Virus record (IMG/VR): IMGVR_UViG_3300011113_000434
Location: 1-54,750 of that record
From: a virus
Taxonomy: Duplodnaviria > Caudoviricetes
Length of the DNA: 54,750 bases
Direction: 5' to 3' (one strand)
The notes beneath the pieces were generated by a model that was not told where the DNA came from, did not search any database, and saw nothing but the letters and a program-made list of their open reading frames with translations. Position numbers and translations under genes: made by a program. Position 1 is the stretch's first letter; every line of letters begins with the position of its first letter. Below, piece by piece: positions 1-54,750 of this stretch.

Positions 1-2
1 TC

Positions 3-101
3 GCCAACGCTAAGGCACAGTATCGCGCCGATCGCATCGCCGCCGCCCGTGATCGCCTGGCAGAGCGCGTTGGGCACTCTGCCCTGGCAGTGCGTTTCTG
101 A
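3..101 (+). CDS. 3' end of a GC-rich hypothetical gene (5' truncated by the window)
   Basis: Open frame ANAKAQYRADRIAAARDRLAERVGHSALAVRF ending in TGA at 99-101. The first 60 nt are 41/60 GC, unlike the AT-rich remainder. Confidence 0.6.
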   Translation, partial: ANAKAQYRADRIAAARDRLAERVGHSALAVRF

Positions 102-301
102 GGCAGTGGCGCCGCCGCCTGTTCGTGCGTGATGGGCAGTGCCCCCCTTATGCGGGGGGTGGCGCGGCGCCGCCGTGTTATAAAAAACGCTAACTACCCT
201 AACCTACAAAGTGTTACGGCAATGCGATAAATTATAACACTCAATATAAAAAAATTTTTCGGTATATAAAAATCTCCCAAACCCTATATAATACCGAAAA
301 A
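102..301. repeat. Cluster of nested and tandem inverted repeats in a non-coding region
   Basis: GGCGCCGC(108-115)/GCGGCGCC(164-171) encloses CCCCCC(142-147)-TTATGC-GGGGGG(154-159). Further pairs are GTGTTATAA(175-183)/TTATAACAC(232-240) and TTTTTCGGTAT(255-265)/ATACCGAAAAA(291-301). Confidence 0.8.
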
Positions 302-320
302 GAAAAAATATATCACTGAG

Positions 321-500
321 ATGAAAAAAAATTCGCCAGAAAATTTTGAAACTCTACAAGTCGATCCTATTTCAGGTGATTACTATCTTGTAATTCCTGA
401 GTGGGTTGCTAACGAACTTTCATGGTACGAAGATACAGAAATCTCCTTTAGTGTTGAGGGTGATGAAGTGATCTTAACCGAACATACAGAAGATTTCTGA
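321..500 (+). CDS. AbrB/MazE/SpoVT-like small DNA-binding protein (59 aa, below the ORF-track cutoff)
   Basis: Hand translation: MKKNSPENFETLQVDPISGDYYLVIPEWVANELSWYEDTEISFSVEGDEVILTEHTEDF*. It has the AbrB pattern of LVIP, a short helix ending in L, then a beta hairpin ending in VIL. Confidence 0.65.
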   Translation: MKKNSPENFETLQVDPISGDYYLVIPEWVANELSWYEDTEISFSVEGDEVILTEHTEDF

Positions 501-504
501 TTCA

Positions 505-533
505 TTGACAACCTCTATATAATATGTTATGAT
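505..533 (+). promoter_or_regulatory. Host sigma70-type (early) promoter with extended -10
   Basis: TTGACA(505-510), 17 nt, TATGAT(528-533), with TGn at 525-527. It lies 23 nt upstream of the ATG at 557. Confidence 0.85.
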
Positions 534-556
534 CTTTGATGTAATTACATTCAATT

Positions 557-1324
557 ATGGCTAAAGGATTTACTGTTAAAGCAAAAACTCCAGTAGTTGC
601 CAAAAATTCCGCCGCAACCGAAGAGTGGGACTATAATCTAGCACGAGAGATGATTCGTGGTAAGTCTATTGTGTTCTGTCTACCAGGGCGCGGTGTTTCT
701 TACACGTATCTGAAGAACTTTGTTCAACTCTGCTTTGATCTTGTACAATCTGGTGCAAGTATTCAGATTTCACAAGATTATTCTTCAATGGTGAACTTTG
801 CACGTTGTAAGTGTCTTGGTGCAAACGTTCTCCGTGGTCCCGATCAAATTCCCTGGGATGGCAAACTACCTTATGATTACCAACTGTGGATTGATAGTGA
901 TATTGTATTCAACACTGAAAAATTCTATCAGCTTGTTCTGATGGATAAGGATATCGCTGCAGGTTGGTATTGCACTGAAGATGGCATGACCACTTCAGTT
1001 GCTCACTGGTTAGAAGAAGATGATTTCCGTAATAATGGTGGCGTGATGAATCACGAAACTCTGGAAAGCATTTCGAAGCGTCGTAAACCATTTACTGTTG
1101 ACTACACTGGATTTGGTTGGCTTCTGATTAAGCATGGTGTCTTTGAACACTCTGAGATGAAGTATCCTTGGTTTGCTCCAAAGATGCAAGTCTTTGAATC
1201 AGGTGAAGTTCAAGATATGTGTGGAGAAGACGTTTCATTCTGTCTTGATGCAAAAGAAGCAGGTTTCGAAATCTGGTGTGATCCTCGCGTTCGCGTTGGT
1301 CACGAGAAGAGTCGCATTATCTGA
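557..1324 (+). CDS. Putative GT-A fold glycosyltransferase-like protein
   Basis: DxD motif in LWIDSDIVF, then TGFGWLLIK, GEDVSFC and C-terminal VGHEK, all typical of GT2/GT-A-like phage proteins. Confidence 0.65.
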   Translation: MAKGFTVKAKTPVVAKNSAATEEWDYNLAREMIRGKSIVFCLPGRGVSYTYLKNFVQLCFDLVQSGASIQISQDYSSMVNFARCKCLGANVLRGPDQIPWDGKLPYDYQLWIDSDIVFNTEKFYQLVLMDKDIAAGWYCTEDGMTTSVAHWLEEDDFRNNGGVMNHETLESISKRRKPFTVDYTGFGWLLIKHGVFEHSEMKYPWFAPKMQVFESGEVQDMCGEDVSFCLDAKEAGFEIWCDPRVRVGHEKSRII

Positions 1325-1328
1325 TCTC

Positions 1329-1496
1329 ATGCATACAGAAGAAAGATATAACATCTATGTGGGAGATGAACGTAAGTTCTCTCATCTCACAGAAGAAGAA
1401 TATTTTTCACTGATGGAGGACCTGGCAATCGAGTATTATGAGACAGGTTCTCCACATCCTAAAAAGATTCGTACTGAAATACTGAGGAATTATTAA
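1329..1496 (+). CDS. Hypothetical protein (55 aa)
   Basis: In-frame ATG at 1329 just after the upstream stop gives MHTEERYNIYVGDERKFSHLTEEEYF...; this is the 3' part of track ORF 1173..1496. Confidence 0.7.
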   Translation: MHTEERYNIYVGDERKFSHLTEEEYFSLMEDLAIEYYETGSPHPKKIRTEILRNY

Positions 1497-1499
1497 ACT

Positions 1500-1655
1500 A
1501 TGGCAGTAAAAGCAAAAGGTGGTCTGAATAAGCGCACTTCTTATATCCCTGGTCCTCCTAAAAAGTCTCGCCAAGGCAATGGTGCAGGAACTAAATATGC
1601 CGCTACGTCTCGCAATGGAGCTAGAAAAAGATATAGAGGGCAAGGTAAAGGATGA
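1500..1655 (+). CDS. Small highly basic Gly/Lys/Arg-rich protein (51 aa)
   Basis: Hand translation: MAVKAKGGLNKRTSYIPGPPKKSRQGNGAGTKYAATSRNGARKRYRGQGKG*. It fills the gap exactly and its stop overlaps the next ATG (ATGA). Confidence 0.8.
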   Translation: MAVKAKGGLNKRTSYIPGPPKKSRQGNGAGTKYAATSRNGARKRYRGQGKG

Positions 1656-2335
1656 TATCCAATGATATGCAGGCGTGGGAAGCATATCCTGAGTATCGGT
1701 GGGTTTTTAATAAACTTGAACTTGCGTTACGTTTAGGTTATCAATGTGGACCTGCCTGTGTATCAATTAAAAAAGCGGGAGATTATATTGTTCGCCCGAT
1801 CTATAATTTGCGCGGTTGTGGAATAGGTGCTAAAAAACTGTTTTTAGATCCTGAAATACACGCCGAAGACATGATTCTTCACAAATTTATTCCACCTGGA
1901 TACTTCTGGTGTGAATATTTTGTGGGGAATCATTTTAGTATTGACTATAAACGTGAAAATAATGTGTGGATTCCATTCAGTGCTATGATTGGAACACATG
2001 AAAATGAAGATAATCTGGTTAAATTTGAAGTTTGGGAGAAAATAGAGATACCAAACCTTGAATTACCTGATTTTATTCAAAAGATTGATGTGGAATATAT
2101 CAATGTCGAGTCAAAAAACGATAAAATATTTGAAATCCACCTAAGACCTGGCAATAAAGAGATCTGGAATCTCCCCATGGGTTCAAAATTACACCCATTA
2201 TGGGAAGATGATGTAGAAAATGACAAAAAATCACTTAAATTTCTTCCAAACACAAGATCTGATCAGCGTTTTTACGCTGCAAATGGATATTTGGCAGATG
2301 TTCGAAGAGGATTTTACGTTGAATTACCGAAATAA
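1652..2335 (+). CDS. Putative ATP-grasp fold protein
   Basis: Motifs in ATP-grasp order: FNK, YIVRPIYNLRGCGIGA (KP..G.G.G-like loop), WCEYFVGNHFSIDY, INVE, IFEIHLRPG (EiNpR-like). Confidence 0.5.
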   Translation: MISNDMQAWEAYPEYRWVFNKLELALRLGYQCGPACVSIKKAGDYIVRPIYNLRGCGIGAKKLFLDPEIHAEDMILHKFIPPGYFWCEYFVGNHFSIDYKRENNVWIPFSAMIGTHENEDNLVKFEVWEKIEIPNLELPDFIQKIDVEYINVESKNDKIFEIHLRPGNKEIWNLPMGSKLHPLWEDDVENDKKSLKFLPNTRSDQRFYAANGYLADVRRGFYVELPK

Positions 2336-2338
2336 ATA
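2331..2338 (+). promoter_or_regulatory. Probable T4-type late promoter
   Basis: AATAAATA immediately upstream of speD. Confidence 0.5.
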
Positions 2339-2374
2339 GATTTTTTACAAAAAACTGAGTTGGAACGCTTTTCG

Positions 2375-2701
2375 ATGGGGAAACACCTGCTGTTAGAGGT
2401 GTATGACGTAAAATTTGATCTTCTAAATGATGTAAAATGTCTTGAAGAAGTGATGATTGGGGGCATTGAACGTGCAAAAATGACAATTTTAGACATTTTT
2501 GCTCATTCTTTCACTCCTCAAGGATGTACAATCGTTGCTGCACTTGCAGAAAGTCATGTTTCTTGCCACACTTGGCCAGAAAATGGGTGCATTGCCATCG
2601 ATGTCTACACTTGTGGTGAAGGAAATCCTCGTTTAATTGCAATTGAGATGCTTAAACATCTAGGTTCGACTAACTATAATATAAGAGAGATATACAGATA
2701 A
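2375..2701 (+). CDS. speD: S-adenosylmethionine decarboxylase proenzyme (pyruvoyl-dependent, short SpeD type)
   Basis: MGKHLLLE start, FTPQG, self-cleavage motif LAE/SHVSCHTWPE and DVYTCG. An alternative TTG start exists at 2360. Confidence 0.92.
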   Translation: MGKHLLLEVYDVKFDLLNDVKCLEEVMIGGIERAKMTILDIFAHSFTPQGCTIVAALAESHVSCHTWPENGCIAIDVYTCGEGNPRLIAIEMLKHLGSTNYNIREIYR

Positions 2702-2763
2702 GTTGCCACCCCAGGGATAGCAACCCCTCTAAAAGTTCTGTTTAACCTTTTTGGAGAAAACAG

Positions 2764-3021
2764 ATGGCAACTAACCCTAATCCCGATAGGGATCGTGAAT
2801 ACATGTACCAGATGTGGGGTACAGATAAATTAGTAACAGATTATACAATAAAAGAAGAACAAAAGAAGAAAGTGATTCAAGAAATTATGCATGATGATAT
2901 TCCACTGACAAAGCATAATTTAACTGAACAATCTAAAATTCATCATCAGATTTGTAATGATGAAGATTATGATGATTGGGAGTATGGAACTGAACCACAT
3001 TACGGAGAATCCTGGAAGTAG
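2764..3021 (+). CDS. Hypothetical acidic protein (85 aa)
   Basis: GGAG Shine-Dalgarno at 2753-2756; the ORF fills the gap before g25. Confidence 0.75.
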   Translation: MATNPNPDRDREYMYQMWGTDKLVTDYTIKEEQKKKVIQEIMHDDIPLTKHNLTEQSKIHHQICNDEDYDDWEYGTEPHYGESWK

Positions 3022-3022
3022 A

Positions 3023-3030
3023 CATAAATA
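3023..3030 (+). promoter_or_regulatory. T4-type late promoter
   Basis: CATAAATA in the intergenic gap before g25. Confidence 0.7.
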
Positions 3031-3054
3031 AATTCAGAAATTTTCGACCAATAA

Positions 3055-3456
3055 ATGGCCGTTCAAAAAATATCCAGGGCATTTAAGGACATAAGTTTAT
3101 CTTTTGAACCACATCCTATTACTAAAGATTTACCTGTTCTTAAAAATGAAGCTGCTATTCGGAGAGCGGTTCGTAATTTAGTGGAAACAATCCCAACAGA
3201 GCGTTTTTTTAATTCTCTGTTGGGATCTGATATACAATCAAGTTTATTTGAATTTGTTGATTATGCATCTGCTTCTGTTATTCGAAATCAAATTCTAACT
3301 ACAATTAGAAATTTTGAAAGAAGAGTAACAGATGTTCAAGTTGAGGTGAATCCATTACCAGATTTAAATACATTTGATGTAACCATAACATTTAGTATTA
3401 TTGGTCAAGATGTTCCAGCACAAACGTTTACATTCATATTAGAGGCAACAAGATAA
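3055..3456 (+). CDS. g25: Baseplate wedge subunit gp25
   Basis: FKDISLSF..HP.T.D...LKNE.AI...V.NL..T...ER.F....G and NFE.RV motifs; sits directly before g6. Confidence 0.93.
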   Translation: MAVQKISRAFKDISLSFEPHPITKDLPVLKNEAAIRRAVRNLVETIPTERFFNSLLGSDIQSSLFEFVDYASASVIRNQILTTIRNFERRVTDVQVEVNPLPDLNTFDVTITFSIIGQDVPAQTFTFILEATR

Positions 3457-3457
3457 A

Positions 3458-5356
3458 ATGCCTTTTACAAAATTTACCAGTTTAGATTTCGATCAGATTA
3501 AAGCATCCATTAAGGATTATCTTCGTGCAAATTCCACATTTACGGACTTTGATTTCGAAGGTTCAAACTTTTCTGTCTTGATTGATACGCTAGCGTATAA
3601 CACATATATTACGGCATTTAACACTAATATGATTGTTAATGAATCCTTCTTGGATTCAGCAACTCTTAGAGAGAATGTAGTTTCTTTAGCAAGAAACATA
3701 GGTTACGTTCCACGCTCTAGAACCGCCGCTAAGGCATCTATCTCCTTTACCTTACCAACACAGAGCTCAAGTCCCACAGCCACTCTACAGGCGGGTCTGG
3801 TGTGTGTTGGTGCAGTAAATGATAGTTCTTACATTTTTTCTATTCCTGAAAATATTACAACAACTATATCTGGTGGAACAGCAACGTTTGGAACCGCATC
3901 AGACCCTATTTACATCTATCAAGGAACATTTCTTAAAAAACAGTTCACGGTTGATGGATCTTTAGATCAAAGATTTATATTAGATAACTCATTCATTGAT
4001 ACTGCTACTCTTATTGTAAAAGTTAAGGGTCCATCAGACTCTGGAGATGGTAGAGAGTATAAACAGGTTGATAATATCTTAAACGTTAAAGCAGACTCTG
4101 AAATTTATTTACTACAAGAAGTTCAGGATGAAAAATATGAACTTCTATTTGGAGATGGAATAATCGGTAAAAAATTAGAGAATGGAAGTATCATCACAGC
4201 AACATATATTGTTACTGATGGAAAGGAAGGTAATGGACCATCTCTATTTTCATTTGCAGGTACATTTAGAGACTCTGTAGATCAGCAATTAATACCATCA
4301 GGATCAATTACGATCAATACAGTTTCTGCTGCATCAAATGGTGGTGATATTGAATCCATTGATTCTGTAAAATATTTTGCTCCTCGTCTTTATTCATCTC
4401 AGTATAGAGCAGTTACTGCTAGAGATTATGAGACTATTGTTCAATCAATCTACCCAAATACCGAATCTGTTTCAGTTGTTGGCGGAGAAGAGTTAACTCC
4501 ACCTAGATTTGGAACAGTTTTAATCAGTATTAAACCAAAGAATGGTGATTACGTTTCAGACTTTGATAAGCAAACTATTTTATCAAAACTAAAACAGTAT
4601 TCCTTAGTTGGGATTAAACAAGAAATCATAGATCTTAAAGTTCTTTATGTTGAACTTGATAGTTATGTTTACTATAACTCTTCGCAAGTTTCCAATGTCA
4701 ATGATCTAAAGACAAAAGTTATTAGTACTCTAACAACATATTCAAGATCTGTAGATGTTAATAAATTTGGTGGAAGATTCAAGTATAGTAAGATTCTTCA
4801 ACTAATTGATAATGCAGATACTGCAATCACATCAAACATTACTAAAATTATTATAAGAAGAAATCTAGTTGCTTCTTTAAATCAATTCGCACAATATGAA
4901 CTTTGCTTCGGTAATGCATTCCATGTTGATCCAAAAGGATATAATATCAAGAGTACAGGATTTACTATTTTTGGAGAAACAAGTACAGTTTACTTAACTG
5001 ATATTCCAAACTCTGATCGTTTAACTGGTATTATTGCTATCGTAACACAAGATATTGGTAGTGATAAAATTAGAGTCGTTAATAATTCGGTTGGAACTGT
5101 TAATTATGTAACTGGAGAGGTCCAACTTACCACAGTTAATATCACATCAACAGTTCTTGAAAATAATATTATTCAAGTTCAAGCATATCCAGAATCTAAT
5201 GATGTTGTTGGTCTTAAGGATCTTTATCTGAGTTTTGACGTCTCTAGTAGCAAGATAAATATGGTTAAAGATACTATTTCTTCAGGTGAACAAATATCTG
5301 GTGTAGGATTTAAAGCGACTTCAAGTTATTCAAACGGAGATCTAAAGAGGCAGTAA
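3458..5356 (+). CDS. g6: Baseplate wedge subunit gp6
   Basis: LDFDQIK..DFDFEGS..LAYNT..ESFLDSA.LRENVVSLA..IGY.PRS, YELLFGDG and RAVTARDY motifs. Confidence 0.95.
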   Translation: MPFTKFTSLDFDQIKASIKDYLRANSTFTDFDFEGSNFSVLIDTLAYNTYITAFNTNMIVNESFLDSATLRENVVSLARNIGYVPRSRTAAKASISFTLPTQSSSPTATLQAGLVCVGAVNDSSYIFSIPENITTTISGGTATFGTASDPIYIYQGTFLKKQFTVDGSLDQRFILDNSFIDTATLIVKVKGPSDSGDGREYKQVDNILNVKADSEIYLLQEVQDEKYELLFGDGIIGKKLENGSIITATYIVTDGKEGNGPSLFSFAGTFRDSVDQQLIPSGSITINTVSAASNGGDIESIDSVKYFAPRLYSSQYRAVTARDYETIVQSIYPNTESVSVVGGEELTPPRFGTVLISIKPKNGDYVSDFDKQTILSKLKQYSLVGIKQEIIDLKVLYVELDSYVYYNSSQVSNVNDLKTKVISTLTTYSRSVDVNKFGGRFKYSKILQLIDNADTAITSNITKIIIRRNLVASLNQFAQYELCFGNAFHVDPKGYNIKSTGFTIFGETSTVYLTDIPNSDRLTGIIAIVTQDIGSDKIRVVNNSVGTVNYVTGEVQLTTVNITSTVLENNIIQVQAYPESNDVVGLKDLYLSFDVSSSKINMVKDTISSGEQISGVGFKATSSYSNGDLKRQ

Positions 5357-5357
5357 T

Positions 5358-8300
5358 ATGATATCAACTGGTTTTGATGCAAGAGTAAAGATAAATCAAA
5401 TAATTGAAAGTCAACTCCCAGAATTTTTACTCTCAGAAAGTCCAAAATCTATTGAATTTTTCAAGCAATATTATATTTCTCAAGAGTTTACTGGTGGTTC
5501 TTATGATATTGCAGAGAATCTAGATCAATATCTAAAGTTAGATAACTTAACCCCAGAAGTTATCACTGCTTCAACGTCTCTATCAAGCAATATTACATCA
5601 AACTCTGGAGTTGTTACAGTAACTTCAACTAAGGGTTTTCCATCTGAGTATGGTTTATTAAAAATTGATGATGAAATAATTACATATACTGGGCTAACTA
5701 CAAATACTTTTACTGGTTGTATTCGTGGATTTTCTGGTATTAGTAGTTATCATTCAGAAACAAATCCAGAAGAACTGGTATTTTCTTCAACAGATGCTGC
5801 TTCACACTCTTCAGGATCAACTGTTGAGAATCTTAGCGTAGCATTTTTAAAAGAATTCTATAAAAAATTAAAGTATTCTTTAACTCCTGGATTAGAAGAT
5901 GAAGACTTTGTCCCCGATTTAAACGTTGGGAACTTTATACGAGAAGCAAGAAGTTTTTATCAAGCAAAAGGAACAGAAGAATCCTTTAGAATCCTGTTTA
6001 ATGTACTTTATGGATATACCCCTAAGGTTATTAATTTAGATAATTTACTACTGAGACCTTCTTCTGCAGCATTTCTTAGAAGAGAAGTAATTATTGCAGA
6101 AAAGATTAGTGGAAATCCAAATAATCTTATCGGACAAACGATATACAAATCAACAGATTTAAAAACAAAAGCATCTGTTTCTAACGTTGAGATCTTAACA
6201 AGAGGTCAGAAAACTTATTATAGATTAGATCTATTTGTTGGATTTAGCGATGCTGATGTTGTTGAAGGAAACTTTACTATCTCTCCAAAAAGTAGAGTAA
6301 TTGATTCAGTCTCAATTGGTTCATCTGTAATTACAGTAGATTCAACAATTGGATTTGATCAATCTGGAACTGTAATTTGTGGTAATAATACCATTACATA
6401 TTTGGATAAAACCATTAATCAGTTCTTAGGTTGTAGTGGAGTTGATTTTGCTATCTCTCCAGCAACAGATATTAGATCTGATGAAGTTTACTATGGATAT
6501 GAAGATGGAGATATTAATGCAAAATCTGAAATAAGAATTACTGGAGTTCTATCAGATTTTACGGAATTGAATAATATTGAGGAAGTTATTGTTGGGGAAA
6601 AAATACTAGTAAAGAATCTTGGAGAATCCATTAGCAATCCAGATTCAGCAAATCAGTCATATAAGCAACTATTTGCAAATTCTTGGATTTATAATACTAG
6701 TTCTAGATTTAATATTCTCAATATCTCTGGATCTACATTTACTCTAGGAACTGAAATTGATGACTCTAGTTTAAAAGTCGGAGATCATGTTGACATTTTA
6801 ATCAGAAATACTCAGACAATAGTAGTCTCTGATGCAATAGTAGCAAATATTAATAAATCAAATAAACAAATTATTCTTAATAATATCATTTCATTCTCAC
6901 CAGTATCATCCATTGATTATGATATAAGAAGAAAAATTAATAAGGCTTCTTCAAATGCTGCAGAAATTGAATATGGAAATAATCAAATAGTCTCCGATGT
7001 TCAAAATGTTTATAATGAACTGGATGAATATTTCTATGTTGCATCAAATTCACTACCATCTTATCCAATAGAAATAGAATTTACTGAAGCATCCATATCT
7101 GATGCTATTGGTGGAGGTAGTTTACAAGGTCTTGATGTTAATACTGAAACTTATTCAATCATCTCTTTTGCACAAGCTGTTCCTTTTATCACTGGCGATG
7201 AAGTAGTTTACAGTTCACAAAATAGTGATATTCCTGGTTTAGTTTCTGGTTCAACTTATTTTGTTAAAGTTTTACCGTTAACTAATCAAATTAAATTATA
7301 TGCATCGAGATCATTTATCGAAATTGATGATTATGTGATGTTCTATGAGACCCTCATTGCTGGATCACACACTTTTACATTATCTTCTCAAAAAAATAGA
7401 AAAGTTTTTCCACAAAAATTACTGAGAAAGTTTCCACTTTCGCAAAATATTAAAAATGGAAGTAATGAAAAAACAAATACAGGATCTATTGGTTTACTAG
7501 TTAATGGTGTTGAAATTATTAACTATAAGTCTGATGAAAAAGTTTACTATGGTCCCATCGATAATATTAAAGTTTTCAATCAAGGTGAAAACTATGATGT
7601 CATAAATCCACCAACAATTGAAGTTGCTGCCCCAAGCAGTGGAGTACAAGCTTTAATTAGACCTGTTGTTAGTGGTATTGTAACAGATGTTGTCGTTGAT
7701 CCTCAAGATTTTGATATTGCTGATGTAACATCTGTAACTATAACAGGTGGAAATGGATCTGGTTGTCAACTTCAACCAATTCTAGAAGATAGATATAGAA
7801 CTGTTTCTTTTGATGCAAGAGTAACAACTCAGTCTGGTGGTGTTGATATTAATCAAGAAACAATAACATTCTTAACAAATCATAATTTCAAAAATGGCGA
7901 ACCAATTGTTTATAGCAATAATGGAAACCAGAATCTTGGAGTTGCAACGTATTTTGGTGGAAACTTTGATCAGTCTCGTTATTTGGTAAATGGTGGTACA
8001 TATTATGCAAAATTATTCAGTAATAATACAATTCGTTTACATCCAACATTAACAGATTTTATTTCAGGAATTAATACTGTTGGATTTAGTACAATTAATG
8101 CTGTAGGTATTCATAAATTTAGAACATTTAATTCAAGAAAAACTTTAAGAGCAATTAAAGTATTGAATTCTGGAAGTGGATATGAAAATAGAAAACTATA
8201 TGCAAAACCATCTGCAGTTTCACTAAGTCAAGATTGGATAAGTTTTGATAATCATAATTTTAAAGATGGAGATCTTGTAACTTACTCAACTACTGGATCT

Positions 8301-11300
8301 GCTATTTCTGGATTATCAACTTCTAATCAATATTATGTTATTAAATATGATTCTGATACTTTCCGTTTGGCAAATGCTGGTATAGGAGGAACAATATCTT
8401 CCAATTATGCCAGAGGAAGTTATGTCAAACTTAACTCTCAAGGATCTGGATATCATATTTTTTCATATCCAGAAATTTCTTTAAATGTTAATGTTTCTTT
8501 TGCAAGCAGTACTGCAGGGATTATAACTGCAACTCCAGTTATTAGAGGAAAAATTGTAGATGCATATCTATATGAAAATGGAAGTGGATATGGATCAAAA
8601 ACAATTAATTTACACAAAAAACCACAGATAAGCATTAAAACAGGAACTGGTGCAGAATTAAAAGCTTTCGTTGTAAATGGAATAATTGTAAGTGTTCAAG
8701 TTCTTGCTGCTGGAAGTAACTATAACGCTGCACCAGATTTAGTAGTTAATGGAGAAGGTATTGGTGCTGTTCTAAGAGCTAAAGTTTCTGGTGGTTCTAT
8801 AACTGATGTTATTGTAATTAATGGTGGATCAAACTATGTTCAAAATACAACATCAGTTTCTGTCCAACCTCCTGGAAAAAATGCATTCATTGATATTTCT
8901 GTCAGATCTTTAACAATTAACTATGCTAATCGTTTTGGAAAAGAAACATTATTGCCAAGTGAGAATAATGTTGGATATGGATGGATTGGATATTCTACAA
9001 GTATTGCTCTAGATCAATTTTCTGATGATGGTGCAAATCACTCACCTATCATTGGTTGGGCATATGATGGTAATCCAATTTATGGACCATATGGATATTC
9101 AGATCCAGAAGATAGTGCTTCCACCATTAAGTTACTAAAAACTGGATATACATTAAATCCATCTATCATCACAAATCGCCCCTCGGGATTTTCTCCAGGA
9201 TTTTTTGTTGAAGATTACATTTATGATGATTCTGGTGATCTTGATTATCACAATGGAAGATATACAAAAACACCAGAATTTCCAAATGGTGTCTATGCAT
9301 ATTTTACGGGAATCAGTACAAATGTAGCAACTAATGAATTAGATCCTTCTTTCCCATATTTTATCGGAGATACTTATAGATCAACAGTTATTCAAGATAA
9401 CTTCTTAAATTTAAATCAAACTTTTGATTTCAATTCTTCAAATCTAATTAGAAACACATATCCATATAAAGTAAATCAAGATTATGCTGATAATGATTTT
9501 ATTATTGAATCTAATGAAGTAACAAATCAGTCTTTAATTGTAGAGTCAACTACTAAAGGATCAATTAACTCTTATGAAATTTTAGAGGCTGGTGATGGAT
9601 ATGCAATGGGTGAATCTGCTGTATTTGATAATTCAGGAACAAATGGTGGTGGTTTAAGTGCAGAGGTTTCTTCACTAAAAGGAAAAACGATAGCAAATAT
9701 TCAAACACAAACACAAATTTATAATAACGTAGTATTCACTTGGAAGGATAAAACAAGTGTAGAAGCTACTGTCTCTCCATATCACACATTATTAGATCAA
9801 GAAAATGTTAGTATTTCTGGATTATCAACATATGTTCCAAAATTAACTGGATCACACTCTGTTGGTGTTTCTACAGAAAGTATTGTTGTATTCAAAGAAA
9901 TTCCAGCAAATTCAGTTTCTGGACTGGTAACTGATATCTATGTTTCAAGAGTATCAAATACTATTTCTATTGGTAGTACCCTTGGTATAGGAACAGAATT
10001 TATGTCTGTTCTTAATATCTTTAAAGATCAAAATGTGCTCCGTGTTAAGAGGGGAGTAACTGGAACCGCACACACAGATAGAACTAGAATTGATATATTA
10101 GCAAATAAACTTACAGTTCCTATCAGTATCAATCATTTTGATGGATATCTAAATGATAAATTTTACTTCAATCCAAAATATTCGATTGGTATTGGTAGAA
10201 CAGATGGAATTTCTTCTCTTGTAAAAGTTTCAATAGGAGAAACTTCTCAAGATGTTTCTGTTCTATCAAGAAGCATATATGCACCCAATCATCCATTTAA
10301 AAATAATCAAAGAGTTGTTTTAAGCATTCCACCAGGATCTAGCCCAATTTCAGTTGCAAATACTTCTGGTGGAGCAGCATTTACAATTCCATATACTGGC
10401 GTAAGTACACAAACACTTTACGTTGTAAATAAATCACCTAACAGCATTGGATTAGTAACAGAATTTTCTACAACCAGTTACATTGTATCTTTTGGATCAA
10501 CATTAGCAGTTACAAATGCAGAGTACAGTAATGTAACTGGAATTTTAACGGTAACTACTTCAACACCACACTCATTTAGCCCAGGATTTTCACTAGCATC
10601 ATTGTCTTCATTAGTTTTTGGTCAAGTTAGTCCCAATGATGCTTACACAACAACACAATATACACTTTGGGCAGATGTTTTATTCGATAAAGAAGATGAA
10701 ATTTTTATAGTAAATACTCCATCTGGATTACTACCAACAGGAACATTTGCTGTTCTCTCTACACCAAATGTTAATACATTTACTGTAAATGTTGGAACAT
10801 CACTAACGGCATTTGGATATTCTTATGGTGGATCAGTTCTTGGATTCACTTCATTTACTGTTTACAATAGTGATGGTTTATACTTCTTAAATAATGGATC
10901 TGATAACTATGAATATCTATTAAGATCTGATTATACTGAAGTAACTGGAAAAATTGAAAAAAATAAAACTGTAGTTTCAATTTCTACAGATCATGGATTA
11001 AAAAATGGAGACAATATTACATTAACTGTTAAACCCAACCTAACAGTTGGTATTGGAACATCTTCTTTTGTTAAAGTAAAAATAAACAGCACAGAAGGTA
11101 AAATTCTAATCAATCCTATTGGATTTGGATCGGTTGGAATTAGTACTTTCTCTGGAGTAATTAATATCCCATCTCATGGATATGCCACTGGCGATAAAGT
11201 TTTCTATAATGCTAGTGATGAAATAGCGTCTGGATTGACAACATCTTCTTACTATGTTTATAGAATTGATAATGACAATATTAAATTATCAGAATCTTAC

Positions 11301-14300
11301 AAAGATGTTATTTCTAATCCACCAACAACAATAAGTATTGCATCAACTGGTGGAAAAAATCAGGAATTGAGTCTAATTAATCCACCAATTAGTGCAATAA
11401 AAGGAAATAATTTAAAGTTTGATCTATCAGACTCTTCTCTAGTTGGATATAAGTTAAAAATATACTATGATGTTGATCTTGCAAACGAATTTATATCCAT
11501 AGGTGGTAGTAGCTTCACCGTAGCAAATTATGGAACAGTCGGAGTTACAACAAATGCTGCTTTAATCATTGAATACAGTGATACTATTCCATCAAAACTC
11601 TTCTATGCATTAGAAAAATCTGGTTATATTAGTACCTCTGATAAAGAAGTAGTTAATTCATCACAAATATCTTTTGTTGACAGTCTTTATAATGGTTCTT
11701 ATAAAATAGTTGGTGTTGGATCAACTACTTTTGAGTTATCACTTGCACAAAAACCAGAGAGATCTCAATATACAATTAATGAGTGTAGGGAATTAAAATA
11801 TACAACAACATCTCTAAATGCAAGAGGTGGTGTTGATAAAATGAAAATTGTATTCGGTGGATTTGGATATAAGAGATTACCACTATTCCAATATATTAAT
11901 TCTGATACTGGAATAAATGCAAATATTAATATACTCTCAGATAATATTGGTAATATAAAAGATATTAGAATTTTAGATCAAGGATTTGAATATGCTTCAG
12001 ACAAAACATTAAGACCAGAAGCACTCATTTCTCCACTTTTAACATTAGTAGATAATACCGAAATTACAAGTGTTGAAGTTCTTGATGGTGGAAAAAATTA
12101 TACTTCTGCACCAAATATTGTTATCTACAATCCATCAACTGATGAAATTGTTAACAGTGGATATTTAAAAGCAAATACTTACTCAAATTCAGTCAGCAAT
12201 GTTGAAATTATTGATGTACCTAAAGGTTTAAATGCAGTTGTTCATGAACTATATGCTGTTGATAATACAAATGGTGTTGGTATCAATACCATTATATCTG
12301 GTCCTGGAGTTGTTACTTGTTTCCTATCTACTCCTGCTATTGGATTCTCAACAGCACCATTTGCAGTTGGTGATGTAATTTTTGTTGAAGGAATTCAGAA
12401 TAATACATCTCAGGGAGATGGATTCAATTCTATTGATCACAACTTTACATTTTTTACAGTTAATAAATTTGTTAATACGGTTCCCGCAAGATTGGAATAT
12501 GATATTTCTGTAGCAACTAATAATCCTGGACTAGCAAAAACTGACCAATTCTCTTTTGCAAATATCGTCAAAAAATCTGATCTTCCTAGATTTAGAATTA
12601 CACAAGCCGAATCCAAGTTTAAACTTGGAGAAACAATTGCTGTAAAAAATTCTAATGGATCATTCACCATTCAAGATCTTATAGTCACTGATTTTAGATC
12701 TAATAAAATTAAAATCCTAGGTGAATACGAATTAGTTACTGGCGACATCATTAAAGGTCAAATATCTGGTTCTATAGCAGAGATTGAAAATACATCACCA
12801 AATAAAGGTAGATTTGAAACAGATTATTCACTAAGAAAAGATTTTGGATGGAGTGATGATGTTGGAAAGTTAAATGAAGACTATCAGGTTATTCCTGATA
12901 ATGATTATTATCAAAATCTCTCATATACTGTCAAGAGTCCTCTAGAATATGAAGAGTTAATTACTCCTGTAAACAGACTTCTTCATAGCACAGGTATGAA
13001 GAATTTTGCAGATACTCAAGTTTCAACATCTTCTACACTATCCATTCAATCTGAAGATGTTACTAGTTTGGCCCTGATTGATATTATTAATGAAGAAAGT
13101 GTTGAAGAAATTAAGAATTTAGATCTAGGTTTAGATGTTGATGTTCTAGTAGATGGATCTCAGAAATCAAAATTCTTCAAATTTAAAAATAGAAAACTTG
13201 CAGACTACATTGAGTGTAGAACCAATAGAGTTCTTTTAATTGATGATATTTCAACACAATTCTCTAATAGTAATCTAAATGAAGGTGGATATGCTGATAT
13301 TTACAACTACAGTGAAACTTATGCTCGTTTCTTAGTTCAAATTAAGGATACTAATGAGCGTTTCATGCAGTTATCCGAATTGATTGTATTGTATACAGAT
13401 AGTGAAGTTCTTATTGAAGGTATTAAAGATGCAAAAACATTTACCTTAGAAAAAGGATCTTTATACAATAAAGCAAATCCAATTGGCAATTTAGATGGTA
13501 ACATTGACCAATTCGATAATCTAACACTGAGATTTACACCACAATCTACATTCATTGATGATTATGATATTAAGATTTTGGTTAATAAGTTTAATACAAC
13601 TGTTGGTGGCGGATCTAGTATCAATAATTATGGAGCAGTTTCTCTAAACTCAAGATCTAAGCAAGTTGGTTCTGGAACATCGGAAACTATTATTGAATTT
13701 GATTCGACTAAAGTAGATGGTTTCCATGGAACAATTCATGTTTTAGATTTAGAAAATAATGAGATGAATTTCTATGAGGTATATTCATATACTGATAGAA
13801 CTGATGTTTATATGTCAGAGTATTATTTTGATAACCAAAAAGCAACTACAAGTGCTTCAACAAATGTTTTAGGAACATTTACTTCATATCTCTCTGGGGG
13901 AGTTCTTAAATTAGATTTTGATAACAACAAAACACTAACCAATAAACTTGTGAGAGCAAGAATAGTTGGTTTTGGATCAACTGCTTTAGGAATTGGAACT
14001 TATAGATTTGCTCTTCCTGGACAACCACAAGAAAGAAGTGCTAGATATGACTCTTCTGTTGTTCACACAGTTGGAGCATCGTCAACAACTGTTGTTGGTG
14101 TTGCAAGTGATATTATCTCTTCTGTTAAATCATATGTTAGAGTTTCTGCTGGAAATACCTCAGCACTCCATCAAGTTATGATGATGCATGATGGAAGAGA
14201 AATTTATGTGCTTCAATATCCATTCCTATCAATAGGATCAACAACTGGAATTGGAACTTTTGGTGGACAATTTGTCAGTGATTTGGTTAGACTTAATTTC

Positions 14301-17300
14301 TATCCAGATTCAAATATTACTGGAGTAGTAACCATTACATCATTTAACGAAAAACTTTACGCATTTGCTGATAGGCAAAATAAAGCACCAGATTTTGTTT
14401 ATGGTCCAGAAACAGATTCTCTAGTTCTTTCTGAATATAATGGAACTCAAGGCGATAGAATTAACCGTCTTGATTTTACTGCTTCATATCAAGGATACCC
14501 AATCTTCAGCAAATCTTTTGATCCAGGAGATTCAGCACAACTTAATCTAGCGACTGGTATATTTACAATTAAAAATCACTTCTTCCAAACTAATGAAAAA
14601 CTAAATTATCAATCAGCATCAACTTTTGTTGGAGTAAATCCTGTTTCCGTTGGAATTGGATCGACTCTGGTTGGGGGAGTAACATTTACTGGTGATTTTA
14701 TATCTGGATTCTCAACAATTACTGGTGTTAGTACTTCTACTGGTTTACTAGTTGGTCAAACAGTAATTGGCCCAGGAGTACAGAATAATACAACAATTGT
14801 CAGCATTGGTCAAACCTTTAGGTGGTTTAGAGGTAATGTTTCCACAGGATCTACAGTAATTACTGGAATAGCAAATACTGCGATAATGGTTGTTGGATCT
14901 GGTATTTTCTCTGGAAATGGAACCAATCTAGGAACTCTAATTTCGATCGGCATTAATTCAATTAGTGCTAGTACAACTTTACCAGTTGGTACTGGAGTAA
15001 CTTATTATATTAACGCTCTTGGCATTGGAGTATCACTATCTAAAGTTTCTACTGCTACAACATTTAGACAAACATATACAAGCGGAATTGTAACAACTAT
15101 TTGTCCATCTACAGTTTATGCAATTAAGTTAGATAATGATAGATTCAAACTTACAGGAACTCAGGGTTCTGGAATTGCATTTACCTTTACTTCTGCTGGT
15201 AGTGGTAATGCTCATAAACTAACAATGGATAAGAGATTAGAAAAATCTCTTATTTGTATTGATAATGTTAATCAATACCCACTTGCATTTACTCCAATAT
15301 CATATAAGTTAGCAAATAATAGCGGTCAAATTGGAGCAGCAAATACTGTATTTGGAATTAGTGGTATTAGTTCCATTCGAGTAAATGATGTTCTTAAAGT
15401 TGATAATGAATTTATGAAGATCCTATCATTTGGATATGGATCTAGCACTACAGGACCTATTAGTGGAATTGGAACTTTCCTCTTGATGTCGGTTGAGAGA
15501 GGTTTCTCTGGAACGATTGCAACAGCACACTTAGATAATGCAGATGCTAGAATTTATAGAGGAGCATATAATATTGAAGAAAGCACCATTTATTTCACTG
15601 CGGCACCTCTTGGATCTGGTGTAAATGTTTTAGATAGTAGCAATCTAAAGAGACCAGTATCTAAGTTTGATGGTAGAGTATACCTGAGAAAGGATTATAC
15701 AACTAATAAGATATATGATGATATTTCAGACTCATTTACTGGAATTGCTCAAACATTTAGACTGAGAAATCAAGGAAACTCAACAACAGGAGTAGAAGCT
15801 GGAAGTGGGGTTGTATTTGTTAATGAAATGTTCCAGACTCCAACTACTGGAAATAACGCAGGAAATAATTATGCTCTGCAAGAAAATTCAGGAAATACAA
15901 ATGTTATCTTTACTGGCATTACTTCAAGTGATGGTTCGATTGTAAAATCTTTAGTTGATGTCAATCAAAATCAATTGCCAAGGGGTGGAATTATTATTTC
16001 TCTTGGATCAACTCCAGGTTTAGGATATGCACCTCTAAAAGGAGCACAAGTTGGAATTATTACTGGACCTAGTGGTCAAATCACAAACATTGTAAGTGTT
16101 GCAACTACTGGATCTTACTCTTCTATGACTGGATTCAGTTATAATCAAGTTACTGGTGTTGCAACCGTTTCAACCGCAGCTTCTCATGGTTTACTTGTTA
16201 ATGATCAAATATCATTTAGAAATATCAAACTTGAATGTCCAGATGGATATGCTGGATTAGGAACAGTTGGAATTAGTAGTTTGTTCTACAGTAATGTTAC
16301 TGGATTTATGACAGTAACTACAAGTTCTCCTCATAAGTTGGCAACAGGAATGAATATTAGATTGAGAAATCTAAGATTTGATTGTCCAATTGGAGTTGGT
16401 GGAACCATTGGAATTGTTACTGCTCAATATAGTAAAGCAACTGGTGTTTTAACAGTAACAACAAATTATGCTCATGGACTAGGAATTGGTGGAACTGTTC
16501 AATTAAGAGAACTACAATTCTCTTGCACTGGACCTTCTGGAATTACAACGACTATATTCCCAGATGGAACTCGTGGATATTTCTTCCCTGTTAATAATGT
16601 TGGATCAACTACATCATTTACAACAAATGTAGGAACATCAACCATCACTCATAATTATCAGAGAGGTGGATATGTCCGCGTTGGGGTAACAACTGATCTG
16701 TTCCCCGATGGATCAAGAGGATACATCTTTACTGTTGCTTCCATTGTTGGACCAAATACATTTGGTGTTAATGTTGGAACAAGTACAATTCGCCATAACT
16801 ACATCAATGGTGGAACAATTGAATCTGGAATTACAACTAATATCTTCCCAGATTCAAGAGGAGTTCCATTTAGCATCAGTAACTTCCAATATCATAAGAC
16901 AACAGGTGTTTCTACAATAACCTTTAATAGTAATCATAACTTTAAGTTATCGGATACTATTAAAATTGTTAATGCTAGATTTGATTGTCCAATTGCTGCT
17001 GGAACAACAATTGGAATTACGTCTGCTCAATATAGTAAAACAACTGGAATTCTAACAGTAACCACTGCTACTCCTCATGGTCTTGGTGTTGGTGGAACAA
17101 CAAGAATATTTGCTATGAACTTCTCTTGCCCACCAGGAAGTTCTGGAATTACAACAACTGTCTTCCCAGATGGAACTCGTGGATATTTCTTCCCTGTTAA
17201 TCTTGTCGGATTCCCAACACAATTCACAACAAACGTTGGAACATCTACAATTACACACAACTATGTAAATGGTGGTTATATACAGATTGGTATTACTACT

Positions 17301-19529
17301 GATCTTTTCCCAGACAGAGGCAAGAACTTTACTATTACCAGTATTCCAAGTGCAAATCAAATTGTAACTAATGTTGGCGTTTCTACAATAAACCATAATT
17401 ATGTTGGTGATGGATATGCATATGCTGTTAAGAGAACTGGTCCATATTCTGTAACAAGGGTACTAAGTAATACTCAATTTGAAACTAATGTTTATACTGT
17501 TGGATTTGCTCATACTTATGTAAGTGGTGGTGAAGTTTCTAAGTATTATAGTTTCCAACCAGGATCTGGTTATAGAGGAGAAATTGGAGTTGCTTTAAGT
17601 TCTCCAACTGGTAGTGGTGCAAACATTACAGCGTTTGCTGGAATTGGTGGAACCCTAGGATTTAAGATTAATTCTGCTGGATCTGGATACGGATTTGATA
17701 ATACCTACGTTACTATTCCTGAACCATCTTATGAGAATGTTCAAATTAAGGGGGTTTCAAGAGTTGGTATTGGATCCACAACTGAAACTGGAATTGGTCT
17801 GCTACTATCTCTTGAAGTTGGTGCAGCAGCAACAACTGGAATTGGATCAGATACTTGTGAAATTACAAACTTTAGAATTAGCAGACCTGGTTATGCATTC
17901 CAATTAGGAGATGTATTCACTGCTGTTGGATTAGTAACTGCTAAAAATCTAGTATCTCCTATTAATCAATTTGAGTTAACGGTTACTAATCTTTATTCTG
18001 ATTCATTTGCTGCTTGGCAATTTGGTGAACTAGACTTTATTGATTCTATTAAACCTCTACAGGATGGATCTAGAACGAGATTCCCACTACTTTATAATGG
18101 TCAACTTCTAAGTTTTGAAATTAATGCCAATGATCCAGATTCTTCTCAGATTGATCTTAATGCTGTTCTACTGATTTATATCAATGGTGTACCACAAACC
18201 CCAGGTGTAGCATATCAATTTGATGGAGGAACATCATTTACATTTACAACACCACCATCAGAAGAAGCCGATGTTGCTATTTTCTTCTACAGAGGAACAA
18301 GAAATAGTGATAGTATATTTGTAAATGTTAATGAAACTATTAAACCTGGAGATATTATTCAAATTGGTAAAAATAATGATATCAGAACTACTGTAGAACA
18401 ATATCCAAGAGTTGTATATGACATTAGTTCGGCTGATAAAGTGCAAACAAATCTATATGCAGATATTGGAATTGATGATACAAACTATAAACCAGTTAAT
18501 TGGAGAAAACAAAAAGTAGACCAAATTCTTGGTGGTGAATATGTCTATAAGACTAGAGATTCTTTAGAGTCTTCAGTATATCCAACTGGAAAGATTATTA
18601 AAAATCTCTCAGCAACAGATATAGATTTATTTGTTGATGATGCTAGATTCTTTAATTATGAAGAAAATGAATCTGTTATTGCAATTGGTGATTTTGATTT
18701 GATATTAACTAATACACCAGAAGATCCTGTTGCCGCTAGATTAACTGCAAATGTTTCTACCGCAGGAACAGTTAGCTCTTTAACCGTTGCTAACGGTGGA
18801 AGTGGATATAGTTCAGGAACTGCTACAGTTAAGATTGCTGCTCCAAAGAGCATTGGAATTGGAATTGGAACAACAGCAGTTGCAACCGTAACCGTGCTTA
18901 ATGGAACAATTGTAAGTGCAACCGTTACTAATGGTGGATTTGGATACTCACAATCAAAACCACCTGCGGTTATCGCTTCGGTTCAGAAAGCATATTATGA
19001 GAATATTACAAATGTAACCAGTGTTCTAGGATTCTCTGGAATTATAACTGGTATTACAACAACCTCAGGAACTGGTGGCCACCCATTAGCACTAAAACTG
19101 TTCTTAAATACAAGTACTTCATTTGCTTCACTATTAGATAATTATCCAATTTACGTTTTTGATACTGCTGTTGGAAGAGGTGTAACTTCTGTAGATGGTG
19201 GAAATAATTCTGTGGTTGGTGTTGGAACAACTTTTGCAGACAATATTTACTATGTACACTCAATAACACGTTATGGCGTAAATGCAGAAATTATTACAAA
19301 TATTCACAGTGGAACATCTGTTGTTGGACTGGCGACAACAGGAAGTACTACAAACCCTGTTGGTAAATTCTCTTGGGGTAAATTTGGTGGATTCACTAGA
19401 GGATCTACTGCAGTTTCAATTGGTATAACTGGATTAACAGTCAGTTCTGGATTATCAACATTCCCAACTGTCCAAAGAAGAGGATATGGATTGAGAGATC
19501 ATGGTGGATTGAGAAAAATTCTTGTTTAA
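5358..19529 (+). CDS. g7: Giant baseplate wedge protein (gp7-like, 4723 aa) with many inserted beta-rich repeats
   Basis: Lies between g6 and g8. Carries QLPEF, FY..KGTEESF.ILF..LYG and DNDYYQ.LSY.VKS..LLH..G.K.F motifs typical of cyanophage gp7. Confidence 0.85.
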   Translation: MISTGFDARVKINQIIESQLPEFLLSESPKSIEFFKQYYISQEFTGGSYDIAENLDQYLKLDNLTPEVITASTSLSSNITSNSGVVTVTSTKGFPSEYGLLKIDDEIITYTGLTTNTFTGCIRGFSGISSYHSETNPEELVFSSTDAASHSSGSTVENLSVAFLKEFYKKLKYSLTPGLEDEDFVPDLNVGNFIREARSFYQAKGTEESFRILFNVLYGYTPKVINLDNLLLRPSSAAFLRREVIIAEKISGNPNNLIGQTIYKSTDLKTKASVSNVEILTRGQKTYYRLDLFVGFSDADVVEGNFTISPKSRVIDSVSIGSSVITVDSTIGFDQSGTVICGNNTITYLDKTINQFLGCSGVDFAISPATDIRSDEVYYGYEDGDINAKSEIRITGVLSDFTELNNIEEVIVGEKILVKNLGESISNPDSANQSYKQLFANSWIYNTSSRFNILNISGSTFTLGTEIDDSSLKVGDHVDILIRNTQTIVVSDAIVANINKSNKQIILNNIISFSPVSSIDYDIRRKINKASSNAAEIEYGNNQIVSDVQNVYNELDEYFYVASNSLPSYPIEIEFTEASISDAIGGGSLQGLDVNTETYSIISFAQAVPFITGDEVVYSSQNSDIPGLVSGSTYFVKVLPLTNQIKLYASRSFIEIDDYVMFYETLIAGSHTFTLSSQKNRKVFPQKLLRKFPLSQNIKNGSNEKTNTGSIGLLVNGVEIINYKSDEKVYYGPIDNIKVFNQGENYDVINPPTIEVAAPSSGVQALIRPVVSGIVTDVVVDPQDFDIADVTSVTITGGNGSGCQLQPILEDRYRTVSFDARVTTQSGGVDINQETITFLTNHNFKNGEPIVYSNNGNQNLGVATYFGGNFDQSRYLVNGGTYYAKLFSNNTIRLHPTLTDFISGINTVGFSTINAVGIHKFRTFNSRKTLRAIKVLNSGSGYENRKLYAKPSAVSLSQDWISFDNHNFKDGDLVTYSTTGSAISGLSTSNQYYVIKYDSDTFRLANAGIGGTISSNYARGSYVKLNSQGSGYHIFSYPEISLNVNVSFASSTAGIITATPVIRGKIVDAYLYENGSGYGSKTINLHKKPQISIKTGTGAELKAFVVNGIIVSVQVLAAGSNYNAAPDLVVNGEGIGAVLRAKVSGGSITDVIVINGGSNYVQNTTSVSVQPPGKNAFIDISVRSLTINYANRFGKETLLPSENNVGYGWIGYSTSIALDQFSDDGANHSPIIGWAYDGNPIYGPYGYSDPEDSASTIKLLKTGYTLNPSIITNRPSGFSPGFFVEDYIYDDSGDLDYHNGRYTKTPEFPNGVYAYFTGISTNVATNELDPSFPYFIGDTYRSTVIQDNFLNLNQTFDFNSSNLIRNTYPYKVNQDYADNDFIIESNEVTNQSLIVESTTKGSINSYEILEAGDGYAMGESAVFDNSGTNGGGLSAEVSSLKGKTIANIQTQTQIYNNVVFTWKDKTSVEATVSPYHTLLDQENVSISGLSTYVPKLTGSHSVGVSTESIVVFKEIPANSVSGLVTDIYVSRVSNTISIGSTLGIGTEFMSVLNIFKDQNVLRVKRGVTGTAHTDRTRIDILANKLTVPISINHFDGYLNDKFYFNPKYSIGIGRTDGISSLVKVSIGETSQDVSVLSRSIYAPNHPFKNNQRVVLSIPPGSSPISVANTSGGAAFTIPYTGVSTQTLYVVNKSPNSIGLVTEFSTTSYIVSFGSTLAVTNAEYSNVTGILTVTTSTPHSFSPGFSLASLSSLVFGQVSPNDAYTTTQYTLWADVLFDKEDEIFIVNTPSGLLPTGTFAVLSTPNVNTFTVNVGTSLTAFGYSYGGSVLGFTSFTVYNSDGLYFLNNGSDNYEYLLRSDYTEVTGKIEKNKTVVSISTDHGLKNGDNITLTVKPNLTVGIGTSSFVKVKINSTEGKILINPIGFGSVGISTFSGVINIPSHGYATGDKVFYNASDEIASGLTTSSYYVYRIDNDNIKLSESYKDVISNPPTTISIASTGGKNQELSLINPPISAIKGNNLKFDLSDSSLVGYKLKIYYDVDLANEFISIGGSSFTVANYGTVGVTTNAALIIEYSDTIPSKLFYALEKSGYISTSDKEVVNSSQISFVDSLYNGSYKIVGVGSTTFELSLAQKPERSQYTINECRELKYTTTSLNARGGVDKMKIVFGGFGYKRLPLFQYINSDTGINANINILSDNIGNIKDIRILDQGFEYASDKTLRPEALISPLLTLVDNTEITSVEVLDGGKNYTSAPNIVIYNPSTDEIVNSGYLKANTYSNSVSNVEIIDVPKGLNAVVHELYAVDNTNGVGINTIISGPGVVTCFLSTPAIGFSTAPFAVGDVIFVEGIQNNTSQGDGFNSIDHNFTFFTVNKFVNTVPARLEYDISVATNNPGLAKTDQFSFANIVKKSDLPRFRITQAESKFKLGETIAVKNSNGSFTIQDLIVTDFRSNKIKILGEYELVTGDIIKGQISGSIAEIENTSPNKGRFETDYSLRKDFGWSDDVGKLNEDYQVIPDNDYYQNLSYTVKSPLEYEELITPVNRLLHSTGMKNFADTQVSTSSTLSIQSEDVTSLALIDIINEESVEEIKNLDLGLDVDVLVDGSQKSKFFKFKNRKLADYIECRTNRVLLIDDISTQFSNSNLNEGGYADIYNYSETYARFLVQIKDTNERFMQLSELIVLYTDSEVLIEGIKDAKTFTLEKGSLYNKANPIGNLDGNIDQFDNLTLRFTPQSTFIDDYDIKILVNKFNTTVGGGSSINNYGAVSLNSRSKQVGSGTSETIIEFDSTKVDGFHGTIHVLDLENNEMNFYEVYSYTDRTDVYMSEYYFDNQKATTSASTNVLGTFTSYLSGGVLKLDFDNNKTLTNKLVRARIVGFGSTALGIGTYRFALPGQPQERSARYDSSVVHTVGASSTTVVGVASDIISSVKSYVRVSAGNTSALHQVMMMHDGREIYVLQYPFLSIGSTTGIGTFGGQFVSDLVRLNFYPDSNITGVVTITSFNEKLYAFADRQNKAPDFVYGPETDSLVLSEYNGTQGDRINRLDFTASYQGYPIFSKSFDPGDSAQLNLATGIFTIKNHFFQTNEKLNYQSASTFVGVNPVSVGIGSTLVGGVTFTGDFISGFSTITGVSTSTGLLVGQTVIGPGVQNNTTIVSIGQTFRWFRGNVSTGSTVITGIANTAIMVVGSGIFSGNGTNLGTLISIGINSISASTTLPVGTGVTYYINALGIGVSLSKVSTATTFRQTYTSGIVTTICPSTVYAIKLDNDRFKLTGTQGSGIAFTFTSAGSGNAHKLTMDKRLEKSLICIDNVNQYPLAFTPISYKLANNSGQIGAANTVFGISGISSIRVNDVLKVDNEFMKILSFGYGSSTTGPISGIGTFLLMSVERGFSGTIATAHLDNADARIYRGAYNIEESTIYFTAAPLGSGVNVLDSSNLKRPVSKFDGRVYLRKDYTTNKIYDDISDSFTGIAQTFRLRNQGNSTTGVEAGSGVVFVNEMFQTPTTGNNAGNNYALQENSGNTNVIFTGITSSDGSIVKSLVDVNQNQLPRGGIIISLGSTPGLGYAPLKGAQVGIITGPSGQITNIVSVATTGSYSSMTGFSYNQVTGVATVSTAASHGLLVNDQISFRNIKLECPDGYAGLGTVGISSLFYSNVTGFMTVTTSSPHKLATGMNIRLRNLRFDCPIGVGGTIGIVTAQYSKATGVLTVTTNYAHGLGIGGTVQLRELQFSCTGPSGITTTIFPDGTRGYFFPVNNVGSTTSFTTNVGTSTITHNYQRGGYVRVGVTTDLFPDGSRGYIFTVASIVGPNTFGVNVGTSTIRHNYINGGTIESGITTNIFPDSRGVPFSISNFQYHKTTGVSTITFNSNHNFKLSDTIKIVNARFDCPIAAGTTIGITSAQYSKTTGILTVTTATPHGLGVGGTTRIFAMNFSCPPGSSGITTTVFPDGTRGYFFPVNLVGFPTQFTTNVGTSTITHNYVNGGYIQIGITTDLFPDRGKNFTITSIPSANQIVTNVGVSTINHNYVGDGYAYAVKRTGPYSVTRVLSNTQFETNVYTVGFAHTYVSGGEVSKYYSFQPGSGYRGEIGVALSSPTGSGANITAFAGIGGTLGFKINSAGSGYGFDNTYVTIPEPSYENVQIKGVSRVGIGSTTETGIGLLLSLEVGAAATTGIGSDTCEITNFRISRPGYAFQLGDVFTAVGLVTAKNLVSPINQFELTVTNLYSDSFAAWQFGELDFIDSIKPLQDGSRTRFPLLYNGQLLSFEINANDPDSSQIDLNAVLLIYINGVPQTPGVAYQFDGGTSFTFTTPPSEEADVAIFFYRGTRNSDSIFVNVNETIKPGDIIQIGKNNDIRTTVEQYPRVVYDISSADKVQTNLYADIGIDDTNYKPVNWRKQKVDQILGGEYVYKTRDSLESSVYPTGKIIKNLSATDIDLFVDDARFFNYEENESVIAIGDFDLILTNTPEDPVAARLTANVSTAGTVSSLTVANGGSGYSSGTATVKIAAPKSIGIGIGTTAVATVTVLNGTIVSATVTNGGFGYSQSKPPAVIASVQKAYYENITNVTSVLGFSGIITGITTTSGTGGHPLALKLFLNTSTSFASLLDNYPIYVFDTAVGRGVTSVDGGNNSVVGVGTTFADNIYYVHSITRYGVNAEIITNIHSGTSVVGLATTGSTTNPVGKFSWGKFGGFTRGSTAVSIGITGLTVSSGLSTFPTVQRRGYGLRDHGGLRKILV
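16100..17540 (+). repeat. Tandem protein-domain repeats inside gp7
   Basis: Repeated Y...TG..TVTT...H.L, F.CP and GITT..FPD..RG..F.V..VG...F..NVGTSTI.HNY..GG units. A 39-nt exact repeat occurs at 16557-16595 and 17163-17201. Confidence 0.85.
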
Positions 19530-19535
19530 TACAAG

Positions 19536-19543
19536 CATAAATA
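19536..19543 (+). promoter_or_regulatory. T4-type late promoter
   Basis: CATAAATA between g7 and g8. Confidence 0.7.
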
Positions 19544-19561
19544 TAGAAAAAAGACAATAAT

Positions 19562-21115
19562 ATGGCCGCAATTGTCACCGACCAGTTCAGGATACTAAAC
19601 GCTAGTAATTTTATTGATTCAGTTGCTGACTCAAATAACTCATATTATGTTTTTGTTGGATTGCCAAATCCGACTCAAGTTGGATTTGGTAGAACTAGTG
19701 ATTGGAATTCTAACGTTTTAGATCCTGTAGATAATATAAATTATAACAACCATTCTTCCGATACAATGCTATTCGGAAAAAAGGTAACTATTTCGAACGT
19801 AAAAAGATTAGTTAGAAGAGTAGATTGGACTCAAGGAACAAGATACGAAATGTATCGCCATGATTACAGTATCAATACACCTTCTCCAGTTACTCAGTCA
19901 TCTAGATTATATGATGCAAATTATTATGTTTTGAATGCAGATTATAGAGTTTATATTTGTATTGACAACGGTTCTTCGGGAATCAATACAGCAGGTAATG
20001 CATCTCAAGATGAACCAACTTTTACAGATTTAGAACCATCAAAAGCTGGTGAAAGTGGTGATGGTTACATTTGGAAATATTTGTTTACTGTTTCTCCTAG
20101 TGACATCATTAAGTTTGATTCAACTGATTATATTTGTGTCCCTAATGATTGGTCTATTTCTACAGATGCTCAAGTTCAAGCGATCAGAGATAATGGGGAT
20201 TCATCTATAAATGAGAATCAGATTAAAAAAGTTTATATTGAACGGCAAGGTGAAAATTATTCCAGTGGATTAGGACAAGAAGTAAATATTGTTGGTGATG
20301 GAACTGGTGCGAAGGTTGTTTTGGATGTAGTTAGTGGAAAAATTACAAATGCTGTAGTTTCTTCTGGTGGGAAAGGATACACATATGGCATGGTTGATCT
20401 CGGAACATTGAATGCTAATGTTATTCCAGCAAAAGCGGCAAAATTAATTCCTATTATACCACCATCTAAAGGTCATGGTTATGATTTATATAAAGAATTA
20501 GGAACTGATAGAATTCTCGTTTATGCTAGATTTGATGATTCTACCAAAGATTTTCCAATTGATACAAAATTTGCTCAAATTGGTTTAGTCAAGAATCCGA
20601 CTTCAATTGGTTCAACAACACTCTACACTGAAAATCAATTTTCATCATTATACGCACTTAAATTTAGTTCAACTAGTGGCACCTTAAGTGTTGGAGATAA
20701 AATTAGCCAACCAGTGACTGGTGGAATAGCAAATGGTTACGTTGCATCATATGATACTGAGACTAAGGTAGTTAAATATATTAGAGATAGATCTTTATTC
20801 TTCAATCAAACATCTTTAGATCAAAGTGATTACGTTGGTGTAACCACTAGTGCTAAAGTTTTTAATTTTGAATCTTCATCAACAATTGTTACATCTAATG
20901 CTGGATTCTCTGGATCTATTGATTTGAATTTTACTGGTATTACAACAAATCCAACAGGAAATAAAGTTATTAACTTAGGAGTTGTTTTCACTGGTGGGGT
21001 GGCACAACCAGAAATAAATAAAACATCTGGTGACATAATTTACTTGGACAATCGTCCGTTGATTTCAAGAAACTCTAGACAAAAAGAAGACGTTAAAATT
21101 ATCCTGGAATTTTAA
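19562..21115 (+). CDS. g8: Baseplate wedge subunit gp8
   Basis: MAAIVTDQFR start, YRVYICIDN, GDGYIWKYLF and C-terminal SGDIIYLDNR..I.R...QKEDVKIILEF. Confidence 0.93.
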   Translation: MAAIVTDQFRILNASNFIDSVADSNNSYYVFVGLPNPTQVGFGRTSDWNSNVLDPVDNINYNNHSSDTMLFGKKVTISNVKRLVRRVDWTQGTRYEMYRHDYSINTPSPVTQSSRLYDANYYVLNADYRVYICIDNGSSGINTAGNASQDEPTFTDLEPSKAGESGDGYIWKYLFTVSPSDIIKFDSTDYICVPNDWSISTDAQVQAIRDNGDSSINENQIKKVYIERQGENYSSGLGQEVNIVGDGTGAKVVLDVVSGKITNAVVSSGGKGYTYGMVDLGTLNANVIPAKAAKLIPIIPPSKGHGYDLYKELGTDRILVYARFDDSTKDFPIDTKFAQIGLVKNPTSIGSTTLYTENQFSSLYALKFSSTSGTLSVGDKISQPVTGGIANGYVASYDTETKVVKYIRDRSLFFNQTSLDQSDYVGVTTSAKVFNFESSSTIVTSNAGFSGSIDLNFTGITTNPTGNKVINLGVVFTGGVAQPEINKTSGDIIYLDNRPLISRNSRQKEDVKIILEF

Positions 21116-21118
21116 AAA

Positions 21119-24100
21119 ATGCCACAGAAAACGAATCTTAATATTAATCCTTATTATGATGATTTTGATAAGTATAATAATTTCTATAGGGTATTATTTA
21201 AACCAGGATACCCTGTTCAAGCTAGAGAATTAACAACTTTACAATCGATCCTTCAAAATCAGGTTGAGTCTTTTGGTAGTCATATTTTTAAAGAAGGATC
21301 AATGGTTATCCCTGGTGGGATTACCTATGATCTAAATTATTATGCAATCAAAATTAATCCTGATCATTTAGGTATTGATATTGCTCTTTATATTGATCAA
21401 TTAGTTGGATTAACTTTGGAAGGACAAACTTCTGGGGTTACTGCTACGGTTCTTGGATATCTTATCCCACCAGATGAGGGAGTAGAAACCCCAACCTTAT
21501 TTGTAAAATATAAAAATTCAAACAACGATGCTGAGTTTGATACTTTTAATGATAAAGAAGTATTAATAACTCAATCCACTATAACATATGGAAATACGTT
21601 AATAAACTCTGGAGAAACTGTAGCAACGGTATATCCTCTTAATGCGTCTGCTATTGGTTCAAGAGTTAATTTAGCAGCTGGAGTTTATTTTATTAGAGGA
21701 ACTTTTGTAGATGTTCAAAGTTCCACTGTGGTTTTAGATCCATATGAAAATACACCATCATATAGAGTTGGTCTAACAATCTTAGAAGAAATCGTCACAT
21801 CCTCAGATGACTCTTCATTATACGATAATGCAAAGGGATTTTCTAACTATGCTGCTCCAGGTGCAGATAGACTTAAAATCAGTGCAATTTTATCAAAAAA
21901 ATCTCTAACAGATTTTGATGATAAGAGTTTTGTTGAATTGTTGAGAATAGATAATGGCGAAGTTAAAAAATTACAAGATAAGAGTCAATATTCTATAATT
22001 AAAGATTATTTTGCAAAAAGAACTTTTGAAGAGTCTGGTGATTACTCAATAGGTAACTTTAAAGTTGAAGTAACAAACTCTCTAAATGATAGAATTTCAA
22101 GCAATGGAATTTATCTAGACGATCAAAAAACAGATTCTGGAAACACACCATCAGACGATTTGATGTGTGTTAAAGTATCATCTGGAAAAGCATATGTAAG
22201 AGGATTTGATATTGATAAAGTCAGTACAACTGTTTTAGATGTAGAAAAACCAAGAGATACAAGTACTGTTTCTTCTGCATTAGTTCCTTTTGAGCTAGGA
22301 AGTTTAGTAAGAGTTAATAATGTTTATGGAACTCCTTTTGTTGGAATTAATAATAATAGTAGCATAGTTTATTTACAAAATAGAAGAAAAGAAACAAATA
22401 CAGTTGGAAGTGGACTAACAATTGGACAAGCAAGAGTATATACTTACAATTTAACAGAATCACCATATAGTCAACCTTCTACACAGTGGGACTTATATCT
22501 CTTTGATATCCAAACTTATACTGTTATCACTCTTAACACCTCATTAACGCCTCAACAATGCCCACAATCCTCTTACATTAGAGGTGTAAGCAGTGGAGCA
22601 TCTGGATATGTTGCAGATTCAAATACAGGCGCAACAGTGACTCTTTTACAAACTGCTGGATCATTTATTGCAGGTGAACAAATATTAATCAATGAATCTT
22701 CCGAATTCAGTAGATCTATCCAAAGTGTAAAGGCTTATAATGCTGATGATATTAAATCAGTATATCAAAATAGTACTTCAATTACCACAAAACTAAAAAC
22801 TGCATTTACTGCAGATTTAGTATTACAAAAGTCTGTTCCACCAGGTTTTAATGCAACTGATGCTATTTTTATTGATAACACTGGAATTGCAACTTGTGCT
22901 GGCAAGTCTTTCTTAGGAATCAGAAGTGATGCTATCATTCGTTATCAGCGTCCAGGAATTGCAACAGAAACATATAGTAGAGTTCAATATGTTTCATCTG
23001 ATGGATTTACAATGAAACTAACTGGTATTACCAGTGTTGCTAATGTTTGTAATGGTGACCTTCCGATAGGAATTACAAGCACATTTAATGGACCATTTAA
23101 AATTGGTGTTCCAAAGATAAAACAAAATGATGAAGCATCTCTCTATGCTAGACTTACAAGTCAAAATATTGCATCAGTAAATTTAGGAAATTCTAATATT
23201 TTAATTAATAGTCAACTCACTGAACAATCAACATCCGCTGCTGGATCTTTGGTTGTTAATGTAAGCACAACTGGAATTAGTAGTGCATTTTTTGAAGCAT
23301 TTGATTATGACAGATATTCTGTTATTTACAGTGATGGGACTATAGAATCTTTAAGATCAGATCAAGTTGTTTTTGATCTTAATTCAACACAACTTACAAT
23401 TAACGGATTAAGAGCAAGTCAGACTAATAATGTTACTGTTAATACTACTGTAAGAAAAATTTCAGTTACAAATAAAGTAAAACAATTTTTAAGAAGTCAA
23501 AAACTTGATGTAACTAGAACTGTATCTGCAGCAACAGCAACTCTCTCTGGTTTATCAACAAGTCCATATTATGGAGTAAGAGTTGAAGACAGAGAAATTT
23601 CACTTAATGTTCCTGATGTTGTAAACGTTATTGCAGTTTATGAATCACTAAATCAAAATGCACCAATACTTGACAAATTGTCATTTGTTTCTGGATTGAA
23701 TTTGGATACTGCAACAATTTTAGGTGAGCAGATTGTTGGAAGTACAAGTGGAGCTATTGCACAATTAGCAACAAAAGTTCCTGGAGTTAATGGAACTCAA
23801 GTTGAATTTGTTTATTTAAATGACTCTAAATTCCAAGTTGGTGAGTTAGCAACATTTAAGGAATCTAATATTAGTGCAAATATTCAAACAATAACTCAAG
23901 GTACATATCTTGACATATCCGACAGATATGATTTGGATAAAGGGCAAAAAGAACAATATTATGATTACTCAAAGTTGGTAAGAAAATTAGGATCGGCAGA
24001 TCCAAAGAGAAGACTTTTAGTAATCTATAACAGATATGATGTTCCAGCTAGTGATACTGGTGACGTATTTACTGTAAATTCTTATCCATCAGAAAGATTT

Positions 24101-27100
24101 ACTAGTGATATTCCATTCGTAATGAATGGGTCTGTAAGATCTTCCGATACTCTTGATTTTAGACCAAGAGTAGCAGACTTTACTACATATCTTTATTCTC
24201 CATTTGCATTTACTTCAAGACTGTTTGGCAATTCTACTTCAAATACAACTCCAGTTTTAACCCCAAATGAAAGTACTTTAATAGGATATTCTTATTATCT
24301 TCCAAGAATTGATAAGATTGTTTTAAACAAAGAAGGAGACTTTACTTACTTAAAAGGTTCTTCATCTTTAAATCCAAAAGCACCTCTGAATGCTGAAGAG
24401 GCAATGGAAATTGCAACGGTAACTCTACCAGCTTATCTTTATAATCCAAAAGATGCTTCAATTTCTCTTGTAGACAATAGAAGATATACTATGAGAGATA
24501 TTGGAAAACTTGAAGATAGAATTGAAACTCTTGAAAAAGTAACTTCTCTTTCTCTTCTTGAAGTAGATACCAAAACCTTACAGATTCAAGATTCTGATGG
24601 TCTAACTAGATTTAAGTCTGGATTTTTTGTTGATGACTTTAAAAATAATGATTTGATTGATAAAACTGCAAAGGCAGATATCAATGTAAATAATGGGGAA
24701 TTGGTTGTTCCAACTGATCGATATTCACTAAAAGCGGAGATTGCTCTTAATTCTAGTTTAAATCAGTCAACTTCAGATTTTAGTACAGATTTAGCACTTT
24801 TAGATCCAAATGTTAGAAAAACTGGAGATTTAATTACTTTAAACTATCAAGAAAAAGGATGGATTGAACAACCACTGGCATCAAGAGTTGAAAATGTCAA
24901 TCCATTTAATATGGTTGAATTCAACGGAAATGTATTTTTACGTCCAGCATCAGATAGTTGGGTAAGAAATGTTTATGTACCAGGTTTTACAAGGCATGTA
25001 ACTGGTGGAGGTGACTATGAATATATCGAAAATATTAAAATTGCTACTGCTCCAGAAGAATGGATGAGATCAAGGAACGTTGAATTCCTTGCAGGTGGTC
25101 TGAAGCCATTAACAACTTACTACACATTCCTAGACAGTGTTAGTGGAATTGATGTAATTCCAAAAATTCTAGAAATTCAAATGATCTCTGGAGTATTCCA
25201 AATTGGAGAAGATGTTGAAGGATTTGTTGGCGGTAAAAAAATCATTACATTTAGAGCAACAAAACCAAACCATAAAACTGGACAATATGATAATCCTTCC
25301 AGATCTTATCAAATCAATCCATATGGTGGTGGAACATCGAGCACTCAACAAACGCTACCAGATACTTATTCTGCATCATCAACGGCACTGACAATTGATA
25401 CTGCGGCACTTGCAGCAGAAGCTCAAGGTAAATACTCTGGATATGTTGTTAAAGATGCGGTATTAGTCGGTAAAACAAGTCAAGCTCAAGCAAGAATTAC
25501 TAATGTCAGACTAAAATCTGATAATTGGGGAGACCTTCTTGGATGCTTCTTCCTTAGAGATCCTCTAACAACACCACCACCAACTATCAGAATAGGAACT
25601 GGAGTTAAAACATTTAAAGTTACTTCGAGTTCAACTAATGCAACTCCTCTGCCAGGAAGTCTATTAATTAGTAGTGCAGAAACAAACTATACATCGACAG
25701 GCATTGTTGATACCTATAGACAAGATACGGTTGTTGTTAGAAGACCACCACCACCCCCACCAAGAAGAGGAAAAGATCCTCTTGCACAATCATTTACTGT
25801 TGATGAAACAGGAGCATTCTTAACATCTGTTGATTTATTCTTTGCAAGTAAAGATGAATCTGAGAAGTGTTATGTTGAAGTTAGAACAGTTGAACTAGGA
25901 ACACCAACTAATAATCTAGTTCAAGATTTTGCAACACAAGTTTTAGAACCAAGTCAAGTTGCCATTTCAACCAATGCAACCGTTGCTACTAGAGTAACTT
26001 TCCCATCTCCTGTTTATCTGGAACCAAGAAAAGAATATGCAATTGTTGTTCTCGCACCATCTTCAAATAATTATGAGCTTTGGATTGCAAGAATGGGAGA
26101 AAAAACAGTTAATTCTCAATTCTTACCAGATGCAGAAAGTGTAATTGTTACCAAACAATATACTGGTGGTTCATTGTTCAAATCTCAAAATGGAACGATT
26201 TGGACAGCAAATCAATTTGAAGATATGAAGTTCAAGTTATATAAAGCTAACTTTACTTCTAATGATGGAACTGCTTATTTCTATAATCCAGAATTAGGAT
26301 CAGATGATAACAATGTTCCAACACTTCTTCCAAATTCAATTAAAACTTTACCAAGAAAATTAAAAGTTGGAATCACAACTACCGTTGGCAATATTCTAAG
26401 TAATGTTCTTGTTCCTGGTGTTAAGGTAAGTTCTGGAACACAACCAGGACCTGTTGGATATATTGAAAAAATTGGAGGAAATATTAGTGGAACACCAGTA
26501 ATTACCAATGCTGGTATTGGATATAGTAGTTCTGGTACATTTAATAATGTTCCACTGTATAATATCCTTGGATCTGGTAGTGGAGCGACTGCAAATATTG
26601 TTTTTGCAGGTAATAAAGTAAGTTCTGTTGCAATCGCAAGTACTGGTAGTGGATATGTAGTTGGTGATGTTCTTGGTATCACAACTAGTGCTGTAGTCAA
26701 AGGAACAAATGCTAGATTAACAGTTTCTTCAATTCAAGGTATTGATACTCTTTATCTGAATAATGTTCAAGGAGAAACCTTTACATCAGGAGATGCTCTA
26801 GTTTACTATACAGGTGATACTGCAACATCATTGGCAAGTACAACAATTAGAGGAACAACATCATTGATTAATGAATTAAATGATGGAAGAACTTTTGAAG
26901 TTTCCCAATACAATCACTCAATGCATTCTCCAAATAATGTCGTTGAAATAAAGAATGTAGAACCAAATACTGTCCCAACAACTCTAACATTAGCAGCTTC
27001 ATCTTCAGAAACTACAATCTCTGTTGCAAGCACAATAGGATTTAATAATTTTGAAGGAATAAGCACCAGCCAAGGATATATTAAGATTAACAATGAAATA

Positions 27101-28225
27101 ATGTATTATACCTCAATTACAGCAGGTGGTGCTGGGGCTGGATCTTTGGGAATTAGCAGTAGAGGAATTGATGGATCTGCAATTAGAAATCATAATATTA
27201 ATGATCTGGTTTATAAGTATGAACTTAATGGAGTTTCATTGACAAAGATCAATAAACTACACAGTTTCCCAACTGATGCTGCTCTAAGATCCTCAAATGA
27301 TATGGATAAGTATTATCTTCAAATTGATAGAGCAACTCGTGCAACTGGAAATACTCAATTAAGCTTTACTCAAGAAGCTCAAGTTGGTGGAAGTGACATT
27401 AAAGCATCACAGAATTTCCAATATGATGGAATTGCTCCTCAATTTAATATTATTGCACCAGGTCAATCAACATCAGTTTCTGCTCAGATGAGAACAATTT
27501 CTGGAACCAGTGCTGGTGGTTCTGAAGTTTCTTTCCAAGATCAAGGATTTGAACCAGTTCAGTTAAATGAGATTAATTTACTACCAACAACCAGAATTGT
27601 TTGCTCAAAAGTAAATGAAAATGCTAGATTAACAAATATTCCAAGAAATAAATCATTAACATTTGGAATAAGAATGCAAACATCTGATCCTAATCTTTCC
27701 CCTGTTATTGATACTGGTGAAGTTTCTGAGTTTGTATTCCGTAGAAGCAGACTCAATAAACCAGTTTCTAATTATGTTGTTGATGGTAGAGTAAATTCTG
27801 TAGATCAAGATCCACACTCAGCAATCTACATTTCGAATAAAGTTGATCTTGCTCAACCAGCAACTTCATTGAAGGCGATTGTTTCTGCATATAGAGACTC
27901 TTCTGCTGATTTCAGAGTTCTTTATAGATTATTCCATGCAGATTCAAATGGTGTAGACCCTGCTTATGAATTATTCCCAGGATATGATAACCTAATTGAT
28001 ACAAACGGTGATGGATATGGAGATGTAATTATTGATAGTAACTTAAATAGTGGAAGAGCAGATGCCTTTGTCAAGGCAAGTAGAGATAATGAATTCTTCG
28101 ATTATCAGTTCACTATAGATCAACTATCGCCATTTATTGGATATCAAATTAAGATTGTTATGAATGGCACTAATGAAGCGCGTTCACCAAGATTTAAAGA
28201 TCTAAGAACAATTGCACTTGCCTGA
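21119..28225 (+). CDS. Large virion structural protein, VrlC/DUF4815-like
   Basis: PYYDDFD..FYRVLFKPG.PVQARELT.LQS, APGADR, NRRYTMRDIG.LE.RI, DPLAQSF, GSLFKSQN..W and a DLR.IALA end. Confidence 0.88.
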   Translation: MPQKTNLNINPYYDDFDKYNNFYRVLFKPGYPVQARELTTLQSILQNQVESFGSHIFKEGSMVIPGGITYDLNYYAIKINPDHLGIDIALYIDQLVGLTLEGQTSGVTATVLGYLIPPDEGVETPTLFVKYKNSNNDAEFDTFNDKEVLITQSTITYGNTLINSGETVATVYPLNASAIGSRVNLAAGVYFIRGTFVDVQSSTVVLDPYENTPSYRVGLTILEEIVTSSDDSSLYDNAKGFSNYAAPGADRLKISAILSKKSLTDFDDKSFVELLRIDNGEVKKLQDKSQYSIIKDYFAKRTFEESGDYSIGNFKVEVTNSLNDRISSNGIYLDDQKTDSGNTPSDDLMCVKVSSGKAYVRGFDIDKVSTTVLDVEKPRDTSTVSSALVPFELGSLVRVNNVYGTPFVGINNNSSIVYLQNRRKETNTVGSGLTIGQARVYTYNLTESPYSQPSTQWDLYLFDIQTYTVITLNTSLTPQQCPQSSYIRGVSSGASGYVADSNTGATVTLLQTAGSFIAGEQILINESSEFSRSIQSVKAYNADDIKSVYQNSTSITTKLKTAFTADLVLQKSVPPGFNATDAIFIDNTGIATCAGKSFLGIRSDAIIRYQRPGIATETYSRVQYVSSDGFTMKLTGITSVANVCNGDLPIGITSTFNGPFKIGVPKIKQNDEASLYARLTSQNIASVNLGNSNILINSQLTEQSTSAAGSLVVNVSTTGISSAFFEAFDYDRYSVIYSDGTIESLRSDQVVFDLNSTQLTINGLRASQTNNVTVNTTVRKISVTNKVKQFLRSQKLDVTRTVSAATATLSGLSTSPYYGVRVEDREISLNVPDVVNVIAVYESLNQNAPILDKLSFVSGLNLDTATILGEQIVGSTSGAIAQLATKVPGVNGTQVEFVYLNDSKFQVGELATFKESNISANIQTITQGTYLDISDRYDLDKGQKEQYYDYSKLVRKLGSADPKRRLLVIYNRYDVPASDTGDVFTVNSYPSERFTSDIPFVMNGSVRSSDTLDFRPRVADFTTYLYSPFAFTSRLFGNSTSNTTPVLTPNESTLIGYSYYLPRIDKIVLNKEGDFTYLKGSSSLNPKAPLNAEEAMEIATVTLPAYLYNPKDASISLVDNRRYTMRDIGKLEDRIETLEKVTSLSLLEVDTKTLQIQDSDGLTRFKSGFFVDDFKNNDLIDKTAKADINVNNGELVVPTDRYSLKAEIALNSSLNQSTSDFSTDLALLDPNVRKTGDLITLNYQEKGWIEQPLASRVENVNPFNMVEFNGNVFLRPASDSWVRNVYVPGFTRHVTGGGDYEYIENIKIATAPEEWMRSRNVEFLAGGLKPLTTYYTFLDSVSGIDVIPKILEIQMISGVFQIGEDVEGFVGGKKIITFRATKPNHKTGQYDNPSRSYQINPYGGGTSSTQQTLPDTYSASSTALTIDTAALAAEAQGKYSGYVVKDAVLVGKTSQAQARITNVRLKSDNWGDLLGCFFLRDPLTTPPPTIRIGTGVKTFKVTSSSTNATPLPGSLLISSAETNYTSTGIVDTYRQDTVVVRRPPPPPPRRGKDPLAQSFTVDETGAFLTSVDLFFASKDESEKCYVEVRTVELGTPTNNLVQDFATQVLEPSQVAISTNATVATRVTFPSPVYLEPRKEYAIVVLAPSSNNYELWIARMGEKTVNSQFLPDAESVIVTKQYTGGSLFKSQNGTIWTANQFEDMKFKLYKANFTSNDGTAYFYNPELGSDDNNVPTLLPNSIKTLPRKLKVGITTTVGNILSNVLVPGVKVSSGTQPGPVGYIEKIGGNISGTPVITNAGIGYSSSGTFNNVPLYNILGSGSGATANIVFAGNKVSSVAIASTGSGYVVGDVLGITTSAVVKGTNARLTVSSIQGIDTLYLNNVQGETFTSGDALVYYTGDTATSLASTTIRGTTSLINELNDGRTFEVSQYNHSMHSPNNVVEIKNVEPNTVPTTLTLAASSSETTISVASTIGFNNFEGISTSQGYIKINNEIMYYTSITAGGAGAGSLGISSRGIDGSAIRNHNINDLVYKYELNGVSLTKINKLHSFPTDAALRSSNDMDKYYLQIDRATRATGNTQLSFTQEAQVGGSDIKASQNFQYDGIAPQFNIIAPGQSTSVSAQMRTISGTSAGGSEVSFQDQGFEPVQLNEINLLPTTRIVCSKVNENARLTNIPRNKSLTFGIRMQTSDPNLSPVIDTGEVSEFVFRRSRLNKPVSNYVVDGRVNSVDQDPHSAIYISNKVDLAQPATSLKAIVSAYRDSSADFRVLYRLFHADSNGVDPAYELFPGYDNLIDTNGDGYGDVIIDSNLNSGRADAFVKASRDNEFFDYQFTIDQLSPFIGYQIKIVMNGTNEARSPRFKDLRTIALA

Positions 28226-28226
28226 T

Positions 28227-28424
28227 ATGTTGAGAGTTGAAGGACATAAAAATCTTTACAGAGATGAAAACTCTGGAGCTATTCTGAACACTGATACTGT
28301 TGGTTATTCTGAATATGTCAAGCAAAGAGAATCTAGAAAAAAAGAAAGAGAAGAGATTAAAGATTTAAAAAATGAGATCAATGAGATTAAATCTCTTCTC
28401 AGAGCATTATTAGACAGACAATAG
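28227..28424 (+). CDS. Small virion-associated coiled-coil protein (65 aa)
   Basis: ATG at 28227 gives MLRVEGHKNLYRDENSGAILN followed by a heptad repeat (IKDLKNEINEIKSLL); directly follows the VrlC-like gene. Confidence 0.8.
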   Translation: MLRVEGHKNLYRDENSGAILNTDTVGYSEYVKQRESRKKEREEIKDLKNEINEIKSLLRALLDRQ

Positions 28425-28428
28425 TAAA

Positions 28429-28436
28429 TATAAATA
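28429..28436 (+). promoter_or_regulatory. T4-type late promoter
   Basis: Exact TATAAATA in an intergenic position. Confidence 0.8.
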
Positions 28437-28459
28437 AATATAGAATTTGACTGTTATAA

Positions 28460-28804
28460 ATGGCAGCAGTATATGTCAGTAATATAGTTATTAACGCTGG
28501 GACTGACTTTAGTCAAATTTTTTCGCTTGAAAATAGCACTTCTAGTTCTAATTTGAATTTATCAAATTATTCGATGAGTGCTCAAATGAGAAAACATTCT
28601 GGAAGTAGTTCTGCTGTTGTTTTTGCTGCATCTATTTTTGATCCTAATGCAGGAAACGTTAGCATATCTCTTGGATCCACGATTACATCTACATTAAAAC
28701 CAGGAAGATATGTTTATGATGTCATTATAACAGATAATGTTACAAACATAAAAACTCGTGTTGTGGAAGGTATGGCCCTCGTCAGAGAAGGAGTTACCCG
28801 ATAA
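28460..28804 (+). CDS. Putative virion structural protein (Ig-like, BppU-N-like adaptor)
   Basis: I.AG.DF, AQMRKH and LKPGRYVYDV..RVVEG...V..GVT pattern; located within the structural operon. Confidence 0.65.
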   Translation: MAAVYVSNIVINAGTDFSQIFSLENSTSSSNLNLSNYSMSAQMRKHSGSSSAVVFAASIFDPNAGNVSISLGSTITSTLKPGRYVYDVIITDNVTNIKTRVVEGMALVREGVTR

Positions 28805-29031
28805 TGGCAGACATTAGAGTTAGAGTTGGGCAACAAAATGCTATCAAGGTCGTTTCCTCTATTGCAGGAGACGTTGGAGGAAGCCTCGCAGGACTAAGTG
28901 ACGTAAATGCACCATTTCTATCTGATGGGATGGTTCTTGTATATAATGCCTCAACAAATAAATGGGATGCGACTTTAGAATTAACACCAGGACTTACACA
29001 GAATTTAGACATCAACGGAGGTAGCTTCTAA
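28804..29031 (+). CDS. Small fibre-associated protein
   Basis: TAATG coupling; L.GLSDV..DG.VLVYN....KW fibre-type motif; ends in NGGSF. Confidence 0.65.
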   Translation: MADIRVRVGQQNAIKVVSSIAGDVGGSLAGLSDVNAPFLSDGMVLVYNASTNKWDATLELTPGLTQNLDINGGSF

Positions 29032-30689
29032 TGGCAAGTATCATTAGAGTTAAAAGATCTACTGGTACTAATATCCCAGGAAGTTTGCAATGGGGCGAAT
29101 TAGCCTATGTGACTGGTATTGGTAGCTACGGTGGATTAAACCAATATAAAGATAGAGTTTTCATCGGAGACGATGGATCTAACGTTCTATCCATAGGTGG
29201 TCGTTACTATACATCTATGATGGAACATGCCCCAGGTAATTTGACTGGGGTAACAAATACCAGAAATAGTGATGGTGGTATTGTTGTAATTGTCGATTCA
29301 AATAGAAAGATTGATGAATGGAACGTTGACAACCTTAAAATGGATACAAATATTGTATCCAGTACTAATACCAATGGTGACATTATTATAGATCCCAATG
29401 GGACTGGAAACTTCATCTTTACTGGTGGAACATCTCAAAAATTTAGAATCAACGATGGAACGGTAGATCGTTTTGTTGTTGATACAATCACTGGATCAGT
29501 AGATTATAATCAAGGCACTTTAACATCAAATGCTCCTGTTGTAGAATCTTGGGCAACTTGGAACAATGCTGGAATTGCATTTACTGGCATAATTTTCAAT
29601 GCAACTAATACAGCATCTGCAAATGGATCTAGTTTACTTAGATTAATTGCCAACGGTCAAGATGTATTTTCTGTTGGTGTAAATGGAATCACCACAACTA
29701 CAGGCATTGGCACCGTTGTTTCTGGAAATGGTGGTCCTGGTAACTTCTTTGTTCAGAACTTACTCAGTGCTCAAACAACCACAACCCAAAACTTAAATAT
29801 TTTAAGCTCACTGAATCTTATTGGTATCACAACCTTTACAGGAAGAATAAACCAAACTGGATTATTCTTTAACCAAGGTGGTGCTGTAATTGATAACGTT
29901 GCAATTTCTTCAAACGTAATTTCAACTAAATCTGGCGCTGGAAACCAATTATTCATTGACCCATTCCCCGATGGATTAAGCAATGAAGGAACGGTTATCA
30001 TTAAAGGTGACCTTCAAGTTGATGGTACTACAATTACAGTTAACTCAACTAATGCAACTGTTAATGAACCAATTCTAAAACTTGGTGATGTTACAACTGA
30101 AAGAGTTGTAATGTCTCCAGCTCTTGCTGGTGTTAACACAATCAGGCTTGATTCTGTAGTTGGATTAAATGCGAATGATGTTGTAAGTGGATCAACTGCT
30201 CTATCAGCACAGGGATTATCAACTATTACTTCCGTTGATAGCACTAATAAGATTATTACAATTCAAAATAACCTAGCAGTTGGTGGAATTTCAACAACAA
30301 CTAGATTAACGATTACTACTGGATATGATACAAACACTGATCGTGGTATTGCATATAGTTATAACACTGGAGTTGGAACTGCATCTAACAAATTAGGATT
30401 TTTTGGATACGATGATAGCACTGGATATTGGACTTATGTTCCAGATGCTACAAATACTAACAGTGTAATCAGTGGTGTTAAAGGTACTCTTGATGTTGGT
30501 GCAATTTATCTTGACTGGGCGGTATCTGGAATAAATACGAGAGGATCACTTTATTTCAACTCTGCTGGTAAAATTATCAGCACAAACTCACCAGAAACTG
30601 GATACGCAACAACTTCAAATTATGTTTTAACCACTGACGCTTCAAACGTACCAGTCTGGACAAATACCCTTGACGGAGGAACTTTCTAA
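29031..30689 (+). CDS. Putative tail/neck fibre protein
   Basis: N-terminal IIRVKRS.G....L..GELAY fibre head domain, Gly/Thr/Asn-rich body, DRGI..Y..GFFGYD motif; ends in LDGGTF. Confidence 0.75.
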   Translation: MASIIRVKRSTGTNIPGSLQWGELAYVTGIGSYGGLNQYKDRVFIGDDGSNVLSIGGRYYTSMMEHAPGNLTGVTNTRNSDGGIVVIVDSNRKIDEWNVDNLKMDTNIVSSTNTNGDIIIDPNGTGNFIFTGGTSQKFRINDGTVDRFVVDTITGSVDYNQGTLTSNAPVVESWATWNNAGIAFTGIIFNATNTASANGSSLLRLIANGQDVFSVGVNGITTTTGIGTVVSGNGGPGNFFVQNLLSAQTTTTQNLNILSSLNLIGITTFTGRINQTGLFFNQGGAVIDNVAISSNVISTKSGAGNQLFIDPFPDGLSNEGTVIIKGDLQVDGTTITVNSTNATVNEPILKLGDVTTERVVMSPALAGVNTIRLDSVVGLNANDVVSGSTALSAQGLSTITSVDSTNKIITIQNNLAVGGISTTTRLTITTGYDTNTDRGIAYSYNTGVGTASNKLGFFGYDDSTGYWTYVPDATNTNSVISGVKGTLDVGAIYLDWAVSGINTRGSLYFNSAGKIISTNSPETGYATTSNYVLTTDASNVPVWTNTLDGGTF

Positions 30690-30691
30690 AA

Positions 30692-30934
30692 ATGGATAGT
30701 GAAATTGATGTGAATTTTTTAGTAAGCATTTATAATCAAAGATTAAATGTTTTAAATAGTCAAAATATTCTTCTAGAGGCTAAAATTCAATCATTGATGA
30801 AACAGTTTGAAGAAGAAAAAAATAAATTATTGATTAGAAATCTTGAGTTGCAAAGACAAATTGATATTCTAAATCCTGAAAAACCAACCGCAACAACTAA
30901 AGTCAAAAAAGGCGATTATGCTGAGGAGGGATAA
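30692..30934 (+). CDS. Small coiled-coil protein (possible fibre chaperone)
   Basis: Heptad-rich 80-aa ORF between the fibre gene and g13. Confidence 0.65.
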   Translation: MDSEIDVNFLVSIYNQRLNVLNSQNILLEAKIQSLMKQFEEEKNKLLIRNLELQRQIDILNPEKPTATTKVKKGDYAEEG

Positions 30935-31776
30935 TGGCAAAGCCAAGTACCAGGCAAGAACTTATTGATTATTGTTTAAGGAAACTTGGTGCGCCAGTCC
31001 TTGAGATTAATGTTGATGAGGATCAAATTGATGATTTGGTGGATGATGCCCTTCAATATTTTAATGAAAGGCATTTTGATGGCGTTGAAAGAATGTATCT
31101 TAAATATAAAATTACAGAGAATGATGTAAATAGAGGAAAAGCAAAGGATACTACAGGTGTTGGAATAGTCACTACAACTGCAACTTCAAATATTACTGGT
31201 TACGGTCCAACTACTTTTAATTTCTACGAAACTTCAAATTATATACAAGTTCCAGATTCTGTAATTGGAATTGAAAAGGTATTTAAGTTTGATACTAGTT
31301 CAATTTCTAGTGGAATGTTTAGTATTAAGTATCAATTGTTTTTAAACGATCTCTATTATTTTAATTCTGTTGAACTATTACAATATGCAATGGTAAAAAG
31401 TTACTTAGAAGATATAGACTTTTTACTAACGACTGACAAACAGATTAGATTTAATAAAAGACAAAATCGTCTTTACTTAGATATTGACTGGGCTGCAAAG
31501 GCAGATGATACATTTTTAGTTATTGATTGTTATCGAGCTCTTGATCCAAATGACTTTAATAAAGTTTGGAATGACTCATTCTTGAAAAAATATTTAACCG
31601 CATTAATTAAAAAACAGTGGGGTCAAAATTTAATTAAATTCCAAGGAGTTAAACTTCCTGGTGGCATTGAATTAAATGGCAGACAAATTTACGAAGATGC
31701 TCTAAGGGAACTAGAAGAAATCAAGTCTGTAATGACAACCGAATATGAACTTCCACCATACGATTTTATTGGATAA
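30934..31776 (+). CDS. g13: Neck protein gp13
   Basis: L.DYCLR.LGAPVLEINV..DQ..D, HFDG and QWGQNL.KF.G..LPGG..LNG motifs. Confidence 0.95.
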   Translation: MAKPSTRQELIDYCLRKLGAPVLEINVDEDQIDDLVDDALQYFNERHFDGVERMYLKYKITENDVNRGKAKDTTGVGIVTTTATSNITGYGPTTFNFYETSNYIQVPDSVIGIEKVFKFDTSSISSGMFSIKYQLFLNDLYYFNSVELLQYAMVKSYLEDIDFLLTTDKQIRFNKRQNRLYLDIDWAAKADDTFLVIDCYRALDPNDFNKVWNDSFLKKYLTALIKKQWGQNLIKFQGVKLPGGIELNGRQIYEDALRELEEIKSVMTTEYELPPYDFIG

Positions 31777-34700
31777 TGGCACTCAATCCCTTCTTTCTTC
31801 AAGGATCTCCAGGTGAACAACGTTTAGTTCAAGAGTTGATCAATGAGCAACTCAAGATTTATGGTGTGGAGGTAACTTATATACCAAGAAAAATCTTAGG
31901 AACCGATGATTTATTGGGATCTAATGATTTAAGAGAAGTTAATTTTTCAAAATTTGATGATAATTTTGCAATTGAAGCATATGTTCAGAACTATGAAGGA
32001 TATGGTGGTTCTGGAGATATTCTAACAAAATTTGGAATGTCTTTAAGGGATGAAGTAACTCTTGTTATTTCAAGAGAAAGATATGAAGATTTTGTTGCCC
32101 AATTTATTAGTGGACTATCAGAAGAGGAAATTATAGTTGCATCAAGACCAAGAGAAGGAGATTTAATTTATTTTCCACTAGGACAAAGATTATTTGAAGT
32201 TAAATTTGTTGAGCATGAAAATCCTTTCTATCAACTAGGAAAAAATTATGTCTACGAACTCAAGTGTGAACTATACGAATATGAAGATGAAATACTTGAT
32301 ACCAGTGTAGAAGAAATAGATACTGTTCTCAAAGATCAGGGTTATATTACAACTCTGATTGTTGCTGGTTTGGGAGAAACAGCTACTGCTTCAGCGTCAC
32401 TGAATAGTGCAAGTGGATATGTTAGAAAAATCTATTTAAATGATGATGGTACTGGTTATACTTCAACACCAACGGTTACGATAAGTCCATCACCTATTGG
32501 AGCAAATGCCAGCGCAGTTGCAATTACTACTAGCAAAGGTGGAGTTCTTTCAATATCTGAGATACTAATAATTAATGCTGGATCTGGTTATATTAGCGAA
32601 CCAACTATAACGATAACTGGAGGTGGAGGTGCGGGTGCTGCAGCTACATGTAGTATTGAAAAGAACTTTAATGGAGTACAATCACTTTCACTCGTTAATG
32701 GTGGTTCGGGATATCCCATTGTTCCATTAATTACAATCTCAGCACCAGTTTCTGTTGGAGCAGCTGCAACAGTTTCTGTTGGATCAACGGGTGCAGTTAA
32801 TGCGTTCTTTGTAACTACTCCAGGTGCAAATTATAATCCAAGTAAAACTCCAATATTAACCTTTAGTGGTCCAACTCAACCTCCAGTAGCAACTGCTACT
32901 GCAGTTGTTGGAAACTTAACTCAGGTTGGTTTGTTAACAGCATCTGACAGATATTTGAACACGGAACCAAATAATGATGCTGAATTTGGACGCAGTGTTG
33001 CCATAAGTACATCTCATTATCTTGTCGGTGCTCAAAACTTTAATCCATCAACGAGAAATGGTAGAGCATATTTAACAAATAGAAGCACAAACACTACATC
33101 AATTTTAATACCAAGTACACCAATCAATAATGGTTATTTTGGTGCGGCAGTTGGAGTTGCAGGTACTATAGTCGTTGTCGGAACCCCTGGAGGCGTTGGT
33201 GGGGCAGGTGGGGTAGTTTACCTGTATAATACCTCAGGCACTGCTGGAGCAGCAGCAGGCATCAGTACAAGTGATTATATCACGGCAGCATCTGGTTATT
33301 TAACTTCTAATAATTTGGGTCAATCAGTTGGTATTGCAGGAACAACAATTGTTGCTGGAGCACCAGCATCCACTCAACTCGCCCCATTACTAGATCAGAT
33401 AGGAGCACTTTATATTTTCCAACCAAGAGCATCAGGTCGTTATACCCAAAGTGCATTTATCAATGCTTCAGATAAGCAATCAAATGCAAACTTTGGATAT
33501 TCTGTTGGTATTGCTGGCACAACAATTGTTGTTGGAGCACCAAATCATGATAATGCAGGAATTACAACAAATTCAGGCCAAGCATATGTTTTCCAAACTA
33601 ATTCAAGTGGAGTTTGGACGCAAGTTGGCATTCTGAGTGCTAGTGATAGACAAGCAAATGGGTATTTTGGATATTCTGTTGGTATTGCTGGTTCTACGAT
33701 TGTTGTTGGAGCACCAGGACAATCTAGAGCTGGATTTGCGGTGACTGCTGGACAAGCATATGTATTCCAACCAAATGGTACTGGTACGTGGACTCAGGTT
33801 GGTATTCTTACTGCTAATGATGTATCTCAGGGAGAATATGCAGCGTTTGGTTCCTCCGTTGCTATTGATGGAAGAGTAATTGTAGTTGGTGCTTATGGTA
33901 AGAATGCAGGATCTGGAATTGGATCCACAAGCGGAAAAGTATATTCGTTCGAGTTTACTTCTGATGGAACAATTCGCCAAACTGGAGGAACATTCTCAAC
34001 AGGATCTCCAGATAATACATTACTTGGATACTCAGTTTCTATTGCAGGAACAACTATTTTAGCAGGAGCACCAACAGGAACAATTTCTGGAACTCCTGGA
34101 AATATTAACTATACAACAGGAGTTGCTTCTACAACTCTTGATTCTGCATATCTATTTGATTACACTCCAACTAAAACAATAAGTTCAATTATTGTCAATT
34201 ACGGATCAGTTGGTTATTCAACTGCACCAACGGTCACAATTTCTGCACCAAATAATGTTGGATTAGGAACTACAGTTGCTGTTGCATCTGCAATTATTGG
34301 CGTTGGTGGAGTTATTGCTGGATTTACAATTTCAAATCCAGGTACTGGATATACAGTTGCACCAACTGTTACGATTTCTCAACCAACACTTTCTGGGTTA
34401 CAAACCGCAACTGGATATGCAGTAATTGGATCTTCTGGAACTGTAACGGGATATATTTTAACAAATCCAGGGTTTGGTTATACACTAGCACCAACAGTAA
34501 GCATTGCAAATACCTTTGCTGATAAGATTGGTCTTAATACTGCCGTTGCTGTTGCTTATGTTAATTCTTCTGATCAAGTTTCTGGAATTAGAATTGTAGA
34601 TCCTGGAAATGGATATACATCTGCACCAACTGTCACAATTTCTAATCCACCAAGAATTAGTGGAATCGGAACATATGAGTTTAATGAACTTATAGTTGGA

Positions 34701-34949
34701 GAAAATTCAAGAACAACAGCAAGAGTTAAGTCTTGGGATGCAGATACTAGAACTCTAAAAGTTGGTATAAATAGTGGAACCTTTTATGAAGGAGAAGATG
34801 TTGTTGGAGCAGCATCTTCTGCGGTTTATGTTGTTTCTTCATATGATCAAACAGATATTTACGATCCTTATGAAGAAAATGATGAGATAGAAAATATTGC
34901 TGATCAAATTGTAGACTTTTCTGAATCAAATCCATTTGGAGCATATTAA
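31776..34949 (+). CDS. g14: Neck protein gp14 with long C-terminal insertions including an FG-GAP propeller
   Basis: N-terminal NPFF..EQ.L..E.LKIYG..YIPR, KFG, RPREGDLIYFP and LFE.KFVEHE.PFYQLG; C-terminal DFSESNPFG. Confidence 0.93.
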   Translation: MALNPFFLQGSPGEQRLVQELINEQLKIYGVEVTYIPRKILGTDDLLGSNDLREVNFSKFDDNFAIEAYVQNYEGYGGSGDILTKFGMSLRDEVTLVISRERYEDFVAQFISGLSEEEIIVASRPREGDLIYFPLGQRLFEVKFVEHENPFYQLGKNYVYELKCELYEYEDEILDTSVEEIDTVLKDQGYITTLIVAGLGETATASASLNSASGYVRKIYLNDDGTGYTSTPTVTISPSPIGANASAVAITTSKGGVLSISEILIINAGSGYISEPTITITGGGGAGAAATCSIEKNFNGVQSLSLVNGGSGYPIVPLITISAPVSVGAAATVSVGSTGAVNAFFVTTPGANYNPSKTPILTFSGPTQPPVATATAVVGNLTQVGLLTASDRYLNTEPNNDAEFGRSVAISTSHYLVGAQNFNPSTRNGRAYLTNRSTNTTSILIPSTPINNGYFGAAVGVAGTIVVVGTPGGVGGAGGVVYLYNTSGTAGAAAGISTSDYITAASGYLTSNNLGQSVGIAGTTIVAGAPASTQLAPLLDQIGALYIFQPRASGRYTQSAFINASDKQSNANFGYSVGIAGTTIVVGAPNHDNAGITTNSGQAYVFQTNSSGVWTQVGILSASDRQANGYFGYSVGIAGSTIVVGAPGQSRAGFAVTAGQAYVFQPNGTGTWTQVGILTANDVSQGEYAAFGSSVAIDGRVIVVGAYGKNAGSGIGSTSGKVYSFEFTSDGTIRQTGGTFSTGSPDNTLLGYSVSIAGTTILAGAPTGTISGTPGNINYTTGVASTTLDSAYLFDYTPTKTISSIIVNYGSVGYSTAPTVTISAPNNVGLGTTVAVASAIIGVGGVIAGFTISNPGTGYTVAPTVTISQPTLSGLQTATGYAVIGSSGTVTGYILTNPGFGYTLAPTVSIANTFADKIGLNTAVAVAYVNSSDQVSGIRIVDPGNGYTSAPTVTISNPPRISGIGTYEFNELIVGENSRTTARVKSWDADTRTLKVGINSGTFYEGEDVVGAASSAVYVVSSYDQTDIYDPYEENDEIENIADQIVDFSESNPFGAY
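32910..34165 (+). repeat. Seven FG-GAP-like repeats within gp14
   Basis: FGRSVAIS..LVGA, FGAAVGVAG..VVGTP, LGQSVGIAG..VAGAP, FGYSVGIAG..VVGAP (twice), FGSSVAIDG..VVGAY, LGYSVSIAG..LAGAP. A 26-nt exact repeat occurs at 33492 and 33666. Confidence 0.85.
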
Positions 34950-35992
34950 TGTTAGGGAATTATTTTTATCATCAAATCATTAGAAAAACTATAGTTTCTT
35001 TTGGAACTGTATTTAACCAAATCCACATTCATCACTATGATGATGCTGGAAACAAAACTAGTGATATGAGAGTTCCCTTGGCATATGGTCCAAGACAAAA
35101 ATTTCTTGCTAGATTAGAGCAGCAACCAGAATTAAATAAACCAATTCAAATTACATTGCCAAGAATGTCATTCGAAATGAATTCTTTGCAATATGATGCA
35201 ACTAGAAAAACGGGAGTTACACAAACATTTAAAGCAGTTTCTGGAACAAACTTAAAAAAAGTTTTTATGCCTGTTCCATATAATATTGGAATAGAATTAA
35301 ATATTCTTACAAAACTAAACGATGATGCTTTACAGATTGTGGAGCAAATTCTTCCATTTTTTCAACCAGCATTTACAATTACAGTTGATCTTGTTGAATC
35401 CATCGGTGAAAAAAGAGATATTCCAATTGTTTTAGATTCAATCAAATTTCAAGATGATTATGAGGGAGATTTCTCCACAAGAAGAGCTTTAATTTATACT
35501 TTACAATTTACTGCTAAAACATATCTCTTCGGTCCAATTGCAGATACAACCGATGGTCTGATTCGTAAGGTTCAGGTTGATCAATTTAGTTCAACTAATA
35601 GAACGAATGCTAGAAGAGAAATGAGATATACGGTAACTCCCAAAGCCCTTCAAGATTATGATGCTGATAACACAACGTTTATTACAGATCCAATTAGTGA
35701 TTTTACAGATACAATCCCAGTAAATGATTCTTCACTTCTTCAAATTGGAAATAGAATTGTTATTGATTCTGAAACAATGTTGATTACAAATATTGCTGGT
35801 AATAATATTGTTGTTCAGAGAGGATATGAAGGAACAACTGCAGCAACTCACGTTGATAACTCATTCATTAATGTTTTAACAGCGGCAGATAATCTTCTGA
35901 TTGAACCAGATGATGACTTTGGATTTAATGAAAACTTTACTTATTTCTCGGATTCTAGAACTTATAGCCCAACACGTGGTATAGATATTTAA
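34949..35992 (+). CDS. g15: Tail sheath stabiliser / tail terminator gp15
   Basis: YFYH..IRK....FG..FN, VPLAYGP.QKFLAR, LPRMSFE, PVPYN, QIVEQILP.F.P and DDYEGDF..RR motifs. Confidence 0.95.
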   Translation: MLGNYFYHQIIRKTIVSFGTVFNQIHIHHYDDAGNKTSDMRVPLAYGPRQKFLARLEQQPELNKPIQITLPRMSFEMNSLQYDATRKTGVTQTFKAVSGTNLKKVFMPVPYNIGIELNILTKLNDDALQIVEQILPFFQPAFTITVDLVESIGEKRDIPIVLDSIKFQDDYEGDFSTRRALIYTLQFTAKTYLFGPIADTTDGLIRKVQVDQFSSTNRTNARREMRYTVTPKALQDYDADNTTFITDPISDFTDTIPVNDSSLLQIGNRIVIDSETMLITNIAGNNIVVQRGYEGTTAATHVDNSFINVLTAADNLLIEPDDDFGFNENFTYFSDSRTYSPTRGIDI

Positions 35993-36005
35993 GTAATTAT
36001 AAATT

Positions 36006-36431
36006 ATGTCAAATATGTTTGATAATCTTGATAAGGCATTTTCAACTGAAAGTGATATAGTTCCTGTTGAAGAAAAATCGGTCGAGATAGAAGTTGTCAA
36101 TAAAGAATCATCTGAAGACATAAAAAAAGATTACGACTACACACGTGCAAATTTATATTCATTAATTGAAAAAGGTCAAGAAGCAATTAATGGAATATTG
36201 GAACTTGCAGGAGAAGGGGGAAGTCCTAGAGCATATGAAGTTGCTGGTCAATTGATTAAAAGTGTTGCAGATACAACAGATAAACTAATGGATCTGCAAA
36301 AGAAATTAAAAGACGTTGAGCAAGATACTGTTAAAACAACTAATAACGTTACAAATAATGCATTATTTGTTGGATCAACATCTGAGTTATCAAAGATACT
36401 CAAACAAGGTTTTCTAAATAATAAGGAGTAA
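36006..36431 (+). CDS. g16: Terminase small subunit gp16
   Basis: DY.Y.R.NL..LI.KG, PRAYEV.GQLIK and FVGST.EL motifs; follows g15. Confidence 0.92.
   Translation: MSNMFDNLDKAFSTESDIVPVEEKSVEIEVVNKESSEDIKKDYDYTRANLYSLIEKGQEAINGILELAGEGGSPRAYEVAGQLIKSVADTTDKLMDLQKKLKDVEQDTVKTTNNVTNNALFVGSTSELSKILKQGFLNNKE
36413..36420 (+). promoter_or_regulatory. Probable late promoter for the g16-g17 insert
   Basis: TCTAAATA at the 3' end of g16, 23 nt before the ATG at 36444. Confidence 0.5.
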
Positions 36432-36443
36432 TCTACTTTTTCA

Positions 36444-38570
36444 ATGAGTTGGTCGGAAAAATATAAGCGATCTATTGATTGTGATAATCCAAAAGGATTT
36501 TCACAGAGAGCTCACTGTCAAGGTCGAAAGAAAAAATTGAAAGAGCAATTAAAACCATTTAAGTCAGTTGAACAGATTGCAAAAAAGCATCGTCTTGATG
36601 TTTCTTTCATTCAAAGGCAACTTGATATGGGTGAACCAATTGAACATGAACACACAAAAGATCATAAGTTGGCGATGGAGATTGCCCTTCAGCATTTAGA
36701 TGAAATTCCAGATTATTATACTCGTTTGAAAAAGATGGAAGCATCTGCTAAAAAAGAGCATAAAAAATTTAAAGATGTAAAAGAACATTGTGGTTGTGAA
36801 GATAATGCTGTGGAAGAACTTGAAGATCAATTAAAAGATCTAAAAGACACTTCTTATGATTCAATTGATAAATTAATGCGTCGTATTATGAAAAAGCATG
36901 ATATGACCGCAAAGCAATTACATAATGCATTTGTAGATAAAAATGGAAAAACTCCAGATGATTGGATTGAAGATCTGGAAGAAGGAACTTTACACCACTG
37001 GTTTAGAGGTTCTCGTTCTAAGGGTGGCAAACCAGGTTGGGTTCAAGCAGATGGTTCTCCTTGTGCTAATGAACCTGGAGAAACTAAAACTCCAAAATGT
37101 TTTAGTAGCGGCAGATTAAAATCACTCAAAAGAAAAGGTAAAAAAGGATTAGCGTTAATAAAATCAGCAGTTAGACGTAAAAGACAAAAAGATAAAGGGC
37201 AACAAGCAAAATCTGGAGCAGCAGCGCCAACTAATGTTCCAACTTTTGCAAAGGGTAAAAAAGATCCAAATTATGTAAAAGCAGAACCAGGAATTAAAGA
37301 AGCAATGGAACTTAACGAAGCAAAAAAAGACAAGCCTGGAAAAGGAAGTGGAACTAAGGATGCTTGCTACCATAAAGTTAAAGCAAGATATGACGTTTGG
37401 CCAAGTGCATATGCATCTGGAGCACTTGTAAAATGTCGTAAAGTTGGCGCAGATAATTGGGGAAATCAATCAGAAGAAACTCAAATGATCAGATATTGTC
37501 CAAAGTGTCAAAAAGATGAGACACGTTCAGAATGCAAATATGGTCCAAAATATTGGGATATGTTTTCTATTCCATCTTCATTAACTGGATTGAGTGCAAA
37601 TCAAATAAAATATGATCCAAATAGACCTCATCCAGCAAATGAAGCCTATGATCATGAGTATTCAATGGCTCGCTCAGAACTTTCAACAATTATTGCTGCT
37701 GCAAAAAGATTGAAGAAAAAAATTGGAAAGGGTGAAGGTAGTCTTGAGGCATGGGTTCAATCAAAGATTACCAAAGCAGCAGATTATATTGATACTGCTG
37801 CTGATTATGTTGATAGTGGTGAGATGAGTGAGGGTATTATTGATACTCTTGCTGCAAAAGTTGGACCTGTTATTGATAAAGGTGTAAACGCTGTTTTTGG
37901 AAAACCAAAAGTAACTATTAAAGAACCTAAAGTTACTCCTTCACCCACTTCTGGTTATCCAAATAAAGCAGTTCCAGAACCAGCATCTAATAGATTTTTA
38001 AGACCTGCTCCTTCTCCATCTCCAACCCCATCATCTTCAGCACAACCACAACAAAAAAATTATGGAAATGTTGGATCAGTTGGAAATGTGGGCGGAAATT
38101 TAAGATATGTTATGGATAAAGCAAAAGAAAGAAATAAGATACTAAATCAACAAAATTCTTATCAACCAGAAGGAGATCTAATTGACGAAGCAGGTAAAAA
38201 GTGTTGGACTGGTTACAAGAAGAAAGGTACACAAGAATTATTTGGTAAGAAATATAATCGTTGCGTTAAAGAAGGATATTCAAACTGGAGAGAAGAACTT
38301 GGTTTAACTGAAGATTGGCAGTCAGTCAATCGTAAAGATAAAACTGATGGTCTCAGCCAGAAAGCAGTTGATGCTTATCGCCGCGAAAACCCAGGTTCAA
38401 AACTACAAACGGCAGTAACAGAGAAAAATCCAAAAGGTAAGAGAGCTAAGCGTCGTGCCAACTTCTGTCGCAGAATGAAAGGAATGAAATCTAAACTAAC
38501 CTCTGCTAAGACAGCAAGGGATCCTGATAGCAGGATAAATAAAGCACTAAGACGTTGGAATTGTCGCTGA
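36444..38570 (+). CDS. Modular basic, Cys-containing protein (708 aa); candidate head-packaged polyprotein
   Basis: Long ORF built from short, compositionally distinct modules joined at hydrophobic-x-E motifs. Confidence 0.8.
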   Translation: MSWSEKYKRSIDCDNPKGFSQRAHCQGRKKKLKEQLKPFKSVEQIAKKHRLDVSFIQRQLDMGEPIEHEHTKDHKLAMEIALQHLDEIPDYYTRLKKMEASAKKEHKKFKDVKEHCGCEDNAVEELEDQLKDLKDTSYDSIDKLMRRIMKKHDMTAKQLHNAFVDKNGKTPDDWIEDLEEGTLHHWFRGSRSKGGKPGWVQADGSPCANEPGETKTPKCFSSGRLKSLKRKGKKGLALIKSAVRRKRQKDKGQQAKSGAAAPTNVPTFAKGKKDPNYVKAEPGIKEAMELNEAKKDKPGKGSGTKDACYHKVKARYDVWPSAYASGALVKCRKVGADNWGNQSEETQMIRYCPKCQKDETRSECKYGPKYWDMFSIPSSLTGLSANQIKYDPNRPHPANEAYDHEYSMARSELSTIIAAAKRLKKKIGKGEGSLEAWVQSKITKAADYIDTAADYVDSGEMSEGIIDTLAAKVGPVIDKGVNAVFGKPKVTIKEPKVTPSPTSGYPNKAVPEPASNRFLRPAPSPSPTPSSSAQPQQKNYGNVGSVGNVGGNLRYVMDKAKERNKILNQQNSYQPEGDLIDEAGKKCWTGYKKKGTQELFGKKYNRCVKEGYSNWREELGLTEDWQSVNRKDKTDGLSQKAVDAYRRENPGSKLQTAVTEKNPKGKRAKRRANFCRRMKGMKSKLTSAKTARDPDSRINKALRRWNCR

Positions 38571-38746
38571 TGAAATTCGATCCCGATGATATCTCTTTAG
38601 AGAATCTAACTAAAAACTTTGAGTATACAAAGATTGCACGTGAGATTGATTCTTGTGATGATCTTGAATATATGAAAAATGTTGCAAAGTGCTATGTAAA
38701 ACTTTATTTCAAAACACAAGAAACAATCGCAGCAATGGTCAAATGA
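38570..38746 (+). CDS. Small helical protein, NblA-like (58 aa)
   Basis: TGATG coupling gives MKFDPDDISLENLTKNFEYTKIAREIDSCDDLEYMKNVAKCYVKLYFKTQETIAAMVK. Size and two-helix hydrophobic pattern resemble NblA. Confidence 0.45.
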   Translation: MKFDPDDISLENLTKNFEYTKIAREIDSCDDLEYMKNVAKCYVKLYFKTQETIAAMVK

Positions 38747-39057
38747 AATCATTCAAAGAATTTCTATCAGAAAGCATTAATATTGCTGGTGATTTCAACG
38801 GTAATCTTTACGTTAATAGTTCCGAAACACAATCGGAACCAGTTGGGGAATCTTTTCTTGCAGATATAATGTGGCAAGGAAAAATATATCGCCTTGAAGT
38901 TGAGGGTAAAATGATGGATAAAAACTCTCTAACAGAACAAATTCAAGGTGAATATCCTGGCGCGATTGTTCATAATGTTTATCCATTAACACAAAATTCT
39001 GTAAAAATTAAAAACGCACAGAGGTATAAGCCTGAAAGTTTAAATTGGGGTGATTGA
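38743..39057 (+). CDS. Hypothetical protein with a T4-like capsid targeting sequence (104 aa)
   Basis: ATGA overlap with the upstream stop; begins MKSFKEFLSES. Confidence 0.75.
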   Translation: MKSFKEFLSESINIAGDFNGNLYVNSSETQSEPVGESFLADIMWQGKIYRLEVEGKMMDKNSLTEQIQGEYPGAIVHNVYPLTQNSVKIKNAQRYKPESLNWGD

Positions 39058-39060
39058 TTT

Positions 39061-40374
39061 ATGGCTCAGTTTAATAAGAATGAACAGGATTTCCTAAATC
39101 AGGAAAGAACTCTTTTTGAAGTGAATATGATTGCCAATAAAAATGGCAATGTTGTTACAACAAGTAATCCATTTCCAGTTACTGGAGATCTACAGATATC
39201 TGGTCAGGAATATACAAGTAAAAATAGAGCTAAAGTATCTCCATATCAAACGGTATTTTTCAATACTTTCCAGTATGGTCTAGAGACTGATGTATGGGAG
39301 ACATCAATCGTAGGTATTGCTTCTGCAGTTCATAATCCCAATGCATCCAATGTTACAATGTCTGTTGGAGTCACAACAGGTTCCAAAGTGATCCGACAAA
39401 CCAGGACTGTAATGAGATACATTCCTGGCAGAACATCTACAATATCTTTTGCAATTCGTTTAGAAGCTCCAGTGGTAGGAATTCGTAGAAGATTTGGAGT
39501 TTTTGATGAGAGAAATGGTGCTTTCTTTGAGGACGATGGTGGAACATATTCTTGCGTTATTCGTAGTTCTACAACAGGAATTACATCAGAAACAAGAATA
39601 GTCAGAGATAACTGGAATGGAGACAAATTAGATGGTTCTGGACCTAGTGGTATAATTGCAAATCCAGTTCCACAACAGATGATTAATATTGAATATGAGT
39701 GGTATGGTGCAGGTGAAGTAAAATTTACTTTTACGATTGATGGAGAAACTCACATAATTCATAGATTCCAACATGCAAACAGAATAAATCAATTATGGTG
39801 CGGAACTCCATTTTTACCAATTCGTTGTGAACTTGAGAATGTAACTGGTGTTGCAGGAACTCATTACATGTATCAGGGTTCTAACTCACTTTCTCAAGAA
39901 GGAGAACCAGAGAAACTTGGAACTCTTGTCAGTCAAGGTAATGCAATTACTGGAACTACAATGTCAGTTGCAAATACTTTTTATCCAATTCTCAGTCTTC
40001 GCCTTAAACCAAGTTGTCTGAGTGGAGTTGTTCTTCCAAGATCAATTCAGGTATCTACGAATGATAACACTAACATTTTCTGGAGATTAATTGAGAACCC
40101 AACTCTAGTCGGTGCAGCATTTACTGATCATGCAAACCCAGATGCAATTACTCAATATGATACCACTGCAACTTCTTTCACTGGTGGTAAAGTTCTTTTA
40201 AGTGGATTTGTTGTTGGTGGTGGAGGAAGTCAGGTAGTTATTGATGATAAAGCGCAATTACAGATTGGTAGAAGTGGTATTGGAACAATTAGCGATATTT
40301 ACACTCTTGTGTGTGCCTCACCTAACGCTAACAAGGCAGCACTTGCAATTATTAACTGGTTGGAACAAAGGTAA
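39061..40374 (+). CDS. Beta-rich hypothetical protein, probably virion-associated (lectin/jelly-roll-like)
   Basis: 437-aa ORF with RQT...MRY.PGR, FG.FD..NG.FFE and EYEWYGAG motifs; Gly/Thr-rich like the structural proteins. Confidence 0.65.
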   Translation: MAQFNKNEQDFLNQERTLFEVNMIANKNGNVVTTSNPFPVTGDLQISGQEYTSKNRAKVSPYQTVFFNTFQYGLETDVWETSIVGIASAVHNPNASNVTMSVGVTTGSKVIRQTRTVMRYIPGRTSTISFAIRLEAPVVGIRRRFGVFDERNGAFFEDDGGTYSCVIRSSTTGITSETRIVRDNWNGDKLDGSGPSGIIANPVPQQMINIEYEWYGAGEVKFTFTIDGETHIIHRFQHANRINQLWCGTPFLPIRCELENVTGVAGTHYMYQGSNSLSQEGEPEKLGTLVSQGNAITGTTMSVANTFYPILSLRLKPSCLSGVVLPRSIQVSTNDNTNIFWRLIENPTLVGAAFTDHANPDAITQYDTTATSFTGGKVLLSGFVVGGGGSQVVIDDKAQLQIGRSGIGTISDIYTLVCASPNANKAALAIINWLEQR

Positions 40375-40380
40375 TTAATT

Positions 40381-42081
40381 ATGTCTGATGATGTTTACTT
40401 AGGTAATCCGAACCTCAAGAGGGCAAACACGCCTATTGAGTTTACGGAAGAAAATATTCTAGAATTTGTAAAATGCAAAAGTGATCCTGTTTACTTTGCA
40501 AAAAACTATATAAAGATTGTAACTCTTGATCATGGATTACAACCTTTTAAGATGTATCCATTTCAAGAGAAGTTGATCAAAAACTTCCACAATCACAGAT
40601 TTAATATCTGTAAGATGCCTCGCCAGACAGGTAAATCAACAACTTGTGTTTCGTATTTGTTACATTATGCCATCTTTAACGATAACGTTAATATAGCTAT
40701 ATTGGCGAACAAAGCATCTACTGCAAGAGATCTTCTCCAAAGATTACAACTTGCTTATGAGAACTTGCCAAAGTGGATGCAACAAGGTATTTTATCTTGG
40801 AATAAAGGTTCTCTAGAACTCGAAAATGGATCCAAAATTTCAGCAAACTCTACATCTTCATCTGCTGTCAGAGGCGGATCGTATAATATCATCTTTTTGG
40901 ACGAATTCGCTTTCATCCCGAATCACATTGCTGACGACTTCTTTGCCTCTGTTTATCCTACTATTTCTTCTGGTCAAAGCACAAAGGTCATCATAGTTTC
41001 CACGCCACGTGGAATGAATCATTTCTACCGCATGTGGCATGATGCGGAAAGAGATAAAAATGAATATGTCCCAACAGAAGTTCACTGGTCTGAAGTTCCA
41101 GGAAGAGATGATAAGTGGAAAGCACAAACCATTGCAAACACATCAGAACAACAGTTCCGTGTTGAGTTTGAGTGTGAGTTTCTGGGATCAGTCGATACAC
41201 TGATCAACCCAGCTAAACTTAGAACTCTCGTTTATGATGATCCAATAAAAAGGAATAAAGGATTGGATGTTTATTTGAATCCAATTGAGGAGCATAATTA
41301 TCTCATTACAGTTGACGTTGCTCGTGGAGTTGGTAGTGATTATTCTGCATTCATAGTTTTTGATATTACAAACTTTCCATATAGAGCAGTTGCAAAATAC
41401 AAAAACAATGAAATAAAACCAATGCTATTCCCAGCAATTATTCACCAAATTGCAAAAGCATATAATGATTCTTGGGTTTTGATTGAAGTTAATGACATTG
41501 GAGATCAGGTAGCAAATATTCTTCACTTTGATCTTGAATATGATAATGTTTTGATGTGTGCAATGAGAGGTCGTGCAGGTCAAATTGTTGGATCTGGATT
41601 TAGTGGTAAAAAATCCCAACTTGGTGTCCGCATGACATCTGCTGTTAAAAAATTAGGATGCTCTAATTTAAGAACTTTGATTGAGGATGATAAACTTGTA
41701 GTTAATGACTATGATATTATTAGCGAGCTAACTACATTTACTCAACGCCATAATACTTTTATGGCAGAAGAGGGATGTAACGATGACCTTGCAATGTGTC
41801 TTGTTATTTTCTCTTGGTTAGTTGCTCAGCAATACTTTAAAGAAATGACGGATAATGATGTCCGTAAGAGAATTTATGATGAGCAAAAAAATCAAATAGA
41901 ACAGGATATGTCACCTTTTGGATTTATCTCAGATGGATTTGAGGATACTGAAGAAATAACTGTTGATGTTGCTACTGGTGACAAATGGTTATTTGCAAAA
42001 GCAAAGAGTGAAATTGAAACAATGGAAATTTGGAACGTTGATGAATATGGGGATAGATCTTATATGTGGGATTACAGATAA
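40381..42081 (+). CDS. g17: Terminase large subunit gp17
   Basis: YLGNPNLK, Walker A PRQTGKST, Walker B IFLDEFAF, VSTP.G.NHFY, DVARGVG.DYSA and nuclease DDL motifs. Confidence 0.98.
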   Translation: MSDDVYLGNPNLKRANTPIEFTEENILEFVKCKSDPVYFAKNYIKIVTLDHGLQPFKMYPFQEKLIKNFHNHRFNICKMPRQTGKSTTCVSYLLHYAIFNDNVNIAILANKASTARDLLQRLQLAYENLPKWMQQGILSWNKGSLELENGSKISANSTSSSAVRGGSYNIIFLDEFAFIPNHIADDFFASVYPTISSGQSTKVIIVSTPRGMNHFYRMWHDAERDKNEYVPTEVHWSEVPGRDDKWKAQTIANTSEQQFRVEFECEFLGSVDTLINPAKLRTLVYDDPIKRNKGLDVYLNPIEEHNYLITVDVARGVGSDYSAFIVFDITNFPYRAVAKYKNNEIKPMLFPAIIHQIAKAYNDSWVLIEVNDIGDQVANILHFDLEYDNVLMCAMRGRAGQIVGSGFSGKKSQLGVRMTSAVKKLGCSNLRTLIEDDKLVVNDYDIISELTTFTQRHNTFMAEEGCNDDLAMCLVIFSWLVAQQYFKEMTDNDVRKRIYDEQKNQIEQDMSPFGFISDGFEDTEEITVDVATGDKWLFAKAKSEIETMEIWNVDEYGDRSYMWDYR

Positions 42082-42317
42082 TGGAATTTGATTTTGATGA
42101 TCAAATGGAGTTGGAGCATATATTATTTTTTGATAGAAAATGTCGTGTTTGTGGAAAGGTAAAAAATTTAATGAATGATTTTTATCTAACTCGTAAAAAT
42201 AAAGGAGCATTCCCATCTGCGTATTCTTACGAGTGTAAAAATTGCACAATAGATAGAATTCAAAAAGATAGGAAGAAGAAAATTTTGAATACTGAGTGGC
42301 AATATCCCGATTGGTAA
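42081..42317 (+). CDS. Small zinc-finger protein (78 aa)
   Basis: TAATG coupling; CxxC (RKCRVCG), then FY, then YECKNC; ends in YPDW. Confidence 0.75.
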   Translation: MEFDFDDQMELEHILFFDRKCRVCGKVKNLMNDFYLTRKNKGAFPSAYSYECKNCTIDRIQKDRKKKILNTEWQYPDW

Positions 42318-42356
42318 ACGTTCACGCATCGTTTCCCCGTTGAAAGTAACCTTTTT

Positions 42357-42364
42357 CATAAATA
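42357..42364 (+). promoter_or_regulatory. T4-type late promoter
   Basis: CATAAATA upstream of g18, followed by a GGAG Shine-Dalgarno. Confidence 0.7.
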
Positions 42365-42397
42365 ATTTCAGATTAATTTGGATTCGGAGAAGTAAAG

Positions 42398-44581
42398 ATG
42401 CCACTCAATTTAGCATCTCCTGGAATCGTTGTTAGAGAAGTTGACTTAACCGCAGGTAGAGTAGATGCCGTATCTGACAAGATTGCGGGTATTGTAGCTC
42501 CATTTGCACAAGGACCTGTAGAACTACCAACACTGGTTTCAAACGAGCAAGGTTTACTAGACGTTTTTGGAACTCCATATGCTACGGATAAGCACTATGA
42601 GAGTTGGATGGTTGCATCATCTTATCTTGCATATGGCGGTCAGTTAAGAGTTGTAAGATCAGATGATGATGATTTAAGAAATGCTTTTGTTGGCGCTGGA
42701 AGTAGCGTTAAAATTAAGAGCCAAGAGCATTATGTTCAACTTGGATATGATGAGAATACCAATAGCAATTTCCTATTTGCTGCAAAAAACCCTGGTGGTT
42801 GGGCAAATGATCTTGTAGTAGCAATTATTGATGCAGAAGTAGATCAACTTCTAACTGGAGTTACCACAACAGGATATGCAGTTGGATTGGGTGTTACTCA
42901 AACTGCTGCTGGATTAGCAAATATTGGTATTGGAACTACAAGCCAACTTGATGGTTATCTAAAAGGAGTTATTACTCAAGTTAATGCTGGTAGCATTGGC
43001 GTTAAACTTCTTGCAAGAGTATCTGCTGCAGGAACAGAAACTGCAGTTGATTACCAAGAATCTGGAACATATCGCTTTAGAAGCGGTCTTGCAATTGGTG
43101 TTGGTAATACATTATCAGGTGCATCTACTGCAACACCAACTGGAACTCTCGATTGGTTCAATCAACAATCGATCACACTATCAAATAGCACCACAATTGC
43201 TTGGAATACAATTGCAGATGCACCTGGAACTTCCGCATTTGCTGCAGCAAGAGGTGGTAGATTTGATGAAGTTCACGTTGTTGTTATTGATGACAAAGGA
43301 AAAATCAGTGGAAACGCTGGAACTATCCTAGAAAAACACCTTAGCCTATCTAAAGCAAAGGATGCTGAATTCTCAACAGGAAGTCCTTCTTACTGGAGAA
43401 AGTATCTAGAGGTTAACTCAAATTATCTATTCGCTGGATCACAACCACACGCTGCTGTTGGTGGTGTTACAACTTGCTCTTTCAGTGCAGCAAGTGTTGG
43501 TGCTACAACTTTAAGCCTTGCATCAGATACTGGTTGGGATCAAAATGCTTCTGGTGTTTCTTTCGGATGTCATGGTGCTAGCACACTGAAACTACTTGGT
43601 GGTCTAAACTATAATGGCCAAACTGGAATCACAACTGCTGGATCTTTAACTGCTCCAATCGGAAACCTTTCAAATGGATATGCTCTATTTGAAAATACTG
43701 ATAACTATAAGGTAGATTTCTTACTGATGGGTTCTGCAGCATATTCGAAAGAAAATGCCCAAGCATTAGCAAACAAACTGATTTCCGTTGCTGAAGTAAG
43801 AAAAGATTGTCTAGCGTTTATTTCACCATATAGAGGTGCTGCTTTAACTGATACTTCATCACAAACAGCAGTTACTGTTAACTCCGATGCTGATATCACC
43901 GATAATGTGATTTCATTCTATTCACCAATTACATCATCATCTTATGCGGTGTTTGACACTGGTTATAAGTACATGTATGATAGATTTAATAATGTATTCA
44001 GATATGTTCCTCTAAATGGGGATCTTGCTGGAACGTGTGCAAGAAATGATATTAATAACTTTGCATGGTTCTCACCTGCAGGAACTACAAGAGGATCAAT
44101 CCTCAATGCAGTTAAACTTGCATATAACCCATCGAAGACTCAGAGAGATCGCCTCTATAGCAATAGAATCAATCCAGTAATTTTCTCGCCTGGATCTGGT
44201 ATTGTTCTCTTTGGTGATAAAACTGCACTTGCAAAAGCATCTGCATTTGATCGCATCAACGTTCGCAGACTGTTTATCTATCTTGAAAATGCAATTTCTG
44301 CGGCAGCAAAAGATCAACTCTTCGAGTTTAACGATGAAATCACAAGAACCAACTTCGTAAATATCGTTGAACCATTCTTACGCGATATTCAGGCGAAGAG
44401 AGGAATCTTTGATTATGTTGTAGTTTGTGATTCTACAAACAATACTGCTGCAGTGATCGACAACAATGAATTTGTTGCTGATATCTACATCAAACCAGCA
44501 AGATCAATCAACTTCATTGGTCTAACCTTTGTTGCCACCAGAACTGGTGTTGCTTTTGAAGAAGTAATTGGAAACGTTTAA
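42398..44581 (+). CDS. g18: Tail sheath protein gp18
   Basis: SPGIVVREVDLT, RKDC.AFISP, WFSPAG..RG, GDKT, FDRINVRRLF, LFEFND and KPARSINFI motifs. Confidence 0.97.
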   Translation: MPLNLASPGIVVREVDLTAGRVDAVSDKIAGIVAPFAQGPVELPTLVSNEQGLLDVFGTPYATDKHYESWMVASSYLAYGGQLRVVRSDDDDLRNAFVGAGSSVKIKSQEHYVQLGYDENTNSNFLFAAKNPGGWANDLVVAIIDAEVDQLLTGVTTTGYAVGLGVTQTAAGLANIGIGTTSQLDGYLKGVITQVNAGSIGVKLLARVSAAGTETAVDYQESGTYRFRSGLAIGVGNTLSGASTATPTGTLDWFNQQSITLSNSTTIAWNTIADAPGTSAFAAARGGRFDEVHVVVIDDKGKISGNAGTILEKHLSLSKAKDAEFSTGSPSYWRKYLEVNSNYLFAGSQPHAAVGGVTTCSFSAASVGATTLSLASDTGWDQNASGVSFGCHGASTLKLLGGLNYNGQTGITTAGSLTAPIGNLSNGYALFENTDNYKVDFLLMGSAAYSKENAQALANKLISVAEVRKDCLAFISPYRGAALTDTSSQTAVTVNSDADITDNVISFYSPITSSSYAVFDTGYKYMYDRFNNVFRYVPLNGDLAGTCARNDINNFAWFSPAGTTRGSILNAVKLAYNPSKTQRDRLYSNRINPVIFSPGSGIVLFGDKTALAKASAFDRINVRRLFIYLENAISAAAKDQLFEFNDEITRTNFVNIVEPFLRDIQAKRGIFDYVVVCDSTNNTAAVIDNNEFVADIYIKPARSINFIGLTFVATRTGVAFEEVIGNV

Positions 44582-44602
44582 TTAATTTAGAGGTAAAAAA
44601 CC

Positions 44603-45193
44603 ATGGCAACCAGGACTCAATTAAATCCACCTCCATTAAGAAAAATTACCGACTTCAAAAGTAAGCTCACAGGTGGTGGAGCTAGAAGTAATCTGTTTGA
44701 AGTTGTGCTTTCATTCCCAGATGTTGCACCAGCTGATGCAAACGTTCTAGATAAATCTAGATTTCTTGTAAAAGCAGCCGCTCTACCAGCATCAACCGTT
44801 GCAGCACTTCCTGTTATGTTTAGAGGTCGTACTCTAAATGTTGCAGGTGATAGATCATTCGAAAGTTGGTCAGTTACGGTTATTAACGATACTGATTTTG
44901 CAATCCGTTCTGCATTTGAGAACTGGATGAACAAAATCAACAGAGTTTCTGATAACACTGGTGTTACTGATCCAGCTGCGTATCAAGCAGATGCTTATAT
45001 CTATCAATTAGATCGTAGCGGTGACACTTTAAGAGCATATCATTTCTATGATATTTTCCCAACCAACATCTCATCCATTGATCTTTCATATGATTCTGAG
45101 AATTTGGAAGAGTTCAGAGTAGAATTCCAAATCCTCTGGTGGGAAGCTGTTAAAGGTAACGCTGCTTCTGCAGGTGGTATCGATATCAACTAA
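44603..45193 (+). CDS. g19: Tail tube protein gp19
   Basis: GGGAR.NLFEV, FRGR...AGDR.F..W..TV.ND and FPT motifs. Confidence 0.96.
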   Translation: MATRTQLNPPPLRKITDFKSKLTGGGARSNLFEVVLSFPDVAPADANVLDKSRFLVKAAALPASTVAALPVMFRGRTLNVAGDRSFESWSVTVINDTDFAIRSAFENWMNKINRVSDNTGVTDPAAYQADAYIYQLDRSGDTLRAYHFYDIFPTNISSIDLSYDSENLEEFRVEFQILWWEAVKGNAASAGGIDIN

Positions 45194-45196
45194 ATA
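45189..45196 (+). promoter_or_regulatory. Probable late promoter
   Basis: ACTAAATA overlapping the g19 stop, upstream of g20. Confidence 0.55.
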
Positions 45197-45224
45197 GAGA
45201 ATAATAAGTCAATCAATCTATAAT

Positions 45225-46937
45225 ATGGCAAAACTTTTTGGTTTCTCAATTAATGATCAAAGTGACGATACATCGAAATCATTAGTTGCCCCCGTCCCGC
45301 CTAATAATCAGGACGGGGTTGATTATTATATTCAAAGTGGTTTTTATGGTTCTTATGTTGATATTGAAGGTGTCTATAGAACCGAATTTGATTTAATTAG
45401 AAGATATAGAGAAATGGCATTGCACCCTGAGTGTGACAATGCCATTGAAGATGTTGTTAATGAAGCAATAGTTAGTGATCTCTACGATTCTCCTGTAGAG
45501 ATTGAACTATCAAACTTAAATGCTAGTGATAAGTTAAAAGAAAAAATTAGAGACGAATTCAAGTATATTAAAGAAATGCTTGACTTCGATAAAAAGTGTC
45601 ACGAAATTTTTAGAAATTGGTACGTTGATGGAAGACTTTTTTATCTTAAAGTAATCGATCTCAAGAATCCTCAACTTGGAATTCAGGATTTGAGATATAT
45701 TGATCCGATGAAGATGAAATATGTTCGTCAAGAAAAGGCATCAGATCAAAATAAAATTAATGCAATATATCAAAAATCGAATCCAGATAAAGTAGTTACT
45801 CCAGAAATTGAAGAATACTTCATCTATACACCAACACCAAATTATCCATCTGGTGCTTTAGCAGGATCTGCAAAAGGATCAGTAAAAATCGCAAAAGATG
45901 CGGTTACTTATTGCACTTCTGGATTAGTTGATAGAAATAAAAATACTGTTCTTTCATATCTCCACAAAGCGATCAAATCTCTCAATCAACTCAGAATGAT
46001 TGAAGATTCTCTGGTTATCTATCGTTTATCTCGTGCTCCAGAAAGAAGAATTTTCTATATTGATGTCGGCAATCTTCCTAAGGTAAAAGCAGAACAATAT
46101 CTTAAAGATGTTATGATGCGTTATCGTAATAAACTTGTTTATGATGCTAATACTGGTGAAGTTCGTGATGATCGTAAATTCATGTCCATGTTGGAAGATT
46201 TTTGGCTCCCAAGAAGAGAAGGTGGTCGTGGAACAGAAATTACTACACTCCCTGGTGGACAGAATCTTGGGGAACTTGCTGATATTGAGTATTTCCAAAA
46301 GAAACTTTATAGATCACTTGGAGTTCCAGAATCAAGAATTGCAGCCGATGGTGGATTTAATCTAGGACGTTCATCAGAAATTCTCCGCGATGAACTTAAG
46401 TTTGCTAAGTTTGTTGGTCGTTTAAGAAAGCGTTTTGCAAATCTTTTTAATGATCTTCTGAAGACACAATTGATCTTAAAAAATATTGTTAGCCCAGAAG
46501 ATTGGAAGTTGATGAGTGATCATATCCAATATGATTTCTTATATGACAATCAGTTTGCAGAATTAAAAGAATCCGAACTTATAAATGGACGATTAAGTAC
46601 GCTAGCAACAATAGAACCATATATTGGAAAATATTTTTCAACAGAATACGTGCGTAAGAAAATTCTTCGCCAAACTGATGCGGAGATTATTGAGATTGAT
46701 AATCAAATCAATGATGAGATTGAAAAAGGAATTATTCCAGATCCAAGTTCTGTTGATCCAATTACTGGACAACCATTACCGCCACAAGGAGAACAACCAA
46801 TGGATATGGGAGCTGGTGATTTAGGTCAAAATCCATCTTCTGATATTGGACAAGTTCCATCCGAACCAAATCTTGAATCTCAAGGTGCAGCAACAGATGC
46901 ACAAATGCAAAAAGATACTAAAAAGGCTGAGATATAA
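45225..46937 (+). CDS. g20: Portal vertex protein gp20
   Basis: WYVDGR, IYRLSRAPERRIFYIDVGNLPK.KAEQY, EDFWLPRREGGRGTEITTLPGG and RDELKF motifs. Confidence 0.98.
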   Translation: MAKLFGFSINDQSDDTSKSLVAPVPPNNQDGVDYYIQSGFYGSYVDIEGVYRTEFDLIRRYREMALHPECDNAIEDVVNEAIVSDLYDSPVEIELSNLNASDKLKEKIRDEFKYIKEMLDFDKKCHEIFRNWYVDGRLFYLKVIDLKNPQLGIQDLRYIDPMKMKYVRQEKASDQNKINAIYQKSNPDKVVTPEIEEYFIYTPTPNYPSGALAGSAKGSVKIAKDAVTYCTSGLVDRNKNTVLSYLHKAIKSLNQLRMIEDSLVIYRLSRAPERRIFYIDVGNLPKVKAEQYLKDVMMRYRNKLVYDANTGEVRDDRKFMSMLEDFWLPRREGGRGTEITTLPGGQNLGELADIEYFQKKLYRSLGVPESRIAADGGFNLGRSSEILRDELKFAKFVGRLRKRFANLFNDLLKTQLILKNIVSPEDWKLMSDHIQYDFLYDNQFAELKESELINGRLSTLATIEPYIGKYFSTEYVRKKILRQTDAEIIEIDNQINDEIEKGIIPDPSSVDPITGQPLPPQGEQPMDMGAGDLGQNPSSDIGQVPSEPNLESQGAATDAQMQKDTKKAEI

Positions 46938-46940
46938 ATA
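46933..46940 (+). promoter_or_regulatory. T4-type late promoter
   Basis: Exact TATAAATA overlapping the g20 stop. Confidence 0.8.
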
Positions 46941-46965
46941 ACTTATAGACAATAATATCAATTTT

Positions 46966-47148
46966 ATGGAAGAACTTATCGATTTGATTGCAACAGGATC
47001 TTCTGCATCCAATGTTAGTGACAAGATTAAGGAACTTTTGTACGCTAAAGCTGCTGAAAAAGTTAATCTAACTAGACCTGATGTTGCCGCTTCTTTATTT
47101 GGACAACCTGAAGTGAGTACTGATGAATACACCGAGGATGAAGAATAA
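46966..47148 (+). CDS. Small acidic prohead core protein (gp67-like by position)
   Basis: 60 aa with an acidic tail, directly after g20 as T4 g67 is. Confidence 0.6.
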   Translation: MEELIDLIATGSSASNVSDKIKELLYAKAAEKVNLTRPDVAASLFGQPEVSTDEYTEDEE

Positions 47149-47675
47149 TGGCGATAAAACTTGTACAAAATGTAAGCAGGGTTTCACCAACAGTTTCTGC
47201 AGCTGCAACCAGTAATCCCATTGCCCTAAAAAGCGGATATATTAGAGTATCCACAGGAGCAACTGGAGTATATGTAGAGACTGGTGGGAATCCTATTGTG
47301 TCAGTAAATTCTTTCCACGTTCCACCATATAGTGCTGAAGTTTTGAAAGAAAGAATTGCAAAACAACAAATTGCTGGGATAACTACTGGAACTTCAACAG
47401 TAGTTAGATTTTCAGAAAATGCAGGAAATCCATTTATAGTTGGTGATTATGTAACTATTGAAAATGCTCAACCAGCAGGTATTAATACTGTTCATCAACT
47501 AGTAAGTGCAACAACAGATTCTACTGTAACAATTTCAACTAATACATCATCAATTGTTGGTGTTATTACATATTTGGGTGCAACATTATCGAGAAGTGTA
47601 AAGGTTGGATCTCTTGCTGAGGCATCTGGAACAAATCTCAGCATTACAGAAATAGTTCAATTAGTCTCAGAATAA
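47148..47675 (+). CDS. Hypothetical virion-associated protein
   Basis: TAATG coupling; Ser/Thr/Gly-rich with NPF.VGDYVTI; lies between g20 and g21. Confidence 0.7.
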   Translation: MAIKLVQNVSRVSPTVSAAATSNPIALKSGYIRVSTGATGVYVETGGNPIVSVNSFHVPPYSAEVLKERIAKQQIAGITTGTSTVVRFSENAGNPFIVGDYVTIENAQPAGINTVHQLVSATTDSTVTISTNTSSIVGVITYLGATLSRSVKVGSLAEASGTNLSITEIVQLVSE

Positions 47676-47680
47676 AAAAA

Positions 47681-48331
47681 ATGAAACTCATCACAGAAGA
47701 AATCCAAAAGGTAGAATTTATCGTTGAAGGCAAAGGTGCCGCTAAGAAAATGTATATTGAAGGTGTATTCCTTCAAGGCAACATTTGTAATCGTAATGGT
47801 AGAATGTATCCTATGGAAACTCTTGCCCGTGAGGTAAAGAGATATGATGAAAGCTTTATTCAAAAAGGACGTGCTCTTGGTGAACTTGGACATCCTGATG
47901 GTCCAACCGTAAACCTTGATCGTGTTTCACATAAAATTGTTTCACTTACTCAAGAAGGAAACAATTTCAGGGGTAAAGCACAATTGCTGGAAACGCCAAT
48001 GGGTAAGATTGCTAAATCACTCATCGATGAAGGTGTTTGTCTTGGCGTTTCTTCTCGTGGTGTTGGTTCACTCAAGATGACCAATGAAGGTCATAAAATT
48101 GTTGGTGAAGATTTCATGTTAGCAACTGCTGCTGATATCGTTGCCGATCCTTCTGCACCTGACGCTTTTGTTCAGGGAATTATGGAGGGTAAAGAATGGG
48201 TTTGGGATGGTGGAATTCTTCGTGAAAAACTCGCTGAGCAAACACAAAGAAGAATCAATACTCTTGTTGATCAAAAAAGACTTGAAGAGCACAAGTTGAA
48301 TTTATTCAACGAGTTTCTTTCAAATCTATAA
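47681..48331 (+). CDS. g21: Prohead protease gp21
   Basis: MKLITE, IEG.FLQ...NRNGR.YP, ALGELGHP, GVSSRG.GS and D.VADPSAP.AFV motifs. Confidence 0.97.
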   Translation: MKLITEEIQKVEFIVEGKGAAKKMYIEGVFLQGNICNRNGRMYPMETLAREVKRYDESFIQKGRALGELGHPDGPTVNLDRVSHKIVSLTQEGNNFRGKAQLLETPMGKIAKSLIDEGVCLGVSSRGVGSLKMTNEGHKIVGEDFMLATAADIVADPSAPDAFVQGIMEGKEWVWDGGILREKLAEQTQRRINTLVDQKRLEEHKLNLFNEFLSNL

Positions 48332-48333
48332 TT

Positions 48334-48341
48334 TATAAATA
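48334..48341 (+). promoter_or_regulatory. T4-type late promoter
   Basis: Exact TATAAATA between g21 and g22. Confidence 0.8.
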
Positions 48342-48372
48342 AATATAGATTATATACAAAGATCTAAAACAA

Positions 48373-49488
48373 ATGTCCGTTGGTAGAAATTTACAAGAAA
48401 TGGAAAACGTAGTAACCAAAGGGGCTGCACCTGCCGAACCAATGCAAACTGGTACTGGGGCTATTACTCCAGGTCAAACTGGCGCTTGGGAAGATCTCGG
48501 CGGTCCTACTCCACAAGATTATACAAATGAGCCCAATGGCTCAGCAAAACTAAAGGATCCTTCAGCAACTCTTGCTCAAGTTAGAGATGTTGTAAATGCT
48601 AAAGCTGTTAAAGCCGAAGCAGTTAAAGAAGAAACTGAGGAAGAAGAAGATCTCGTCGACGAAGAAGTAGTTGATGGAGACGAAGAGGTATCTGCTGAAG
48701 AAGTTGAAGAAGAAGTAGTTGCTGAAGATGCCAACGAGAACACAGAAGAAGAGTTTGACATCGAAGAAGATGTTAATGCTCTTCTTGAAGGTGAAGAGCT
48801 TTCTGAAGAATTCCAAGAGAAAGCACGCACCATCTTTGAAGCAGCAATCAAATCAAGAGTTGCTGAAATCAAAGAATCACTTCAAGAGTCATATGCAGCA
48901 GCTCTTGTTGAGGAACTTGAGACGATCAAGTCCGAACTTACAGATAGAGTTGATGCATACCTAGAGTATGTTGCTGACGAGTGGATTTCTGAAAATGCAC
49001 TCGCAGTTGAGCACGGTCTTAAGACCGAAATGACCGAATCATTCCTTCAAGGAATGAAGAGTCTTTTTGAAGATCATTATGTTTCAATCCCTGAAGATAG
49101 ATATGATGTAATCGAGAGCATGGTAGATAAACTTGATGAAATGGAATCAAAACTCAACGAGCAAATCGAAAGAAACGTTGCTCTTAATAAGAGATTAGCA
49201 GAGTCGGTTGCCGATGTAATCTTTGCAGATGTCACTGAGGGTCTTGCACTTTCTCAGAAGGACAAACTCGCTTCTCTAGCAGAAAATGTTGAGTTTGAAA
49301 GTGAAGCAGACTATCGTGAGAAACTAGAAACACTGAGAAATTCTTATTTCCCAGCAAATACTAGTGCTCCTAAAAACGTAACTGAGAATCTTTCAGAAGA
49401 AGTAGCACAAGGAGAGATGATTGAAGAATCATACTCACCATCCATGAGTGCATATCTTTCGATGTTAGGTAAAGTTGCTAAAAAGTGA
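48373..49488 (+). CDS. g22: Prohead core scaffold protein gp22
   Basis: Highly acidic; LSEEF..KA.TIFEAA, VD.YL.YV..EW..EN and M..YL motifs. Confidence 0.95.
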   Translation: MSVGRNLQEMENVVTKGAAPAEPMQTGTGAITPGQTGAWEDLGGPTPQDYTNEPNGSAKLKDPSATLAQVRDVVNAKAVKAEAVKEETEEEEDLVDEEVVDGDEEVSAEEVEEEVVAEDANENTEEEFDIEEDVNALLEGEELSEEFQEKARTIFEAAIKSRVAEIKESLQESYAAALVEELETIKSELTDRVDAYLEYVADEWISENALAVEHGLKTEMTESFLQGMKSLFEDHYVSIPEDRYDVIESMVDKLDEMESKLNEQIERNVALNKRLAESVADVIFADVTEGLALSQKDKLASLAENVEFESEADYREKLETLRNSYFPANTSAPKNVTENLSEEVAQGEMIEESYSPSMSAYLSMLGKVAKK

Positions 49489-49545
49489 TTTTTAGATTAT
49501 AAAAACTCAAACAAATAACACTTTTTTTCCAAAGAGGTAAAACAA

Positions 49546-50958
49546 ATGCAAATGTTCAATGCAGAACATCTGCAGGAAAAGTGGGCACCACTGCTAGACT
49601 ATACAGGTCTTGATCCTATTAAGGATTCACATCGCAGAATGGTAACCGCTGTCCTGCTCGAAAACCAAGAAAACGCAATTCGTGAAGAGCGTGAGTTCCT
49701 TTACGAAGCACCAACCAACGGAACAGCTTCAGGTGCTAGTGGCGCTGGTTTTGGTGGTAGCGCACAAGGATTCAGCGCAGGTCCTACCGCAGGTTTCGAC
49801 CCTGTTCTGATCAGCCTAATCCGCCGTTCAATGCCAAACCTGATCGCTTACGATCTTTGTGGCGTTCAACCAATGAACGGTCCTACTGGACTGATCTTTG
49901 CAATGCGCTCACGCTACAGAAACCAAAGCGGAGCTGAGAGCTTCTACAACGAAGTTGATTCAGCATTCTCTGGTCAAGATAGCGGATTCAATGAGGTTAA
50001 CGGATATACTGACGGTACAGTTGGTATGGGTACTACCGCACAAGGCGGAAGCAACCCATCAATCCTTGATCCTTCTAACCAAACTGCTAACGCTGCAAGT
50101 GGCGCTAACCAGTATAACGTTGGTCAAGGACTCAGAACTGATTCTGCTGAATCTCTTGGAGAGAGCGATCAGTTCAACCAGATGGCATTCTCGATCGAGA
50201 AAGTCACTGTTACCGCTAAGTCACGTGCTCTGAAAGCTGAGTACAGCCTAGAACTGGCTCAGGACCTCAAGGCAATCCACGGTCTGAATGCTGAAGCGGA
50301 ATTAGCAAACATTCTCTCAACTGAGATTCTTGCTGAAATCAACCGCGAAGTTATCAGAACCATCTATAAGGTTGCTGAACCAGGTGCTCAGGTTAACACC
50401 GCTACTGCTGGTACTTTTGACCTCGACGTTGACTCCAACGGTCGTTGGTCGGTTGAGAAGTTCAAGGGTCTGATCTTCCAGATCGAGCGTGATGCAAACG
50501 CTATCGCCCAGAGAACTCGTAGAGGAAAGGGTAACATGATCCTCTGCTCTGCTGACGTTGCTTCGGCACTCACCATGGCAGGTGTTCTTGATTACACCCC
50601 TGCTCTCAACGCTAACCTCCAAGTCGATGATACTGGCAACACCTTCGCTGGTGTTCTCCAAGGTAAGTATCGTGTATATATTGACCCATATTCGGCAAAC
50701 GTTGCTGCAAACCAGTTCTACGTTGTCGGTTATAAGGGTTCCAGCCCATATGACGCTGGTCTCTTCTATTGCCCATATGTTCCTCTCCAAATGGTACGTG
50801 CCGTTGGTGAGAACACCTTCCAGCCAAAAATCGGGTTTAAGACTCGTTATGGCATGGTTGCGAACCCATTCGCTGAGGGTACTACCCAAGGTCAGGGCGC
50901 TCTTACAACTAACGCAAACCGTTACTACAGAAGAGTTAGAGTTCAAAACCTCATGTGA
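49546..50958 (+). CDS. g23: Major capsid protein gp23
   Basis: EKWAPLL, LLENQE, FDPVLISLIRR.MPNLIAYD.CGVQPM.GPTGLIFAMR, KSRALKAEY..ELAQDLKAIHG and YCPYVPL motifs; GAGG Shine-Dalgarno. Confidence 0.99.
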   Translation: MQMFNAEHLQEKWAPLLDYTGLDPIKDSHRRMVTAVLLENQENAIREEREFLYEAPTNGTASGASGAGFGGSAQGFSAGPTAGFDPVLISLIRRSMPNLIAYDLCGVQPMNGPTGLIFAMRSRYRNQSGAESFYNEVDSAFSGQDSGFNEVNGYTDGTVGMGTTAQGGSNPSILDPSNQTANAASGANQYNVGQGLRTDSAESLGESDQFNQMAFSIEKVTVTAKSRALKAEYSLELAQDLKAIHGLNAEAELANILSTEILAEINREVIRTIYKVAEPGAQVNTATAGTFDLDVDSNGRWSVEKFKGLIFQIERDANAIAQRTRRGKGNMILCSADVASALTMAGVLDYTPALNANLQVDDTGNTFAGVLQGKYRVYIDPYSANVAANQFYVVGYKGSSPYDAGLFYCPYVPLQMVRAVGENTFQPKIGFKTRYGMVANPFAEGTTQGQGALTTNANRYYRRVRVQNLM

Positions 50959-50977
50959 GTTTATTCACAGGTTTTCC

Positions 50978-51003
50978 AGAGGGTCTTCGGACCCTCTTTT
51001 TTT
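50978..51003 (+). terminator. Rho-independent terminator after g23
   Basis: AGAGGGTC-TTCG-GACCCTCT stem with a cUUCGg tetraloop followed by a T run. Confidence 0.93.
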
Positions 51004-51004
51004 A

Positions 51005-51012
51005 TCTAAATA
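51005..51012 (+). promoter_or_regulatory. Probable late promoter for g3
   Basis: TCTAAATA immediately after the terminator. Confidence 0.55.
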
Positions 51013-51025
51013 CAAATAAAAGATT

Positions 51026-51577
51026 ATGGCAACAAATATTCTTTCCAGACAGATTTCTAATCGCAATTTTCTTTCACCAATTGGGTTTAGATTTACGCTG
51101 GCAAGATTTCCTAAAGTATCTTTTTTCTCAAACTCAGCAAAAATTCCAGAAATTAGTTTACAAACATTAGTACAACCAACTTACTTAAAATCTCTTGATG
51201 TTCCAGGAAAACAATTGACCTTTGGAGATTTTACTCTAAGATTTTTGGTAGACGAAAATTTGGAAAATTATATGGCAATCCATAATTGGTTATATGGATT
51301 GGGAGCACCAGAATCTCTTCAACAATATGTTGATTTGATTGATGAGACTGGACAAGAAGATGAAAAAAAGGCATTTAGTGATGGAACTCTAAGAATTTTA
51401 AACAGCAATTACAGGGATATCGCTTTAGTAAAATTCAAAGACCTTTTTCCAACATCACTTAACTCATTGGATTTTGAAGCTCAGGAAACAGACATCAAAT
51501 ACTTTACAGCGGATGTAACTTTCAAGTATACTGTCTATACTATCACAAACGCAAACAACGAGAAATATGAACCTTGA
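51026..51577 (+). CDS. g3: Tail completion / tube terminator protein gp3
   Basis: NFLSP.GF.F, F.VDE.LENY..IH.W, SDGTL.ILNS and FP.SL..L.F motifs; follows g23 as in cyanomyoviruses. Confidence 0.9.
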   Translation: MATNILSRQISNRNFLSPIGFRFTLARFPKVSFFSNSAKIPEISLQTLVQPTYLKSLDVPGKQLTFGDFTLRFLVDENLENYMAIHNWLYGLGAPESLQQYVDLIDETGQEDEKKAFSDGTLRILNSNYRDIALVKFKDLFPTSLNSLDFEAQETDIKYFTADVTFKYTVYTITNANNEKYEP

Positions 51578-51998
51578 TGAAATTCAGGAGATGTGGCAGA
51601 GAGATTCTGTCATTGATCCTGATAATTTACACGATGAATCTTTAAAAATTCCCCAACTACATGCAAAGTATTATACAATCTATAATACAATTACTTTGTT
51701 GCGTGAAAAAGCAAGAGATACATTTAATAGAGTAAAGTTAGAAAGATACAACTACTACACTGGAAAGGCGCCTGTAGAGGTTTATGAGGAAGAACCTTTC
51801 CCATATAAGGTTAGAGATAAGGAAGCGTTACAGAGGCATATGGATGGGGATGAGAAGTTAAGTAAAATAGAACTAAAAATTAGATACTATGACATCATGC
51901 TGAAGTTTCTTGAAGAAGTTATTAAGACAATTTCAAATCGCACTTTTCAAATTAAAAATGCTATTGAATGGCACCGATTCCAGGCTGGGTTTAACTAA
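51567..51998 (+). CDS. uvsY: Recombination mediator UvsY
   Basis: W..D..ID...L..ES..IP.LH.KY, YY.GK and R.FQIKNAIEW..F.AG motifs. Confidence 0.92.
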   Translation: MNLDEIQEMWQRDSVIDPDNLHDESLKIPQLHAKYYTIYNTITLLREKARDTFNRVKLERYNYYTGKAPVEVYEEEPFPYKVRDKEALQRHMDGDEKLSKIELKIRYYDIMLKFLEEVIKTISNRTFQIKNAIEWHRFQAGFN

Positions 51999-52001
51999 AT
52001 A
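51994..52001 (+). promoter_or_regulatory. Probable late promoter
   Basis: ACTAAATA overlapping the uvsY stop, 20 nt before the ATG at 52022. Confidence 0.55.
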
Positions 52002-52021
52002 AAGATAAACTGTCTGTAAAA

Positions 52022-53986
52022 ATGAAGACGTTTGTAAAATTTATATCTGAGTGTTATTTTTTTCTAACCGAAGCTAAAAAAGAAGGTGGTCGTGGTGGCC
52101 CAGACTATGACTATGAGCAATCTTTTGTGAATCTCTATAATCATATGGCGTCCGATTCTAGTAAGAAAGGCGCTGAGATGAGAAAGCAATTTAGACTTGC
52201 TGTGTCCAAAGGTGATATGTTCACAGTTGTTGATTTAATTTCAAGAGAAATACAAAGAGCTCAAACAGACCCTTCATCACCTTTATATTTTGATAATCTA
52301 GACCCAACTGATCCTGGTTTTACTGGTGGAAAAAGATCTAAAACTGGAGAGGTTGAAGATAAAGAAGCGCACAGACAAGCATATTATGATAAATTAATGA
52401 ATCAACAATATTCATTATTGAATTTTGTTCAAAGTGAAAGTGGTAGAGGACAAGTAATTAATCGTGCTGTTGCACAAAGAGAAGGTGCTACTAAAGTTCC
52501 ACTAACAGCAAAAGGAAAGGAACTAACTGGAAAAGAACAAGATACATCTAAAGTTGATGTTTCATTTACTGGTAAAGATGGAAATACATATGGAATTTCC
52601 TTAAAAGATGCCAAAGGTGCTGTTGTTAATTCATCTGGATCGGAAGAAACAAAAGCATATATTCTTCTTGGAATGGATTCTCTGTTAAATCAGCAAGAGC
52701 AATCTGGAGAAATTACTCCAGAACAGAGAGCAGAAAAAGAAGCAATGGGCACTGAACTTGCCAATCAACTTGCTCTTTATATGGCAAGTACAAGAGGCAT
52801 GTCTAAAGAGCAACAGAAAGATGCCCTTGGACAAATGCAAGAGTATTTAAGTAGTATTGAATCGGTTGTTCCAGGAACTATGCAGGCCATGTCTGCTGAA
52901 GCAATTACTGGAAAAGGAAAATATGGTGATGCCAGCACTGTTGATGCTTTATTTTCTACTGGTAGGGGTGGAGAAGTTATTGAAGATCCTTCATGGTTGG
53001 CACAATATGTTTTTCAAAGAGGAAGACTTGGTAAAGGTCAAACCAAACCAAAAGAAGGTCCTAGAGTACAAAGACCAACCACTATTGCTGGCGATATCAA
53101 AAATTATAGAGATGCTGAAAACAAACCAGAAGATAGTGAATATCTAAGAAAGTGGAGAGATGAATGGGGTCAATCTGCATGGGAGAAAAAAATTGGCGGA
53201 TTTGAACCAGAAATTCAAGATGAAATAAGAAAACTTCAAGGAACTGGTCAATTTAGTTTACGTGATTTATATAATTATGAACAACAAGATACTCAGGTTA
53301 AGCAATTGAAATCATTTGATCAATTCCAGCAAGATGCACAATCTTCAGAAAAAGATTTAATCTCTAAGCAAAAACAATATGATGCTACTGCAGCAGAAGT
53401 TGAAAAGGCTTCAGTACCTATTGATCCAGAAACTGGAAAAGAAGTTCTACATCAACGTAGACCAAATTTAAAAGCATTTATGGCAAGCAATCCAACATCA
53501 AAGGTTGCTCAAGTTAATAATGAAAGGCAGCAACAAGCTCAAGCAAAATTAACACAAGCACAGAGCGAACTTGACAATGCTTCTGCAATACACCAATCAA
53601 ATCAATCTAATTTAGACACTGTAGCATCTTCTATACAAGCACAACAACAGGCAGCAGCAGAAAAAGAACAACAACCAACTCAAACTCCAACCACAAATAA
53701 TCAACAACAGCAACAACAAACAACACAATTACCTCCTCAAGAAACACCACAACCAGAGCAACCTAAAAAACCAACACAACAAACTCAGCAAGTTGCACAA
53801 TCACAACCTGCAACACCAGAACCAACCCAACAGCAGCAACAACCAATTGCAACTACACAACAACCAACACCAACACCAACAGAAAAACCAACACCAACAG
53901 AAAAACCAATACAAGAACCTCAAAAAAAGAAAAGAAACGGAAAAGAACAAATCCAACCTGAAACTACTCAAACTCAACCACAATAA
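52022..53986 (+). CDS. Putative internal head protein with a PD-(D/E)xK-like domain and Q/P/T-rich tail
   Basis: Begins MKTFVKFISE; contains TSKVDVSF...YGISLKDAKG; the last ~150 aa are low-complexity Q/P/T. Confidence 0.6.
   Translation: MKTFVKFISECYFFLTEAKKEGGRGGPDYDYEQSFVNLYNHMASDSSKKGAEMRKQFRLAVSKGDMFTVVDLISREIQRAQTDPSSPLYFDNLDPTDPGFTGGKRSKTGEVEDKEAHRQAYYDKLMNQQYSLLNFVQSESGRGQVINRAVAQREGATKVPLTAKGKELTGKEQDTSKVDVSFTGKDGNTYGISLKDAKGAVVNSSGSEETKAYILLGMDSLLNQQEQSGEITPEQRAEKEAMGTELANQLALYMASTRGMSKEQQKDALGQMQEYLSSIESVVPGTMQAMSAEAITGKGKYGDASTVDALFSTGRGGEVIEDPSWLAQYVFQRGRLGKGQTKPKEGPRVQRPTTIAGDIKNYRDAENKPEDSEYLRKWRDEWGQSAWEKKIGGFEPEIQDEIRKLQGTGQFSLRDLYNYEQQDTQVKQLKSFDQFQQDAQSSEKDLISKQKQYDATAAEVEKASVPIDPETGKEVLHQRRPNLKAFMASNPTSKVAQVNNERQQQAQAKLTQAQSELDNASAIHQSNQSNLDTVASSIQAQQQAAAEKEQQPTQTPTTNNQQQQQQTTQLPPQETPQPEQPKKPTQQTQQVAQSQPATPEPTQQQQQPIATTQQPTPTPTEKPTPTEKPIQEPQKKKRNGKEQIQPETTQTQPQ
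53530..53986 (+). repeat. Low-complexity CAA/ACA/CCA-rich coding tract
   Basis: Encodes QQQQ, QPT and PTPTEK repeats. Confidence 0.8.
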
Positions 53987-54010
53987 ATACCCATAGATTC
54001 ATTATGGGTA
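53982..54010 (+). promoter_or_regulatory. Late promoter overlapping a hairpin in front of uvsW
   Basis: AATAAATA(53982-53989) overlaps the 5' arm of TACCCATA(53988-53995)/TATGGGTA(54003-54010), which ends 1 nt before the ATG at 54012. Confidence 0.65.
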
Positions 54011-54011
54011 C

Positions 54012-54750
54012 ATGTCTCATTTGGTGATATCAAAAAAGAACGAAGTATATCTGCAGGTTAAAGCGGAACCGCATGTATACTACGAACTTGCTGATCAATT
54101 TACTTTTGACGTACCAGGTGCCAAGTTTATGCCCCAGTTTCGTAACAAATACTGGGATGGAAAAATACGTTTGTTTAACACACAAACTGGTGAAATCTAT
54201 GTTGGTCTTTTAGATAAACTCACCAATTTTTGTAAAAATCATGAATATACTTATGAGTTTACAAACAATAAATTTTATGGTCTTCCTTTTGAGGTAAATG
54301 AACATATCTCAAAAGAAGGTGTAAAAGATTATATGAATTCTATTTGTAAGTATGCTCCCCGTGAGTACCAAGTTGAGGGAGTATACGACGCTTTACGACA
54401 TAATCGAAAGTTGTTGATATCTCCAACTGCTTCTGGAAAGTCGTTGATGATATATTCGATTGTCCGATATTACGTTGAGAAAGGACAAAATACTCTGATA
54501 GTCGTTCCAACGACATCGCTTGTAGAGCAGATGTATAAAGACTTTGCAGATTATGGGTGGGATGTCGGTTCATACTGCCACAAAATATACGCAGGTAAAG
54601 AGAGAGAAACAGACTCTCAGGTTATCATTACAACCTGGCAGTCCATCTACAAACTTCCCCGACAATATTTCTCAAGATTTAATGTGGTCGTTGGAGATGA
54701 AGCACACCAGTTTAAATCAAAGTCATTAGTATCTATAATGACAAAACTTT
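54012..54750 (+). CDS. uvsW: DNA helicase UvsW (3' truncated by the window, absent from the ORF track)
   Basis: Hand translation: MSHLVISKKNEVYLQVKAEPHVYYELADQFTFDVPGAKFMPQFRNKYWDGKIRLF..., then PREYQ, Walker A SPTASGKS and DEAH. Confidence 0.95.
   Translation, partial: MSHLVISKKNEVYLQVKAEPHVYYELADQFTFDVPGAKFMPQFRNKYWDGKIRLFNTQTGEIYVGLLDKLTNFCKNHEYTYEFTNNKFYGLPFEVNEHISKEGVKDYMNSICKYAPREYQVEGVYDALRHNRKLLISPTASGKSLMIYSIVRYYVEKGQNTLIVVPTTSLVEQMYKDFADYGWDVGSYCHKIYAGKERETDSQVIITTWQSIYKLPRQYFSRFNVVVGDEAHQFKSKSLVSIMTKL

What the first reader, a model, noticed from the sequence alone, without database searches (positions are those of the whole stretch)
36444..38570. Candidate protease-processed polyprotein of ~10 small effectors between the terminase genes
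Seen: distinct mini-modules joined at hydrophobic-x-E sites: LKE/Q, VKE/H, LEE/G, IKE/A and LNE/A, (SEE/T), ANE/A, MSE/G, IDE/A, VKE/G, LTE/D. Modules include CDNPKGFSQRAHC; EHEHT..IALQHL.E.PDYY..L (His/Glu metal-site-like); WF...GWV..CA..PKC; DACYHKVK..WPSAYASGALVKCRK; CPKC..EC; HEYSMARSEL..WVQSKIT; CWTGY..NRCV; and a basic RRANFCRRM..SRINKALRRWNC domain. Known: T4 gp21 cleaves head proteins after (I/L)-x-E, and gp23 here has LYE/A at the expected position. Inference: one late gene is packaged in the prohead, cut by gp21 into many basic, Cys-paired peptides and injected as a mix of DNA-binding or anti-defence factors.
Basis: partly seen in the sequence, partly recalled or inferred. Interest (0 to 1): 0.85.

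Follow-up and report, generated by a model that had tools for sequence, protein, structure and literature searches.

The report
Protease-punctuated head cargo polyprotein in cyanophage
A 708-residue gene between the terminase genes of a T4-like cyanophage is a string of small, freely shuffled protein modules separated by conserved sites that look like cutting sites for the phage's own head protease, so it is probably chopped into many small proteins inside the capsid.

Summary
The ORF (36444-38570, 708 aa) is real and lies between gp16 and gp17 of a T4-like cyanomyovirus. It consists of about ten modules, including Pfam DUF5661 and DUF6321.

- **Family size.** 11,383 database representatives match it. 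Module order differs in almost every one of the 150 examined, but DUF6321 is nearly always last.
- **Conserved junction sites.** Four other listed sites are weak or unsupported.
- **Structure.** The junctions fall in low-confidence linkers of the AlphaFold model.
- **Stand-alone forms.** The same modules occur as single genes with an N-terminal decapeptide close to T4's capsid-targeting sequence (MKTYQEFIAE), ending in E directly before the domain.
- **Podophages.** There the module has no leader.
- **Virion evidence.** Module-bearing proteins of S-CREM2 are in its published virion proteome. Database annotations point the same way for S-SM1 and S-SCSM1.

**Verdict.** This is probably a head-internal cargo polyprotein cut by gp21. 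Cleavage, injection and function are untested. This protein has no capsid-targeting leader of its own. I rate it a new variant of a known kind.

The parts
36444..38570 (+). Whole ORF, 708 aa, pI 9.6, 79.7 kDa. Member of phrog_727 and of Sullivan's T4-GC119 family.
36444..36545 (+). Module A (aa 1-34), two conserved Cys, ends LKE|Q.
   Evidence: Found in 38 of 151 proteins. 2 Cys in 37 of 38. Junction motif in 0.59 of 51 aligned homologues.
36546..36785 (+). Module B (aa 35-114), Pfam DUF5661, helical, ends VKE|H.
   Evidence: PF18905 E 1.3e-13. pLDDT above 90. Junction motif 0.51 of 59. The same domain sits in the DUF2213-DUF5661-coiled-coil protein upstream of the capsid gene of Vibrio phage VPs20.
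36786..36983 (+). Module C (aa 115-180), acidic helical (pI 4.7), begins HCGC, ends LEE|G.
   Evidence: Found in 20 of 151 proteins. Junction motif 0.61 of 105. pLDDT dips at 181-186.
36984..37319 (+). Module D (aa 181-292): WF..GWV..C..PKC core plus a basic tail, ends LNE|A (a weaker IKE|A lies at 286).
   Evidence: Found in 121 of 151. 2 Cys in 19 of 19. Junction motif 0.58 of 108. pLDDT below 50 at 287-304.
37320..37478 (+). Module E (aa 293-345): DACYHKVK..WPSAYASGALVKCRK.
   Evidence: Found in 127 of 151. 2 Cys in 94 of 95. 0.90 of 97 internal starts are preceded by hydrophobic-x-E. The SEE|T end is not a conserved site of this type (0.05).
37479..37832 (+). Modules F (aa 346-400, CPKC..C, 3 Cys) and G (aa 401-463, HEYSM helical hairpin), usually one unit, ending MSE|G.
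   Evidence: F in 60 and G in 92 of 151. F has 3 Cys in 32 of 32. Junction at 463: 0.51 of 86. ANE|A at 400: only 0.19.
37833..38189 (+). Module H (aa 464-582): one helix, then a Pro/Ser-rich stretch predicted disordered, ending IDE|A.
   Evidence: Found in 8 of 151. pLDDT below 50 at 480-551 and 572-583. Junction motif 0.50 of 105.
38190..38312 (+). Module I (aa 583-610, CW.GY..C beta-hairpin, 2 Cys) plus the 13-residue spacer GYSNWREELGLTE (aa 611-623) ending LTE|D.
   Evidence: Found in 115 of 151. 2 Cys in 40 of 40. Strands at 591-609. Junction at 623: 0.52 of 124. Junction at 610: 0.23.
38313..38567 (+). Module J (aa 624-708), Pfam DUF6321, very basic (pI 11.2), 2 Cys, almost always the C-terminal module.
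   Evidence: PF19846 E 7.1e-13. Found in 117 of 151. Stand-alone forms. Forms with a targeting-like leader.
47681..48331 (+). gp21 prohead protease, the proposed processing enzyme.
   Evidence: Peptidase_S77 E 9.5e-37.
38743..39057 (+). Downstream neighbour, 104 aa, phrog_1742. It starts MKSFKEFLSE|S, a leader like T4's capsid-targeting sequence, which suggests the targeting and cleavage system operates in this phage.
   Evidence: The orthologue has the same leader in 9 of 10 control cyanophage loci.

Best explanation
The gene encodes a head-internal cargo polyprotein. It is made late, together with the neighbouring packaging and structural genes, and enters the prohead core. The gp21-type serine protease (47681-48331) then cuts it after the Glu of conserved [V/L/I/M]-x-E junctions.

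Cuts are most likely after residues 34, 114, 180, 292, 463, 582 and 623. Cuts at 286, 400 and 610 are possible. The products would be about eight pieces of 4-19 kDa. Most are basic and most carry a conserved Cys pair. They would stay in the DNA-filled head, as T4 internal proteins do.

Shown here:
- the module architecture;
- junction motif conservation independent of which modules are neighbours;
- shuffling of module order between phages;
- stand-alone forms with a leader like T4's capsid-targeting sequence;
- leaderless forms in podophages;
- homologues in a virion proteome.

Inferred:
- that the junctions are cut, that gp21 does it, and that the location is inside the head;
- late expression: only co-orientation and tight packing with gp16 were seen, and the TATAAATA scan found no match near the ORF.

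Speculative: that the pieces leave with the DNA and act on the host (DNA-associated or counter-defence roles like T4 IPI*).
For: 1. Junction motif.
- Seven query positions keep [LIVMF]-x-E in 50-61% of aligned homologues, against a background of 1.9% per position. P2 and P3 vary.
- In an all-against-all comparison of 151 proteins, the motif ends exactly at 11% of 1187 well supported homology-break ends, and one residue before at 8%. Background is about 2%.
- Internal module starts preceded by the motif within 7 positions (chance 0.13): A 0.93 (n=14), E 0.90 (97), J 0.88 (113), B 0.80 (20), D 0.60 (105), F 0.55 (58), I 0.52 (124), C 0.50 (16), G 0.37 (82). This holds whatever the upstream module is.
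- Logo of 415 junctions: P3 V29/L24/I24/M19/F4 %, P1' A23/G21/E17/D15 %.

2. The protease and its known rule.
- A Peptidase_S77 gene is in the window.
- T4 gp21 cuts after L/I-x-E (PMC9026906, passages read).
- The predicted gp23 propeptide sites are FLYE|A here, ILTE|T in S-SM1 and ILSE|T in S-SSM5.

3. Structure. AlphaFold pLDDT falls below 50 at 181-186, 287-304, 342-347, 394-403, 459-461, 572-583 and 612-618, which are the junctions.

4. Separate-ORF forms.
- 3989 proteins of 46-149 aa match module J.
- Of the 120 listed, 113 start with Met. 61 of these start with a decapeptide such as MKTLKNFITE, MINLKEFLNE or MKTFQEFIVE placed directly before the domain.
- T4 IPIII and IPII start MKTYQEFIAE|A.
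- In the review, residues 4 and 7 of that leader serve targeting and residues 8 and 10 serve processing. The same positions are aromatic/hydrophobic and [LIVM]/E in the marine leaders.
- Neighbouring ORFs in those loci carry the same leader. One is a leader-D-A-I mini-polyprotein.
- One of five such contigs, all 21-36% complete, holds a Peptidase_S77 gene.

5. Podophages. In 4 of 4 small podophages inspected, J is an 82-94 aa ORF with no leader and no preceding hydrophobic-x-E.

6. Virions.
- S-CREM2 ORF137 (C-like + I-J) and ORF160 (D-I-E) are the ORFs that my search matched.
- Both are in Table 3 of the CsCl-purified virion proteome, with 4 and 7 unique peptides (PMC10665884, section 18 read).
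- T4-GC119 genes carry the note that marks orthologues of S-SM1 virion proteins. In S-SSM5 104-150 kb, 7 of 65 features carry it: gp18, gp19, gp20, gp21, gp23, gp3 and GC190. gp17, gp22 and the replication genes do not.
- The S-B43 record calls the gene a structural protein.
- BFVD lists the S-SCSM1 member as 'Virion protein'.
Against: - No cleavage product, neo-N-terminus or protease assay exists for any family member in what I could read.
- P0001 has no N-terminal leader like the capsid-targeting sequence and no internal one. None of the 148 Met-started long representatives has one at the N-terminus. The route into the prohead is therefore unexplained.
- Internal leader-like motifs in long proteins are not more frequent than in shuffles overall (24 observed, mean 16.1, sd 4.3).
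- The Syn9 homologue gp114 is not labelled 'structural protein' in a record that labels other virion proteins so.
- S-PM2, a T4-like cyanophage with gp21, has no homologue at E<=0.001.
- P3 is often Val or Met, outside the published L/I rule for T4.
- 39-50% of homologues lack the exact motif at each strong junction.
- Linkers rich in Lys and Glu raise the chance of x-x-E, and local alignments tend to end on conserved residues.
- Peptide coverage of S-CREM2 ORF137 is only 4.1%.
- Stand-alone J in pelagiphages lies among small genes after the endolysin, not in a head module.
- The mature parts show no significant similarity to T4 IPII or IPIII (best pairwise E 0.03).
Confidence: 0.62

Rival explanations
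1. It is an uncleaved, beads-on-a-string virion protein, for example a capsid-inner-surface or neck-associated protein. The hydrophobic-x-E motifs would be only the usual ends of helices or charged linkers between small domains.
For: - No cleavage has been observed.
- There is no N-terminal targeting leader.
- Linkers are rich in Lys and Glu, so x-x-E is common there.
- 39-50% of homologues lack the exact motif at each junction.
Against: - The motif is kept at junctions whatever the neighbouring modules are, with variable P2 and P3 but fixed P1 Glu.
- The same modules exist as single genes whose leader resembles the T4 capsid-targeting sequence and ends in Glu exactly at the domain start.
- Podophage copies have neither the leader nor the Glu.
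Confidence: 0.15
2. It is cut by gp21, but it acts as a prohead core or scaffold accessory, or simply as a DNA counter-ion. The fragments would be largely expelled or would only neutralise DNA charge. They would not be delivered effectors.
For: - In T4, proteins cut at many sites are core proteins whose fragments mostly leave the head (PMC9026906, passages).
- The protein is strongly basic (pI 9.6, 14% Lys), while the scaffold gp22 of this phage is very acidic.
- Module B occurs in a protease/scaffold-position protein of Vibrio phage VPs20.
Against: - The modules are conserved, predicted to fold and Cys-paired.
- They are kept as individual genes in many phages, including podophages without this protease.
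- Their combinatorial turnover resembles the variable internal-protein repertoires of T-even phages (PMC9026906, passage).
- Peptides are found in mature virions.
Confidence: 0.15
3. The conserved junctions are recombination linkers: short conserved DNA stretches that promote module exchange. They would not be sites selected at the protein level. Alternatively, they are cut by a different protease.
For: - Module order is reshuffled in nearly every one of 150 representatives and in isolates, so recombination at junctions is frequent.
- Cyanophages encode other peptidases, for example T4-GC146 in S-SSM5.
Against: - P3 uses five residues and P2 is almost free, so no fixed codon string is conserved.
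- The motif matches the specificity class of the prohead protease encoded in the same window and the predicted gp23 maturation site.
Confidence: 0.05

Closest known systems
T4 internal proteins IPI, IPII, IPIII and Alt (capsid-targeting sequence plus gp21 processing)
   Same: - The phage has a gp21 (S77) protease.
- The predicted cut is after Glu with a hydrophobic P3.
- The products are small and mostly basic.
- The repertoire is highly variable between related phages.
- Stand-alone relatives of the modules carry a decapeptide leader very close to MKTYQEFIAE. One (P0197) matches 9 of the first 11 residues of IPIII.
   Different: - Here about ten modules are strung in one ORF, separated by internal sites, rather than one leader per gene.
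- This ORF has no leader of its own.
- P3 includes Val and Met.
- The mature parts show no significant sequence similarity to IPII or IPIII.
T4 prohead core proteins gp22, gp67 and gp68, which gp21 cuts into several fragments
   Same: Multiple gp21-type sites occur in one polypeptide. Some T4 fragments remain in the head as internal peptides (PMC9026906, passages).
   Different: Those are scaffold proteins, acidic or coiled-coil. This protein is a chain of conserved, independently occurring, Cys-paired mini-domains, and its relatives are detected in mature virions.
Inner-body and ejection proteins of phiKZ-like giant phages (phiKZ, 201phi2-1, SPN3US), processed by a gp21-related protease
   Same: Head-internal proteins are cut after Glu at a short motif, often at several sites per protein. 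The families are paralogous and variable (PMC9026906, passages).
   Different: The motif there is S/A-x-E. The proteins are large and unrelated, and no comparable combinatorial shuffling of 30-110 residue modules is described in what I read. I made no homology test against them.
Pfam DUF5661 and DUF6321; PHROG 727; T4-GC119 of Sullivan et al. 2010
   Same: The protein matches all of these.
   Different: These entries give no function. I found no paper holding 'DUF5661' or 'DUF6321'.

Membership tests
Substrates of the T4-type prohead protease gp21 (head-internal proteins) | The phage encodes a Peptidase_S77 (gp21) protease | tested here: met
   Window 47681-48331, PF03420, E 9.5e-37.
Substrates of the T4-type prohead protease gp21 (head-internal proteins) | Cleavage motif L/I-x-E present at exposed sites | tested here: met
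   Five of the seven conserved junctions have L or I at P3 (34 L, 180 L, 292 L, 582 I, 623 L); 114 has V and 463 has M. Five of the seven (180, 292, 463, 582, 623) lie at or beside segments with pLDDT below 50; 34 lies in a confident helix and 114 in a milder dip (block mean 61). Only the presence of the motif was tested, not cleavage.
Substrates of the T4-type prohead protease gp21 (head-internal proteins) | Actual cleavage after Glu during head maturation | not testable with these tools
   Needs virion N-terminomics or an in vitro gp21 assay. The supplementary peptide tables of the proteome papers were closed.
Substrates of the T4-type prohead protease gp21 (head-internal proteins) | N-terminal capsid-targeting sequence (about 10 residues ending in hydrophobic-x-E) | tested here: not met
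   P0001 starts MSWSEKYKRS. 0 of 148 long relatives match the leader pattern, and P0001 has no internal match. The feature is met by 61 of 113 short J proteins and by the downstream ORF 38743-39057.
Substrates of the T4-type prohead protease gp21 (head-internal proteins) | Presence in purified virions | tested here: inconclusive
   Homologues S-CREM2 ORF137 and ORF160 are in the published virion proteome. Record annotations imply the same for S-SM1 and S-SCSM1. Syn9 gp114 is not labelled structural. Nothing is known for this uncultured phage.
Pfam DUF6321 (PF19846) | HMM match above the gathering score | tested here: met
   49.4 bits against a cut-off of 28.5, residues 631-705.
Pfam DUF5661 (PF18905) | HMM match above the gathering score | tested here: met
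   51.5 bits against a cut-off of 27, residues 43-99.
T4-GC119 (cyanophage gene cluster of Sullivan et al. 2010) | Homology to annotated GC119 genes, and the position after gp16 in many phages | tested here: met
   tblastn matches SSM2_109, SSSM5_108, SSM1_115 and PSSM4_160, all annotated T4-GC 119. The position is not universal: in P-SSM4 and S-PRM1 the gene lies elsewhere.
phiKZ-type inner-body proteins | S/A/G-x-E sites and homology to inner-body protein families | not tested
   No sequence comparison was made. Only SEE|T at 345 has that motif type, and it is not a conserved hydrophobic-x-E site.

The most novel reading that the evidence does not exclude
T4-like cyanophages carry a combinatorial payload gene. 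It is a polyprotein whose Cys-paired mini-proteins are released by the prohead protease inside the capsid and delivered with the DNA as a mix of host-takeover or counter-defence factors that can be reshuffled.

The cleavage junctions would double as the seams at which modules are swapped between phages. They would descend from capsid-targeting leaders of formerly separate genes. In some relatives the J module is still preceded by an internal K-T/S-F-x-x-F-[MIV]-x-E sequence.

The same capsid-targeting code would then be conserved from coliphage T4 to ocean phages, and it would mark further packaged enzymes such as the cytidylyltransferase.
Probability: 0.3. Interest if true: 0.85.

Novelty: new variant of a known kind. 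Interest (0 to 1): 0.72.

Why it matters
- **Abundance.** T4-like cyanophages are among the most abundant viruses in the sea. This gene family has 11,383 database representatives and no assigned function.
- **Testable rule.** If the reading holds, it gives a simple rule for which proteins ride inside these capsids: a leader like the T4 capsid-targeting sequence, or junctions of hydrophobic-x-Glu.
- **Reach of the T4 system.** It would extend the T4 targeting and gp21 system to ocean phages.
- **Evolution.** It would be a rare case of polyprotein logic in a tailed phage, with cleavage sites serving as seams for module exchange.
- **Candidates.** It names a large pool of small, independently folding candidate effectors to test in phage-cyanobacterium conflicts.
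- **Prior work.** In the held library I found no paper describing this.

Tried and rejected
- **Fold searches.** Foldseek of the full model against the PDB gave no match at E<=0.001. VIA-align of the J model against 48,161 chains gave a best Z of 3.3, which is not informative. BFVD returned only other DUF6321 phage proteins.
- **ESM Atlas look-alikes.** These gave only virus-only uncharacterised clusters, with DUF5872 on 19% of one cluster.
- **Own genome.** The record is the 54,750-base window itself (26% complete) and has no second copy.
- **S-PM2.** No homologue.
- **Internal targeting-like motifs in long proteins.** Not enriched overall (24 against a shuffle mean of 16.1). About 17 of the 24 do have the full K-T/S-F..F-[MIV]-x-E form before a J module.
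- **T4 late promoter word TATAAATA.** 4 matches against 6.2 expected, none just upstream of the ORF.
- **S-SCSM2R ORF117.** It sits between the terminase genes but has no Pfam family. The DUF6321 protein of that phage is ORF176, elsewhere in the genome. The paper does not name the one unknown virion protein in its main text.
- **My ORF caller.** It gave three spurious 30-31 aa calls (L067, L070, L091). I ignore them.
Full report
**What is there**

The window is the structural block of a T4-like cyanomyovirus. It is an IMG/VR record of 54,750 bases, estimated 26% complete. The gene order is:
- gp15, 34949-35992;
- gp16/TerS, 36006-36431;
- the ORF in question, 36444-38570;
- a 63-aa gene, 38555-38746 (phrog_27081);
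- a 104-aa gene, 38743-39057 (phrog_1742);
- a virion structural protein, 39061-40374 (phrog_1645);
- gp17/TerL, 40381-42081;
- then gp18, gp19, gp20, a DUF7243 protein, gp21 (Peptidase_S77), gp22 and gp23.

The ORF encodes 708 aa, with pI 9.6 and 14% Lys. Pfam finds DUF5661 (residues 43-99) and DUF6321 (631-705). PHROGs finds phrog_727 (E 5e-87) and eleven further families with profile lengths of 99 to 928. Those families match only parts of the protein, which is a first sign of mosaicism.

The closest isolates are Kyanoviridae phages. S-SRM01 matches at 51% identity over the full length. Others match in two to five separate pieces. In Sullivan's records the gene is 'T4-GC 119'.

**Checking the observation**

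All the quoted strings are present. Within this protein alone, hydrophobic-x-E is moderately enriched over shuffles: [LIVM]xE[AG] occurs 6 times against 1.1 expected, reached by 0.001 of 5000 shuffles.

The stronger test uses relatives. A search of 1.84 billion representatives gave 11,383 hits at E<=1e-3. I worked with the best 150.

- **Unbiased position scan.** Only 8 of 708 query positions have the motif in at least 40% of aligned homologues: 34, 87, 114, 180, 292, 463, 582 and 623. Position 87 is a fixed LDE|I inside DUF5661.
- **Weak and unsupported sites.** IKE/A-286 (0.29), VKE/G-610 (0.23) and ANE/A-400 (0.19) are weak. SEE/T-345 (0.05) is a homology boundary but not a site of this type.
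- **All-against-all comparison.** This did not use the query's module definitions. The motif ends exactly at 11% of 1187 well supported homology-break ends, and one residue before at 8%, against about 2% elsewhere.

**Modules and shuffling**

I cut the query at the junctions into modules A to J and searched each iteratively. Of the 151 proteins, D occurs in 121, E in 127, I in 115, J in 117, G in 92, F in 60, B in 46, A in 38, C in 20 and H in 8.

Almost every protein has its own order, for example C-G-B-D-E-F-J, A-F-G-D-H-I-E-J and B-I-F-G-I-J. J is nearly always last. D-E and F-G often travel together.

Isolates show the same thing:
- DSL-LC02 has B-A-(E..G)-I-J.
- S-SM2 has A-G-D-E-I-J.

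Internal module starts are preceded by the motif far more often than the 0.13 expected, and this does not depend on the upstream module. A, E and J are at 0.88-0.93. G is lowest at 0.37, because F-G is usually one unit.

A logo of 415 junctions gives P3 V/L/I/M (96% together with F) and P1' A/G/E/D.

Cys counts are fixed per module: A, D, E and I have 2, F has 3, J has 2 or 4, and B and G have 0.

The AlphaFold model (mean pLDDT 69.8) shows confident small units. B-C is above 90. Confidence drops below 50 at 181-186, 287-304, 342-347, 394-403, 459-461, 480-551, 572-583 and 612-618. Five of the seven strong junctions (180, 292, 463, 582, 623) therefore sit at predicted flexible linkers. Junction 34 lies in a confident helix, and junction 114 in a milder dip (block mean 61).

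**Evidence that bears on the mechanism**

*Protease rule.* T4 gp21 cuts after L/I-x-E, and 10-residue N-terminal capsid-targeting sequences bring internal proteins into the prohead (PMC9026906, passages).

*Short forms with a T4-like leader.*
- A search for short relatives of module J returned 3989 proteins of 46-149 aa.
- Of the 120 listed, 113 start with Met.
- 61 of those begin with a decapeptide such as MKTLKNFITE, MINLKEFLNE, MKSFKEFVLE or MKTFQEFIVE. It is followed directly by the J domain, or by I then J.
- I read T4 IPIII and IPII from the T4 record. Both start MKTYQEFIAE|A.
- The marine leaders keep the positions that the review names for targeting (4 and 7) and for processing (8 and 10).
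- In all 120 listed sequences the residue before the J domain is Glu.

*Neighbourhoods of the short forms.*
- In IMG/VR loci holding such short forms, neighbouring ORFs have the same leader. Examples are a cytidylyltransferase-like protein, a 153-aa protein, and a 202-aa protein that reads leader-D-A-I.
- One of five of these contigs carries a Peptidase_S77 gene. All five are only 21-36% complete.

*Long forms.* 64 of 80 J-bearing IMG/VR loci have ORFs longer than 160 aa, mostly flanked by cyanophage gp14-gp20.

*Isolates.*
- In all 14 T4-like isolates inspected, the J-bearing protein is 355-815 aa.
- In 4 of 4 small podophages, J is a leaderless ORF of 82-94 aa with no Glu site before the domain. 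These are three pelagiphages and the T7-like P-SCSP1c, where the gene follows the capsid gene.

*Leaders in this window and in relatives.*
- The window holds two ORFs with such leaders: 38743-39057 (MKSFKEFLSE|S), directly downstream, and 52022-53986 (MKTFVKFISE|C).
- The leader pattern is rare: 3 of 442 ORFs in five cyanophage loci, against a shuffle mean of 0.67. It picks out IPII and IPIII in T4.
- One of the three hits is the S-SSM5 cytidylyltransferase (GC190). Sullivan et al. report the GC190 protein in S-SM1 virions (PMC3037559, passages).

**Virion association**

- **S-CREM2.** The record matched P0001 in two ORFs: 108049-109521 (C-like plus I-J) and 128342-129235 (D, I, E). Both are in Table 3 of the CsCl-purified virion proteome, as ORF137 (4 unique peptides, 4.1% coverage) and ORF160 (7 peptides, 13.1%) (PMC10665884, section 18).
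- **S-SM1, by inference.** It is absent from gp16, gp17, gp22 and the replication genes; 7 of 65 features carry it. GC119 genes carry it. I infer that the S-SM1 member was detected in virions. Table S8, which would show this, was closed.
- **S-B43.** The record names the gene a structural protein of GC0119.
- **S-SCSM1.** BFVD lists the DUF6321 protein as 'Virion protein'.
- **Against.** Syn9 gp114 is not labelled structural.

**Best explanation and its limits**

The most economical reading is a head-internal cargo polyprotein cut by gp21 at about seven junctions into pieces of 4-19 kDa. The open points are:
- Cleavage has not been observed.
- The long forms have no N-terminal leader (0 of 148), and P0001 has no internal one.
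- How the protein enters the prohead is unknown. Electrostatic association of this basic protein with the very acidic gp22 is only a guess.
- Function is unknown. Fold searches gave nothing.

The extreme recombination of modules recalls the variable internal-protein sets of T-even phages, which the review links to arms races. That is an analogy, not evidence.

**Comparison with the known**

The protein works like T4 internal proteins and the multi-cut core proteins, and like phiKZ inner-body proteins. It is not homologous to IPII or IPIII, and it fails the N-terminal leader criterion.

What is new is the architecture: many autonomous mini-proteins in one ORF, with junction motifs that match the protease rule. 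Also new is the finding that leaders like the T4 capsid-targeting sequence are common in marine T4-like phages.

I found no description of either point in the held library:
- 'DUF6321' and 'DUF5661': 0 papers each.
- Cyanophage with polyprotein or prohead protease.
- Capsid targeting sequence with cyanophage: only the T4 review, where 'cyanophage' appears once, in a reference title.
- Two further searches.

Subscription papers on Syn9 and S-PM2 virions were not readable.

Noticed in passing
window 38743-39057 (+): A 104-aa protein (phrog_1742) directly downstream starts MKSFKEFLSE|S, a leader like T4's capsid-targeting sequence. The ORF listing starts it at a GTG at 38689, but the ATG at 38743 gives the leader. 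Its orthologue has the same leader in 9 of 10 cyanophage loci checked.
   Followed up: partly
window 52022-53986 (+): A 654-aa ORF between UvsY and UvsW starts MKTFVKFISE|C, also like the capsid-targeting sequence. It has no Pfam family. It may be another packaged protein.
   Followed up: partly
L017 44917-46001 (S-SSM5 SSSM5_178); L098-L101 loci: The cyanophage cytidylyltransferase (T4-GC190), reported in S-SM1 virions, starts MKKFSAFLTE|A. Related 627-759 aa proteins in IMG/VR loci start MKFKDFINE and similar. This would explain how the enzyme gets into capsids.
   Followed up: partly
L021 4401-5669 (Vibrio phage vB_VpaM_VPs20): DUF5661 (module B) is inserted between a DUF2213 domain and a coiled-coil tail in the 422-aa protein encoded two genes upstream of the major capsid protein gene. 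That is the position where a protease or scaffold gene would be expected.
   Followed up: partly
window 47148-47675 (+); L009 27999-28535 (S-SM1 SSM1_114): A DUF7243 protein lies between portal and protease here. In S-SM1 and S-SSM5 a DUF7243 gene (T4-GC403) sits right after gp16, next to the GC119 gene, and carries the S-SM1 virion note.
   Followed up: no
window 38555-38746 (+): A 63-aa TTG-started ORF matches phrog_27081 (E 2.8e-27). It overlaps the last 16 bases of the polyprotein gene and the first bases of the next gene.
   Followed up: no
window 5358-19529 and 21119-28225 (+): Two giant ORFs of 4723 and 2368 aa lie in the tail and baseplate region. I did not examine them.
   Followed up: no
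L022 2151-2363 (Caulobacter phage Cr30): A stand-alone DUF5661-like 70-aa protein starts MKDFKSFLNA. This resembles the targeting leader but has Ala where the Glu would be.
   Followed up: no
L028 1291-1881 (P-SSM4 PSSM4_158): A 196-aa protein (T4-GC422) just upstream of the P-SSM4 GC119 gene starts MLSFKAYLAE|K, like the targeting leader.
   Followed up: no
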